Shown here piece by piece: positions 1 to 42,916 of a DNA stretch of 42,916 nt. The notes under the pieces were generated by a model. The model was given only the letters and a program-made list of their open reading frames with translations. It made no database searches and was not told the DNA's origin. Source of the stretch: Deltaproteobacteria bacterium (GTDB taxonomy: Bacteria > Desulfobacterota > Binatia > Binatales > Binataceae); NCBI GenBank assembly GCA_021786815.1, contig JAJYMR010000234.1:1-42916 (forward strand). The letters run 5' to 3'. Each line of letters begins with the position of its first letter. Position 1 is the first letter of the stretch. The position numbers and the translations under genes are program-made.

Positions 1-112
1 GCGATGCGACACGACCAATCGTCATTTGAGACAGAGGATAGACCCTTGACCTTGGTCCAGGGTCAAGCCCGTTAAGCCCAGTCGCTCGACCCCTGCATGG
101 GGATGGCGTCCG

Positions 113-919
113 TCACTCCGGCAGGCCGAACATCCTGGCGAGAGCCTTTATCTCCTCTTTGCGCCACGGCAGCGGCGCGGGGCGCTGGACCATTCCGGCG
201 GCCTTGAGATGCTCGGTTACCTTGGGATCTTCCTTGAACGGTTTGCCATACTCGCCCTCAAAGTAGATCTCTTCCATCGGCAGTCGCGGACGCTGGCCCC
301 CGGCTTCCCATCCCTCGGCGGGATATCCAACCAGCAGTACCCAAAGCGGCACCCAATGGTCGGGCGGCTTAATGGCTGCTTTGATCGGTCCCGGCATGAA
401 GGCCGACAAGCAGACGCCCAGGCCTTCGTCCACCGCGGCAAGCATCGCCTGGCAAGTTGCGATTCCTGCGTCGGCCGCCACTCCGGCAATCGGGGGCGCG
501 CCGCCCGGCCGAGTCGCGGTCATCGCGTTCTCCGACGCGGGCTTAAGGATATTCGGCCACACGAAATCGTCGACGAACTTGTGGCTCCATCCGTGCGTGG
601 CGTTGAGCGCGCCGACGTCAACCAGCTTCTTGAGGCGGTCTTGCGCGCCGCGAAACGCGGTCGGATCGCAGTAGATGTAGATATGCACGGGAGCCAGCTC
701 GATATTGAGCGCCGAGACGGGGGTCTTCATCGCATCCAGCGTCTCGCGCGAAAGTTGATCGCGGAACACGACGATCGCCCGCATGAAGGTCGCGTTGACC
801 GCGCACGAGGCGCGCCGTGCGGCCTCGAGCATGGTCTGGATCTTCTCGCGCTCAACGGGGCGCCACGACTGGAAGTACCGAATCGTACGCCGCCGACCTA
901 CGACTTCTTTGAATTCCAT
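113..919 (-). CDS. Nitroreductase-superfamily protein with long C-terminal tail (paralog 1 of 2)
   Basis: ORF 113..964 trimmed to ATG 919, which has AGGAGAGG just upstream and matches the MELKEV start of the paralog at 11610. It has the N-terminal GRRRTIRYF motif and a DAGIA.CQAML..VDEGLG core typical of the FMN nitroreductase fold. The tail ends PLPWRKEEIKALARMFGLPE, as in the paralog. Confidence 0.8.
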   Translation of the reverse strand: MEFKEVVGRRRTIRYFQSWRPVEREKIQTMLEAARRASCAVNATFMRAIVVFRDQLSRETLDAMKTPVSALNIELAPVHIYIYCDPTAFRGAQDRLKKLVDVGALNATHGWSHKFVDDFVWPNILKPASENAMTATRPGGAPPIAGVAADAGIATCQAMLAAVDEGLGVCLSAFMPGPIKAAIKPPDHWVPLWVLLVGYPAEGWEAGGQRPRLPMEEIYFEGEYGKPFKEDPKVTEHLKAAGMVQRPAPLPWRKEEIKALARMFGLPE

Positions 920-960
920 AAGCCTCTCCTTGCTGAATCGCGCGTCGCTCGCGCGCGTTA

Positions 961-1398
961 TCATGTGGCACTTGCCGCGGCGCGCTTCGCCTCGACGGCG
1001 GCGCGCACCTCGGCCGCGATTTCGCTAAGCGGCGTCCCGGTGGGAAACACTTTCGACACCCCGAGTTCGAGCAGCGCCGGGATGTCGCGCTCGGGAACGG
1101 TTCCTCCGACCAGCACGGCGATCTCTTTCGCCCTGTCGCCAAGCCCGGCGAGCAGCCGCTCGGTGAGCGCGCGATGCGCTCCCGACAGGATGCTCAGCCC
1201 GATTGCGTCCACGTCCTCCTGCAGGGCAACCGCAACGATTTTCTCGACGCTCTGGCGAAGGCCTGTGTAGATAACCTCCATTCCGGCATCGCGCAGGGCG
1301 TAAGCGACGACCTTCGCGCCACGGTCATGGCCGTCGAGGCCGGGCTTGGCAATCAGTACCCGAATGTTATCGTGCTCCATCGCCACGAGTTTCTCCAA
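961..1398 (-). CDS. Cobalamin (B12)-binding small subunit of an acyl-CoA mutase
   Basis: [33 protein letters not shown] contains the DxHxxG B12-binding motif. The gene lies 4 nt downstream of the catalytic subunit. The track start at 1398 is TTG, and ATG 1380 (MEHDNIRVL) is an alternative start. Confidence 0.9.
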
Positions 1399-1402
1399 AT
1401 CG

Positions 1403-3106
1403 TCAGAGTACGACCGGCTCCTTGAAGGTTCCGAACTCGGCGCGCAGGATTGCGCAAATCTCGCCGATACTTGCGTACGACTTGACCGCGTCCAGGATGA
1501 AGGGCATCAGGTTGACGTCGTCTTTCGTGGCCCTGCCGAGAGCCTCAAGGGCGTGCTTTACACGCGCACCGTCGCGCTCGCGGCGTACCTGGGCGAGTTT
1601 TTCGCACTGGCGAGCGGCAATCCTGGGGTCGCTCTCGTAGAGCTGGAACTGCGAGCGTTCGGGCTCGGGACGGCTGAAGCGGTTGACGCCGACCACGATC
1701 TGCTCGCCCTGCTCGACGCGATTCTGGTATCGATACGCCTCCTGCGCGATCTCGCGCTGGATCATGCCGCTCTCGATACACGCGACCATCCCGCCCGCCG
1801 CTTCGATCCGGTCGATTATCGCGCGCACCTCGCGCTCGGTCTGGTCGGTAAGCGCCTCGATAAAGTGAGAGCCGCCGAGCGGATCGACGACTGTGGGCAC
1901 GTTGGTCTCGTAGGCGAGAATCTGCTGGGTGCGCAGCGCCAACTCGGCGCTCTGCTCGGTCGGGATCGCGAAGGGTTCATCCCACGCGGCGGTGAAAACC
2001 GATTGTACGCCGCCGAGCACCGAGGCGAGCGCCTGGTACGCGACGCGGACGATATTGTTGTAGGGCTGCTGGGCGGTCAGCGTGCTCCCGCCGCACACCA
2101 CGCCGAAGCGGAACATCTGTGCGCGCGGGTCGGTCGCGCCGAAGCGCTCCCTCATGATACCCGCCCAAAGCCGCCGTCCCGCGCGATACTTCGCGACTTC
2201 CTCGAACAGGTCGTTGTGCGTGTAGAAATAGAAGCTTAGCTGCCTGCCGAATTGATTGACGTCGAGCCCGCGCTCGCGGCACGCCTCGACGTAGGTGATG
2301 GCGTCGGCGAGCGTGTAGGCCATCTCCTGCACGGCGGTAGCGCCCGCGTCGCGGAAATGGGCGCCGGCGATACTGATCGCGTTGAAGCGCGGCGCATGCT
2401 TCACGCAATACTCGATCGTATCGACGATAAGACGAAGCGAAGGCGCGGGCGGGAAGATCCACGTTCCGCGCGAGACGTATTCCTTCAGGATGTCGTTCTG
2501 GATCGTGCCGGAAATCCGCTCCGCCGCCACGCCCTGGCGTTCTGCCACCGCCAGGTACATCGCGAGCAGGATCGCGGCGGTCGAATTTATCGTGAACGAC
2601 GCGCTGATTTTTCCGAGCGGGATGCCTTCGAAGAGTTCCTCCATGTCGGCCAGCGTATCGATCGCCACGCCCACGCGTCCGACATCGTCGGCGGCCATCG
2701 GGTCGTCGGAGTCGAGTCCGAGTTGGGTCGGCAGGTCGAGCGCGACGGAGATCCCGGTCTGTCCCTGCTCGAGCAGCCATCGGTAGCGCTGATTGGTCTC
2801 GCGAGCGGTGCCGAAGCCGCTGTACTGGCGCATCGTCCACAGCCGCCCGCGATACATCGAGGGCTGCACGCCGCGCGTGAACGGGTACTCGCCCGGCAAT
2901 CCGAGCGTATCGCGCTCATCGGCGTCGCGCTCGGTGTAAAGGATGTCGAGTTCGAGGCCCGACGAAGTGCGCGCGGGCGGAAGGTCGAGCTTTTCCACTT
3001 CTTCGCGCCATCGGCGCTCGGCGTTATCCGCTTCCCGTTCCTTTGCGTTGGGTTCGTTGGCCTCGGGGCCGTGTGCTCGACTGATTGAATCCGCCGTCTT
3101 TGCCAT
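1403..3106 (-). CDS. Acyl-CoA mutase catalytic (large) subunit, methylmalonyl-CoA-mutase-like
   Basis: Colinear with the MCM alpha TIM-barrel: [60 protein letters not shown] and [14 protein letters not shown] 3106 is preceded by GGGAGAAG. Confidence 0.93.
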
Positions 3107-3136
3107 ACGCTTCTCCCCGGATGGTCGCCCGGGTCA

Positions 3137-3922
3137 CTACTTGGAACGCCGCTCCTTCCATCGCGCGAGCGCCTCTTGATGCGCGTCGGATATCCAGGTG
3201 CGCGCGAAGGAGTCCGCTTCGAATTCTATCGCTTCTCCTTCTTCCAGGCCTTCACCGTCGTCCACCTGGCGCTTGATTGTGTGCACTGCGGAAGTCGGGT
3301 TCGCCGCGATACGCTCGGCAAGCTCGATCGCGTTTTGCAGCACTTCGGCCGGCTCAACGACGAAATCGACCAGGCCAAGACGAAGCGCCTCCTTTGCGTT
3401 GATTACCTCACCCGTCAACAGAAGGCGAAGCGCGACGCCGCGTCCGACCAGGTGTACAAGTCTCTGCCGTCCGCCCCACGCGGGAGTTATTCCGATCGTT
3501 ACCTGCTTGAAGGCGAAATGGGCCTTCTTGCTCGCGACCCTTATGTCGCAGGCGAGCGCGACTTCGCATCCGCCGCCGAAACTGTCGCCGTTGATCGCGC
3601 CAATAACCGGAACGGGCAACCGGCTCATCCGGTTCATCAGAATCTGCATCTGGCGCGACATCGCGGCCGCGGCTGCGTGGGTCGTAATCTGTTCGAATTC
3701 CTTCAGATCGCCGCCCGAAACGAAGGTGCGATCGCCCGCGCCAGTCACGACCGCGGCGGCGAGATGCGGCGCCTGCTCGACGTAGCCGAGGACGCGATCG
3801 AGCTCAGTCATCGTCGCAAGACCTACCGCGTTATGAACGGCCGGGCGGTCGAAGGTTATCAGGGCGACACGGTCGCGCTCTTCGTAGCGTAGATGTTCGA
3901 GGCCGTCAGGAATTTCAGCCAA
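3137..3922 (-). CDS. Enoyl-CoA hydratase/isomerase (crotonase) family protein
   Basis: Motifs ITFDRPAVHNA, VVTGAGDRTFVSGGDLKEF and GAINGDSFGGGCEVALACDIRVA are the crotonase fold and oxyanion-hole motifs. The start is TTG with AAGGA upstream. Confidence 0.88.
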   Translation of the reverse strand: MAEIPDGLEHLRYEERDRVALITFDRPAVHNAVGLATMTELDRVLGYVEQAPHLAAAVVTGAGDRTFVSGGDLKEFEQITTHAAAAAMSRQMQILMNRMSRLPVPVIGAINGDSFGGGCEVALACDIRVASKKAHFAFKQVTIGITPAWGGRQRLVHLVGRGVALRLLLTGEVINAKEALRLGLVDFVVEPAEVLQNAIELAERIAANPTSAVHTIKRQVDDGEGLEEGEAIEFEADSFARTWISDAHQEALARWKERRSK

Positions 3923-4042
3923 ACTCCCAATCCTTTGCTATGAAATTCAGGGACATTTGCTCACAGTCGACAGTTTGTCGCAATCAGCAGATGCGACTGG
4001 ACGCGCGCTGACGACCGTTTTTTCCGGGCGATGCGGCGTTTG

Positions 4043-4978
4043 TCACTCGCGCGCGAGCAGGTCGCTCAGCGAGCGGCCTTCGTGCAGGCGTTTGATTGCT
4101 TCCGCAAGCATCGGCGCAAGACCAACCGGATGAATCGCAAGCGGCATCGCCCGCACCACGAGACTGTCGGTCGTGAAAAGCGCTTTGATCCCCAGCGCCG
4201 TAAGACGCTCGAGCGCCGGACCCGTGAAGAGCCCGTGCGTGCTCGCGACAAGCGCGTCGCCGGCGCATCCGGCTGCAAACAGCGCCTGATGTGCAGCCTC
4301 GATCGTCCCGCCGGTGCTGATCATGTCGTCCACGATGACCGGTGAGCGGCCTTGGACGTCGCCCACGACTCCGCTCGCTTCGACTCGCTCGGCACTGATT
4401 CGCGTCTTGTGCACGATCGCCATGGGCAAATCGAGAATCCGGGCGTAACGCCGGGCGAGTTTGACCGCGCCGAGATCGGGTGCGACGACGACCGCCTGGC
4501 GAGGCAGATGGGGGCGAAGCGCTTCGGCGAGGAGCGGCACGGCGCTCAGATGCTCGAGCGGGATCGAAAAGACGGCTTCGAGCGCCGCCGTGTGAAGGTC
4601 AACCGCCACGACGCGCTCGATACCGCTTGCGGCAATCAGGTCGGCAATCAGCCGCGCGCCTACCGATTCACGGCCGGTTACCCGGCGGTCCTGACGCGCG
4701 TAGCCCAAATACGGAATCACCGCCGTGAGCCTATGCACGCCAGCGCGCCGAGAGGCGTCGGCCATCAGCATCAGGTCCATCAGATGCTCGTCAACCGGCG
4801 GACCGGTGGGCTGGATAAGGTAAACGTCGTGACCTCGAACGGTCGCCTTCAGCTCGACGCGCAGCTCCGTGTCGGGGAAACGCGTCAGCGCCCTAGAACG
4901 CAGCGCGACACCGAGGCGCTCGGCAACTGATTCCGCCAGGGATGGATTGGCGGAGCCTGCAAAAAGCGAGAGTTCCAT
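4043..4978 (-). CDS. prs: Ribose-phosphate pyrophosphokinase
   Basis: Contains MELSLFAGSANPSLAESVAERLG, the PRPP-binding loop VIVDDMISTGGTI, and VVAPDLGAVKLARRYA. I trimmed the track ORF (TTG 5020) to ATG 4978, which gives the typical Prs N-terminus. Confidence 0.92.
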   Translation of the reverse strand: MELSLFAGSANPSLAESVAERLGVALRSRALTRFPDTELRVELKATVRGHDVYLIQPTGPPVDEHLMDLMLMADASRRAGVHRLTAVIPYLGYARQDRRVTGRESVGARLIADLIAASGIERVVAVDLHTAALEAVFSIPLEHLSAVPLLAEALRPHLPRQAVVVAPDLGAVKLARRYARILDLPMAIVHKTRISAERVEASGVVGDVQGRSPVIVDDMISTGGTIEAAHQALFAAGCAGDALVASTHGLFTGPALERLTALGIKALFTTDSLVVRAMPLAIHPVGLAPMLAEAIKRLHEGRSLSDLLARE

Positions 4979-5161
4979 TGGCGCGAGAGCCGGAAGTGGC
5001 CGGCCTCCCAGTCGGCGCAACAGGGTATTTTATGGACTTGCCTAAGCATCGAACATGCCAGCCAGGCCCGAAAGGGTTGCCTGCACCACTTTTCGACTGC
5101 TTGGAGTGACTCGGCCCGAAAGGGACGGTTACGGAGCGTAGCCGCCCGCAGGACGTGCGCG

Positions 5162-5199
5162 AAAGAAAAAAACGGCGCGACCGCCAGGGCGATCGCGCC
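5162..5199 (-). terminator. Rho-independent terminator of the RRM-protein gene
   Basis: Minus-strand RNA forms GGCGCGAUCGC-CCUG-GCGGUCGCGCC, an 11-bp stem with one G-U pair. It is followed by G and seven U, and lies 30 nt after the stop codon at 5229. Confidence 0.78.
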
Positions 5200-5228
5200 G
5201 TCGTCATTTCAGATGACCTTATGGGTGC

Positions 5229-5579
5229 TTACCAGCGTGGGCCACGCCCGCCGCGGCCGCCACCACCACCGTGACCACCACCGCCGCCGCGCCGGCGCTC
5301 GCCGCCGCCACCGCCCCCACCGGAGCGAGGCGCGGTTTCGCGCGCGCGGTCGATTTTGATCCGGCGGCCCTTGAGTTCCGTGTCGTTCAGCGTCTGGATT
5401 GCCCGGTCCGCATCTTCCGACTCCGCCATTTCGACGAAGCCGAAGCCTCGCGACTGACCGGAGAACTTGTCGGAAATCACCGCTGCGCTGTGAACCGTAC
5501 CGACCTGTGCGAAGAACTCGGCAAGGTCTTCCTGAGTAACGTCGTAGGCGAGATTGCCTACGTACAATTTGCTGGGCAT
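5229..5579 (-). CDS. RRM-type RNA-binding protein with Gly/Arg-rich (RGG-like) tail
   Basis: RNP-2 motif KLYVGNL and RNP-1 motif RGFGFVEM are present. The C-terminus reads RSGGGGGGGERRRGGGGGHGGGGGRGGRG. Confidence 0.9.
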   Translation of the reverse strand: MPSKLYVGNLAYDVTQEDLAEFFAQVGTVHSAAVISDKFSGQSRGFGFVEMAESEDADRAIQTLNDTELKGRRIKIDRARETAPRSGGGGGGGERRRGGGGGHGGGGGRGGRGPRW

Positions 5580-5682
5580 TCGATGCCCTCCTTGTGAATT
5601 AGCTGGAGGTTCTTAAACGGGAGACCCTGCGGGTTACCTTGCGGGTTCGGCGTGAAAGAAATCGTCCTAGCGTACTCTTTTC

Positions 5683-5710
5683 AGCATAACGTCAATTGAA
5701 GTTGAGTCAA
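5683..5710 (-). promoter_or_regulatory. Candidate sigma70-type promoter for the RRM-protein gene
   Basis: On the minus strand, TTGACT (5710..5705) is followed by a 16-nt spacer and TATGCT (5688..5683). This would give a 5'UTR of roughly 100 nt. Confidence 0.35.
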
Positions 5711-5813
5711 GCGTGGCACATCGGGTGCCTTGAAAGGCAAATCAGCGGCCGTTTGAGCCTGATTCGTTAGGCGCGCGCTTCAGAGGGCCTAGTTGCACGT
5801 CGGCGCCGTTCGC

Positions 5814-6506
5814 TCACTCTTCAAAAAGGTTCATACGGACGCTATGTAGATGCTCCTGCATCGCGATACGCGCGGCTTCGGGTTCTCTCTGCTTCAATGC
5901 CTCAACGATCCTCCGATGCTCGCGGTTGGACTCGATTCGCCGCTCGCGTGTGACCGCGCGACGGCGCAGGCTTACCCATTCGGGCCTGAAGCGGGCGAGG
6001 TTGATGGCCTCGTAGATATCGATGAGCAGGCGATTTTTGGTGACCGCGACGAGCGCCAGATGGAGCTTGGCGTTCCACTGTTCCCATTCGGGGAAGGTTT
6101 CAGAACGCTCGGCGTTTTCCAGGATGCTCTCGAGTTCGCGCAGCTCGCCCATGGTCGCACGGGCGACGATGAGGTCGACCAGTTGCGCCTCGATAAGCGT
6201 GCGGATTTCAAGCACTTCGGCAGGGCTTGCTCCCGTGATGCTTTCGATAAGCGTTCGGGCGCCATCGGGCACCGCGGGCGCGGCGACGAAGGTGCCGCGC
6301 CCAACCTGCCGAACGATCCTGCGTTTGAGCTCAAGCGCGCGCAGGGCCTTGCGGACAGTGTTGCGCGCCACGCCGAAGCGGCACACCAGTTCGCGCTCGG
6401 TGGGGAGCCTGTCGCCGGAACTCCAGGAGCCGTCGGCGATTTTCTGCTCGATGTAGCAGACCAGGCGTTTGCACGCCTTCTCAGCCTTTTGTCGAACGTT
6501 GGTCAC
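5814..6506 (-). CDS. GntR-family transcriptional regulator (FadR/FCD-type C-terminal domain)
   Basis: Winged-HTH motif RLPTERELVCRFGVARNTVRKALRALE..GRGTFV, followed by an all-helical C-terminal domain. The start codon is GTG. Confidence 0.9.
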   Translation of the reverse strand: MTNVRQKAEKACKRLVCYIEQKIADGSWSSGDRLPTERELVCRFGVARNTVRKALRALELKRRIVRQVGRGTFVAAPAVPDGARTLIESITGASPAEVLEIRTLIEAQLVDLIVARATMGELRELESILENAERSETFPEWEQWNAKLHLALVAVTKNRLLIDIYEAINLARFRPEWVSLRRRAVTRERRIESNREHRRIVEALKQREPEAARIAMQEHLHSVRMNLFEE

Positions 6507-6541
6507 CGCTTCAGTGCGCAGAGAGCCGAAGCTCGCTGAAG

Positions 6542-6562
6542 TAGACCAATAAATAGACCAAT
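6542..6562. promoter_or_regulatory. Direct repeat TAGACCAAT x2 (12-nt period), candidate GntR operator
   Basis: TAGACCAAT occurs at 6542..6550 and 6554..6562, about 36 nt upstream of the gntR start. ACCAAT/ATTGGT resembles half-sites of FadR-subfamily GntR boxes. Confidence 0.35.
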
Positions 6563-6600
6563 TTCAAGCATATGGCCATACGACTCGGCGAGAAATCTCG

Positions 6601-6629
6601 TTGACATGCCGAACGTTGCGAGCCATCAT
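6601..6629 (+). promoter_or_regulatory. Candidate sigma70-type promoter for the RND pump operon
   Basis: TTGACA (6601..6606), a 17-nt spacer, then CATCAT (6624..6629). A perfect TATAAT also occurs at 6732..6737 but has a poor -35 element. Confidence 0.3.
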
Positions 6630-6655
6630 TCTTGTTCGAAGGTCATCAGGACTAC

Positions 6656-6668
6656 AATTGGTTCACCA
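6656..6668. promoter_or_regulatory. Palindromic GntR-type box AATTGGT-TC-ACCA
   Basis: TGGT-TC-ACCA is an inverted repeat at 6659..6668, just downstream of the candidate pump promoter. It fits the generic GntR GT-Nx-AC operator architecture. Confidence 0.3.
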
Positions 6669-6838
6669 CCTTTTCGATGATATTTGCCGCCCCGGCCCGC
6701 GAAGATGGGTAACCGTTTCGCCGGGTCCGCGTATAATTGAGGTTCGAGGTTCCGCGGCATAGCCACGGCCGAATCCGCGCCAGCATGGAGGCCACCGGTT
6801 GCTTCGCCGTCATGTGAACGGCGAGAGGTATTCATCCC

Positions 6839-9800
6839 ATGATGTGGTTGGTTCGTTTGGCGCTGCGCCGTCCACTCTCGGTGGCGGTCATGGCGCTTCT
6901 GATGCTGGTGCTCGGCGCCCTGTCCTTCGAACTGATGAACGTCGACATCTTCCCGTCAATTGACCTGCCGGTTGTGATGGTGGTCTGGAGCTACCCGGGC
7001 CTGTCGGCGATCGACATGGAACGGCGCATGGTGATCATCAGCGAGCGCGCCTATTCGACCACCGTCAACGGCATGGAGCACATCGAGTCGGAATCGATAA
7101 ACGGGCTCGGGATCATGAAGATATACTTCCAGCCCGGAACGAGTATCGGGGCTGCGATAGCGCAGATAAACGCGGTCTCGGAGACGATTCTGACCATCCT
7201 GCCCCGCGGAACCGAGCCACCTCAGATCATTTCCTACAACGCCGCCAACGTGCCCGTGGCACAGCTCAACATTTACAGCGACACGCTCTCGGGCGCGCAG
7301 CTCTTCGACTACGGCCTCAACTTCATCCGCGTGCAGCTTTTCACCATCCCCGGCTTTTCGACCCCGGCGCCGCTCGGCGGAGTGGGGCGCAACGTGATGG
7401 TGAATCTCAATCCGGCGGCGATGTACGCCAACGGGCTTTCTCCGCAGGACGTGGGCAACGCGATAGCCCAGCAGGTCGTCGTGATTCCTTCGGGCACGGC
7501 CAAGATGGGCAATTACGAGTACAACATCGACCTCAACATGAGTCCGGAGAACGTGCCCGACTTCAACCGCATCCCGATCAAGACGGTGAACGGAACGCCG
7601 GTCTTCCTGGGCGACGTTGCGCCGGTCAGCGACACCCATCAGCCGCAGACCAACGTGGTCAGGATCAACGGCAAGCTCGCGACCTACCTGATGGTTATCA
7701 AGCACGCCTCCGCTTCGACGCTCACGGTCGTGGACGCGGTCCGGGCGCGCATCCCCGAGATTCTCGCGATTGCGCCCAAGGGCCTGAAGGCGGCGCTCGC
7801 CTTCGACCAGTCGAAGTTCGTGCGCGCCGCGCTATGGGACGTCGTTCAGGAGGCGGTGACTGCGGCCATCCTGGTGGCGCTGATGGTGCTGGTGTTCCTG
7901 GGTTCGCCGCGCAGCATGCTGATCGTCATCACCTCGATCCCGCTTTCCATCCTGACCGCTTTCGTCGGACTCAAGCTGGCCGGCCAGACCATCAATACGA
8001 TGACGCTCGGCGGAATCGCGCTGGCGGTCGGGATGCTGGTGGACGACGCCACCGTCGAAGTCGAGAACATCCATCGCAACCACGCGATGGGAAAGCCGTT
8101 GCTGGTGGCGATCCTGGACGGCGCGCGGCAGATCGCGACGCCCACCCTGGTCGGCACGCTGGCCATCTGCATCGTCTTCTTTCCGGTGGTGCTGCTGAGC
8201 GGGGTCGCGAAGTTCCTGTTTACGCCGCTCGCGCTCGCGGTGGTTTTCGCGATGCTGACGTCGTACCTGCTCTCGCGCACCCTGGTCACCACGATGGCGC
8301 GCTATCTCTTGCCTGAAACTCCCGAGGTGGCTCCTGGCCACAGTCTGTGGGGCCGGTTCGTCGCCGGATTCGAGCGCGGTTTCGAGCGCGTGCGCGAGCG
8401 CTACCGCAGCGCACTCAGCAGCTTCATCGCGCATCGCGCGTTCACGCTGACGTGCGTATCGCTGATGATCGTGGTGTCGGCGAGCCTTGTTTTGGTCGTG
8501 GGCGAGGATTTCTTCCCGGCGGTGGACGCGGGGATGATGCGGCTTCACGTACGCGCGCCGACCGGAACCCGGATTGAGCGCACCGAATGGCTTGTGGCGA
8601 ACATCGATCGCGAGATCCGGAAGATAATTCCGCCCGGCGAACTGGAAGGAATCAGCGACAATATCGGGCTGCCGGTTTCCTATGACCTCGCCTTCTATCA
8701 AACCGACAGCATCGGCCCGCAGGACGCCGACATTCTGATTCAGCTCAAACCCGAGCATCGTCCCACCGCGATGTACCAGACGCGGATTCGCGAGATGCTA
8801 AGGCGCAAGTTTCCCAACGTAGAGGGCTATTTCCAGGCAGCCGATATCATCGGACAGGTGCTGAACTTCGGACTGCCCGCCGCGATCGACGCGCAGGTGT
8901 CGGGCAACGACCTCGCGTCGGATTACGCCATCGCCGCGCGTCTGAAGGCCCTGATGGCGCGCATTCCCGGCATCACCGACCTGCGTATCGCCGAGCCGCT
9001 CGATTACCCGGCGTTCAAGGTTGACGTCGATCGGGCCAAGGCGTTGCAACTGGGCCTGACCGAGACGCAGGTCGCGTCGAGCCTGCTCACTTCCTTGAGC
9101 GGAAACGTACTCCTGCAGCCGGCTTTCTGGCTGGACCCCAAGAACGGCGTCAATTACGACGTCATTTCCCAGACCCCGCAACACATCGTCGATTCGGTCG
9201 GCAGTTTGGCCAACACGCCGCTCAGCACTCCGGGTACAACCACCGGCACTGACGCGGCAGGCGCTACAGGTACTACGGGTGCGACTGGTATCGCGGGAGC
9301 CAGCGGTCCGTCCGGGCAACCGCAATTGCTCGGCAACGTCGCATCCATAAGTCATACGCTCGATCCGGCCGTCGTGGAGCATTACACCGTGCAGCGCGTA
9401 ATCGACGTGGACGCTGCCGTCTCCGGACGCGACCTTGGCAGCGCGAGCGCGTCTGTCCAGCGTGCGATCAACAGTCTCGGCAAGCTGCCGCCCGGCACGA
9501 AAATCGTCATCCGGGGCCAGAGCCAGGCGATGCGCGAGTCGTTCAGGACGCTCGGCTTCGGAATTATTTTGGCAATCGTGCTGGTTTACCTGCTGATGGT
9601 GGCGAATTTCCAGTCGTGGCTCGAACCGTTCATCATCATGATGGCGATACCGGGCGCGTTGGCTGGCGTGTTGTGGATCCTGGTGCTCACCGGCACCACC
9701 ATCAATGTTGAGTCGCTGATGGGTGCGATCATGGCGGTGGGAGTCGGCGTCGCAAACGGAAACCTGCTGATCACATTCGCCAACGATCTGCGCGAGGAGG

Positions 9801-10087
9801 GCTACACTCCGGTCGCCGCGGCAATCGAGGCCGCCCGGATCCGCCTGCGTCCGATCATCATGACCGCGCTTGCGATGATCCTGGGGATGCTGCCGATGGC
9901 ATTGTCGCTTGGCGCGGGTTCGGAGCAGAACGCGCCGCTCGGACGCGCGGTCATCGGAGGGCTTGTGTTCGCGACCCTGATGACGCTGTTTGTCGTGCCC
10001 GCGGTCTATTCGATCTTCGGCCGCGACGTGAGAGGCAAACGTGAACGCGACGCTGAAATCGAAGCAATCACGCTGCCCGGCGCCTGA
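6839..10087 (+). CDS. RND multidrug/hydrophobe efflux transporter (AcrB/HAE1-like)
   Basis: 1082 aa with an RND N-terminus (RRPLSVAVMALLMLVLG..NVDIFPSIDLPVV). The TM4 region reads GIALAVGMLVDDATVEVENI, and the protein shows the 12-TM layout with two periplasmic loops. Confidence 0.93.
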   Translation: MMWLVRLALRRPLSVAVMALLMLVLGALSFELMNVDIFPSIDLPVVMVVWSYPGLSAIDMERRMVIISERAYSTTVNGMEHIESESINGLGIMKIYFQPGTSIGAAIAQINAVSETILTILPRGTEPPQIISYNAANVPVAQLNIYSDTLSGAQLFDYGLNFIRVQLFTIPGFSTPAPLGGVGRNVMVNLNPAAMYANGLSPQDVGNAIAQQVVVIPSGTAKMGNYEYNIDLNMSPENVPDFNRIPIKTVNGTPVFLGDVAPVSDTHQPQTNVVRINGKLATYLMVIKHASASTLTVVDAVRARIPEILAIAPKGLKAALAFDQSKFVRAALWDVVQEAVTAAILVALMVLVFLGSPRSMLIVITSIPLSILTAFVGLKLAGQTINTMTLGGIALAVGMLVDDATVEVENIHRNHAMGKPLLVAILDGARQIATPTLVGTLAICIVFFPVVLLSGVAKFLFTPLALAVVFAMLTSYLLSRTLVTTMARYLLPETPEVAPGHSLWGRFVAGFERGFERVRERYRSALSSFIAHRAFTLTCVSLMIVVSASLVLVVGEDFFPAVDAGMMRLHVRAPTGTRIERTEWLVANIDREIRKIIPPGELEGISDNIGLPVSYDLAFYQTDSIGPQDADILIQLKPEHRPTAMYQTRIREMLRRKFPNVEGYFQAADIIGQVLNFGLPAAIDAQVSGNDLASDYAIAARLKALMARIPGITDLRIAEPLDYPAFKVDVDRAKALQLGLTETQVASSLLTSLSGNVLLQPAFWLDPKNGVNYDVISQTPQHIVDSVGSLANTPLSTPGTTTGTDAAGATGTTGATGIAGASGPSGQPQLLGNVASISHTLDPAVVEHYTVQRVIDVDAAVSGRDLGSASASVQRAINSLGKLPPGTKIVIRGQSQAMRESFRTLGFGIILAIVLVYLLMVANFQSWLEPFIIMMAIPGALAGVLWILVLTGTTINVESLMGAIMAVGVGVANGNLLITFANDLREEGYTPVAAAIEAARIRLRPIIMTALAMILGMLPMALSLGAGSEQNAPLGRAVIGGLVFATLMTLFVVPAVYSIFGRDVRGKRERDAEIEAITLPGA

Positions 10088-10110
10088 CCTCGCACGAGCA
10101 GGAGACTGAG

Positions 10111-11256
10111 ATGCAAGCAACCGACGATCCCAAGGCCTACGAACCCCGGCGTTCCGGCCTGCGCTACGTCATAGGATGGGTGTGCGCGGTGGTGCTGGCT
10201 GCGGCCGCAAGTGGCGGCCTGGTCCTGGCTCGCGAAAGCCGGCTTGCCGGGCAGAGAACGCAACTCGAGCAAAGACTTGCGCTCGGACCGCGCGTTTTGG
10301 TCACGCCCGTCAAGTATTCGCCGCGCGCGCGGGACATCAATCTGCCGGCGAACGTTCGCGGCTATATCGAGACGCCCGTTTACGCGAAGATTGCGGGCTA
10401 TCTCAAGACGATACGGGTCGACAAGGGCGACCGGGCTCGGAAAGGAGAAGTGATCGCCATCCTGGAATCGCCCGAAATCGACAAACAGGTATCAGACGCT
10501 CGCGCAAGTTACTGGCTGCAGAAGGTTACCGATGACCGCAACCAGTCCCTGGTCCGGTCCGGCGTGATTCCGCAGCAAACCGCCGACGACTCGCACGCCG
10601 CGATGCTGCAGGCGCGCGACTCGTACGAGCAGCTGCGCGCGATGCAGGCGTACGAGGTGATCCGGGCGCCCTACGACGGCTTCGTTACGGCGCGCTACGT
10701 CGATCCCGGTGCGCTCATCCCGCAGGTCACTTCGCCTTCAAGCGGCGCCACGCCGATTATCTCGATGGCGACGCTGAGACCAGTGCGCGTTTACGCCGAC
10801 GTGCCGCAGAATCTTGCGCCGTTCATAAAGGATGGCGACCCGGCGGAATTGACCGTCGCCGACTATCCGCGCCGCGTGTTCGAAGGCACCGTCACGCGCC
10901 ATCCCCATGCCCTGGTCACCGATACGCGCACGATGCTGGTCGAGGTCGATCTGCCGAACAAGGACCTGGCGCTGTACCCGGGAATGTACGGGACATTGAA
11001 GCTCAAGGTCTCGGTTCCCGAGGGCGTGCCGATGGTTCCTGACGACGCGCTGGTGTTCCGCAACGGCAAGGTGTACGTGCCCGTGGTGAGGAACGACCGC
11101 CTGTATCTCACCGAAGTGACCCTCGGATACGACAACGGACTCGAGGTCGAGATCAGAAGCGGCATCTCCGGGCACGCCATGGTCGCCATAAACGTCGGGC
11201 AGACGGCGCGTGACGGCGAGCCGGTGCGACCCGTCGTGCTGGCTGCGGAAAGATAA
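10111..11256 (+). CDS. RND efflux periplasmic adaptor (membrane fusion protein, HlyD family)
   Basis: N-terminal TM anchor, then lipoyl and beta-barrel segments (VYAKIAGYLKTIRVDKGDRARKGEVIAILESPE, VIRAPYDGFVTARYVDPGALI). AGGAGA lies upstream of the ATG. Confidence 0.88.
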   Translation: MQATDDPKAYEPRRSGLRYVIGWVCAVVLAAAASGGLVLARESRLAGQRTQLEQRLALGPRVLVTPVKYSPRARDINLPANVRGYIETPVYAKIAGYLKTIRVDKGDRARKGEVIAILESPEIDKQVSDARASYWLQKVTDDRNQSLVRSGVIPQQTADDSHAAMLQARDSYEQLRAMQAYEVIRAPYDGFVTARYVDPGALIPQVTSPSSGATPIISMATLRPVRVYADVPQNLAPFIKDGDPAELTVADYPRRVFEGTVTRHPHALVTDTRTMLVEVDLPNKDLALYPGMYGTLKLKVSVPEGVPMVPDDALVFRNGKVYVPVVRNDRLYLTEVTLGYDNGLEVEIRSGISGHAMVAINVGQTARDGEPVRPVVLAAER

Positions 11257-11609
11257 CCACGAGCACAAGCTCACGCGGGTGCAGGCAATCGCACCCGCCC
11301 CGCCTTCGCCTGGTTCATTACCAGACGCGTCCGTAACAAATGCCACGAAGCCGCAGGCAGTCAGGAAACGTGCGCGCTTTTTGATCTTTCAGGCCGTCAC
11401 CCTTTGGCATTTTATCGCATCCGTGGCAAACTACCGCCGGGTAGATAAAGCCGGTTCGCTGGTTTCGGTTCGGGGCACACTTTCCCTTGACATGGCGTAA
11501 TGAAAGCTGCTGTGTCTGAGGTGCAGCGAAGCAGCTTTCCGCGCGTTCGGGCGTCGTGTGAGCTCCGGCGCTATCGTATCCAGTTAACCCCAGGGGGTTT
11601 TAAAGGCAG

Positions 11610-12398
11610 ATGGAACTCAAAGAGGTAATCGGTCGGCGGCGGACAATCCGCTACTTTCAGCCATGGCGTCCGGTCGAGCGTGAAAAGATCCAGATCATGC
11701 TCGAGGCCGCCCGTCGCGCGTCCTGCGCGGTCAACGCCACTTTTCTGAAGGCTATCGTCGTCGATCGCAATACGCTCGACCAGGCGACAGTTGACGCGAT
11801 GAAGACCCCGGTGTCCGCGCTCAATATCGAGCTCGCCCCGGTTCATATCTACACCTACGTCGATTTCGGCGCGTATGTCGGCGCGCAGGGCCGGCTGAAG
11901 AAGCTGGTCGACGTGGGCGCGCTCAACGCGACGCACGGATGGAGCCACAAGTTCGTTGACGAATTCGTATGGCCCAACATCCTGAAGCCGCTTGCCGAAA
12001 ATCCGAGCCAGGCTTCGGTTGCCGCTTCTGCGGCTTCGGACGCCGGAATCGCGATTTGCCAGGCGATGCTTGCGGGGGTCGACGAAGGGCTCGGCGTTTG
12101 TCTCTCGGCGTTCGTGCACGACGCGATCAAGAAAGTGATCAATCCGCCGGAGCACTGGATGCCGCTGTGGGCTCTGCTGGTCGGATATCCGGCCGAGTCG
12201 TGGGAAGGCGGCGGTCAGCGTCCGCGCCCGCCGATGGAAGAGCAGTTCTTCGAGGGCAAATACGGCAACGGCTTCAAGCCCGATCCGAAGATCACCGAAA
12301 AAATGGTCGAAGCGAAGATGATTCAGGCTGCCGCACCGCTTCCGTGGCGCAAGGACGAGATCAAGGCGCTCGCCCGGATGTTCGGCCTTCCTGAGTGA
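11610..12398 (+). CDS. Nitroreductase-superfamily protein with long C-terminal tail (paralog 2 of 2)
   Basis: Nearly colinear with 113..919. The first ~125 residues are mostly identical, and the PLPWRKDEIKALARMFGLPE tail is the same. Confidence 0.85.
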   Translation: MELKEVIGRRRTIRYFQPWRPVEREKIQIMLEAARRASCAVNATFLKAIVVDRNTLDQATVDAMKTPVSALNIELAPVHIYTYVDFGAYVGAQGRLKKLVDVGALNATHGWSHKFVDEFVWPNILKPLAENPSQASVAASAASDAGIAICQAMLAGVDEGLGVCLSAFVHDAIKKVINPPEHWMPLWALLVGYPAESWEGGGQRPRPPMEEQFFEGKYGNGFKPDPKITEKMVEAKMIQAAAPLPWRKDEIKALARMFGLPE

Positions 12399-12412
12399 GC
12401 GAAATCAATCCC

Positions 12413-12452
12413 TTCGAGGCGGCGGCTTCAACCGCCGCCTCGAAATTTGTTT
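12413..12452 (+). terminator. Rho-independent terminator
   Basis: TTCGAGGCGGCGG-CTTCAA-CCGCCGCCTCGAA forms a perfect 13-bp stem followed by ATTTGTTT, 15 nt after the stop of 11610..12398. Confidence 0.8.
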
Positions 12453-12470
12453 ACCCTCCGCAGTTTATCT

Positions 12471-12833
12471 ATGGCGAAACCTGACAAACCGCTCGAAAGT
12501 TACGCGTCAGTCCAGACCTGGTTCAAAAGCCTGCAAGAGCAGTCCGGCATCGATAACCCGGCCGCCGATCCTTCCCGTCTGCAAATCCTCGGGCAGTTCT
12601 GCGAATATGCCGAACTCGATCCCGACGAGGCGGTTGCGGCGTGCCTTCTCATCAAGGAAGGCCGCGATACCAAGATCAGCATCAAGGGCCGTCGCCGGAT
12701 GGTCGATCTAATCGCCGACTTTCAGGCAAGTGGCGAAGTCTCAGATTCACGGGAGCGCGCGAAGCGCGGCAACACCGTGCGCAGCTTTCTCATCCACAAC
12801 GGCATCCTTCTGCAATCCGGTATGCAGGTATGA
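12471..12833 (+). CDS. Hypothetical protein (120 aa)
   Basis: ORF with protein-like composition. I trimmed the start to ATG 12471 because the track's TTG start at 12447 lies inside the terminator T-tract. No family was recognised. Confidence 0.5.
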   Translation: MAKPDKPLESYASVQTWFKSLQEQSGIDNPAADPSRLQILGQFCEYAELDPDEAVAACLLIKEGRDTKISIKGRRRMVDLIADFQASGEVSDSRERAKRGNTVRSFLIHNGILLQSGMQV

Positions 12834-13029
12834 CCCTGTCTCACCGGCATCGCATTACCGGCCCGCGAATGGCTCGATGGGAGCCGCAGTGATGCTTTTC
12901 GATACAAAGCGTACCTCGTCCGCTGAGCTCACCGCAGCCCTCGGAAAAAATCTCACGGGGGATTCCAATTGCTGCAGGGCCGGGACGGACGGCACGTTCC
13001 GAAGCGCGGAATCGCTTTGAACTGACGCG

Positions 13030-13045
13030 TGGCATGTCTGATGCT
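13030..13045 (+). promoter_or_regulatory. Candidate sigma54 (-24/-12) promoter upstream of fixC
   Basis: TGGCATGTCTGATGCT has GG and GC separated by exactly 10 nt, as in the TGGCAC-N5-TTGC consensus. It ends 60 nt upstream of the fixC ATG. Confidence 0.45.
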
Positions 13046-13105
13046 GACGCAGTGCGCGGGGCGCAGATGAAACAGCAGGCTCCAGTAACTGCGGGAAAGA
13101 ATTGA

Positions 13106-14431
13106 ATGGCGGAGCGATTTGACGTCGCAATTGTGGGGGCCGGTCCGGGCGCCTCGATAGCAGCTTATGTGCTCGCCAAGGCGGGCTTGGAAGTGGTCGT
13201 TTTCGAACGCGGCGATTATCCGGGTTCGAAGGCGATGTTCGGCGGCGTGCTCTACACGACCGTGCTGAGCCGGTTCTTCCCCGATTTCATGGAGGCCGGA
13301 TGCGTTGAGCGTTACGTGGTCGAGAAGCGGTTCTCGATGTTGTCGAAGGCTGACGAACTATCGCTCTCCTTCAAGTTCCTGAGCTTCGAGCCGCCCTACT
13401 ACAACCATTCCTTTACCGCTCTTCGCGCAATTTTCGATCGATATCTCGCGGCCAAGGCCGAGGAAGCCGGCGCCGTCATCATCACCCAGACCGTCGTGGA
13501 CGAAGCGATAATGCGCGACGGGCGGGTCACCGGCGTGCGCGTCAGGCGCGAGGGCGGCGAAGTCAACGCGAACGTGGTAATAGCCGCCGACGGAGCAAAC
13601 TCGCTAATCGCGCAATCGGCCGGGATGCGCGGAGAGCTTCCGCTTTCCGTGATTCTCGGCGTCAAGGAAGTGGTTTCGCTTCCGCGCTCCGTGATCGAGG
13701 ATCGTTTCTCGCTCGAGGGCGACGAAGGCGCCGCTTACGAATATCTCGGCGGAGGCGCGGTGCGCGGAACGATGGGTGCGGGCTTCCTCTACACCAACCG
13801 CGATTCCATCTCGGTCGGCTTCGGTATCCCGCTCAGCGCGCTCGAACGCCTCGGCGTTCATCCCGACGTGCTGCTCAACGAATTCAAAATGCATCCGGTG
13901 ATTCGGCGGCTTCTGCGCGGCACGACTCCGGTCGAATACTGCGCGCATCTTATTCCCGAGATGACGCCGCAGAATCTGCCCCGCTTCGTCGGCGACGGAA
14001 TCCTGGTAATCGGCGGTGCCGCGGGGATGGTCAACGCCAATCCGATGTTCCACGAAGGCACCAACATGGCGATGGCGTCGGGAGTGCTCGCCGCCGAGAC
14101 TATCATCCAGGCGCACAAGGCAGGAGATTTCTCGGCCAAGGCGCTTTCGCCCTACGTAACGCGCCTCAAGCAAAGTTTCGTCTGGCAGGACTACGAGCGC
14201 TATCAGCGCCTGACCCGCTTCGCCGACACCCATCCGCAGTTCTTCGGCAAGTATCCGTACGCGATGGCGGAGATGGCGAAAAAGCTCTTCTCCGTCGTTC
14301 CGGATAACGACGGCCTGCAGGTACCCAAGCGCAAGCTGGAACTGGCCGTCGCCGATTATATGCTCGCGGAAATGGGGCTGCTCAGTTTTGGAATGGATTT
14401 GATGGACGCCGCAAAGGCGGCGATGCTGTGA
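13106..14431 (+). CDS. fixC: FixC-type FAD-dependent oxidoreductase (ETF-quinone oxidoreductase-like)
   Basis: FDVAIVGAGPGASIAAYVLAKAGLEVVVFERGDYPGSK is a GxGxxG FAD fold with a FixC-like continuation. The gene is immediately followed by a fixX-type ferredoxin. Confidence 0.86.
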   Translation: MAERFDVAIVGAGPGASIAAYVLAKAGLEVVVFERGDYPGSKAMFGGVLYTTVLSRFFPDFMEAGCVERYVVEKRFSMLSKADELSLSFKFLSFEPPYYNHSFTALRAIFDRYLAAKAEEAGAVIITQTVVDEAIMRDGRVTGVRVRREGGEVNANVVIAADGANSLIAQSAGMRGELPLSVILGVKEVVSLPRSVIEDRFSLEGDEGAAYEYLGGGAVRGTMGAGFLYTNRDSISVGFGIPLSALERLGVHPDVLLNEFKMHPVIRRLLRGTTPVEYCAHLIPEMTPQNLPRFVGDGILVIGGAAGMVNANPMFHEGTNMAMASGVLAAETIIQAHKAGDFSAKALSPYVTRLKQSFVWQDYERYQRLTRFADTHPQFFGKYPYAMAEMAKKLFSVVPDNDGLQVPKRKLELAVADYMLAEMGLLSFGMDLMDAAKAAML

Positions 14432-14444
14432 GCGGGGGTGCGCG

Positions 14445-14801
14445 ATGAAGGCGAGCGAACACGGTCACGGCGAGGCCTCGGAGCGAATCGACGTTGCGGA
14501 ATTTCTCGGGCCGCCGAAGCTTCTCGGCCGGGATGACAAACTCGCGACGCTTGCGATAAAGGTCAACGAGGGAAATCCGCACTTAAAGATTATCGATCAG
14601 AAAGTATGTGTGGCCTGTACCGAAAAGCCCTGCACCGTGACATGCCCGGTCCAGAACTACAAGGTCCAGGACAACGGCCACACCACTATCGAATGGGCGA
14701 GCTGCATCGAATGCGGCACCTGCCGGGTCATCTGCCCGTTCCATAACATTTCCTGGGTTTACCCGACGGGCGGGTTTGGCGTCAGGTATCGCTGCGGCTG
14801 A
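14445..14801 (+). CDS. fixX: FixX-type ferredoxin-like protein
   Basis: CVACTEKPCTVTCP...CIECGTCRVICPFHNISWVYPTGGFGVRYRCG shows the FixX cysteine pattern and characteristic C-terminal tail. Confidence 0.85.
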   Translation: MKASEHGHGEASERIDVAEFLGPPKLLGRDDKLATLAIKVNEGNPHLKIIDQKVCVACTEKPCTVTCPVQNYKVQDNGHTTIEWASCIECGTCRVICPFHNISWVYPTGGFGVRYRCG

Positions 14802-14818
14802 GAAACGAGGGAAAGACG

Positions 14819-15100
14819 ATGAGAATCAGGTCACGCGCCGGTAACTTCAACATGACTATCGAGGACGTCACGGTCGAAAACGGCGAGCTCGTCATGACCG
14901 GAAAGATGGGCGTGTGGTCGGCAAAGACGATGCTCAACGTTGACGAGCTCAAGCAGATGCTCGCAACGATGAAGGTCAGCGCCAGGGTGCTCGATTTCGC
15001 CGCTCTGTTCGCCTTTCGCTACCTGACCAGCCTCGTCGAAGAGGATCGCGCCCGCCATCTGGCTGCCGAAGCCGCGCCGCTGCCCGAACAGAAAATATAA
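14819..15100 (+). CDS. Hypothetical small protein (93 aa)
   Basis: ORF with GAGGGA upstream, tightly spaced between fixX and the next gene. No family was recognised. Confidence 0.5.
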   Translation: MRIRSRAGNFNMTIEDVTVENGELVMTGKMGVWSAKTMLNVDELKQMLATMKVSARVLDFAALFAFRYLTSLVEEDRARHLAAEAAPLPEQKI

Positions 15101-15132
15101 AGCCGGGAAGAGCCCGACGGAGGTGAATAATA

Positions 15133-16488
15133 ATGGCTGATGATATCAAGCTTTCGGAGCTCGAACAGGTCGATGAGGCCTGGAACTTCCCGCTCTTCGA
15201 GGCGATCTTCAAGCGCCGTTCGCGCCGCTTCGGTTTGGGCATGGAGATCCAGGAAGGGCCGAACAAGTTCAAATCGTCTCATGACCCCGTGCCCCTCGAC
15301 GAAGTCGAAGAGGCGATGCTGATTGCGGCGGGCACCGGCGTTACCGGGCTCAACCTGTCGGATATGCCGCATACGCCGCGACCCGACAACCTCGACTCCG
15401 TCCAGAACTGGGACGGGATGTGCAACACGATGGTCGAGCACGTCGGGCGGACTTGGGCGAGCCCGTGCGGCAATCACGGCACCGAACTTTTCTACACCAA
15501 CGACGAAGGCGTGTACCTGATGAAACTGCGCGAGGTACAGCCGGTCAAGCTCTGCGACGTCGAGACCAAGAGCGACCGCGATAAGCTGGTGGACTTCGTG
15601 CGCGCCAACCGCGTCAAGCTCTTCGACGGGCGCCTCGACATCCCGCGCAACACCGGCGCCATCATGTCCTTCAACATGTATAACGCCAACATGCCGGGCA
15701 GCACCCTCTTCATGCCCATCTCGGACGTCACCGAGGAGTTCATTAACGCGATCATGCTGCAGGCCGACCTCGGACAGTACCTGGTCGACGACCGCAACGG
15801 CATGAAGCCCTGCGTCAGCGAGCGATGGATTCGCGAGGGATGGGTCAACACTCCGGTTCCGCTCACGATGTTCGAGACCAACCTGTCGTTGGCGATAACC
15901 GGCGCCGAAAGCGCGTTCATCGGCCATAACATCATGCTCGCGCTCCAGGCGATGGGGCTCGGCGGATGGCTCTACGGCGGGATGACGAGCTTCGTCGTGA
16001 TGGGGGGCACGCCGATGGCGCAGGGACTCGGGTTCCGTTTCGAATCGAATCCCAAGGACCCGAACGCGTTCCCGATGCCGATCGGAATCGACGGCGCTTT
16101 CGAGAGCTTCCGGCCCCCGTATTACAAGGACATGGACGCCGCGGTCGACGCGGTCGTCGCGAAGAAGTTCGGTCCCAACGGCACTTTCAATCCGTTCTCC
16201 AAGAAGCCCACGCCGTACAAGAACCGCGCCGACTTCCTGTCCCATGTGCCGCGCACGCCCGAGCAAACGATTCAGATCTGCAAGGAAAGCTGCCGCTATA
16301 TATGGGACACCTTTGGGACATTCCCTTCGCTGGTCCCCGCGATGCAGCTTTATGTCTATATCCAGGCCCAGCACATCGAGCTTGACTTCTACGACAAGTA
16401 TTACGACGGGCCCGCGTATCTGAAGACTCACAAGCAGCACATGGATAAATGGCATAAGGCCAAGGGCGCGATGAAAAAGGTCGCCTGA
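15133..16488 (+). CDS. Long (451 aa) SagB/ThcOx-like nitroreductase-superfamily protein, paralog A
   Basis: GGAGGTG SD upstream. The motifs are FKRRSRRFG near the N-terminus, SPCGNHGTELFYTNDEGVYLM (compare SagB PSaG..lY...GlY.Y), and HNIMLALQAMGLGGW (compare nitroreductase QN..LAA.alGLG). It shares private motifs with 18610..19995. The 478-aa antisense ORF has junk composition. Confidence 0.72.
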   Translation: MADDIKLSELEQVDEAWNFPLFEAIFKRRSRRFGLGMEIQEGPNKFKSSHDPVPLDEVEEAMLIAAGTGVTGLNLSDMPHTPRPDNLDSVQNWDGMCNTMVEHVGRTWASPCGNHGTELFYTNDEGVYLMKLREVQPVKLCDVETKSDRDKLVDFVRANRVKLFDGRLDIPRNTGAIMSFNMYNANMPGSTLFMPISDVTEEFINAIMLQADLGQYLVDDRNGMKPCVSERWIREGWVNTPVPLTMFETNLSLAITGAESAFIGHNIMLALQAMGLGGWLYGGMTSFVVMGGTPMAQGLGFRFESNPKDPNAFPMPIGIDGAFESFRPPYYKDMDAAVDAVVAKKFGPNGTFNPFSKKPTPYKNRADFLSHVPRTPEQTIQICKESCRYIWDTFGTFPSLVPAMQLYVYIQAQHIELDFYDKYYDGPAYLKTHKQHMDKWHKAKGAMKKVA

Positions 16489-16628
16489 CCGAGAAAATCA
16501 ACCGGAGGCGTGCGGCTCGCATACGCGGGCCGCGTGCGTCCCAAACCGGACCGCCGCGGCTTAGTCTTGTTGCGCGGGGCCCGAACAACCTGGGGTCGTC
16601 TCGATGACCCGCAGAGAGAGCGCTCGTT

Positions 16629-17600
16629 ATGCGCATCCTTGAAGAAGGCAAAGGCGAATATCTAAAGGTCGATCCCGACAGTTATCGGGCATATGTGCGG
16701 GATCACAAGCCGCACGAGATGGTTTCCAAGCTGATGTCCGAGAAGGAGGCGGTCGAGAAGCTCGTCCACGACGGCGACTACTTCGCGTACGACTGCAACT
16801 ACTTCCAGCGCGGACCGGCCTCGCTGATTCGCGAGATAATCCGCCAACGCAAGAAGAACCTGTGGCTGTGCGGAAAGTTCACCTACGTCGCGTGTGCGAT
16901 GCTGGTCGAGGCGGGATGCGCTGACCGTATCGACATCGGCTTCATCGGCTTCGGTCCCTGGATCGCCCGAGCGGTGCGCGAGAACCGCTGCAAGATCTAC
17001 GAGTACTCCAACGCGATCATGACGCTTCGGCTCAAGGCGGGCGCCATGGGGTTGCCGTTTCTGCCGGCGCGCAGCTTCGGCGGGACCGACGGATTCCCGC
17101 ACTCAGGCTGCAAGATAGTCGAGGATCCCTACAGCAAACAGCCGGTTCTGCTCGCTCCCGCACTCAATCCCGACGTCGCCATCATCCATGTCCATCAGGC
17201 CGACGAGTACGGCAACGCGCGCGTCTTCGGCACCGGTATCACGCATCAGGAATGCGCGCTTGCTTCGAAGCGCGTGATCGTTTCGGCCGAGGAAATCGTC
17301 TCGACCGACGAGATCCGGCGCGATCCCGGCCGCACCTCGATACCGCATTTCGCGGTTGACGCGGTGGTCCACGCTCCTTTCGGCGCCTATCCGGGAACGG
17401 TGCAGGGCTACTACGCATCGGATCCCGAGGGCGTGGTCGAAGCGATGGGCGCGATGTTCCGCGGCGATTTCAAGGCTTATCTTGAGAAACACGTCTACTC
17501 GGTGAACTCTCACGAGGAATATCTCGCCAAGGTGGTCGGCACGAAGAAGATGGCCGAGATTCGCCGCCGCGAAACGATCAAGGAGGGCTACGGCGCATGA
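16629..17600 (+). CDS. Family I CoA-transferase subunit A (glutaconate CoA-transferase GctA-like)
   Basis: The size (323 aa) and sequence (MSEKEAVEKLVHDGDYFAY, LWLCGKF, YEYSNAIMTLRLKAGAMGLPFLP) are typical of GctA-type alpha subunits. It overlaps the B subunit by ATGA. Confidence 0.82.
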   Translation: MRILEEGKGEYLKVDPDSYRAYVRDHKPHEMVSKLMSEKEAVEKLVHDGDYFAYDCNYFQRGPASLIREIIRQRKKNLWLCGKFTYVACAMLVEAGCADRIDIGFIGFGPWIARAVRENRCKIYEYSNAIMTLRLKAGAMGLPFLPARSFGGTDGFPHSGCKIVEDPYSKQPVLLAPALNPDVAIIHVHQADEYGNARVFGTGITHQECALASKRVIVSAEEIVSTDEIRRDPGRTSIPHFAVDAVVHAPFGAYPGTVQGYYASDPEGVVEAMGAMFRGDFKAYLEKHVYSVNSHEEYLAKVVGTKKMAEIRRRETIKEGYGA

Positions 17601-18433
17601 GCACACCGGCAGCCAATTTCAGCGAACGTGAATTCGTAATCGTTCAGGTCTCCCGTCTCGTCGAGGACAAGAAGATTTACTGGGTCGGCGGCGGCGGCGA
17701 GCCGCTCTCCTCGGTCCTGCTCGCCAAGCGAACCAACATGCCCAATCTTCAGTACCTTACCGAAGACGGCGTGGTAGGCCCCGAAGCCGTTGTTCCGTTC
17801 GATCCGCTGATGACCATGATCAGCTCGCGCGCCAACTACCGCGCGTTGCAGTGGAGCACGATGAACTACGCGGCCGACTTGGCCCATCTCGGCTACGTGG
17901 ACTACGGCATCCTGGCCACGCTCCAGGTCGATCGCTACGGCAACGTCAATTCGACGGTGGTCGGCAAGTACGAGGGCGGCGAAGGACGACGTTTCGGCGG
18001 GCCAGGCGGAGCCGACAGTATCGCGGCACTCGCGTGGCGCACGATCCTCGTGACCGATCAGCAGAAGCGCAAATTCGTCGACCGGGTCGATTTCATCTCC
18101 TCGCCCGGCTTTCTTGACGGTCCCGGCTCGCGCGAGAAGCACGGATTGCCGCCAGGCACCGGACCATGGCGCGTTTACACGCCGTGGGCGATGTTCGGTT
18201 ACGACACCGATTGCCAGTTGATGCTCCAGGCGATCGCTCCGTATGTGACCGTCGAGCAGGTGCTGGACGAGATGAGCTTCAAGCCAAAGATGGCGAAGAA
18301 AATAGAAATTCTCGAACCGCCGACCGAAGAGGAGTTGCTCATCCTGCGCACGCAGATAGACGTAGGGGGCCAGGTCACCGATCGCGGCCGATGGGTCGAA
18401 CTACGCGACGGTAAATATTGCTTCGCGGGATAA
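17597..18433 (+). CDS. Family I CoA-transferase subunit B (GctB-like), catalytic Glu retained
   Basis: VDRYGNVNSTVVGKY, RFGGPGGADSIA and VDFISSPGFLDGPGSREKHGLP match my recollection of Acidaminococcus GctB. The Glu in YLTEDGVV aligns with the catalytic Glu of IIVESG. Confidence 0.86.
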   Translation: MSTPAANFSEREFVIVQVSRLVEDKKIYWVGGGGEPLSSVLLAKRTNMPNLQYLTEDGVVGPEAVVPFDPLMTMISSRANYRALQWSTMNYAADLAHLGYVDYGILATLQVDRYGNVNSTVVGKYEGGEGRRFGGPGGADSIAALAWRTILVTDQQKRKFVDRVDFISSPGFLDGPGSREKHGLPPGTGPWRVYTPWAMFGYDTDCQLMLQAIAPYVTVEQVLDEMSFKPKMAKKIEILEPPTEEELLILRTQIDVGGQVTDRGRWVELRDGKYCFAG

Positions 18434-18609
18434 TTACTCCGTCGGCCGCCCGCGCGGATGGCCAGGTTGGGTGCTCATGGCGTGGGCGAATTTGATTTTC
18501 GTTTGATCTTTCAACGCGGGCCGAACGATACTACGGCCCAGAGAAGCGGAATCCGCTCTGCGCCGCGCGCTCAACGGCTGCCGCAGGCAAGATTCAGGAG
18601 CTTGGTGCA

Positions 18610-19995
18610 ATGAACGATCAAGATAGGCTCAAGTGGGCATTCCAACAGTCTCCATCTTTCTTCGATCTGCTGACGACGATTCGTAGCCGGCGCGTCGGGC
18701 GCGGATACCGTATCGATTCGGGTGAGGAAATAAAGCATCCCGTGACCGGCCGCACGATGAAGCAGGGCCTCGGGCCGATGAAATTCGTCTCCAAAAAGGA
18801 GCCGAAGCCATTGACCGAACTCGAAGAGGCGCTGATCTGCTGGTCCGCGTGCGGTCCCAACGGCCTGTGCGCGTGGGACATCTCGCTCGACGGTGGATTC
18901 CACGAACTGACATGGATCGCGGGCCGCACCGTTCCGTCACCGGGAAACTCGCTCGCCACGGATCTGCTTGTGATCAACGACCGCGGCGCCTTTATCTACA
19001 AGCCCACCAAGGAGCGCTCCGGCCCGATCGAAATCCAATCCGAGGCCGATTACGACAAGGTACTCCAGTGGTACCAGGACGGGCTTATCCAGATCTTGGA
19101 TGAGCGGCCCGATGTCGATTGGGCGTTGCGCGCACCCGGCGCCCCGCACGCGACCCTGATGGGTCCGTATCAGTTCAACATGAACATGCCCGGCTCGACC
19201 TGGTTCATTCCGCTGAGCGACTCCGCCTGGCTACAGTCCGCTCTCATCAATTTCATGGACGTGTGGCACTTCTACATGATCGACGAGTGGAACGGCGGAC
19301 GTCCGGCGGGGCTGGAGAAATGGATCCGTGAGGGGATGCTCGAATTGCCGAGCACGATCGCCGGCGAGGAGCAACTCATCTTCCAGGTCGAGCAGTTTCC
19401 GATCGGATGCATGGTGCAGAACATCCGCCTTGCGACTGAGGCGATGGGACTCGGAGCGTGGGTCTTCTGCGGATTCAATCCCGATGTGCTGATGGGCGCG
19501 ATGCCGGAAATCTCGCGCGGCCTCGGCTTCCATATCGAGGCGCCGAATCCCAAGGCTCCTGTTTCGACCGGCCAGATCAAGATCTTCGGAATCGAGGGCG
19601 TCAAGGAAGCGACCTATGTGCCCTCGCCGCGGTACAAGAGCGCCGAGCAACTGGTCAAGGCCTGGTACGACGAGAAGTACGGCGAAGGCGGCGTGATGCA
19701 TCGCGGCGACAACAATTATCTGCGCAAGGTCGGCGCGCCGTGGAAGTCGAACAAGGTCGATGAGATACTCGCTCATCCCAAAACGCGACCTGCGGAATGG
19801 GTGCAGGAAGCGCTCATCGCGTATATCGACTACTGCGTGAAGAATTTCGGCCAGTGGCCGGTTACTTACAACCCGATGCAGGCGCACTTCGGCGCGGTGA
19901 TTCACAACGTGGACGAGGCGTTCTACGACACTTACTACAAGGAGGGTTATATCAACGACCGAATCCGCAATCGGTCGAAGATATGGCATGACTAA
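18610..19995 (+). CDS. Long (461 aa) SagB/ThcOx-like nitroreductase-superfamily protein, paralog B
   Basis: AGGAG SD upstream. The motifs are IRSRRVGRGY, VPSPGNSLATDLLVINDRGAFIYKP and QNIRLATEAMGLGAW. Motifs shared with 15133..16488 are NMPGST.F.P.SD, E(R/K)WIREG and GLGF..E..NPK.P. Confidence 0.72.
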   Translation: MNDQDRLKWAFQQSPSFFDLLTTIRSRRVGRGYRIDSGEEIKHPVTGRTMKQGLGPMKFVSKKEPKPLTELEEALICWSACGPNGLCAWDISLDGGFHELTWIAGRTVPSPGNSLATDLLVINDRGAFIYKPTKERSGPIEIQSEADYDKVLQWYQDGLIQILDERPDVDWALRAPGAPHATLMGPYQFNMNMPGSTWFIPLSDSAWLQSALINFMDVWHFYMIDEWNGGRPAGLEKWIREGMLELPSTIAGEEQLIFQVEQFPIGCMVQNIRLATEAMGLGAWVFCGFNPDVLMGAMPEISRGLGFHIEAPNPKAPVSTGQIKIFGIEGVKEATYVPSPRYKSAEQLVKAWYDEKYGEGGVMHRGDNNYLRKVGAPWKSNKVDEILAHPKTRPAEWVQEALIAYIDYCVKNFGQWPVTYNPMQAHFGAVIHNVDEAFYDTYYKEGYINDRIRNRSKIWHD

Positions 19996-20007
19996 AGCCG
20001 AGGGACG

Positions 20008-20526
20008 ATGCAGTCGTATACCTGGTTACGTATACTGCGGCTTATTCACATTTACTCCGCGATCGTCCTGGTAGGTTCGATCATATTCAACACGATGATC
20101 CTGATGCCGGCGCTGCGCCGCATCCCGCCCGCCCAGTCCGCGGTCGTCTCGCAGAAAATCGGCGGGGGACTGATGAAACTGGGCGGGTCGGCCATCGTGT
20201 TGCTCGGAGTGACGGGTGCTTTGCGCCTGTGGCTGCTCGGGGAACTGCCGTACATCTTTTCGCACGAAGTGTTGGCGCTCGCGCATCTGCGATGGATTCT
20301 CCTGATGATGTGCTCGTGGTTCGGGCTTCTCGTCACCGGCACGCTTTCGGGAATCTGGTACAACACGGTTCTCACGAAGAAACTTCCGTACTCCGCCGGC
20401 CTGCGCGAGCTCGAAGAGCGCCGCGCTTCCCAGGAGAAAGTCGCCACGTGGCAGGAACGTTTGGCGTACTTCAACCTTGCGCTGGCGTTGCTCGCGGCGC
20501 TGGGTGGAATCCTCGCCTCGTTCTAG
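20008..20526 (+). CDS. Small integral membrane protein, about 4 TM helices (CopD/DUF-like)
   Basis: Four hydrophobic stretches (IHIYSAIVLVGSIIFNTMIL, LGGSAIVLLGVTGAL, WILLMMCSWFGLLVTGTL, FNLALALLAALGGILA). The gene starts 12 nt after the preceding gene. Confidence 0.7.
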   Translation: MQSYTWLRILRLIHIYSAIVLVGSIIFNTMILMPALRRIPPAQSAVVSQKIGGGLMKLGGSAIVLLGVTGALRLWLLGELPYIFSHEVLALAHLRWILLMMCSWFGLLVTGTLSGIWYNTVLTKKLPYSAGLRELEERRASQEKVATWQERLAYFNLALALLAALGGILASF

Positions 20527-20533
20527 GGTTTTG

Positions 20534-20569
20534 CTCGGCGAAAGACAGACACTCGGCGAAAAACAGACA
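20534..20569. repeat. Tandem 18-nt direct repeat (2 units, 17/18 identical)
   Basis: CTCGGCGAAAGACAGACA (20534..20551) is followed immediately by CTCGGCGAAAAACAGACA (20552..20569), 8 nt after the stop at 20526. Confidence 0.9.
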
Positions 20570-20582
20570 ACCTAACCCTCAG

Positions 20583-20703
20583 TCCCTTCCCTCAAGGGAA
20601 GGGAAGTAGGACAAAGAAAAATGGGCTGCTCGTCTTCGACGAGTTACGCAAAGGTTTCCTTCAGGGAAACCTCGCAAAAGCTGGTTCCCCTTCCCTTGGG
20701 GAA
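20583..20703. other. Cluster of four short stem-loops in an AT-richer spacer
   Basis: Hairpin 20583..20604 is TCCCTTCCCT-CA-AGGGAAGGGA. Hairpin 20629..20643 is CTCGTC-TTC-GACGAG. Hairpin 20652..20672 is AGGTTTCC-TTCAG-GGAAACCT. Hairpin 20685..20703 is TTCCCC-TTCCCTT-GGGGAA. The first and last share a CCCTTCCCT core. Confidence 0.6.
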
Positions 20704-20771
20704 AAGGTCAGGGGATAGGTACCAAGCCCGAATAATGTTGCGAATCTCCAACTCGCCTGGCTAGCGGTTTT

Positions 20772-21635
20772 GTGACGATGGCTTTACCGCATCTCGCGGA
20801 TTATCCATTCTACCGCGAGCGCCTCGGACCGGACGGGCGTCCCGCGCCGTGGGCGCTCGCCGATCTCGAAAGCTACGCCGCCACGCATCCGGGCGATCCC
20901 TTCGCGGGGCGCGTTATCGGCGCGGTGACGCCAAAGGTCGCGCTTCAGATGGAAGCCACCGGCGAGCCGCCGATATGGACCGCGTTGAACCCGCCCGAAC
21001 TCGATCGATGGGCCGAGGTGGTCGGCGGGATGTGGTCACGCTGGGGTGCAGTCGCCAGCGAGACGATCGCCTTCTTCGACTACGGTTCGAGCCCGATGGT
21101 TCTGCTCGCTTCAGGCGGCTACGTGGGCTATCTGCGGCGCGGCGCGGCGGAGCGTCTCGGTATCTTCGCGGTGTGCAATGACGGCGTTGCCACGATGGCG
21201 CCGCGGATGGTCGGTATCGTGGAGACCGTGAAGCCCACGATGCTCGTGCTCAGGCGCGATCTGGTCGCTCCGTTCGTCTCGGCGCTGGAGACCGCCGGTG
21301 TTTCGCTTGCGCAGACGGTTCGATGGGCCGCAGTGAGCGAAGTTGAAGGCACGGTAACTCGGGAACAGGCCCAAGCCGCGGCCTCGAGCCTCGGCGTGCG
21401 CGTGTTGCGAATCCTGCGATGCGACGCCGCCTTTATGCTCGCGGGCGAATGTTCGGAGTGCGGGTGCTTTCATCTGGACCGGCGCTACCGGGCCGAGCAG
21501 TTGCCCTCGGGCGAGGTGGCGATAACCACGACTTTCGCGGTGACCTGTCCTTCGGTGCGCTATAACCTGGGGGCGGCGCGTCTGGCGGGCGCGGGATGCC
21601 CGCTTGAGCCGCGCGCGCAGCGAATCGAATGCTGA
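20772..21635 (+). CDS. PaaK/F390-synthetase-like N-terminal domain protein with degenerate P-loop (probable pseudo-enzyme)
   Basis: ADYPFYRERLG aligns to the PaaK N-terminus, MEATGEPP sits where SSGTTGKP is expected, and ECSECGCFHLD aligns to EC...G.H. The adenylation C-terminal domain is absent. The start is GTG 20772, with ATG 20778 as an alternative. Confidence 0.62.
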   Translation: MTMALPHLADYPFYRERLGPDGRPAPWALADLESYAATHPGDPFAGRVIGAVTPKVALQMEATGEPPIWTALNPPELDRWAEVVGGMWSRWGAVASETIAFFDYGSSPMVLLASGGYVGYLRRGAAERLGIFAVCNDGVATMAPRMVGIVETVKPTMLVLRRDLVAPFVSALETAGVSLAQTVRWAAVSEVEGTVTREQAQAAASSLGVRVLRILRCDAAFMLAGECSECGCFHLDRRYRAEQLPSGEVAITTTFAVTCPSVRYNLGAARLAGAGCPLEPRAQRIEC

Positions 21636-22948
21636 ACACGGAACCGTTCGACGATATCGATCGGCTATCGCCAGCGGAACTGGAGCGATGGTGGGTGCGG
21701 CGCCTGCGCGCGGTGTTTACCGTCGCGGCCCGCGAGCTTCCTTTCTATCGCGAACGGTTCGCCGCCGCGGGTTTCGATCCGGCGAGCTTCCGCGCGCTGG
21801 ACGACCTCAACCGGATGCCGATATTCGCCAAGGCCGACCTGCTTGCGGCGCAGCGCAAGACCCAAAGCCAGCGCCTGGGAATCGAGCGCGGCGCGGACGA
21901 GCCCGGCTCGCGCACGACGTTCAGTTTGAGTTCCGGCACGGCGGGTACGACCTTTATCACGCACACGGCGCGATGGCGCCGGGCGCAAGGGATGTCCTCT
22001 AGCCGGGCGCATTGGTGGGCGGGGCTTCGCCCGGGCGGGACGCTGGTGATGTCGGCGCCGGCGTGGCACAGCTACGCCGCGATTCAGCCGTTCATCGCGA
22101 TGCGTTTCGGGATGCGGTGCGTGGTGGTTTCGGGAACCTACCTGCCGCGGTTCGCGGACCGAGTCGTTGACGCGCTCGTGCACTTCAGGCCGCGCTTTGT
22201 CACGATGTTCCTGCCGATGGTATTCTCGATTCTGGACGCGGCGCGCCGCCGCGGTATCGCCGGCAACGAACTCTTCGCCGGAGTCGGAAGTCTCGTGGTT
22301 ACCGGAGCGGCAATCACACCCGGGATGCGTGCGCATCTGAAGGCTCTGACCGGGGTCGAACGTGTCGCGGAGATCGCGGGAACGAGCGAAAATCTTCTCG
22401 CCGTTGACTGCGCGTATGCCGAGGGACTTCACGTCGTGTCCGACACCTGCCACGCACAGGTAATCGACCGCAAAACCGGTCTGCCCGTCGCCGACGGCGA
22501 GCGCGGCTCGGTTGTCCATTGCGCGCTGATCCCGTATGGCTCGCTCTATCTGCGTTACGACAGCGGTGACGTCGGCGTGATCAATCACACGCCGTGCGCA
22601 TGCGGGCTTCCCTCGCCGCGCATCAAGCTGCTCGGACGATGGGAAGATTGCTTCAGTATCGGCGCGCGCGCGCTTTTGCCCTACGACGTTCAGCTTGCGC
22701 TCGAAGAGGAAGTGCCGGAACTGAAAGGCGCGGCGTGCGTCATCACGCGCGAAGGCCTCGCCGAAGGGAAACTCCGGCTTCTGCTTATTGAGCCTCACGG
22801 AGCGTCGGCGGTCTCGCTCCTTGACCACGCGCGCTCCGCCCTGTCGCGCCGCTTCGACGTTCCGGTCGAGATAACGCCGGTCAAGGATTTGCCGCTTCGC
22901 TTCAAAGGCGTGCCGCCGATCCTTTCCGAGCGGGAGGCGGAGCTATGA
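21629..22948 (+). CDS. Phenylacetate-CoA-ligase (PaaK)/coenzyme F390 synthetase-family adenylate-forming enzyme, divergent
   Basis: LPFYRERFAAAGFDPASFRALDDLNRMPIFAKADL is the PaaK N-terminus and SSGTAGT is the P-loop. Further motifs are AGTSE, LRYDSGD, PCACGLPSPRIKLLGRWED, and a C-terminal domain is present. It overlaps the previous gene by 7 nt. Confidence 0.8.
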   Translation: MLNTEPFDDIDRLSPAELERWWVRRLRAVFTVAARELPFYRERFAAAGFDPASFRALDDLNRMPIFAKADLLAAQRKTQSQRLGIERGADEPGSRTTFSLSSGTAGTTFITHTARWRRAQGMSSSRAHWWAGLRPGGTLVMSAPAWHSYAAIQPFIAMRFGMRCVVVSGTYLPRFADRVVDALVHFRPRFVTMFLPMVFSILDAARRRGIAGNELFAGVGSLVVTGAAITPGMRAHLKALTGVERVAEIAGTSENLLAVDCAYAEGLHVVSDTCHAQVIDRKTGLPVADGERGSVVHCALIPYGSLYLRYDSGDVGVINHTPCACGLPSPRIKLLGRWEDCFSIGARALLPYDVQLALEEEVPELKGAACVITREGLAEGKLRLLLIEPHGASAVSLLDHARSALSRRFDVPVEITPVKDLPLRFKGVPPILSEREAEL

Positions 22949-24123
22949 GCAAGGGTGCGCTTGGCCTGCTGGCGGCATACTGGCCCGAGGATACGCCGCG
23001 TTACGCGCATATCCCGCTGAAAACGATCGGCGATATCACGATCTACGAGCAGGCCACCGCTGCGGCTGACCGCGCCGCGCTGGTGAGCGCGTCGGGCACG
23101 CTTACCTACGGCGTGTTGGCCGAGCGCGCGCGCCACTTAGCCGACTGCCTGCGCGCCAGGGTGAAGCGCGCGTCGCGCGTGGCAATCGTCGAGCCCGACG
23201 CGGCCCGGATGCTGATAGCGGCTTTCGGAGCGTTCGATGCCGAGGTGCTCATCTTCCTGAGCGAGGTGACGCCGTCCGAGCAGGCGCTTCAGGCATTCCA
23301 GCCCGAACTGATTATCGCTCCGCAGGCGATTCCGGGCGCGCCGGCTCCGGTCGTCAGCTTTGACGAAGTCGAAGGCTCGGAGGGGAAATCGCGCGAAGGG
23401 CGTCCCGACACGCGCACGCCGCTGATGGTTCTGCCCACGCCCGACGGCCGCGGCGAGGTCCAGCACAGCCATCGAAGCCTGGTTGCGAGCGCGGTGTCTG
23501 TCGGGCGCTTTTACATGCTCGCCGAGGAAATCACGCTCCTGATGCTCGAGCCGCCGACGCGATGGTACACGCTCGCGATGATGCTTGGAGCGCTGCAGCG
23601 CGGAGCGACGCTGCTCGCGGGATGGGAGGAAAATCCGCCGGCGCCGCGCGAGTGGGTCGATTATGCGGCGTGCGGATGGGACCGGGCGGGACGGATGCTC
23701 GACGAGGCGGGCACGGCGGGCCTGCCGAAGCGAATCGCGGCGGGGCTTATCGCCGCAATCGAAGGACCGTTCAGCGCCTCACGCCGGATGCGGCTTGCGC
23801 GAAGGCTCGGATGCGACGTCCTGACGCTGTTCGGGCGAAGCGATCTTGGTCCCGTGCTTGCGGCCCATCCGAGCTGGTACCTCAGCGACGCCGCCGGAAT
23901 CCCGATGCCGAACGTCGATCTGCGCCCGCTCAATCCTGCCGACGGTTCGCCGCTCAATATCGGATGGGAAGTCGTGGAGCGCGCCGAAATCGGCGTCAAA
24001 TCACCGCTTGCGCCGGCCGGAGGGATCGCTGTCCAGGGATGGCTGCGCACGGGCATCATGGCCGAAGTGGATCCGACCGGCTTCTATTTCCTGCACTCGC
24101 CCACGCCGCTTCGCGCGGTGTAG
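22945..24123 (+). CDS. ANL-superfamily (acyl-CoA synthetase-like) N-terminal domain only, catalytic motifs degenerate
   Basis: The N-terminus resembles acyl-CoA synthetases (DRAALVSASGTLTYGVLAERARHLADCL..RVAIV). The P-loop region reads LPTPDGRGEVQHSHRSL instead of YTSGTTGxPKGV..tH. YGxTE is replaced by FGRSD and TGD by TGI. The protein stops at the hinge, and it has an ATGA overlap with the upstream gene. Confidence 0.68.
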   Translation: MSKGALGLLAAYWPEDTPRYAHIPLKTIGDITIYEQATAAADRAALVSASGTLTYGVLAERARHLADCLRARVKRASRVAIVEPDAARMLIAAFGAFDAEVLIFLSEVTPSEQALQAFQPELIIAPQAIPGAPAPVVSFDEVEGSEGKSREGRPDTRTPLMVLPTPDGRGEVQHSHRSLVASAVSVGRFYMLAEEITLLMLEPPTRWYTLAMMLGALQRGATLLAGWEENPPAPREWVDYAACGWDRAGRMLDEAGTAGLPKRIAAGLIAAIEGPFSASRRMRLARRLGCDVLTLFGRSDLGPVLAAHPSWYLSDAAGIPMPNVDLRPLNPADGSPLNIGWEVVERAEIGVKSPLAPAGGIAVQGWLRTGIMAEVDPTGFYFLHSPTPLRAV

Positions 24124-24130
24124 ATCGAAT

Positions 24131-25210
24131 CTAGTTGCCGCTTACGGTTCTAAAGCCGCCGCTTTCGAATCGCGCGATCGCTTTTCCGACTCTGTTTACG
24201 AACGAGTCGCGTCCGTCTTCGGCCGTGATACGCTCGGCCGCGTAATCGTCGCAGTAACGGCAGTCGCGGCATCCCGCGCGGCAATCGTGCTTTTTCCTGA
24301 AAAACTCGACGAAGCCGTCGAGCGCGCGGTTTGGAATCCGCACCGGAAGGCGACCGTACGGTTCCAGATGGTCGAAACCGAGGACGAGGTCGTTCAGGTC
24401 GCCATCGTAACGGCGGCGCGCGTAAGCCTCGGTCCCGCGCTCGACCCACGCGCGGTCCATCTCGCGTCCGGCGAGCTTGAACTCGTCGATGCCGATTTCC
24501 TCGTAGAGCGCCTGGTCTTCCGGCCTTATCCACGGCGACTTGAGCATCAGCGCCGGCTCGCGCGCCTTCTCCTGCGTGCACCACATCAGCGGATAATCCA
24601 CGTAGGTGCCGAGTTCCAGGCTCTCGTTCGAGTGCGAGACGAGGTTGATGTGATACTGGCGAATTGGGCAGTGCAGCAGGCATCCCACGTTCGCCAGCAG
24701 CACGAGCTTCGTGCGCACGCGTTTTCGGATTTGTGCGAGCAACGGGAAATCGCGGTTGATGTATTCGGGCAGGTAAAGAGTGTCGGCGCCCTGGCCCTCG
24801 AAAAATTGCGCCTTGTCCACGCTATCGATCGCGGCCGAAGTGGAGACGGCGATCCTGAGATGTGGAAAGCGCCGATGGGCGAAGGCGACGAAGTAGGGAT
24901 TGGAAAGCACCACGCCTTCGACGCCGATATCCGCGAGCCATCCCAGGCGCTCGACCAGCCATCGCTGCCCCTCCGAGGTAAACTCGCGGTTTCCAAGGCA
25001 CGCGACGTTCAGGCAATAGAAAAAAGCGACACCCTTGCGGCGCGCGTAATCGACGTACTGCGCAAAGTCGTCGGCCTTCGGCTGCGGGAGCCATTGGTTC
25101 GCCCTGAGGCCGACGTCCCCGGCGACCGAGCCATACAGATGGCTTATTGGATAGCCGGCGACGGTATCGAGGAAGTCCGTGTTGAATATCGCCGGTACGA
25201 CGAGTTTCAT
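24131..25210 (-). CDS. Peptidase-U32-family protein (family also includes O2-independent hydroxylases)
   Basis: The MKLVVPAIFNTDFLDTV...LYGS N-terminus, VAFFYCLNVAC, VLLANVGCLLHCP, and the TIM-barrel-like alternation are typical of short U32 proteins. The C-terminus carries CRAGCRDCRYC. GGGAGGAG SD upstream. Confidence 0.78.
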   Translation of the reverse strand: MKLVVPAIFNTDFLDTVAGYPISHLYGSVAGDVGLRANQWLPQPKADDFAQYVDYARRKGVAFFYCLNVACLGNREFTSEGQRWLVERLGWLADIGVEGVVLSNPYFVAFAHRRFPHLRIAVSTSAAIDSVDKAQFFEGQGADTLYLPEYINRDFPLLAQIRKRVRTKLVLLANVGCLLHCPIRQYHINLVSHSNESLELGTYVDYPLMWCTQEKAREPALMLKSPWIRPEDQALYEEIGIDEFKLAGREMDRAWVERGTEAYARRRYDGDLNDLVLGFDHLEPYGRLPVRIPNRALDGFVEFFRKKHDCRAGCRDCRYCDDYAAERITAEDGRDSFVNRVGKAIARFESGGFRTVSGN

Positions 25211-25285
25211 CGGTCATCTCCTCCCGAGGGCTCGTGCCGCGAGGCGCCTTTCGCGCCCGAATGACGTTGCGTGAGCGGCATCACG

Positions 25286-25333
25286 AAAAAAAGCGCGCGT
25301 CGCATCCGCTTTGAATCGCGGTGCGACGCGCGC
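25286..25333 (-). terminator. Rho-independent terminator of the thiolase gene
   Basis: Minus-strand RNA forms GCGCGCGUCGCA-CCGC-GAUUCAAA-GCGG-A-UGCGACGCGCGC (12 + 4 bp stem) followed by seven U, 35 nt after the stop at 25369. Confidence 0.85.
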
Positions 25334-25368
25334 CATTGAAACATCAATCGTGCGATTGTGCCTCGGCC

Positions 25369-26613
25369 TCAGACGCCGAACACGTGCACCGACATCGCGG
25401 CTGCTTCGCCACGCACCATTCCGCCGCCGTTCTCGGTAAGACCGATTTTGGCGTTCTTGACCTGGCGCTTGTCGGCCTCGCCGCGCAACTGCCAGAAGAC
25501 CTCGCAGATCTGCGCAACGCCGGTGGCGCCCACCGGATGACCCTTCGCGAGCAGTCCGCCCGAGGGATTGACCGCGACCCGGCCGTTGATCTCGGTCGCG
25601 CCCTCGTCAACCAGCTTGCCGCCCTCGCCGGGCTTGCAGATGCCGAGTTCCTCGTAAGTGATCAATTCCGCGGGAGCCGACGCGTCGTGCAGCTCGATCA
25701 CGTTCACGTCCTGCGGACCAACGCCGGCGATGCTGTAGGCCTTGTTGGCAACGCGCGTCACCACGTCGGGCTCGTCGGGACCGTGGTCGGTACCCGAGGA
25801 CAGAATCGACGCGAGCACTTTGACCGGCTTCGCGGTGAAGCGATTCGCTATCGAGGATGCGCAGAGAATCGTCGCCGCCGCGCCGTCGCCGATCGGCGAG
25901 CACATCAGGCGCGTCAGCGGTTCGGCCACGACCGGGGAATTGAGCACGTCTTCGAGCGTGCAGACATCCTGGTACTGTGCGTAGGGATTGAGGCTGCCGT
26001 TGCGATGATTCTTAACCGCGATACGCGCGAAATGCTCCTTGGTGGTGCCGTACTTCTGCATGTGAGCGCGCGCGGAGGCCGCATAGAAGTCCATGAACAT
26101 CGAGCGCGATTCACCCGCGCCGCCGCTCGGAGCCTCGCCGCGCGCGGCACGCTCGGCGCGCAGTTTCTCCTGGTCGGCGTTCATCTTGGCGACCAGTTCC
26201 CTCATCAACTCGACGTCCACCGCCGAGCCGATCGCCGCAAAGGATTTCTTCTTGTCGGCGTGGTAGAGCTTTTCCATTCCGAGCGCGAGCACCACGTCGT
26301 ACATTCCCGAGGCGACGTACAGCCATGCAAGGTGAAACGCAGTCGCCGAGCTGGCGCACGCGTTCTCGCAGTTGACGATCGGGATGCCGCCGATTCCCAT
26401 CTCACGCAGCACGACCTGTCCGCGGACGCATTCCTGGCCGGTAATCAGTCCCGCCATCGCGTTGCCGACTGCGGCGGCTTCGATCTGCTTGGCCTCTATT
26501 CCCGCGCTCTTCAGAGCGTTGTTGACAGCATCGCGACCGAGAACCTTCATACTCGTGTCAAGATACTTCCCGAATCTGACCATTCCGGCGCCGATTACCG
26601 ACACTTCCCGCAT
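25369..26613 (-). CDS. Thiolase-superfamily protein (SCP2-thiolase / lipid-transfer-protein type)
   Basis: MREVSVIGAGMVRFGK start, nucleophile Cys in VNCENACASSATAF, and NPSGGLLAKGHPVGATG. The C-terminal ENGGGM (not CxGGG) is typical of the SCP2-thiolase-like branch. AAGGAGG SD upstream. Confidence 0.9.
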   Translation of the reverse strand: MREVSVIGAGMVRFGKYLDTSMKVLGRDAVNNALKSAGIEAKQIEAAAVGNAMAGLITGQECVRGQVVLREMGIGGIPIVNCENACASSATAFHLAWLYVASGMYDVVLALGMEKLYHADKKKSFAAIGSAVDVELMRELVAKMNADQEKLRAERAARGEAPSGGAGESRSMFMDFYAASARAHMQKYGTTKEHFARIAVKNHRNGSLNPYAQYQDVCTLEDVLNSPVVAEPLTRLMCSPIGDGAAATILCASSIANRFTAKPVKVLASILSSGTDHGPDEPDVVTRVANKAYSIAGVGPQDVNVIELHDASAPAELITYEELGICKPGEGGKLVDEGATEINGRVAVNPSGGLLAKGHPVGATGVAQICEVFWQLRGEADKRQVKNAKIGLTENGGGMVRGEAAAMSVHVFGV

Positions 26614-26665
26614 GGCGAATGCCTCCTTAAAACCGTTTCCTAGCTGCGTGAGCCTTCAAATGACG

Positions 26666-26880
26666 ATAGCCCACCCCGGTCCGCAGACGCAAGGTCGGTA
26701 ACCGTTCATGGCGTGCCCTTGTCGGGGCGTCTCCGGAGACGCCGGCGAACTGTTGCCACCTACGGCGTCAGACGCCTGCCGACTGACTCTTATTGGCACA
26801 GTACGCGGCGTTATCACGACGTAAAGTCGTTCGCGCCTGATACCGACCGGCAACGGCACGGAACGTGGATATTTGACAGG
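26666..26880 (+). repeat. Non-coding repeated element, copy A (conserved blocks shared with 33252..33427)
   Basis: ATAGCCC at 26666. Block 1 at 26751..26776 is TGTTGCCACCTACGGCGTCAGACGCC. Block 2 at 26855..26879 is GGCACGGAACGTGGATATTTGACAG. Copy B has the same blocks in the same order and orientation with 99 vs 101 nt spacing. Confidence 0.6.
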
Positions 26881-26989
26881 CGCCGGATGGTTGGTTGACG
26901 GCCCTGGGGCGTCAGAACATCGGTTTGGGTATGCGGATCACGTCTTCTCACTCGGGTTTGCGCAGGCCAAAAGAAATGGAGTTGAAGGT

Positions 26990-27538
26990 ATGCGAGTAGC
27001 GGAAATCATGAACCGCGAAGTCAAAACCTGCAGCGTCAACGAGATGGCCGGTGCGGCGGCCAAAATAATGTGGGAGAACGATTGCGGATGCGTTCCTGTC
27101 GTCAACCGGGAAGGAAAACTGGCCGGCATCATCACCGACCGCGACATCTGCATGGCGGCTTACACGCAGGGTCTTGCTCTTTCGCTGATCCGGGTGGACA
27201 GCGCGATGGCTCAGCCGGTTATTTCCTGCGCTGCCGAAGACGATGTTGCGACCGCCGAAGAGTTGATGCGCCAGAACCAAGTGCATCGGCTTCCAGTCGT
27301 CAACGCTGATGGAAAACCGGTCGGAATTTTGTCGCTCAGCGACATCATAAGAGAGGCCGAGGCCGAAAAAGCCAAAACGGAGAAGCCCGAAATCGCCGCC
27401 GAGGCTATCGTGGACACGCTCGGCGCGATCTCGGCGCCGCGACCTCATGCCGGTGCAAAGGTCGTCTTTGGGCCTGACGAGGGTGAGATGGAATTTGTTC
27501 CTGGTCCGCCGAAAAAACGCGGACGCTGGCGCCGATAA
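26990..27538 (+). CDS. CBS-domain pair protein
   Basis: MRVAEIMNREVKTC...CVPVVNREGKLAGIITDRDI and HRLPVVNADGKPVGILSLSDI form two CBS motifs. I trimmed the start to ATG 26990, which has GGAGTTGAAGG upstream. The track's N-terminal extension has no coding character. Confidence 0.85.
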   Translation: MRVAEIMNREVKTCSVNEMAGAAAKIMWENDCGCVPVVNREGKLAGIITDRDICMAAYTQGLALSLIRVDSAMAQPVISCAAEDDVATAEELMRQNQVHRLPVVNADGKPVGILSLSDIIREAEAEKAKTEKPEIAAEAIVDTLGAISAPRPHAGAKVVFGPDEGEMEFVPGPPKKRGRWRR

Positions 27539-27587
27539 AGACCCGTCCCACCACCGGGCGGCCGTCGCGGCGTGGATGCACGCGCTG

Positions 27588-28922
27588 TCAGCGCGCTCGT
27601 TCGGGCTGATACGACACGCGCCAGAGCGAATTCGAGGCGTCGTCCGTGATAAGCAGCGAACCGTCTCTCGCTACCGCGACGCCAACCGGACGGCCCCATA
27701 CCTTGCCGTCGGGCGTGATGAATCCGGTGACGAAATCGTAGTATTCGCCGCCCGCGGCACCATCGCGCATCGGGACGCTTATTACCTTGTACCCTGTACG
27801 GCGCGAGCGATTCCATGAACCATGCAGTGTAACGAAGGCGCAGCCGCGGTATTCCTTTGGAAAGGCGCTCGCGCCGTAAAAGGTCACCCCGAGCGGCGCC
27901 GAATGCGACGCGATCAGCACGTCGGGCACTATCGCCTTGCTCATTAATCCCTGATGGCCGCGGGGATGGCGCGGGTCGCGATGCGCACCGAGATAAAACC
28001 AGGGCCATCCGTAGAAGCCGTCTTGGGTCACGTGGGTCACGTAGTCCGGTACGAGGTTATCTCCGAGCCCGTCGCGCTCGTTCACGGCGCACCATAATTG
28101 TCCCGTGGCCGGGTCGATCGCGAGACCTGCGGGATTGCGGATGCCGCTCGCGTAAACCCGCAGTCCCGTGCCGTCCGCGCTGCATGTCAGGATGTCGGCG
28201 CGCAATTTCTCGCTCACGCGAGGATTCTCCTGCACGTTGGAAGCCGAACCGACCGCGATGAACATCCTGCCGCCGTCCGCGGAGAAGACAATGTCGCGCG
28301 TCCAGTGCGCTCCGTAGCCCGGAATTTCCGAAACGACGCGCTCGGCCGGCCCTCGCGCTTTCAGGTCGCCGTTGCGATATGGAAATCGCACGACGGAATC
28401 GGTATTCGCGACGTAAACGTAGCGCGGCTCAGGACCTGGTGGATAAAAGGCAATTCCGAACGGCAGCGTCAGCCCCGAAGCGAACAGCGTGTTCTCGCTC
28501 ACATGCGAGCCGTCTCTGCCGAAGCGCAGCACGCGAATCCGTCCGGCAGTGCTTTCGGCGACAAACACGTCGCCGTCAGGCGCGATCCGGATCTGACGCG
28601 GACTTTGCAACCCGGAGACGAGCAAATCAACCCGAAAGTGCGGCGGCGCCTTCGGCCAGGCGTCGTGCGGCCGGGCGATAATCTCCGCCGGATTGACGGC
28701 CGAAGCAGTCGCATAAGGAGGCGGCAGGTCGCCCAGGGTCACGCGATGGCGCACGCCGGGAGCGTCAGCTTTCCAATCTGAAAATGCACCGTGGACGCCG
28801 TCCGCCGCTGGCGCCGCGTGGGTCACGCAGGGATGCGCGACAAGCGCCAGAGCCGCACCAACCAGAGCCGCGAGCATCGTGCGCGCCAGACGGACGGCAT
28901 GGATACGTTCCCTGGACTTCAT
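27588..28922 (-). CDS. PQQ-dependent sugar (glucose/sorbosone) dehydrogenase-like beta-propeller, secreted
   Basis: Signal peptide (LAALVGAALALVAHP), then GLQSPRQIRIAPDGDVFVAES, GHWTRDIVF, DGLGDNLVPDY, GFYGWPW and PVGVAVARDGSLLITDD, as in soluble aldose/sorbosone dehydrogenases. Confidence 0.83.
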   Translation of the reverse strand: MKSRERIHAVRLARTMLAALVGAALALVAHPCVTHAAPAADGVHGAFSDWKADAPGVRHRVTLGDLPPPYATASAVNPAEIIARPHDAWPKAPPHFRVDLLVSGLQSPRQIRIAPDGDVFVAESTAGRIRVLRFGRDGSHVSENTLFASGLTLPFGIAFYPPGPEPRYVYVANTDSVVRFPYRNGDLKARGPAERVVSEIPGYGAHWTRDIVFSADGGRMFIAVGSASNVQENPRVSEKLRADILTCSADGTGLRVYASGIRNPAGLAIDPATGQLWCAVNERDGLGDNLVPDYVTHVTQDGFYGWPWFYLGAHRDPRHPRGHQGLMSKAIVPDVLIASHSAPLGVTFYGASAFPKEYRGCAFVTLHGSWNRSRRTGYKVISVPMRDGAAGGEYYDFVTGFITPDGKVWGRPVGVAVARDGSLLITDDASNSLWRVSYQPERAR

Positions 28923-29074
28923 CGCGATTGCATTAACGAGGGCGAAAAGCGACGATTCGATCGGCGCTCGGTGTGCCTGGGCGCGAGCATCGTCGATAAT
29001 TCATAGCTGCCAGCTCCACCCGGATCACGCGCCCGACCTGGCTCCCGCCGCAACTGGCTCTTAAGGAGGCTCCT

Positions 29075-29569
29075 ATGCCGCCCCTTATCAAGTTGCAAGA
29101 GTACCTTGACGCGAATCACGTCGAATACGAGGTCCTTACTCATCCCGAGGTGTACACGTCGCAGGAGCTTGCCGCGATCGAGCATATCCGGGGCAAGGAA
29201 CTCGCCAAGGTTGTGATACTGCGCAGCGGCTCGGAGTTCCTGATGATTGTCTTGCCGGCTCCGTACCACGTGGACCTCGAAAAGGTGCGCAACGCAACCG
29301 GAAGAAGCGACCTGTCGCTGGCAACCGAGCAAGACTTCGTCAGCCTGTTTCCCAACTGCGAGGCGGGCGCGATGCCGCCTTTCGGAAACCTGTATGACAT
29401 TGCTGTGTGGGTGGACGAGTCGCTCAGCCGCGACGAGGATATTGTCTTCAACGCCTGTACTCATTCGAAGGCGATCAAGATGAAATACGGGGACTTTGCG
29501 CGGCTGGTCCGCCCCAACGTGGCTCTGCTGCGGATGGAAGCGCCGGCCGCACAGAGCGCGCGTATCTAG
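29075..29569 (+). CDS. YbaK/aminoacyl-tRNA-synthetase-associated (deacylase-like) domain protein
   Basis: Motifs HVEYEVLTHPEVYTSQELAA..GKELAKVVIL, GAMPPFGNLY and VFNACTHSKAIKM. AAGGAGG SD upstream. Confidence 0.82.
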   Translation: MPPLIKLQEYLDANHVEYEVLTHPEVYTSQELAAIEHIRGKELAKVVILRSGSEFLMIVLPAPYHVDLEKVRNATGRSDLSLATEQDFVSLFPNCEAGAMPPFGNLYDIAVWVDESLSRDEDIVFNACTHSKAIKMKYGDFARLVRPNVALLRMEAPAAQSARI

Positions 29570-29588
29570 GCCGTCTCGGGCTTGCGCG

Positions 29589-30326
29589 TCAGACAATGTC
29601 GATTGCGCTTCCGCTCGGCGCGCGCTTCGAGCCGACAGCGAGCGCGACGATCGCTTCGGCTACCGCTTCCGGCTTCAACGCGCGATGCCGTACACTCGCG
29701 CTCAAGCCGGTCTTTCGCGCCATCGCGGTATCCACCATGTTCGGGCAAACCGCCCACACCTTGATGCCTTTGCCGGCGACCTCGTCGGCGAGCGCCTCAG
29801 TCAGTCCCACGACACCGAACTTGCTCGCGCAGTAGGTTACGTAGTCGCCCGCTCCGGACTTCCCGAGAAGCGAGGATACGCTGACGATCACTCCCGAGCC
29901 TCGCCGGATCATCGCGGGCAGGACCGCGCGCGCCATGAGAATCGCGCCGCGCAGGTTTACGTCGAGGATCCGATTCACCTCCCCAACCGGCAGGGAAACC
30001 AGCGGTCCGACGCTGAGCACTCCCGCGTTATTCACCAGGCAATCGATACGTCCGAATCTGCGCATCGCGGCCTGAACGCATCGTGTGGCCGAGTCCGGCT
30101 CGGAAACGTCGGTCTGAACGAAAATCGCGTCGTAGCCCGCTTTTTTGAGCGCCCGCTCGGCCGTGCGCCCGAGACCGGGCATCAGCTCGGCCAGCACGAG
30201 CGCATAGCCCTTCGCGCCAAGGGCTTCGGCGGTCGCGCGTCCGATTCCGCGGCCTGCGCCAGTGACGATCGCGACCGGCCGTTCGCGCGCGCTCCTTGTC
30301 CGCGATGAAGGAATGCGCCGGTCCAT
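29589..30326 (-). CDS. Short-chain dehydrogenase/reductase (SDR)
   Basis: VAIVTGAGRGIGRATA is the TGxxxGxG motif, with NNAG and the Tyr-xxx-Lys in YCASKFGV. GAGGTGAG SD upstream. Confidence 0.9.
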   Translation of the reverse strand: MDRRIPSSRTRSARERPVAIVTGAGRGIGRATAEALGAKGYALVLAELMPGLGRTAERALKKAGYDAIFVQTDVSEPDSATRCVQAAMRRFGRIDCLVNNAGVLSVGPLVSLPVGEVNRILDVNLRGAILMARAVLPAMIRRGSGVIVSVSSLLGKSGAGDYVTYCASKFGVVGLTEALADEVAGKGIKVWAVCPNMVDTAMARKTGLSASVRHRALKPEAVAEAIVALAVGSKRAPSGSAIDIV

Positions 30327-30398
30327 GTTTGCTCACCTCGGTTATCAGGCGTTTCGATGTTGTATCCTGAGTGGGCGCGTGATGACAGCCGGGAGGGC

Positions 30399-31439
30399 AT
30401 GAGGTTGCGCCAGGCGAGCGTGGTCGAAATCGACGGTTCCTTCGGCGAGGGTGGTGGCCAAATCGTGAGGACCGCTTCCAGTCTTGCCGTGGTCACCGCA
30501 ACGCCGTGCAGGATTTTCAATATTCGCCAGGGCCGCAGGGAGCCGGGCCTTCGCCTGCAGCATCTCCACGGCCTTCGCGCGCTTGCCGAACTATGCGGCG
30601 GCGTTTTCAGCGGCGATGAGGTCGGCTCGCGCGAACTCGCGTTTAGTCCGGGCCACGCGGGCGTGCGCGAGCTCAGAGTCGCGATTCCAACCGCTGGAAG
30701 CATCACGCTCGTGCTGCAGAGCCTGATACCGGCCGCGCTTCGGTTTACGGAACCGGTGACGGTTCGTTTCGAAGGCGGCGGCACGGACACGGCCATGTCG
30801 CCGACGCTCGACTACCTGCGCCATGTCCTGCTCTGGTTTGTGAGCCGGATGGGTATCGCGCCGCAAATCGAGGTTGCTCGCCGCGGATACTATCCCAGGG
30901 GTGGAGCGGAAATACTCGTCAGGATAATCCCGTCGCGGCTGGGCACGATAAACGCGGTCGAGCGCGGGGCGCTGAGACGCGTCTCAATAGTGTCGAGCGC
31001 CGCGGCGGTGCTCAGGGCAAGACGCGTCGCGGAGCGGCAAATCGAAGGAGCGACGGAGGCGCTCGGCGCACTTCCGCTCGCACCCGATAGCGCGATCGAT
31101 TACTCTCCGAGTCGTTCCGCGGGCAGCGCGGTATGCGTTGTGGCCGAGTTCGAAAACACGGTCGTCGGTGCCGACGGACTCGGAGCGCGAGGCAAGCGCG
31201 CCGAAGAAGTTGGCCGCGAGGCCGCACAGGCTTTCCTGCGCGAGTTCGAATCAACAGCGTGCCTCGATCGGCATATGGCCGATCAGATCCTTCCCTACAT
31301 GGCGCTCGCCGACGGCGAGAGTGCCGTCACGGTTTCGGAAATAACCGCCCACTGCCGCACCAACATGTGGGTGATCGAGCGGTTCATGCCGGGACGCTTC
31401 GAGGTCAATGGTAATCTCATCCGATGGCGAGCCGCATAG
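30399..31439 (+). CDS. rtcA: RNA 3'-terminal phosphate cyclase
   Basis: VEIDGSFGEGGGQIVRTASSLAVVT, RREPGLRLQHL, and the HMADQILPYMAL motif containing the catalytic His. I trimmed the start to ATG 30399, which has GGGAGGG immediately upstream. Confidence 0.87.
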   Translation: MRLRQASVVEIDGSFGEGGGQIVRTASSLAVVTATPCRIFNIRQGRREPGLRLQHLHGLRALAELCGGVFSGDEVGSRELAFSPGHAGVRELRVAIPTAGSITLVLQSLIPAALRFTEPVTVRFEGGGTDTAMSPTLDYLRHVLLWFVSRMGIAPQIEVARRGYYPRGGAEILVRIIPSRLGTINAVERGALRRVSIVSSAAAVLRARRVAERQIEGATEALGALPLAPDSAIDYSPSRSAGSAVCVVAEFENTVVGADGLGARGKRAEEVGREAAQAFLREFESTACLDRHMADQILPYMALADGESAVTVSEITAHCRTNMWVIERFMPGRFEVNGNLIRWRAA

Positions 31440-31548
31440 TCGGGGTTGCGCGCGAGAAGTAAGTGCGAGAGTCACGCGCTTCGCGCGCGAGGACGAGTGT
31501 TGCGAGCGCGCGGCGACTCGTGCCGCTCGCGGCGGCCACGTCTTCTTC

Positions 31549-33243
31549 TCAGCGCAAGGCCGTGGCGACCAGTGCGGCCTCGAAGTCCGCGAAATCGGCG
31601 CCGCGATTGCCCTCGCGGGTCCATCGTTCCTTGAGCAGCGCGAGAGCGCGGCGCCTATCAACGAGATGTTCCGGGAGCAGTTTTCGTTCCTTCGCCGCCA
31701 GCATCGCGAGTTCGGACAGCGGAGGGTCGGCCTTTTCCCACGTCGAGCGCATCTCGCGCAGGAAGATCTCCACCGTCACGTCGCCGATACCTTTTCCGAG
31801 CGCTTTCAGCTTTGCTTCAAGGTCGCGCGGATCGCGCGCGGTCTCGTGCAGACGATTCAGATCGCCGCGATATTGCCCGAGCAGGGCCTTGCCGACCTCG
31901 CCGAGTTTCGATGCGGTTTTGAAGTCGTAGCGAACGTATCCGCCCTCGTCCAAAACCGCGACCAGCCCGTCCCATCCGCAAGCAACGACGCGCTTTGCCG
32001 TCGTCAGCCGCTGCTTTTCGAACTCTCGGTAAGTGCGGACCGCGAGAGCTTCCGAGATCCGCGCGCCGAACAGGATCGCGGCGAGGAACCATTTGAAGAG
32101 TTCCTGCGCATCGCGCGAGGCGACATCAATCCCAAGCTCGCGGCTGAAGGTGCCGCCCGTGGTTCTGACGAAATCGGCGAGTCCTCCGCGCTTGCGTTCC
32201 GCAGTCATTTTCTTTTGCCTCCGCAAGTCGCCGACCCGCACACCCAGCAGGCGCACCGGCTTGACGAGTTCGATTCGATTCAGACAGTCGAACGCGGCTC
32301 TCGTGATGAGGTCGAGCGATTTGGTCGGCTCCCGGAGAGTCTCGTCCCGAGTGAGGGTCTGGAAGTCGCTGAAACGCAGCTTTACGGTGACTTTCTTCGC
32401 GAGGCATCCTTCACCGCGCAGATCCTCGGCCGCTCGGCGCGCGAGCCGGACGAGCGCCCCGGCAAGAATCGCGCGGTCGGTGACGTCACGCTGAAAAGTT
32501 GTTTCCCGGCCGCACGATTTCGCCTCCCAGTGCGTGATTAGCGGGCTTTCGTCTATTCCATAAGCGGCCTCGTGCAGGTAGTGCCCGTGCGCGGGACCGA
32601 ACTCGGCGATGATCTCTTCGGGCGCAAGCGCCGCGATGGCCCCGATTGTCTCGACGCCCATCTGCCGAAGCCTTTGCTCGGTGCGCGGCCCGACGCCGGG
32701 GAGTCTTCCAGCGGGAAGCGGCCAGATGCGCGCGGGGATGTCGGATTCGTCGATGATGACGAGCCCGTCGGGTTTGTTCATATCGGAGGCGATTTTTGCA
32801 AGCAGTTTGTTCGGCGCGATGCCGACAGAACATGTGAGCCCGATTTGCGCGCGGATACGGTCCTTGATTTCGCGCCCGAACATCTCCGGCGGTTTGTCCA
32901 CATGAGAAATGTCGAGGAACCATTCGTCGATGCCCGCGTCCTCGATAACGGGCGAGAACTCGCGCAGAACCGCCTTGATCCTCTCCGAGACTTTTTCGTA
33001 CTCGCGATAGTCAACGGCAAGAAACACGGCCTCGGGGCAAAGCCGGCGGGCGGTTCTAAGCGGCATGCCCGAATGAATTCTGAATTTCCTCGCTTCGTAC
33101 GAGGCCGTCGATACAACACCGCGCTCGGTCGGATCGCCGCGCCCGCCGATTACGATCGGCTTGCCGGCGAGTTCCGGATGGCGCTGCGCCTCGATCGACG
33201 CAAAGAAGGCGTCCATGTCCAGATGCAGGATTCGTCGCTTCAC
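31549..33243 (-). CDS. dinB: Y-family DNA polymerase IV (DinB) fused to a C-terminal ~215-aa HhH-GPD-like domain
   Basis: The first ~345 aa carry HLDMDAFFASIE, SVGIAPNKLLAKIASD and little-finger segments. The C-terminal region contains LFKWFLAAILFGARISEALAVRTYREF and the helix-hairpin-helix LKALGKGIGDVTVEIFLREM followed by WEKADPP. The start codon is GTG. Confidence 0.88.
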   Translation of the reverse strand: MKRRILHLDMDAFFASIEAQRHPELAGKPIVIGGRGDPTERGVVSTASYEARKFRIHSGMPLRTARRLCPEAVFLAVDYREYEKVSERIKAVLREFSPVIEDAGIDEWFLDISHVDKPPEMFGREIKDRIRAQIGLTCSVGIAPNKLLAKIASDMNKPDGLVIIDESDIPARIWPLPAGRLPGVGPRTEQRLRQMGVETIGAIAALAPEEIIAEFGPAHGHYLHEAAYGIDESPLITHWEAKSCGRETTFQRDVTDRAILAGALVRLARRAAEDLRGEGCLAKKVTVKLRFSDFQTLTRDETLREPTKSLDLITRAAFDCLNRIELVKPVRLLGVRVGDLRRQKKMTAERKRGGLADFVRTTGGTFSRELGIDVASRDAQELFKWFLAAILFGARISEALAVRTYREFEKQRLTTAKRVVACGWDGLVAVLDEGGYVRYDFKTASKLGEVGKALLGQYRGDLNRLHETARDPRDLEAKLKALGKGIGDVTVEIFLREMRSTWEKADPPLSELAMLAAKERKLLPEHLVDRRRALALLKERWTREGNRGADFADFEAALVATALR

Positions 33244-33251
33244 CCATCTTC

Positions 33252-33427
33252 ATAGCCCGCAAACCCCAGGCCATCGCGGACGGCCGAACGGCCGACACGG
33301 TGCTGCCACCTAGCGCATCAGACGCCGAAACGGTGTGTCCAAACGGTACAACATCTGCCGGCCGAGCGAACTGACAAAGCGCGTGCAAGCACGCCGTGCG
33401 CTGGCACGGAATGTGGATTTCGATAGA
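33252..33427 (+). repeat. Non-coding repeated element, copy B
   Basis: ATAGCCC at 33252. Block 1 at 33301..33326 is TGCTGCCACCTAGCGCATCAGACGCC, matching copy A at 21/26 positions. Block 2 at 33403..33426 is GGCACGGAATGTGGATTTCGATAG, about 22/25 matches with one gap. Confidence 0.6.
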
Positions 33428-33622
33428 TGTCGTTCGTCGAACCCGAGGGTCTCGGCTGCTGCTATCGGCTTTGGCGAAGGACGGAGAGCCCTTGTCCGAC
33501 CGTGTTGCACTGCAAGGCCGGTCAAGGGCAGGTCACCGGATAGGCCCGCTGCCGTTTCGCCGACAAGTGCGCGCATCGAGGCCGCTGTTCGGCGCCGGTG
33601 AAACGGCGCGCGGCAGTTGACT

Positions 33623-34897
33623 ATGAATCCGGGAGCACAAACCAAGTCCGCGACAGGCAGCTTGCCCAGCCTCGTAATCGCGCTTTGCGTCATCTGCATA
33701 TTCCAGTTGCCGGGCCAGGCGCGCGCGCAAATGAATCTCAGCTTCAGCGACGCTATCGCGCGCGCGCTCAGAGCGAACCCGCTAATCGCCGCGGCGGCGT
33801 CGAGGGTCGAAGCGGCGCAAGGTATCCAGGAGCAGGTGGGGCTCCTGCCCAACCCGAGGTTCATCTATCAGTCGGAAAACACGCGTATCGGATGGGGTGG
33901 GCAACCCTTTAACTACTGGAACGACACCGACGACTACTTCTATGTCGAGCAGCCGATCGAAATCGCCGGCAAACGACGAAAGCGTATAGCGTACGGGGCC
34001 GCGGGCGTTGAGGTCTCGCGGATGGCGCTTGCTCTGCTCCGCCGCCATATCGCCGCGCGCGCGAGCCTTGCCTACTGGAACGCGCTGGTCACGGCCAGGA
34101 TTCGCGATCTCCTGCAAGAGGACGAGGGCACCTTCCAGAAGATCGTCCAGTACCATCGCGACCGCGTCAGAGAGGGCGCGATGGCGGAGGCGGATCTGAT
34201 CCGCGTCGAAGTCGCGCGCGACCGGCTCGAGGTGCAGGTGCAGAACGCGCGGATAGAGGCCGACCGGGCGCGAGTTGCGCTTCTGCGCGAACTCGCAATG
34301 GACCCGCGCACCGATATCGCGCTCACCGAACCGCTCGACAGGATCGTCGAGGTCACGCCAATCGATCCCGAGGCCGCGCTTGAAAGGCGCCCCGAGGTGA
34401 TGCTCGCCGAACGGAGCGTGGCCCAGGCTCGGGCCAATCTGACGCTGCAGCAGGCGAATGCATTTCCCGACCCGAGCCTGGTGCTTGGCTACAAGCGATG
34501 GAGCGGATTCGACACGATGCTGTTCGGCCTCCAGGTGGATCTTCCGGTCTTCAATCGCAACCAGGGCCGGGCGATGGCGGCGAGCGCCGACCTGAACGCG
34601 GCGAAATCGAATCTCGCAGCGGTGAGGCTCCAGGTGCGAGCGGAGATTGAGTCCGCAATCGATGACTATGAGACGCGTCGGCGGCTGGTGATGGAAGTGC
34701 CGCACGAAATGCTCAAGCGCGCGCTCGAAACCTCGCGAATCGCAAGGGGCGCGTACGTCGAGGGCGGCGCCGATCTGCTTCGGCTGCTCGACGGAGAGCG
34801 CACGCGTATCGACACCGAGGTTCTGTACAATCGCACTCTCGGCCAATACCGCGAGAGCGTGAGCGCGCTCAGGCTGGCGCTCGGGATGATGCCGTGA
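33623..34897 (+). CDS. czcC: Outer-membrane efflux protein (TolC/CzcC family)
   Basis: Signal peptide, then LSFSDAIARALRANPLIAAA and the two-repeat coiled-coil layout of OMF proteins. It is the first gene of a CBA-type operon. I prefer ATG 33623 over the track's TTG 33617. Confidence 0.83.
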   Translation: MNPGAQTKSATGSLPSLVIALCVICIFQLPGQARAQMNLSFSDAIARALRANPLIAAAASRVEAAQGIQEQVGLLPNPRFIYQSENTRIGWGGQPFNYWNDTDDYFYVEQPIEIAGKRRKRIAYGAAGVEVSRMALALLRRHIAARASLAYWNALVTARIRDLLQEDEGTFQKIVQYHRDRVREGAMAEADLIRVEVARDRLEVQVQNARIEADRARVALLRELAMDPRTDIALTEPLDRIVEVTPIDPEAALERRPEVMLAERSVAQARANLTLQQANAFPDPSLVLGYKRWSGFDTMLFGLQVDLPVFNRNQGRAMAASADLNAAKSNLAAVRLQVRAEIESAIDDYETRRRLVMEVPHEMLKRALETSRIARGAYVEGGADLLRLLDGERTRIDTEVLYNRTLGQYRESVSALRLALGMMP

Positions 34898-36102
34898 GCG
34901 CAAGGGTTCTGACCGTGTCAGTGCTGGTACTCTGGATTGCCGCCTGTGGCCGCGGGCCGGGAGCGCGCAAAGGCACCGCCGGCGGGCCCGCGCGGCCGCC
35001 GGGAATCGTTGTCATGAGCGAGGGCGCGCAGAAGCAGGCGGGCGTAGTTGTGGAACAAGTCGAGCTGCGCCTCATCCCGGAAATGGTCGAGGCTCCGGGG
35101 CAGCTTGTCTTCGACGAGGATCACACCTGGCATATCGGAGCGATCGTCAGCGGTCGCGTGGTCGAGGTGAAGGCGGGCGTCGGCGATCGCGTGCAGGCGG
35201 GGCAGGTGCTGGCGCGACTGTTCAGCGAAGGCGTTCACGAGGCGCGCGCCGCGTATCGAAAGGCGCTTGCGCAACTGGAGCGCGCCCGCTCACAGGCAAC
35301 TTACGCGCGCGAGGTCCGCGATCGTACGCGCCGGCTGCTCGCGCTTAAGGCCGCCTCACGCCAGCAGATGGAGAGCGCGGAAACTTCGCTCACAGCCGCG
35401 GAGGCTTCCCTCAGCGATGCGACGGCCGAGGTGCAAAAGGCCCGCGCGCACCTGACGGAGTTCTTCGGACTCCCGGTCGACCACAATGCCCACGGCGCGG
35501 CGGGTGCGATTCCCGCCGACGATCTGGTTCCCGTGTGCAGCCCGGCCGCGGGCGTGGTCGTGCGCCGGATGGTCACGCCGGGAGCGGTGGTATCGCCGGG
35601 ACAGGAGGTTTTCACGGTTTCGGATCCGAGCACGCTCTGGATGATCGCCAACGTCAACGAGTCCGACCTTTCCGAAGTCCGAATCGGCCAGAAAGTGCAG
35701 ATACGCGTTCGTGCCTATCCCGACAGGGCCTTTGACGGGCGGGTCACGATGCTCGGCGAGGAACTCGATCCGACCACACGCACGCTTCGGGTGCGCGTGC
35801 TGGTCCCGAATCCCGAGGGCGCGCTCAAGGCCGAGATGTACGCGAGCGCCGAAATAGAGCGCCGCTCGACGCATCCCGCCTTGTTCGTTCCGGAGAGCGC
35901 CGAGCAGGAGATCAACGGACAGCCGGTCGTGTTCGTCAGGACCGGGCTCGACCGTTTCCAGCCGCGCCCGATCCGGATCGCGAGCAAGATCAATCGGATG
36001 ATGGAAGTTTCCGAGGGGCTCAAGGCGGGCGACTGGGTCGTAACGCGCGGAACCTTCATCCTGAAGACCGAGCTTTTCAGAAGCTCGCTCGCGGGCGAGT
36101 AG
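34894..36102 (+). CDS. czcB: Heavy-metal RND periplasmic adaptor (CzcB-like MFP)
   Basis: Lipoprotein-like N-terminus (LWIAACG) and lipoyl/beta-barrel motifs (GRVVEVKAGVGDRVQAGQVLARL, VCSPAAGVVVRRMVTPGAVV). It has a GTGA overlap with czcC. Confidence 0.85.
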   Translation: MSARVLTVSVLVLWIAACGRGPGARKGTAGGPARPPGIVVMSEGAQKQAGVVVEQVELRLIPEMVEAPGQLVFDEDHTWHIGAIVSGRVVEVKAGVGDRVQAGQVLARLFSEGVHEARAAYRKALAQLERARSQATYAREVRDRTRRLLALKAASRQQMESAETSLTAAEASLSDATAEVQKARAHLTEFFGLPVDHNAHGAAGAIPADDLVPVCSPAAGVVVRRMVTPGAVVSPGQEVFTVSDPSTLWMIANVNESDLSEVRIGQKVQIRVRAYPDRAFDGRVTMLGEELDPTTRTLRVRVLVPNPEGALKAEMYASAEIERRSTHPALFVPESAEQEINGQPVVFVRTGLDRFQPRPIRIASKINRMMEVSEGLKAGDWVVTRGTFILKTELFRSSLAGE

Positions 36103-36111
36103 GAGAAAGCC

Positions 36112-39100
36112 GTGCCCGCCTGGATCGTCGATTACGCGCTCAACAACCGATGGCTGGTGCTGCTCGCGCTTGCGGGCTTCGTGATCTTCGGTGTGTACAC
36201 GGCGACGAACATACCGATCGACGCGTTTCCCGACCTCACCAACAACCAGGTCGTGGTCGCTACCGAAGCGCCCGCGATGGCGCCGACCGAAGTCGAGCAG
36301 CTTGTCACGTTTCCGATCGAGAGTGCGCTGATGGGCCTTCCGCGGACGCTTCAGATCCGCTCCATCTCCAAGCTCGGCCTTTCGATCGTGACCGTGATCT
36401 TCGAAGACAGCGTCAATACCTATTTCGCGCGCCAGTTGGTCAACGAGCGTTTGCAGGAGGTGCGCGCGCGCCTGCCCGCCGGCATCCAGCCGATGCTCGG
36501 TCCGGTCGCCACCGCGTTCGGCGAGGTTTACCAGTACACGGTCGAGGGGCGGACGTCGCTGATGGACCGCAAGACCCTGCAAGACTGGCAGATCCGTTAC
36601 CAACTGCGCACGGTGCCGGGCGTGAACGAGGTCAATTCGTGGGGCGGCTTCACCAAGCGTTACACGGTCGAGGTCGATCCGATTGCGCTCCAGCGCTACG
36701 GGCTCGTCCTGCGCGACATTTTCGAACGAATCAAGGCAAACAACGAGAACTTCGGCGGCGGCTTCATCGAGCACGAAGGCGAGCAATACAACGTGCTTGG
36801 CGTCGGGCGCGTGCACGACGTGGACGACATCGGGCGTATCGTGCTTCTCGAGCACAACGGCACTCCCGTCCTGCTGCGCGACGTTGCCGCAATAAAAGTC
36901 GGCTGGGTGCCGCGTCAGGGCGCGGTTCTGCGCGGCGGCAAGGGCGAGACCGTCTGCGGCATGGTGATCATGCTCAAGGGCGCCAACGGGCGCCGTGTTA
37001 TCCAGCGCGTCAAGGCGCGGATCGCCGAACTCCATCTGCCCACGGGTGTACGCCTGGTGCCCTTTTACGACCAGTCCGAGGTGATCGACAGCGTGATCCA
37101 CACCGTCACCCGCAACCTTGTCGAAGCCGGGGTGCTGGTTATCGGCGTGCTGCTGCTGTTTCTCGGCAATATCCGCGCCGCACTGATCGTCGCCGCCGTA
37201 ATCCCGCTCTCGATGCTGTTCGGGTTCGTCGGAATGACCATCTTCGGCGTATCGGCAAACCTGATGAGCCTCGGCGCGATCGACTTCGGGATGATCGTCG
37301 ATGGGGCAGTGGTGATGATGGAGAACTCGGTGCGCCGTCTTTCGGAGCACCATCAGGCCACCGTAATCGAGACGGTCCATCATGCGGCGCAGGAGGTCGC
37401 CCGTCCGATTATTTTCGCCGTGGCGATCATAATCGCGGTGTATATTCCGGTGCTTGGGCTGAGCGGGCTCGAGGGTCGGATGTTCCGCCCGATGGCGATA
37501 ACCGTGTGCTCGGCGCTTATCGGCTCGCTAGTCCTTGCGCTTACCGTGGTTCCGGTGCTCGGAACCTTCGCGCTCCGGGCGGGGATGAAGGAGCACGGCG
37601 AGGGATGGTTTCTTCGGCTGCGCAGGCGTTACAGCGACTCGCTCGAGACGGCCTTCCGGCATCGCCGCGCGGTCGTGCTCGCGAGCGTAGCGGCGTTGGT
37701 GGTAGCGCTCGGCTCGCTAGCGTTCATCGGAACCGAGTTCATGCCGAAGCTCGACGAGGGTTCGATTCTCATACAGACGCGAAAGCTCCCTGGAATCTCG
37801 CTCACCGACTCGATCCGCCTGAGCGAGCAGGTCGAGAAAACCGTCTTGCAGTTTCCCGAGGTGCGCGACGTCGTAACAAAGATTGGACGGCCCGACGTTC
37901 CGACCGAAGCGATGGGGGTGTACGAGGCCGACGTGTACGTGATGCTGAAGCCGCGTTCCGAGTGGAAGGTCGCCAGCAAGGAACAGCTTATCGAGCGGAT
38001 GGATGCGCGGCTGTCGAACATTCCGGGCGTGGTTTACAACTTCACGCAACCGATGGCGATGCGGCTTGACGAGGTAGTTTCCGGAATCAAGGCCGATGTC
38101 GCGCTGAAAATCTTCGGCGAGAACTCGCAAACGCTCGAGGCACTGGCCACCAAGGCGCTCGGGCTGATCGCGACCGTGCCGGGCGCGGCCGACACGCAGG
38201 CCGAAGTGATTTCGGGCGTGCCCGAAATCAGGATCAGAATCGATAGAAAGTCGTTGTCACGTTACGGCCTGAACGTGTCCGACGTGCAAAACCTGGTCGA
38301 TGCGGCGACGGGAGGCTATCAGGTTTCGGAACTGGTCGACGGTCCGCGCCGTTTTCCGATCGCGGTTCAACTGCCCGAAAGCTCTCGCGAGAACCTGGGA
38401 GCAATCAGAAACCTCCTCCTGCAGGCGCCCGCCGGCGAGCGGGTCCGGCTTGGCCAGGTCGCGGAAGTCGAATTGCGCCGCGGTCCCGAAGTTATCACGC
38501 GCGAAAACGGCCAGCGCCGTATCGTGGTGCAGGCCAACGTTCGCGGGCGCGACCTCGGGAGTTTCGTGGCCGACGCGCAGCGCCTGATCAATGCGAACCT
38601 CAAGCTCCCGCCTGGCTATTGGGTGGAGTGGGGCGGCCAGTTCGAAAACCAGCAGCGCGCCATGAAGAGGCTCGCGATCGTTCTTCCGATCTCGATAGCG
38701 CTCATCTTCGGGCTGCTGTTCGCGACTTTCCGCTCGCTCAGCCAGACCTTCCTGATCCTGCTCGACGTGCCCTTTGCCCTGGTCGGCGGCGTGGCCGCGC
38801 TATGGCTTCGGGGGCTCAACCTGAACCTGTCCGCGTCGGTCGGGTTTATCGCGCTGTTCGGCGTGGCGGTGCTGAACGGAATCGTGATGGTTAGCTACAT
38901 CAACCGGCTTCGCGACGAGGGGCTGAGTCTTGCCGACGCGGTCCGGGAAGGCGCGGCGACGCGGCTTCGCCCGGTCCTGATGACCGCGCTGGTCGCAAGC
39001 CTGGGATTCATCCCGATGGCGACGTCGCACGCCGCGGGAGCCGAAGTTCAACGGCCGCTCGCAACCGTGGTAATCGGCGGGCTTGTCACGGCCACGGTGC

Positions 39101-39201
39101 TTACGCTTTACCTCTTGCCGCTGCTCTACTCGTACTTCAGCCCCGCGGACGTCGAGGGGGGGCCTCCGTCACGCGGCGCGATTGACCGGAACCCACGATG
39201 A
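36112..39201 (+). CDS. czcA: Heavy-metal efflux RND transporter (CzcA/HME family)
   Basis: 1029 aa. The N-terminus reads NRWLVLLALAGFVIFGVYTATNIPIDAFPDLTNNQVVV. TM4 reads AIDFGMIVDGAVVMMEN, the DFG-DGA-EN signature I associate with divalent-cation HME pumps. Confidence 0.92.
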   Translation: MPAWIVDYALNNRWLVLLALAGFVIFGVYTATNIPIDAFPDLTNNQVVVATEAPAMAPTEVEQLVTFPIESALMGLPRTLQIRSISKLGLSIVTVIFEDSVNTYFARQLVNERLQEVRARLPAGIQPMLGPVATAFGEVYQYTVEGRTSLMDRKTLQDWQIRYQLRTVPGVNEVNSWGGFTKRYTVEVDPIALQRYGLVLRDIFERIKANNENFGGGFIEHEGEQYNVLGVGRVHDVDDIGRIVLLEHNGTPVLLRDVAAIKVGWVPRQGAVLRGGKGETVCGMVIMLKGANGRRVIQRVKARIAELHLPTGVRLVPFYDQSEVIDSVIHTVTRNLVEAGVLVIGVLLLFLGNIRAALIVAAVIPLSMLFGFVGMTIFGVSANLMSLGAIDFGMIVDGAVVMMENSVRRLSEHHQATVIETVHHAAQEVARPIIFAVAIIIAVYIPVLGLSGLEGRMFRPMAITVCSALIGSLVLALTVVPVLGTFALRAGMKEHGEGWFLRLRRRYSDSLETAFRHRRAVVLASVAALVVALGSLAFIGTEFMPKLDEGSILIQTRKLPGISLTDSIRLSEQVEKTVLQFPEVRDVVTKIGRPDVPTEAMGVYEADVYVMLKPRSEWKVASKEQLIERMDARLSNIPGVVYNFTQPMAMRLDEVVSGIKADVALKIFGENSQTLEALATKALGLIATVPGAADTQAEVISGVPEIRIRIDRKSLSRYGLNVSDVQNLVDAATGGYQVSELVDGPRRFPIAVQLPESSRENLGAIRNLLLQAPAGERVRLGQVAEVELRRGPEVITRENGQRRIVVQANVRGRDLGSFVADAQRLINANLKLPPGYWVEWGGQFENQQRAMKRLAIVLPISIALIFGLLFATFRSLSQTFLILLDVPFALVGGVAALWLRGLNLNLSASVGFIALFGVAVLNGIVMVSYINRLRDEGLSLADAVREGAATRLRPVLMTALVASLGFIPMATSHAAGAEVQRPLATVVIGGLVTATVLTLYLLPLLYSYFSPADVEGGPPSRGAIDRNPR

Positions 39202-39695
39202 AGCTCGAAGCGTCGAATTCGCTCGTGCGCGACGCGCTTGGACTATGCGGATGGATCCTGCTGTGCTTTGCGGTCGCGGGAATCGCCTCCCGGTTCACCG
39301 CGATGTCGCTGCGCGACTGGTATCCCGGCCTTCGCAAACCGGCGCTGACTCCGCCCGGTTGGGTATTCGGCCCGGTATGGAGCGCGCTCTATCTCATGAT
39401 GGCCGTCGCGGCGTGGCTCGTATGGCTCAGGCGCGACCGTCCCGAAAGGCGCCGCGCGCTCGCGATCTTCGTTTTCCAGCTGGCGGTCAATGCGGCGTGG
39501 TCGGGACTGTTTTTTGGGCTTAAGAGTCCGCTTGCCGGGTTGCTTGATATCGCGGTGCTGTGGTGTGCGGTGCTGGCTGCGGCGATCGCGTTTGCGAAGA
39601 TAAATCAGGCCGCAGGATGGATGCTCGCGCCGTACCTCGGATGGGTCGCGTTCGCGGGCTACCTGAACGCGGCGATCTGGCTGCTCAACGCGTAG
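39198..39695 (+). CDS. tspO: TspO/MBR tryptophan-rich sensory protein
   Basis: WYPGLRKPALTPPGWVFGPVWSALYLMMAVAAW, AVNAAWSGLFFG and APYLGWVAFAGYLNAAIW. Its ATG overlaps the czcA stop as ATGA. Confidence 0.9.
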   Translation: MKLEASNSLVRDALGLCGWILLCFAVAGIASRFTAMSLRDWYPGLRKPALTPPGWVFGPVWSALYLMMAVAAWLVWLRRDRPERRRALAIFVFQLAVNAAWSGLFFGLKSPLAGLLDIAVLWCAVLAAAIAFAKINQAAGWMLAPYLGWVAFAGYLNAAIWLLNA

Positions 39696-39705
39696 TCGTG
39701 CGTCG

Positions 39706-39760
39706 CAAAAAACGTGAAGCCGCAAGCCAGGGAGTCCCGGCCTGCGGCTTCGATTGTTTC
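39706..39760. terminator. Candidate bidirectional intrinsic terminator between convergent tspO and GST genes
   Basis: GAAGCCGCA (39716..39724) and TGCGGCTTC (39743..39751) form a 9-bp stem with additional inner pairing. It is preceded by CAAAAAA and followed by GATTGTTTC. Confidence 0.6.
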
Positions 39761-39796
39761 GGGCTGTACGTTTCTTCAGCTTGCGCCGTTCGGCTT

Positions 39797-40441
39797 CTAA
39801 CGCCCCTGCATCGCGGCCAGCGCCTGCTGCATTTCGCCCAGCGCTTTCTTTACCGACGGCCGCGTCTGCACGTGATTCCACCACGCGGCGAGCTTCGGCC
39901 TGCCCTCGAGCGGCGGCTTCGAGTTGAACATCGGGAGCAGATTGATCGCGAAGAACATCGTAGGCGCGATCGCGCAGTCCGCGAGCGTGAATTCCGACCC
40001 GATCGCGAATCCGCTCGCGGCCAGCATCTTTTCCAGTTCGTCGAGGCGCTTGTTCAGTTCGCTCAGCTTCTCGGTGACGACCTTGTCGTCGCGCGTCTTC
40101 GGATTCATCTGGCCGAACAGCGCCCGAAGCGGCGGTTCGAGATAAAGGTCGTGGAAGCGGGTGAGCGTCCGGACCTGGGCGCGGCCTTCCGGTGACTTCG
40201 GCAGAAGTGGGCGCTCGGGAAACTTGTCTTCGAAATACTCGTTGATTACCTCGGACTCGGGAATGAGCATCCCGTCAACGTCGAGCGCCGGAATTTTTCC
40301 GAGCGGATTGATCTTCAGGTACTCCGGCGAGTGAAGATCGTTGCCCGGGGGCGAGACGATCTCGACGCTCAGGCCCTTGTCATAGACGACGATCCGCGAC
40401 TTGGTCGCGAAGTTCGAGAGATTCATGTTGTAGAGCTTCAT
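39797..40441 (-). CDS. Glutathione S-transferase
   Basis: MKLYNMNLSNFATKSRIVV..YLKINPLGKIPALDVDGMLIPESEVINEYFEDKFPE is the GST N-terminal thioredoxin-like domain. I trimmed the start to ATG 40441, which has GGAGG upstream. The track's 88-aa N-terminal extension looks non-coding. Confidence 0.88.
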   Translation of the reverse strand: MKLYNMNLSNFATKSRIVVYDKGLSVEIVSPPGNDLHSPEYLKINPLGKIPALDVDGMLIPESEVINEYFEDKFPERPLLPKSPEGRAQVRTLTRFHDLYLEPPLRALFGQMNPKTRDDKVVTEKLSELNKRLDELEKMLAASGFAIGSEFTLADCAIAPTMFFAINLLPMFNSKPPLEGRPKLAAWWNHVQTRPSVKKALGEMQQALAAMQGR

Positions 40442-40527
40442 ATGACGCCTGCCTCCGCCGCTCGAAATTCCGATGACCTCCGCCTTATCCCAAAGTCGCG
40501 GGATGATGACAAGCGCTGCGCAACCGG

Positions 40528-41568
40528 CTACTGGCCGCCCTCGGTCTGTTTCAGGATGAAAAGCACCGTGTTGGCGAAATCCTTGGGATGCTCGAGCTGC
40601 GGATAGTGGCCCGAGGTTTTGAAAACGATGCTTGCCGAGCCGGGTAGCACGGCGTGAAGCGTCGCGCCGCGGCGCGCGTTGTAATAGGGATCCTTGCCGC
40701 CCCACAGGACAACGGTGAGCGTGTTGAAGATCCTGCCCAGCCGCGCGCGGATGTGAGCCTCGTCCTTGGGCACCGAATTGAGCATGTCGGTCTGGGCCGG
40801 CAAATCCGCAGCCAGCGACGCCATCATCCTGTCGTACATGAACGAGGGCATCGGCGGCAGGTCGAAGAAGCTGTCTTCAACCTGTTGCTGCATCTCCTGC
40901 GCGTTGGCCGGAAGCATCCCCTTGCGCAGGACCTCCGCTCCCTCGCGTCCGAACAGTCCTCCCGAAACGAGGATCAGGCGCTCGACCGTGTCCGGATGGT
41001 CTTCCGCGTAATACAGGGCAACGTCGGCGCCGAGATCCCATCCGACGATGGTGACGTGTTCGAGCTTGAGCTGCTTGACCATCTGCGCAATAGCGCCGGC
41101 CTGGTAGGCGATCGAATACGTTGCCTGGCTATGCTCCGACGACCCGAAGCCCATCAGGTCGGGCGCGAAGACCAGGTAATGGCCCTCCGAGATCGGTTCC
41201 ATCACGCGCCGCCATACCAGCGCCGCGTTCGGTCCGAGCCCGTGGATGAGCAGCACCGGATACATTCCGGGATAGCCGCCGGTGACGTAGTAGCTCATCA
41301 GGCCGTCGTCGAGACCGACCTCGCTTTGGGTCACGCCCGAAAATCCAAGGTCCATCCGCTGGGCCCATCGGATCACGGAAATCGGACTCAGATAAAACGC
41401 GGCGAAGAAGATGCCGAGGATCAGAGCGCCAAGTGGTCCGGCGATATTGAGCCACGCATAGCGATTCGGTCCCTCGCTAGGGATACGGCCGCGAACCTCG
41501 ATCTCCGCTTTGCGGCGGGCGATTTCCTCGGCCGAAAGCTCGGCGGATTTCCTCGCTTGCGAAGCCAT
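40528..41568 (-). CDS. Membrane-anchored alpha/beta-fold hydrolase with Asp at the nucleophile elbow
   Basis: N-terminal TM helix (LGALILGIFFAAFYL), LLIHGLGPNA, nucleophile-elbow VTIVGWDLGADVA (Gly-x-Asp-x-Gly), and the C-terminal GHYPQLEHP His motif. Confidence 0.85.
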   Translation of the reverse strand: MASQARKSAELSAEEIARRKAEIEVRGRIPSEGPNRYAWLNIAGPLGALILGIFFAAFYLSPISVIRWAQRMDLGFSGVTQSEVGLDDGLMSYYVTGGYPGMYPVLLIHGLGPNAALVWRRVMEPISEGHYLVFAPDLMGFGSSEHSQATYSIAYQAGAIAQMVKQLKLEHVTIVGWDLGADVALYYAEDHPDTVERLILVSGGLFGREGAEVLRKGMLPANAQEMQQQVEDSFFDLPPMPSFMYDRMMASLAADLPAQTDMLNSVPKDEAHIRARLGRIFNTLTVVLWGGKDPYYNARRGATLHAVLPGSASIVFKTSGHYPQLEHPKDFANTVLFILKQTEGGQ

Positions 41569-41663
41569 CGTTAAACTTGCCTCGGCGCCGGATGTGAATT
41601 GCGGGAGTCCCCGGATAAAGACGCTGTCGCATCCGGGGGCGTGAAGTCAACCGCGTCGCGCAG

Positions 41664-42041
41664 CTACGGGGTCGGCGACGCGGAGGCGGCTTCGGACGGC
41701 TTTGCCGCGGGCGCAGCCCTTCTTCTGGTGCGGGTGCGCCGCCCTTCTTCCATCTTCTGGAGTTGTTCGAGCTTGTCGGACGCCTTGTTGAGCTCGCGGG
41801 TCGCGTCTTCGACCGACTTGGCGGCCTTGTCAGCGGCTACTTTCGCTTTCTGCGCCGCAACCATCGCGTTGTTCGCCGCCTTTTCCGCTCGCGCGGCGGA
41901 AGCCTCGGCGTGAACTGCGGCCGCCTCGGCCTGCTCCGCCTGGAGTTCCTTCTGCGACGGTCCGCATCCCGTCGCGACCACGACCGCCGCGGCAAGAAGA
42001 CACGCGACGACCATCCCCCGCGCACTACGTGGGCTCATCAA
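41664..42041 (-). CDS. Alanine-rich coiled-coil lipoprotein (hypothetical)
   Basis: Lipobox LAAAVVVATGC, then Ala/Lys/Glu heptad-like repeats (AEQAEAAAVHAEASAARAEKAANNAMVAAQKAKVAADKAAK) and a basic tail. Confidence 0.6.
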   Translation of the reverse strand: MMSPRSARGMVVACLLAAAVVVATGCGPSQKELQAEQAEAAAVHAEASAARAEKAANNAMVAAQKAKVAADKAAKSVEDATRELNKASDKLEQLQKMEEGRRTRTRRRAAPAAKPSEAASASPTP

Positions 42042-42065
42042 TGAACATGCTCCGAAGGATTTTCG

Positions 42066-42095
42066 GGCGGGCCGTTACTGACGACACGGCCCGCC
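42066..42095 (-). terminator. GC-rich hairpin between LLM gene and lipoprotein gene (no U-tract)
   Basis: GGCGGGCCGT-N10-ACGGCCCGCC forms a perfect 10-bp stem. The lack of a U-run makes intrinsic termination uncertain. Confidence 0.3.
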
Positions 42096-42136
42096 AAGCC
42101 GAAGAGTTCCGCGTCTCGCGCGTGATTCGCAAGCGC

Positions 42137-42916
42137 TCACCTGGGAGCGAATGCTTGCACCGCGCGGTCGTCAGGATACGGCGCCCCATCGGCTCTCAGC
42201 GGCAGGATGCATACGTGGGTCGCCCCGGCCTTGAGATGGGCGTCGATACGGTCGCGAATCCTGTCCTCAGTGCCCCACGCGACAATCGCGTCAACCAGCG
42301 CGTCGCTGCATCCGTTTTCGAAATCCGCATCCTTCCAACCGAGGTTCTTCAGGTTGTTGGTGTAGTTCGGCAGGCGCGGGACGTAAGTTTTCATGTACTC
42401 GCGCGCGGCGGCACGCGCCTTGGCCGCGTCGGTTTCGAGGATGACGGCCTGCGCAGCGCAAATCCACGGCTTCGGTCCAATTTGGGCGCGCACCTTCGCG
42501 GTATGCTCGGGCGGTACGAAATACGTGTGCGTGCCGTTGGCCTGGGTGGCGGCAAGCTCGAGCATCTTCGGATGAAGCGCGGCAAGAAGGACCGGCACCG
42601 GCTCCTTGGGCTCCGGCGCCCGGTAAAGCGCGCCCTGCATCTTCGGCAGATACTCCTTCATGTAGCTGTACGGCTTCGAGTACGCGTGCCCGCGCAGGTT
42701 GGTGACGAGCGGCTTGTGGCTCACCCCGATACCGAGCGCGAAGCGGCCGCCCGACAGTTCGGCGACGGTTTTCGACGCCGCCGCCATCGTGATTGCGTCG
42801 CGCGCCCAGATATTCGCGATGCCGGTGGCGAGATTGAGATGCTGCGTATTCGCCAGCAGATAGGCGGCATGGGCGAACGGCTCGCGGCCGACCGCCTCGG
42901 GGATCCAAAGCGCGCG
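42137..42916 (-). CDS. Luciferase-like monooxygenase (LLM) class oxidoreductase, probably F420-dependent; 5'-truncated by window edge
   Basis: The frame stays open to the window end. It translates as RALWIPEAVGREPFAHAAYLLANTQHLNLATGIANIWARDAITMAAASKTVAELSGGRFALGIGVSH, which is typical of LLM/F420 oxidoreductases. The track ORF starts at an internal Met. Confidence 0.85.
   Translation of the reverse strand, partial: RALWIPEAVGREPFAHAAYLLANTQHLNLATGIANIWARDAITMAAASKTVAELSGGRFALGIGVSHKPLVTNLRGHAYSKPYSYMKEYLPKMQGALYRAPEPKEPVPVLLAALHPKMLELAATQANGTHTYFVPPEHTAKVRAQIGPKPWICAAQAVILETDAAKARAAAREYMKTYVPRLPNYTNNLKNLGWKDADFENGCSDALVDAIVAWGTEDRIRDRIDAHLKAGATHVCILPLRADGAPYPDDRAVQAFAPR

Follow-up and report, generated by a model that had tools for sequence, protein, structure and literature searches.

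ANL enzymes are textbook single-chain, two-domain catalysts. What, then, is to be made of a locus in which three overlapping genes encode adenylate-forming homologs, only one of which has the catalytic motifs? The locus lies in a 42,916-nt stretch of DNA from a deltaproteobacterium (GCA_021786815.1, JAJYMR010000234.1:1-42916), hereafter the window, and its relevant features are:

18610..19995, + strand: NTRL_B, a 461-aa nitroreductase/SagB-like flavoprotein, directly upstream of the cassette in this lineage
20008..20526, + strand: TM4, 172 aa with four hydrophobic segments, CopD/DUF2269-like; the fourth constant cassette member
20527..20771, + strand: a 245-nt spacer between TM4 and T1, as against roughly 60-75 nt between the TM4 and T1 matches of most relatives
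20772..21635, + strand: T1, 287 aa; a PaaK-type N-terminal domain only, without a P-loop and adenylation-dead
21629..22948, + strand: T2, 439 aa; a full-length PaaK-like adenylate-forming enzyme and the sole member with catalytic motifs
22945..24123, + strand: T3, 392 aa; a classical ANL A-core (N-terminal domain) only, with the P-loop and A7 Asp lost
24131..25210, - strand: a U32-family protein (PF01136, 38.7 bits), convergent on T3 and a frequent partner of the cassette

Domain architecture of the three ANL homologs

The arrangement given in the first-pass annotation is borne out: the T1, T2 and T3 ORFs overlap by 7 and 4 nt on the plus strand, and the motifs quoted there are all present (SSGTAGT in T2; MEATGEPP and ECSECGC in T1; PTPDGRGEV, FGRSD and TGI in T3), their assignments being essentially right. 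The middle gene had been called a full-length but divergent PaaK/F390-synthetase-like enzyme, in keeping with the matches of T2 to PF00501 (E 1.8e-9) and to the F390 and PaaK models of NCBIfam (~1e-22). It aligns end-to-end with PaaK-family ligases, its best PDB relatives being the 2-hydroxyisobutyryl-CoA ligase 6hdw (2e-29) and BT_0428 (9e-27). The S-S-G-T-x-G stretch is kept in all lineages, in a loop two residues shorter than that of PaaK and without its Lys/Arg-Pro, and all type-1 lineages retain the P-loop core S102-G103-T104-x-G106, D314 (A7), R337 (hinge) and K426 (A10). In T2b, from a permuted type-2 cassette described below, a Gly occupies the position aligned to the A10 Lys. Against the PaaK equivalog models TIGR02155 and NF041878, T2 reaches 64.2 and 77.1 bits, where the cutoffs are 646.3 and 700; judged by these scores, it is PaaK-like rather than PaaK. 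Its motifs point to what is probably a working acid-activating enzyme.

The top NCBIfam match of T2 is the coenzyme F390 synthetase model TIGR03335 (E 6.1e-22; 77.9 bits against a cutoff of 458.7), which brings up the idea that T2 adenylylates a hydroxyl, as F390 synthetase does on F420, instead of acting as an acid-CoA ligase. An alcohol or phenol produced by an adjacent Mo or U32 hydroxylase would thereby be activated for elimination or substitution. The consistent siting of the cassette beside hydroxylases (ethylbenzene-dehydrogenase [EBDH]-type and U32) and the separate CoA-activating enzyme found in some clusters would suit such a role, but the F390 score is far below its cutoff and no better than those of the PaaK models, and the best solved relatives of T2 are all acid-CoA or acid-ester ligases. 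Moreover, the cassette neighborhoods examined hold no F420 biosynthesis genes, except for a radical-SAM gene of the CofH/MqnC family, for which MqnC is the best-scoring assignment. We regard this activity as very improbable.

T1 had been described as a PaaK-like N-domain only, and its AF2 model (pLDDT 90.1) agrees: ranks 1-37 of its Foldseek matches all belong to the PaaK family (E down to 1.9e-15, TMq 0.70-0.77), followed at ranks 38-41 by weak matches to EhpF (TMq 0.52-0.57). The protein has no Pfam match, and its family profile recovers only PaaK chains from the PDB, weakly (E 0.096 and 0.37); in distant T1-like proteins, the N-domain alone matches PaaK models, at 1e-27 to 1e-36. T1 does not match NF045666, the model of the DVU_1553 family, at E up to 1, and remote T1-like proteins attain 25-91 bits on it (E 1e-10 to 1e-26) against a cutoff of 300. 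The position of the P-loop reads QxEATxEP, so that the A3 phosphate-binding loop is clearly missing, and the chain ends at the hinge, without the A8 hinge Arg, the lid domain and the A10 Lys. The T1-like family is rare and short, with 96 clusters in 1.84 billion, all of 80-346 aa except for multi-domain ORFs of 610 and 940 aa; a member of PaaK length (~430 aa) is absent from the 96. The identical protein in the collection is 285 aa long, so the true start of T1 is likely the ATG at 20778.

T3, annotated as an ANL N-domain without a lid, matches PF00501 (3e-17), lacks AMP-binding_C and likewise ends at the hinge; its AF2 model matches ANL A-core structures over its whole length (E ~1e-16), N-subdomain-only constructs among them. 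The A3 loop is clearly lost here too, reading PDGxGE or being fully degenerate, and TGD is replaced by T/S-G-I/L or other residues. The T3 family constitutes a discrete N-only clade (68 clusters, 371-417 aa), whose distance in E-value from the canonical ANLs exceeds 60 orders of magnitude. The earlier verdict that two of the paralogs are apparently catalytically dead stands for adenylation, given the motif losses; "dead" covers that reaction alone.

A conserved four-gene unit

Two observations had been named as fatal to the first-pass interpretation, namely intact motifs on alignment and a trio never found together elsewhere; neither was made, because the trio is strictly conserved together. 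It recurs in other genomes and is never seen alone among 91 related loci, with T2 and T3 following T1 in all 53 informative cases. The proposed unit of three genes is nevertheless one short: the CopD-like four-TM protein is equally constant, its gene preceding T1 in 74 of the 75 loci that are informative, and the order TM4-T1-T2-T3 is kept in 56/56. The 4- and 7-nt overlaps are themselves widely conserved among the relatives. The same four families also come together in the permuted type-2 cassette, T3-T1-T2-U32-TM4, one copy of which is found elsewhere in the window genome. The unit is a mobile module, seen in two gene orders beside varied oxidoreductases and U32 proteins. The four-gene set is rare and undescribed: the first-pass annotation could match the trio to no described system, and we too found none that fits.

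The motif losses of T1 and T3 are family-wide, not private to the window genome, and the degenerate state persists in relatives down to ~25% identity. The disappearance of the catalytic motifs and the C-terminal domain could in principle mark T1 and T3 as functionless, decaying remnants of duplicated ligase genes. This is refuted by dN/dS values of 0.07-0.28 (T1, 0.12-0.19; T3, 0.07-0.28), which indicate purifying selection comparable to that on T2 (0.10-0.21), by intact frames and conserved lengths in over 50 loci from lineages that share no more than 24-40% identity, and by the many invariant residues; we give decay virtually no credence.

TM4 of the window matches DUF2269 weakly (E 0.012; 16.2 bits against a gathering score of 28). 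Precomputed CopD matches of its homologs are weak in loci L097, L101 and L102, and that of L099 is unmarked. Its positions conserved at 90% or more are H14, an I39-P40-P41 motif, M100 and W104. At gathering score, the spacer between TM4 and T1 in the window matches no Rfam family, and no site in it resembles a promoter or terminator beyond chance level. One apparent gene fusion (L029) proved to be a frameshift artefact; no natural fusion of cassette proteins was verified, P0175 being a putative fused ORF.

Conserved residues of the lid-less proteins

T1 keeps ~25 near-invariant, mostly polar residues around its relic pocket and therefore probably still binds something; the retention of so many invariant polar residues suggests that it has a function of its own. 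Positions conserved at 90% or more are R47, Q59, W88, D103, Y104, G124-A126, C135-N136-D137-G138, R145, E192, R216, D218, C227, H234, Y239 and C276. The Cys-rich ECSECGC segment noted earlier is real, though not exotic: in alignment, T1 and T2 have their Cys/His positions where BT_0428 has them, and the segment is most simply read as part of a Cys/His site common to the three. In T3, the N-terminal tail is nearly invariant (M-x-K...W-P...R-Y...P), with K3, W13-P14 and R19 present in all members, and residues 1-21 and 299-324 have pLDDT below 50 when the protein is folded alone, although they are conserved. Remote T3s display an A5-like YGxxE(T/C)GP motif.

Such residues might instead belong to active sites, with the three proteins acting as separate, sequential enzymes and the ANL scaffold of T1 and/or T3 turned to a new reaction, such as acceptance or transfer of the acyl group that T2 makes. 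By analogy, this could resemble AuaE (transfer from CoA to a carrier) or a LuxE-type acyl-enzyme, with T1 Cys135 or T3 Lys3 as candidate acceptors. Several of the near-invariant T1 residues (C135-N-D-G, R145, E192, R216, D218, H234 and Y239) and the motifs common to the T3s are what it would predict, and N-domain-only ANL precedents exist in EhpF, which is among the fold matches, and in the DVU_1553 family, whose model has 331 positions. However, C135 is a Gly in the type-2 member L099, neither a carrier protein nor a reductase partner is encoded nearby, and the strict 1:1:1 synteny with translational coupling suits a complex at least equally well. On balance, we hold sequential enzymes to be unlikely.

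Oxidoreductase neighborhoods

In every lineage examined, the co-directional gene immediately upstream codes for the catalytic subunit of an oxidoreductase, and the neighboring oxidoreductases comprise nitroreductase-like flavoproteins, CrtO-like FAD enzymes, EBDH-type Mo enzymes and U32 proteins. NTRL_B, a 30%-identity paralog of the protein encoded at 15133-16488 and without a Pfam or NCBIfam match, precedes TM4 in almost every Binatia locus as well as in L063, L074, L078, L084 and L090. The EBDH-type enzymes, of type II by TIGR03479 (E 7e-213 to 1e-231), adjoin the cassette in at least four lineages. U32 is the commonest facultative partner: it is adjacent in ~20 Binatia loci and in L081-83, L086, L088 and L100, and stands in-line between T2b and TM4b in the type-2 cassette. 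The window copy belongs to the family by PF01136 (cutoff 22.4) and falls outside the UbiU subfamily (17.9 bits against 440), while the type-2 copy reaches 30.4 bits on TrhP against 534. Other CoA-activating enzymes are already encoded in some clusters, namely CoA-transferase A/B in the window and a canonical 519-566-aa ligase in L002 and L028; hence, the trio may not be the entry ligase.

These neighborhoods also invite an interpretation in which the cassette, U32 and TM4 serve a membrane redox cofactor as an accessory or biosynthetic module, for instance in oxygen-independent isoprenoid quinone biosynthesis or modification, rather than a catabolic ligase. T2 would then supply one ATP-dependent step, with T1 and T3 as carriers of lipophilic intermediates, analogous to UbiT/UbiJ beside UbiU/UbiV. 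The U32 proteins that have been characterized, among them UbiU/UbiV of anaerobic ubiquinone synthesis, are hydroxylases that depend on prephenate (PMC10990095). Besides standing in-line in the type-2 cassette, U32 shows coupling with the delta/beta/gamma genes of a Mo enzyme in L081 and L100. Downstream of the L099 cassette, and co-directional with it, come two rSAM+CofH_C and two VitK2_biosynth genes (futalosine menaquinone genes); in C399, L101 and L102, MoaA and an MqnC-like rSAM gene (322 bits) are found downstream. Also present are a bc-type complex beside the L038/L055 lineage, FixC/FixX in the window and an O-methyltransferase in L072. Nevertheless, the flanks in L038, L072, L078 and L079 lack U32 and Mqn genes, the MqnC-like gene scores below its NCBIfam cutoff, quinone genes near a respiratory Mo enzyme could be there to serve that enzyme rather than the cassette, none of the clusters shows a prenyltransferase, and the type-1 context of Binatia is rich in CoA-ester enzymes. 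We consider a cofactor module unlikely.

A bolder and still more doubtful proposal is that the trio and TM4 are an unrecognized modular accessory machine for oxygen-independent hydroxylases (U32 and EBDH-type Mo enzymes). Here, the T1 and T3 cores would carry a lipophilic substrate (an intermediate of quinone or isoprenoid type, for example), T2 would spend ATP on activating or extracting it, and TM4 would pass electrons to the quinone pool. If true, this would be a new way to build a membrane metabolon from pseudo-enzymes, and could supply the missing partner or electron acceptor of uncharacterized U32 subfamilies.

Beta-oxidation genes occur beside the cassette in Binatia only, the other contexts being pure redox or cofactor clusters.

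A candidate membrane-associated heteromeric ligase

The reading that we favor, tentatively and with somewhat less than even confidence, is that T1, T2, T3 and TM4 constitute a membrane-associated heteromeric adenylate-forming complex with T2 as its single catalytic subunit, coupled to the adjacent oxidoreductase. The hetero-oligomer is suggested by the obligate synteny and by the conserved but unstructured segments. T2 would catalyze the ATP-dependent adenylation of a carboxylate, likely a hydrophobic or aryl/branched one, and probably hand it to CoA. T1, having lost ATP binding and the lid, would most likely stand in for the second protomer of a PaaK-type dimer and probably still bind substrate or product in its conserved relic pocket, and T3 would be a second non-catalytic subunit, with the invariant N-terminal tail as its docking element. 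TM4, in which a His of TM1 and a Met of TM3 are conserved, would anchor the complex at the membrane and may connect the neighboring oxidoreductase with the quinone pool. The activated acid would be the substrate of the adjacent oxygen-independent oxidoreductase: in the window, the nitroreductase-like flavoprotein and/or U32; elsewhere, an EBDH-type Mo or CrtO-like FAD enzyme.

Some observations sit uneasily with such a ligase, namely the shortened T2 loop without Lys/Arg-Pro, the Gly of T2b and the confinement of the beta-oxidation association to Binatia.

The cassette appears to be an ancient, strictly conserved set in which one live ligase is joined by a dedicated membrane protein and by two distinct paralogs that lack the lid and are blind to ATP. 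Should the four proteins form a complex, it would represent a new quaternary design for the ANL superfamily and would show clearly that pseudo-enzymes were retained over hundreds of millions of years. The cassette travels with oxygen-independent oxidizing enzymes whose partners are poorly known, namely U32, EBDH-type Mo enzymes and large nitroreductase-fold flavoproteins; to our knowledge, most U32 subfamilies are uncharacterized. Identification of the substrate could open a whole block of uncharacterized metabolism, anaerobic or microoxic, in lineages that abound in soil, Binatia among them.

Comparison with known systems

T2 aligns with the PaaK family (PaaK1/2, 2y27 and 2y4o; HCL, 6hdw; BT_0428, 4r1l; and the ester-forming NatL2, AjiA1 and ClxA) over almost its entire length (profile E 2e-29 to 1e-19) and shares with it the core of the P-loop, the A7 Asp, the hinge Arg and a C-terminal lid that bears the Lys; T1 has the N-domain fold of the family. 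On the curated models, however, T2 attains 64-78 bits where the cutoffs are 459-700. The known members of the family are reportedly homodimers of identical full-length chains; in the cassette, by contrast, there is a partner-like paralog without lid or ATP site, together with a non-PaaK ANL core and a membrane protein. EhpF (3hgu/3l2k) and the DVU_1553 family (NF045666) are stand-alone ANL/PaaK-like N-domains that, like T1, lack the C-terminal lid; we know of no description that places either beside a full-length ligase and a membrane protein in such a trio. In aurachin biosynthesis, AuaE/AuaEII are two ANL paralogs acting in series, one of which has no adenylation activity and only handles the activated acyl group. 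AuaE is, however, a soluble full-length protein that works for a polyketide carrier protein, while the cassette has no carrier protein and both of its degenerate partners are truncated.

The UbiU-UbiV-UbiT system, in which U32 proteins and a lipid-binding accessory protein carry out hydroxylation without oxygen, shares with the cassette a U32 protein, which lies inside the type-2 operon and, in L099, beside menaquinone genes; it differs in that only one U32 gene and no SCP2-type UbiT are present here, and in that the ANL-type proteins have no Ubi counterpart. U32 proteins have been proposed to be prephenate-dependent hydroxylases in need of an electron acceptor (PMC10990095). In the pad cluster, the ligase PadJ is found with PadBCD, a membrane-bound Mo-Fe-S phenylacetyl-CoA:acceptor oxidoreductase of anaerobic phenylacetate oxidation, which is an oxygen-independent DMSO-reductase-family Mo enzyme that oxidizes a CoA ester (PMC4453571). 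There too, a PaaK-type ligase accompanies a Mo enzyme, and the ligase-oxidoreductase logic of the cassette would parallel that of PadJ and PadBCD. Unlike the cassette, PadJ is a single canonical ligase, and the Mo enzymes of the cassette are type II (EBDH-like, by TIGR03479 score); in the window, the partner is a flavoprotein and U32 rather than a Mo enzyme.

The trio of adenylate-forming paralogs

The three translationally coupled genes of the adenylate-forming (ANL) superfamily proposed in the first-pass annotation are real open reading frames, which overlap by 7 and 4 nt as it claimed, contain every motif that it quoted, and show a GC3 of 77-79% in their frames, level with that of the neighbouring genes. 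They are arranged in the window as follows:

18610-19995: large nitroreductase-like flavoprotein
20008-20526: TM4, CopD-like protein with four transmembrane segments
20772-21635, plus strand: T1, lid-less PaaK-like N-domain
21629-22948, plus strand: T2, PaaK-like ligase
22945-24123, plus strand: T3, classical ANL core without lid
24131-25210, minus strand: U32 family protein

Alignment of the motifs agrees with the earlier view of one likely enzyme accompanied by two dead paralogs, in that the catalytic set resides in T2, a PaaK-like protein by its sequence. T1 and T3 are ANL proteins by fold, truncated, lid-less and of different subtypes, which do not qualify as catalysts and are unable to bind ATP canonically; that either has instead taken up new chemistry, the trio then acting as three sequential enzymes, is unlikely in our estimate. 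Lid-less ANL proteins as such are already known, namely EhpF and the DVU_1553 family.

T2 (439 aa; PF00501 match at 1.8e-9) matches the models for F390 synthetase, PaaK, DVU_1553, FlxY and BagE at 1e-12 to 1e-22, scoring far under the curated cutoffs of all of them; judged by these scores, it is PaaK-like, yet outside every named equivalog. A profile of 21 orthologs spans the solved PaaK-family ligases nearly end to end, with the 2-hydroxyisobutyryl-CoA ligase 6hdw (2e-29) and BT_0428 (9e-27) as its best relatives and PaaK1/2 and AjiA1/NatL2 also among the top matches. In all lineages with the gene order TM4-T1-T2-T3 (type 1), T2 retains the P-loop core S102-G103-T104-x-G106, the A7 Asp D314 (motif RYxxxD), the hinge R337, and the lysine K426 of a C-terminal (F/W)KG motif, and it therefore appears to be catalytically competent. 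Compared with the P-loop of PaaK, that of T2 has two residues fewer and lacks the Lys/Arg-Pro. Adenylylation of a hydroxyl group by T2, in the style of F390 synthetase, is improbable.

T1 is 287 aa long, or probably 285 aa with its start at the ATG at 20778, and has no match in Pfam. Against the PDB its family profile recovers PaaK chains only, weakly but colinearly, and sets LQxEATxEPP opposite the PaaK P-loop SSGTTGKPTV. The AF2 model of T1 is confident (pLDDT 90.1, pTM 0.88); PaaK-family structures occupy the first 37 Foldseek ranks (E 1.9e-15 to 4e-11, TMq 0.70-0.77), and the lid-less ANL protein EhpF ranks next. T1 is further bridged to PaaK by remote T1-like proteins of 338-346 aa, whose matches to PaaK models (1e-27 to 1e-36) cover positions ~5-320 of 427. 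The C-terminal end of T1 falls exactly at the hinge position. Among ~40 diverse sequences, R47, Q59, W88, D103, Y104, G124-A126, C135-N-D-G138, R145, E192, R216, D218, C227, H234, Y239 and C276 are at least 90% conserved. The Cys-rich ECSECGC segment singled out earlier is present, but it is not peculiar to T1: it aligns with C261...H268 and the CxCG (C323, C325) of T2 and with the corresponding positions of BT_0428, and the simplest reading of these Cys/His positions would be an inherited structural metal site.

T3 (392 aa) matches PF00501 mostly via its first 100-160 residues. Its AF2 model (pLDDT 77.6) matches the ANL A-cores of NpsA, MenE, PchD and FadD10 at ~1e-16 and covers N-subdomain-only ANL constructs end to end. 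The P-loop reads PDGxGE in Binatia and is wholly degenerate in other lineages, the A7 Asp is missing everywhere, and the A5 motif is GR(S/N)DLGP in Binatia and YGxxE(T/C)GP-like in remote lineages. In a profile search, T3 and its relatives form a separate clade comprising 68 clusters (371-417 aa, PF00501 only, E <=1e-82). Two shorter fragments (1e-56, 1e-24) lie between it and the next matches of full length, which are canonical ANLs of 494-542 aa with AMP-binding_C, at E-values of at least 1e-18. Conservation of at least 90% among ~40 diverse sequences is seen for M1, K3, W13-P14, R19, Y20, P24, W207, G297, G302, W311, G318, D325, W341, K352, D376 and G379. The N-terminal tail (MSKGALGLLAAYWPEDTPRYAH) and the loop 299-324 rank among the most conserved parts of T3, yet both have an AF2 pLDDT below 50 when T3 is folded alone, which suggests that their structure may depend on a partner or ligand.

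Pairwise dN/dS values (T1 0.12-0.19, T2 0.10-0.21, T3 0.07-0.28) reveal purifying selection on all three proteins. These low values and the conserved residues of T1 and T3 refute gene decay, whereby these two would be without function, and we regard that explanation as exceedingly improbable.

A four-gene cassette and its permuted form

A scan of the genome collection yielded 30 loci, nearly all from MAGs of Binatia or labelled "Deltaproteobacteria bacterium", and a metagenome scan with the remote T1-like proteins a further 61, 91 in total; every relative is a MAG or metagenome sequence, and taxon labels are taken from the records. The trio proved to be conserved in other genomes, with T2 and T3 following T1 in 53 of the 53 loci with enough downstream DNA. 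Gene overlap and co-conservation uphold the earlier operon, but the unit comprises four genes rather than three, as TM4 is constant too: it lies ahead of T1 in 74 of 75 cases, and the gene order is TM4-T1-T2-T3 in 56 of 56. This synteny persists down to identities of 30-40% for T1, 27-38% for T2 and 24-35% for T3, and overlaps of 4 or 7 nt are common among the loci. The TM4 sequence contains four hydrophobic segments and matches DUF2269 weakly, its homologs have CopD matches, and H14, an IPP motif and M100 are conserved. A locus of the L055 lineage (L097, 6259-7649) has TM4 duplicated in tandem (paralogs of 176 and 175 aa) ahead of T1, with a divergent Rieske/cytochrome b/cytochrome c complex upstream, and GntR and Mo-enzyme beta-delta-alpha genes downstream.

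The genome of the window harbours a second, divergent and permuted (type 2) cassette on another contig, C399, at 5258-12898 on the minus strand. Here the genes for an EBDH-type Mo alpha subunit (951 aa), T3b, T1b, T2b, U32b and TM4b are followed by those for MoaA, an MqnC-like rSAM protein and a NirJ/AhbD-like rSAM/SPASM protein. The type-2 order recurs in another genus (L098) and in two further MAGs of Binatia (L101, L102). It also occurs in L099, a MAG with the label Gammaproteobacteria, where it is followed at 14878-18684 by co-directional genes, two of them rSAM+CofH_C and two VitK2_biosynth, which are futalosine menaquinone genes of the MqnA/C/D/E type. Upstream of the cassette in L101/L102 (4269-9998) and L098 lie two to three tandem EBDH-type alpha paralogs with one shared beta; neither a NarJ-like delta nor an EB_dh gamma gene was seen in these clusters. 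Residues 1-22 of T3 (window 22945-23010) keep the pattern M-S/G-K ... Y/F-W-P ... R-Y ... P in every lineage, type 2 included.

The TM4-T1 spacer (20527-20771) measures 245 nt in the window versus ~60-75 nt in most relatives. A riboswitch or other RNA element in it was rejected, as Rfam gave no match anywhere in the window, spacer included, the spacer has no signal of a promoter or terminator that exceeds chance, and its length is unconserved.

Several candidate T1-T2 fusions were also considered. The 723-aa "fusion" of L029 (9995-12166) stems from a frameshift near the T1 end, probably an assembly error, and frame arithmetic identifies the long ORFs of L063, L079 and L055 as out-of-frame extensions in high-GC DNA. 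A protein of the representative library (P0175, 610 aa) combines a T1-like segment, which matches positions 55-221 of the T1 profile A1, with an entire T2-like protein; it could be a natural fusion or arise from an error of assembly or frame. As the former ORFs are artefactual and P0175 is untraced to a contig, natural fusions were rejected as proof of a complex. Likewise, a phylum-wide census with the T1 profile A4 (257 of 301 genomes) is no measure of the cassette, because A4 cross-matches ordinary full-length PaaK genes at ~1e-18; only its matches below ~1e-27 with short frames were taken as T1-like.

Gene neighborhoods and proposed function

Directly upstream of the cassette there is always an oxidoreductase in the loci examined, and the cassette is in modular association with oxygen-independent oxidoreductases.

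Enzymes encoded next to the cassette in the window and in loci of relatives
Upstream, large nitroreductase-like flavoprotein: Binatia, including the window; L063, L074, L078, L084, L090
Upstream, CrtO/CrtI-like FAD enzyme: L072, L073, L079
Upstream, type II DMSO-reductase alpha (TIGR03479 E 1e-231; EbdA 3e-159): L081, L088, L100, where it overlaps the TM4 start
Neighbour, bc-type complex: L038/L055 lineage
Neighbours, XDH-family Mo protein, O-methyltransferase and FAD_binding_2 protein: L072
Neighbours, CoA-transferase, small nitroreductase and CADD/TenA-like protein: L078

More widely, the window codes for FixC/FixX, a second nitroreductase-like paralog, CoA-transferase A/B, an SCPx/BbsB-like thiolase and a small nitroreductase; a deep Binatia branch has a canonical ligase and a luciferase-like monooxygenase in place of the CoA-transferase.

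We tentatively favor a membrane-associated complex of all four proteins with T2 as the sole adenylating subunit. T2 alone would adenylate a carboxylate, probably yielding a CoA ester; T1 would replace the second protomer of a PaaK-type dimer, its relic pocket still binding a ligand; T3 would dock via its N-terminal tail; and TM4 would anchor the complex and may provide the neighbouring oxidoreductase with a link to quinone. That oxidoreductase could then oxidise or hydroxylate the activated acid. Against such a ligase complex speak the shortened P-loop of T2, the lack of an aligned A10 Lys in the type-2 T2b, the other CoA-activating enzymes encoded in some clusters, and the many contexts without CoA-ester metabolism.

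In the window and in ~20 Binatia loci, the U32 gene converges on T3; in L081 and L100 it does so as well and is coupled to the delta/beta/gamma genes of a Mo enzyme, and in type-2 cassettes it is in-line. The cassette might instead be a cofactor- or quinone-linked accessory module acting with U32. In favor of this are the in-line position of U32, the Mqn and MoaA genes nearby, the quinone-linked complexes in the surroundings, and the proposal that U32 proteins hydroxylate in a prephenate-dependent manner and need an electron acceptor whose identity is unknown (PMC10990095), though we consider it unlikely overall. Alpha-oxidation, in which the ligase would be followed by 2-hydroxylation and a TPP lyase, is not supported: TPP enzymes do turn up in both L063 and L079, yet each has generic acetolactate-synthase-like proteins as its closest solved relatives, and 2-hydroxyacyl-CoA lyases rank lower by ~20 and ~14 orders of E-value, respectively.

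The nearest functional precedent for the proposed complex is the pad cluster, in which PadJ works beside the membrane-bound Mo enzyme PadBCD (PMC4453571). In agreement with the first-pass annotation, we found no description in the literature of one live ligase accompanied by two dead N-domains of different kinds plus a CopD-like membrane protein, nor any paper joining U32, PaaK-like ligases and nitroreductases; a 2026 paper on a benzene flavoprotein is unrelated. What is familiar here is the enzyme superfamily, and what is unfamiliar is the architecture, antiquity and gene company of the cassette.

Elsewhere in the window, 113-3106 on the minus strand encodes a split acyl-CoA mutase (MM_CoA_mutase of 567 aa and a separate B12-binding subunit of 145 aa), followed by a further nitroreductase-family gene (283 aa); L001 has a similar split mutase 5-7 kb upstream of the cassette. 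The 2-hydroxyisobutyrate pathway, whose ligase is the best solved relative of T2, also uses a split mutase. A TspO/MBR family gene (39198-39695; 165 aa) lies after a CzcA-like RND pump.

What the first reader, a model, noticed from the sequence alone, without database searches (positions are those of the whole stretch)
31549..33243. DinB translesion polymerase fused to an HhH-GPD-like (endonuclease III-related) domain
Bacterial Pol IV is normally about 350 aa. This ORF continues for about 215 more residues (nt about 31549..32196) without a frame break. The extension has a helix-hairpin-helix (LKALGKGIGDVTVEIFLREM) followed by an Asp-containing loop (WEKADPP). It resembles stand-alone proteins I recall as endonuclease III-related, family unverified. 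A glycosylase/lyase-like module joined covalently to a Y-family polymerase would couple lesion or AP-site recognition to gap filling in one polypeptide. That would be conceptually similar to lyase-polymerase coupling in eukaryotic base excision repair.
Basis: partly seen in the sequence, partly recalled or inferred. Interest (0 to 1): 0.6.

Follow-up and report, generated by a model that had tools for sequence, protein, structure and literature searches.

The report
DinB polymerase fused to atypical HhH-GPD domain
A real gene joins a DNA-damage-tolerance polymerase to a domain that has the shape of a DNA-glycosylase but lacks that enzyme family's usual catalytic residues, and the domain belongs to a large, unnamed protein family that repeatedly turns up joined to nucleic-acid repair enzymes.

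Summary
The ORF is real. Residues 1-347 are a complete DinB (Pol IV). Residues 350-564 fold confidently (pLDDT 96.7) into an HhH-GPD domain: EndoIII Z 15.6, hhalign to a canonical Nth 95%. The junction is not an artefact. Two independent long contigs span it, and five protein clusters share the architecture. Two Proteobacteria carry the same dinB and module as adjacent genes. The window does have a 1-base deletion at 31566 that cuts off a 31-residue Arg-rich tail; the true protein is 590 aa.

The EndoIII lysine position is Val (0 Lys in 198 family rows). The catalytic Asp position is Ser161 (Asp in 16 of 198), not the "KAD" Asp. The Fe-S loop is replaced by a basic tail.

The module belongs to a large family with no Pfam or NCBIfam model (1,025 clusters at 50% identity). 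Its own invariant motifs are GGYxRYD and FLRExRxxW. It is also fused or adjacent to RtcA, LigT, PNK-like kinase, HAD phosphatase and a DNA-repair radical-SAM protein.

Best reading: a non-canonical lesion-recognition module, possibly catalytic, flexibly tethered to a DinB that has no clamp-binding motif. This is a new variant of a known kind.

The parts
32203..33243 (-). DinB / DNA polymerase IV domain (residues 1-347): palm-fingers, thumb with HhH, and little finger
   Evidence: Pfam IMS 8-154, IMS_HHH 167-197, IMS_HHH_1 180-231, IMS_C 242-344. NCBIfam Pol IV equivalogs are passed. The motifs LDMDAFF and IDEWF are read directly. It is 64-80% identical to the other module-linked DinBs and 40-42% to the conventional DinBs compared, the genome's own (L081) among them.
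32179..32202 (-). Basic linker between the little finger and the module (about residues 348-355; low-confidence segment 345-351)
   Evidence: In the full-length AF2 model the pLDDT is below 50 at 345-351, and pTM is 0.54 although mean pLDDT is 89.3. The linker sequence is not conserved among the fusions.
31552..32196 (-). HhH-GPD-fold module (residues 350-564), a member of a large family without a curated model
   Evidence: AF2 pLDDT 96.7, pTM 0.92. EndoIII 2abk Z 15.6 over 180 residues at rmsd 3.5; the top 24 structural matches are all HhH-GPD superfamily. hhalign to a canonical Nth gives 95.3%, E 2e-8, 172 columns. No Pfam or NCBIfam hit.
31750..31809 (-). Helix-hairpin-helix LKALGKGIGDVTVEIFLREM (module 130-149), with Val140 (31777..31779) at the EndoIII Lys position and the invariant F145, R147 and E148
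   Evidence: Alignment to Nth LPGVGRKTANMVL. Column counts of 198: G136 193, G138 189, position 140 V142 T27 I9 L7 A5 E2 with 0 Lys, F145 197, R147 194, E148 190.
31714..31740 (-). Remodelled 'GPD' loop WEKADPPLS (module 153-161).
   Evidence: hhalign. Position 161: S151 D16 G9 of 198. Position 157: E79 D60 of 198. In 61 representatives at 50% identity or less, Asp at 161 is found in 14, and there is no carboxylate at 157, 161 or 162 in 18.
31921..31944 (-). Family signature loop GGYVRYDF (module 85-92), three residues longer than the EndoIII loop it aligns with
   Evidence: Of 198 rows: G86 191, Y87 191, R89 188, Y90 189, D91 190. It aligns with the Nth TGFYK-NKA loop with a 3-residue insertion. 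That this is the minor-groove wedge loop of EndoIII is recalled, not tested.
31566..31567 (.). Site of a 1-base deletion in the window relative to three independent assemblies
   Evidence: read-laying table 4: 'put in behind 31566: G' in X1, X4 and X10, at all of the depth there.
31472..31566 (-). True 3' end of the gene once the missing base is restored: a 31-residue Arg-rich tail and TGA at 31474..31472, in place of the EndoIII Fe-S cluster loop
   Evidence: Direct reading in the shifted frame equals the tail of P0002. All 7 DinB-linked modules are of the Cys-free type: six carry a basic tail, and the window's ORF is cut short as assembled. 48 of 199 family rows have a C-x-C-x2-C-x-C motif instead, and this motif aligns with the Nth cluster cysteines.
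30357..31439 (+). RtcA (RNA 3'-terminal phosphate cyclase), convergent with the fusion gene, 32 nt from its corrected stop
   Evidence: Pfam RTC E 2e-73. TIGR03399 358.9 bits, cut-off 250. RtcA is fused to the module in P0017. It is convergent next to a stand-alone module in L005 and within 4 kb in L006 and L075.

Best explanation
The gene encodes a 590-aa two-domain repair protein. The N-terminal half is an intact DinB-type DNA polymerase. It belongs to a widespread 'short' clade that has no recognisable beta-clamp-binding peptide, so this polymerase is probably not recruited through the replisome clamp (inferred). The C-terminal half is an HhH-GPD-superfamily domain descended from EndoIII-like glycosylases. 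It keeps the DNA-binding hairpin and the loops that align with EndoIII's DNA-contact loops, but has lost the EndoIII Lys, the Asp and the Fe-S loop, which is replaced by an Arg-rich tail. It has its own invariant polar residues: R89-Y90-D91, R147-E148, R150, W153 and E206. The most likely mechanism is that the module recognises a damaged site in nucleic acid (an abasic site, a modified base or a processed nick) and holds the flexibly tethered polymerase there for short gap filling or lesion bypass. Whether the module only binds or also cleaves a glycosidic bond with non-canonical residues is open. Shown: the domain identities, the fold, the residue substitutions, the reality of the fusion, and the recurrent fusion or adjacency with repair enzymes. 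Inferred: DNA lesion binding, polymerase targeting, and clamp independence.
For: Fold and homology. Loss of canonical residues together with a family-specific invariant set. Functional linkage of DinB and the module: 5 fused clusters, and separate, overlapping dinB and module genes in two proteobacterial MAGs, L066 and L073. In both the module tree and the DinB tree the fused proteins form one clade, which indicates a stable inherited architecture. The module recurs with other nucleic-acid repair enzymes. Fusions: RtcA (P0017), RNA 2',3'-cyclic phosphodiesterase LigT (P0009, P0219), a P-loop kinase (P0016) and a HAD-IIIA phosphatase (P0014). Neighbours: a PNK-like kinase in L034. In 6 of 80 loci the module lies directly downstream of the TIGR03916 'DNA modification/repair radical SAM' gene. 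In the 5 of those genomes that were searched, a UDG-family gene was found in only 2, each time on another contig. Full-length model: both halves are confident, the linker 345-351 is below pLDDT 50, and pTM is 0.54, which fits a flexible tether. Clamp motif: Q-x-x-L-F is present in 8 of 8 conventional DinBs, the genome's own second DinB among them. It is absent from all 7 module-linked DinBs and from 85 of the 85 short-clade DinBs in which the little-finger end was located, of 115 examined. Precedents: drEndoIII-3, the best Foldseek match, has no activity on classical substrates but binds abasic-site DNA tightly (PMC5128194, passages read). An Asp-less HhH-GPD enzyme can still be active (PMC11754123, abstract and sections 18 and 32).
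Against: No biochemical data exist for any member of this family. Most family members (at least 3,199 short clusters) stand alone, and their neighbourhoods are heterogeneous. PCMT lies within 1.5 kb in 8 of 80 loci, other radical-SAM genes in 8 and 10, an HPF-cold-shock fusion in 8, archaemetzincin in 7, PGA_cap in 7 and CheR in 5. There are also fusions to HEAT, methyltransferase, DUF2267 and a peptidase. The family is therefore not tied to DNA polymerases or even clearly to DNA. RtcA and LigT are RNA-end enzymes, which points towards RNA rather than DNA. Two nearly invariant acidic residues (D91, E148) look more like an active site than a pure binding surface. The lack of a clamp motif is a trait of the whole short-DinB clade, so the module did not 'replace' it. 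0 of 80 metagenome DinB loci had a module nearby. The fusion is absent from all 60 relatives searched, so it is rare.
Confidence: 0.5

Rival explanations
1. The module is an active DNA glycosylase with a non-canonical active site (for example E148 or D91 as the general base, with W36, Y87 and Y90 stacking on the flipped base). The fusion is then a true one-polypeptide base-excision plus gap-filling enzyme.
For: The polar residues D91 (190 of 198), E148 (190 of 198), R147, R150, W153 and E206 are nearly invariant. Precedent: Sis-HhH-GPD has Ser at the Asp position, and mutating it does not abolish activity, while a Glu elsewhere is essential (PMC11754123). 14 of 61 diverse representatives still have the canonical Asp, so the ancestor was probably an enzyme. 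48 of 199 rows keep an EndoIII-type Cys motif. The module occupies the UDG slot next to the TIGR03916 rSAM gene.
Against: Sis-HhH-GPD uses a Glu at the Lys position, whereas this family has Val there (Glu in 2 of 198). No carboxylate is universal at or next to the Asp position: 18 of 61 representatives have none at 157, 161 or 162. I could not read coordinates of the model, so I could not test whether D91 or E148 line the pocket.
Confidence: 0.3
2. One reading: an EndoIII-like bifunctional glycosylase/AP-lyase that works through a Lys Schiff base and the GPD Asp, feeding its product to the fused polymerase.
For: HhH-GPD fold with EndoIII as the best structural match (Z 15.6). Some sources name relatives 'endonuclease III'.
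Against: The Lys position is Val140 (0 Lys in 198 rows). The Asp position is Ser161 (Asp in 16 of 198). There is no Fe-S loop in this protein. No other Lys is invariant: K35 155, K93 146, K135 159 and K155 157 of 198.
Confidence: 0.05
3. The module works on RNA or on free nucleotides rather than DNA. It could be an RNA-damage sensor or N-glycosidase within RNA end-healing pathways, or a QNG1-like nucleotide hydrolase. In that case its fusion to DinB is a side branch.
For: Fusions to RtcA and to RNA 2',3'-cyclic phosphodiesterase, and RtcA within 4 kb in the window, L005, L006 and L075. The queuine-salvage hydrolase DUF2419/QNG1 is among the structural matches (Z 13.3 and 12.8). Several neighbours are tRNA, ribosome or stress related: MnmA, HPF-cold-shock and BipA.
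Against: The fused DinB has the aromatic pair FF at the steric-gate motif DMDAFF, which points to a DNA polymerase (the role of that residue is recalled knowledge). The HhH hairpin and the Arg-rich or Fe-S tail are typical of duplex-DNA binders. The rSAM partner TIGR03916 carries an HHH_3 DNA-binding domain.
Confidence: 0.12
4. The long ORF is an assembly or frameshift artefact that joins two separate genes.
For: The window does contain one indel error, at 31566. In L066 and L073 the two parts are separate genes.
Against: Two long contigs from different studies span the junction without a difference. Five clusters from different sources at 61-98% identity keep one frame through divergent linkers. 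The fused proteins form one clade in both trees.
Confidence: 0.02

Closest known systems
Endonuclease III (Nth) of E. coli and canonical bacterial Nth
   Same: Same two-domain all-helical HhH-GPD fold (2abk Z 15.6, 180 residues). The HhH hairpin is the same. The family's optional Cys motif aligns with the Nth [4Fe-4S] cysteines.
   Different: Val in place of the Schiff-base Lys and Ser in place of the catalytic Asp. The loop aligned with Nth TGFYK-NKA is three residues longer (GGYVRYDF). This protein has an Arg-rich tail in place of the cluster loop. It falls below the Pfam HhH-GPD threshold.
Deinococcus radiodurans EndoIII-3 (PDB 4uob, 8a5g)
   Same: Best Foldseek match (E 2.2e-4) and VIA Z 14.4. 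An HhH-GPD protein reported to have no activity on classical substrates but tight binding to abasic-site DNA (PMC5128194, passages). This fits the lesion-binding reading.
   Different: drEndoIII-3 keeps the catalytic Lys and Asp and the Fe-S cluster (same paper). Identity is only 17-19%. It is not fused to a polymerase.
Sis-HhH-GPD (SiRe_0278) of Saccharolobus islandicus, in the MagIII / MpgII / MJ1434 branch
   Same: Ser at the position of the catalytic Asp, yet an active alkyl-base glycosylase. This shows that the Asp is dispensable in some HhH-GPD enzymes (PMC11754123).
   Different: It relies on a Glu at the Lys position, whereas this family has Val there (Glu in 2 of 198 rows). The paper says it carries the conserved HhH-GPD signature motif and an Fe-S loop. 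This family matches no curated model.
UDG / radical-SAM (TIGR03916, rSAM_link_UDG) two-gene cassette, described as a putative SOS-regulated base-excision system
   Same: In 6 of 80 loci the module gene directly follows the TIGR03916 gene on the same strand. This is the place of the glycosylase-like partner that gives that model its name. The cassette is discussed as COG1573-COG4277 in PMC8565304 (passages). That COG4277 equals TIGR03916 is recalled, not tested.
   Different: The partner here has an HhH-GPD fold, not a UDG fold. The window itself has no such rSAM gene next to the fusion.
Multidomain repair enzymes that join end processing to synthesis (bacterial LigD; eukaryotic Pol beta with its dRP-lyase domain). 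Recalled, not tested here.
   Same: The concept is the same: a lesion- or end-recognition or processing module covalently joined to a repair polymerase.
   Different: Different folds and families. No Y-family polymerase joined to an HhH-GPD domain was found in the literature searched.

Membership tests
Y-family DNA polymerase IV (DinB) | Complete IMS catalytic core plus little-finger domain | tested here: met
   Pfam IMS positions 1-148 of 148 at residues 8-154 (E 2.1e-48); IMS_C 2-103 of 109 at residues 242-344.
Y-family DNA polymerase IV (DinB) | Score above a curated equivalog cut-off | tested here: met
   NF002883 344.4 bits against 330; NF002677 325 bits against 256.
Y-family DNA polymerase IV (DinB) | Catalytic carboxylates (D-x-D and D-E motifs) and an aromatic steric gate | tested here: met
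   LDMDAFF and IDEWF read. These columns are invariant among the 7 module-linked DinBs (A3). The roles of these residues are recalled knowledge.
Y-family DNA polymerase IV (DinB) | C-terminal beta-clamp-binding peptide (Q-x-x-L-F or QLxLxL) | tested here: not met
   Absent after the little finger in 7 of 7 module-linked DinBs and present in 8 of 8 conventional DinBs. Also absent in 85 of the 85 short-clade DinBs where the end could be located, of 115. This was a pattern search only; degenerate motifs could be missed.
HhH-GPD superfamily (fold level) | Two-lobed all-alpha fold with a helix-hairpin-helix | tested here: met
   Top 24 VIA matches are all superfamily members (Z 15.6 to 7.5); the next unrelated fold scores Z 5.5. 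hhalign to Nth gives 95.3%.
HhH-GPD superfamily (fold level) | h-x-G-h-G hairpin | tested here: met
   GKGIG; G136 in 193 of 198 rows, G138 in 189 of 198.
HhH-GPD superfamily (fold level) | Gly/Pro-rich loop ending in the conserved catalytic Asp | tested here: not met
   Ser161 is at that position. Asp is found there in 16 of 198 rows and in 14 of 61 diverse representatives.
HhH-GPD superfamily (fold level) | Pfam PF00730 gathering threshold | tested here: not met
   No hit at E up to 1 for the window's module. The best E among 46 members is 0.045, in 2 members.
Endonuclease III (bifunctional glycosylase/AP lyase) | Schiff-base Lys in the HhH (K120 in E. coli) | tested here: not met
   Val140; 0 Lys in 198 rows.
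Endonuclease III (bifunctional glycosylase/AP lyase) | [4Fe-4S] cluster loop with four Cys | tested here: not met
   The window's protein and all 7 DinB-linked modules lack Cys there. 48 of 199 family rows have the motif.
Endonuclease III (bifunctional glycosylase/AP lyase) | Glycosylase and beta-lyase activity on oxidised pyrimidines | not testable with these tools
   Needs enzyme assays.
MagIII / MpgII / MJ1434 / Sis-HhH-GPD branch | Glu at the position of the EndoIII Lys | tested here: not met
   Val140; Glu in 2 of 198 rows. The feature is as described in PMC11754123, section 18.

The most novel reading that the evidence does not exclude
The module defines a new, widespread branch of the HhH-GPD superfamily with a re-invented active or recognition site (GGYxRYD plus FLRExRxxW in place of Lys and Asp). 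It serves as a portable 'damage-site adaptor or enzyme'. By fusion or operon linkage it assembles compact repair machines with a clamp-independent DinB, RtcA, LigT, PNK-like kinase, HAD phosphatase or a DNA-repair radical-SAM enzyme. This would be a bacterial single-polypeptide analogue of short-patch excision repair acting on a lesion class that is not yet known.
Probability: 0.25. Interest if true: 0.8.

Novelty: new variant of a known kind. Interest (0 to 1): 0.62.

Why it matters
Y-family polymerases are normally brought to damage by the sliding clamp. A DinB that is covalently tied to a lesion-recognition domain would be a different, clamp-independent way of directing an error-prone polymerase. 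It would also be a bacterial example of recognition and synthesis in one chain. Independently of the fusion, the work exposes a large family (1,025 clusters at 50% identity, found from Binatota and Nitrospirota to Bathyarchaeia and Streptomyces) that has a glycosylase fold and conserved non-canonical residues but no curated model and no assigned function. Its fusion partners give concrete, testable hypotheses.

Tried and rejected
- Complex prediction (L066 DinB with L066 module, alignments A3 and A4): never ran. Whether the separate proteins bind each other is untested.
- E. coli-type LexA box CTGT-N8-ACAG with up to 1 mismatch: 4 matches in the window (6.6 expected by chance), none near the gene. 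The motif of this phylum is unknown, so this says nothing about SOS control.
- Sigma-70 promoter scan of 31300-33700: 0 sites. Terminator-like sites were at chance level.
- Rfam on the whole window: 0 families.
- PADLOC on the module, the whole protein and three relatives: 0 hits.
- Phage records: no match. A defence or phage origin therefore has no support.
- Plasmid collection: 9 weak matches (29-36% identity), all on megabase actinomycete replicons. One is annotated only as 'endonuclease', with uninformative neighbours.
- Single-sequence search of PDB sequences: nothing significant.
0 of the 80 kept loci held a module or RtcA; 60 had 700 nt or more downstream, and 10 were 55% or more identical. 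It is not a census.
- My first idea that the module replaces a lost clamp-binding tail was dropped. The whole short-DinB clade lacks the motif.
- The idea of a 'migrated' catalytic carboxylate at 157 or 162 was dropped as a family rule. 18 of 61 representatives have none.
- Earlier findings of this scan: none for this sequence.
- Literature: no paper held HhH-GPD + DinB + fusion. Searches for Y-family polymerase, glycosylase domain and fused and for HhH-GPD, uncharacterized and RtcA listed nothing relevant; only the listings were seen.
- A maximum-likelihood tree of 211 rows did not finish in time and was replaced by FastTree.
Full report
**1. Observation**

The ORF 31549..33243 on the minus strand exists as described: 564 codons from a GTG, with no stop.
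- Pfam finds a complete Y-family polymerase in residues 8-344: IMS, the IMS HhH/thumb, and the IMS_C little finger.
- Two NCBIfam DNA polymerase IV equivalogs are passed.
- The remaining 215 residues match no Pfam or NCBIfam model, even at E up to 1. As a single sequence they match no PDB chain significantly.

**2. Is the junction real?**

Yes.
- Logan contigs of 8,543 nt (run X1) and 10,169 nt (run X4), from two different studies, cover 31400-33300 in one piece with no base difference. Both are flagged as possible sources of this DNA, so at most one is non-independent.
- Five protein clusters from ncbi, jgi and lgn sources (P0002-P0006) have the same DinB-plus-module architecture. Their modules are 61-98% identical and their linker sequences differ.
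- The same runs reveal an error elsewhere. X1, X4 and X10 (three studies) all have one more base after + strand 31566. With it, the frame continues to TGA 31474..31472 and encodes RHGLALRRRRGRRERHESPRARNTRPRARSA, exactly the tail of P0002. The true product is therefore 590 aa, and the window's ending '...ALVATALR*' is a 1-base deletion.

**3. What the C-terminal part is**

- With 45 relatives as alignment, the module folds with pLDDT 96.7 and pTM 0.92.
- An all-against-representatives structural search gives E. coli EndoIII (2abk) at Z 15.6 over 180 residues. NTHL1, drEndoIII-3, MagIII, MutY, MIG, QNG1/DUF2419, Mag1, Ogg, AlkA, MBD4, ROS1 and AGOG follow. The first 24 rows are all HhH-GPD superfamily, and rows 25-26 are glycosylase-related too. 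The first unrelated fold is at Z 5.5.
- Foldseek ranks D. radiodurans EndoIII-3 first, at E 2.2e-4.
- By sequence, a profile of the family reaches an EndoIII in the PDB at E 5.1e-6.
- hhalign against a canonical Nth taken from locus L026 gives 95.3% probability, E 2e-8, over 172 columns.

**4. Catalytic residues**

- In the hhalign alignment, the Nth motif GVGRK pairs its Lys with Val140 of the module (GIGDV).
- The Nth AVDTH Asp pairs with Ser161, which in the model caps the helix 162-170.
- In 198 family rows that span the domain:
  - position 140 is V142, T27, I9, L7, A5, E2, never Lys;
  - position 161 is S151, D16, G9;
  - position 157 is E79, D60.
- That sample is dominated by close relatives. 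In 61 representatives at 50% identity or less, the Asp is present in 14, Lys in none, and 18 have no carboxylate at any of 157, 161 or 162.
- The family conserves a different set of residues: W36 (196 of 198), G86-Y87 (191 each), R89 (188), Y90 (189), D91 (190), T94 (188), F145 (197), R147 (194), E148 (190), R150 (183), W153 (194) and E206 (186).
- The GGYVRYDF loop aligns with the Nth loop TGFYK-NKA and carries a three-residue insertion. From recalled structures of EndoIII-DNA complexes, that loop is a minor-groove wedge.
- 48 of 199 rows end in a four-Cys motif, and this motif aligns with the Nth Fe-S cysteines. 116 rows have no Cys at all. All 7 DinB-linked modules are of the Cys-free type; six end in an Arg/Lys-rich tail, and the window's ORF is cut short as assembled.

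**5. The family**

- The module is a member of a large family.
  - 3,199 clusters of 30-309 aa score E 1e-3 or better. None of the 120 listed has a precomputed Pfam domain. JGI names some of them 'endonuclease III'.
  - 1,025 representatives at 50% identity match, 500 of them at E 1e-10 or better.
The best 80 come from MAGs labelled Binataceae, Nitrospirota, Thermodesulfovibrionales, Gamma- and Betaproteobacteria, Ignavibacteria, Aerophobetes, Zixibacteria, Clostridia and Bathyarchaeia.
  - Distant copies sit in Streptomyces, Embleya, Nonomuraea and Kitasatospora replicons.
- No member of a 46-row sample reaches Pfam significance.
- The nearest language-model clusters are unnamed or called 'endoIII-related endonuclease family protein'.

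**6. Linkage to DinB**

- Besides the five fused clusters, two proteobacterial MAGs (L066, L073) carry a 354- and a 356-aa dinB that is 64% identical to the window's DinB half. In each, a separate module gene in another frame follows directly and overlaps it.
- In a FastTree of 212 module rows, the five fused modules lie in a 9-row clade (support 91) together with four unfused rows from short contigs. L066 and L073 lie elsewhere.
- In a tree of 124 DinB rows, the five fused DinBs form a 6-row clade (99) with one unfused 336-aa protein. L066 and L073 share another 8-row clade (95).
- This fits one fusion event that has since diverged, plus a separate adjacent-gene lineage.
- The fusion is rare:
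  - 5 of the 22 module-bearing clusters of 310-987 aa are DinB fusions;
  - 5 of the 120 closest DinB clusters are fusion-length;
  - none of 60 relatives of the window's genome has it, including two of the same genus at 85% and 94% completeness. These relatives carry only a conventional DinB, 38-43% identical, and one has a stand-alone module. One of the 60, G019, is an unpublished genome, so the count 0 of 60 rests in part on it.
- The window's own genome (88% complete) also has that conventional DinB, a single module copy (the fused one), and three ordinary HhH-GPD genes.

**7. The polymerase half**

- It keeps the DxD and DE motifs and an FF pair at the steric gate.
- The conventional DinBs of this genome and its relatives have Q-x-x-L-F just after the little finger (8 of 8). 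The seven module-linked DinBs have none.
- This is not specific to them, however. The fused DinB belongs to a big clade of 334-397-aa DinBs at 60-67% identity. All 85 whose little-finger end my pattern located (of 115) also end without such a motif.
- The fusion therefore arose within a clade that already lacked a recognisable clamp peptide.
- In the full-length model both halves are confident (mean pLDDT 89.3), but residues 345-351 fall below 50 and pTM is 0.54. The relative position of the halves is thus not defined, which fits a flexible tether.

**8. Other partners of the module**

- Fusions:
  - RtcA (P0017);
  - RNA 2',3'-cyclic phosphodiesterase LigT (P0009, 123.9 bits against cut-off 65.7; also P0219);
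  - a PSTK/KTI12-like P-loop kinase (P0016);
  - a HAD-IIIA phosphatase (P0014);
  - TPMT-like and CheR-like methyltransferases (P0015, L047);
  - HEAT repeats (P0011), DUF2267 (P0022), an archaemetzincin-like peptidase (P0249), and a doubtful GNAT (P0023).
- In the window, RtcA lies convergent with the fusion gene, 32 nt from its corrected stop. The same convergent pair occurs with a stand-alone module in L005. RtcA is within 4 kb in L006 and L075. The genome's RtcB is on another contig.
- Within 1.5 kb of the module in 80 genome loci I counted:
  - PCMT in 8;
  - two kinds of radical-SAM genes in 8 and 10;
  - an HPF-cold-shock fusion in 8;
  - archaemetzincin in 7 and PGA_cap in 7;
  - CheR in 5 and nitroreductase/SagB-like in 5;
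  - DJ-1 in 4;
  - a PNK-like kinase in 1.
  The queries came from the first 41 loci annotated, so families seen only in the other 39 loci were not counted.
- The clearest case is TIGR03916, 'putative DNA modification/repair radical SAM protein' (rSAM_link_UDG). It lies directly upstream on the same strand in 6 loci. Four score above the curated cut-off, one scores 331.5 against 343.5, and one is partial.
- In the 5 of those genomes that I searched, this is the only full TIGR03916 match (G065 has a second, 17.5-bit fragment). A UDG-family gene was found in 2 of them, each time on another contig.
- A UDG plus radical-SAM/HhH operon is described as a putative SOS-regulated excision system in PMC8565304 (passages read).

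**9. Interpretation**

The anatomy shows a glycosylase-derived nucleic-acid-binding domain. It has lost the EndoIII chemistry but is under strong constraint at a new set of polar residues. It is repeatedly coupled to enzymes that fill gaps or heal ends.

I therefore read the fusion as a lesion-recognition module that brings a clamp-independent DinB to its substrate. Whether the module is itself catalytic remains open. Two precedents frame this question:
- drEndoIII-3 binds abasic DNA without known activity (PMC5128194).
- Sis-HhH-GPD is active without the Asp, but through a Glu that this family lacks (PMC11754123).

The RNA-end partners (RtcA, LigT) and the stress and protein-repair neighbours keep an RNA-directed or broader 'damage control' role alive.

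**10. Novelty**

- No paper in the library held HhH-GPD, DinB and fusion together. Two wider searches gave nothing relevant in their listings.
- No curated family covers the module.
- I rate the finding a new variant of a known kind: a new branch of the HhH-GPD superfamily and a new domain architecture for a Y-family polymerase.

Noticed in passing
window 30357..31439 (+); own genome contig C189:966-2273: RtcA is not next to RtcB in this genome. RtcB lies on another contig, while RtcA sits tail to tail with the DinB-module gene. The same convergent RtcA-module pair occurs in L005, where the module is not fused to DinB.
   Followed up: partly
L041:4778-11089, and L042, L048, L050, L074, L038: A conserved string of a TIGR03916 DNA-repair radical-SAM gene, the module, then MnmA. 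In L041 a PcrA/UvrD-like helicase with a Cas4-like nuclease end follows. The module takes the place of the UDG-like partner of this rSAM family.
   Followed up: partly
P0290-P0404: A large clade of short DinB proteins (334-397 aa, labelled Desulfobacterales, Thermodesulfobacteriota or Nitrospirota where named) ends 10-30 residues after the little finger, without a recognisable beta-clamp-binding motif (85 of the 85 located). How these polymerases are recruited is unexplained.
   Followed up: partly
L008, L013, L014, L018, L028, L032, L033, L052: Protein-L-isoaspartate O-methyltransferase (PCMT) lies directly next to the module gene in 8 of 80 loci, mostly Nitrospirota and Thermodesulfovibrionales, often together with an AmmeMemoRadiSam-type radical-SAM gene. 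The reason for this pairing is unknown.
   Followed up: no
window 33617..39695 (+): Divergent from the fusion gene lies an RND efflux operon (outer-membrane factor, HlyD-type adaptor, AcrB-type pump), followed by a TspO/MBR gene. This is ordinary.
   Followed up: no
window 25321..26643 (+), 27445..28008 (-), 20772..21635 (+): Three ORFs of 440, 187 and 287 aa had no Pfam match at E 1e-5. In this GC-rich DNA some may not be genes.
   Followed up: no
window 33243 / P0002: The cluster representative P0002 was called from an internal Met (MDAFF...), which would remove the first catalytic Asp strand. The GTG at 33243 (VKRRILHLDMD), matching P0003's MRRILHLDMD, is the likelier start.
   Followed up: yes
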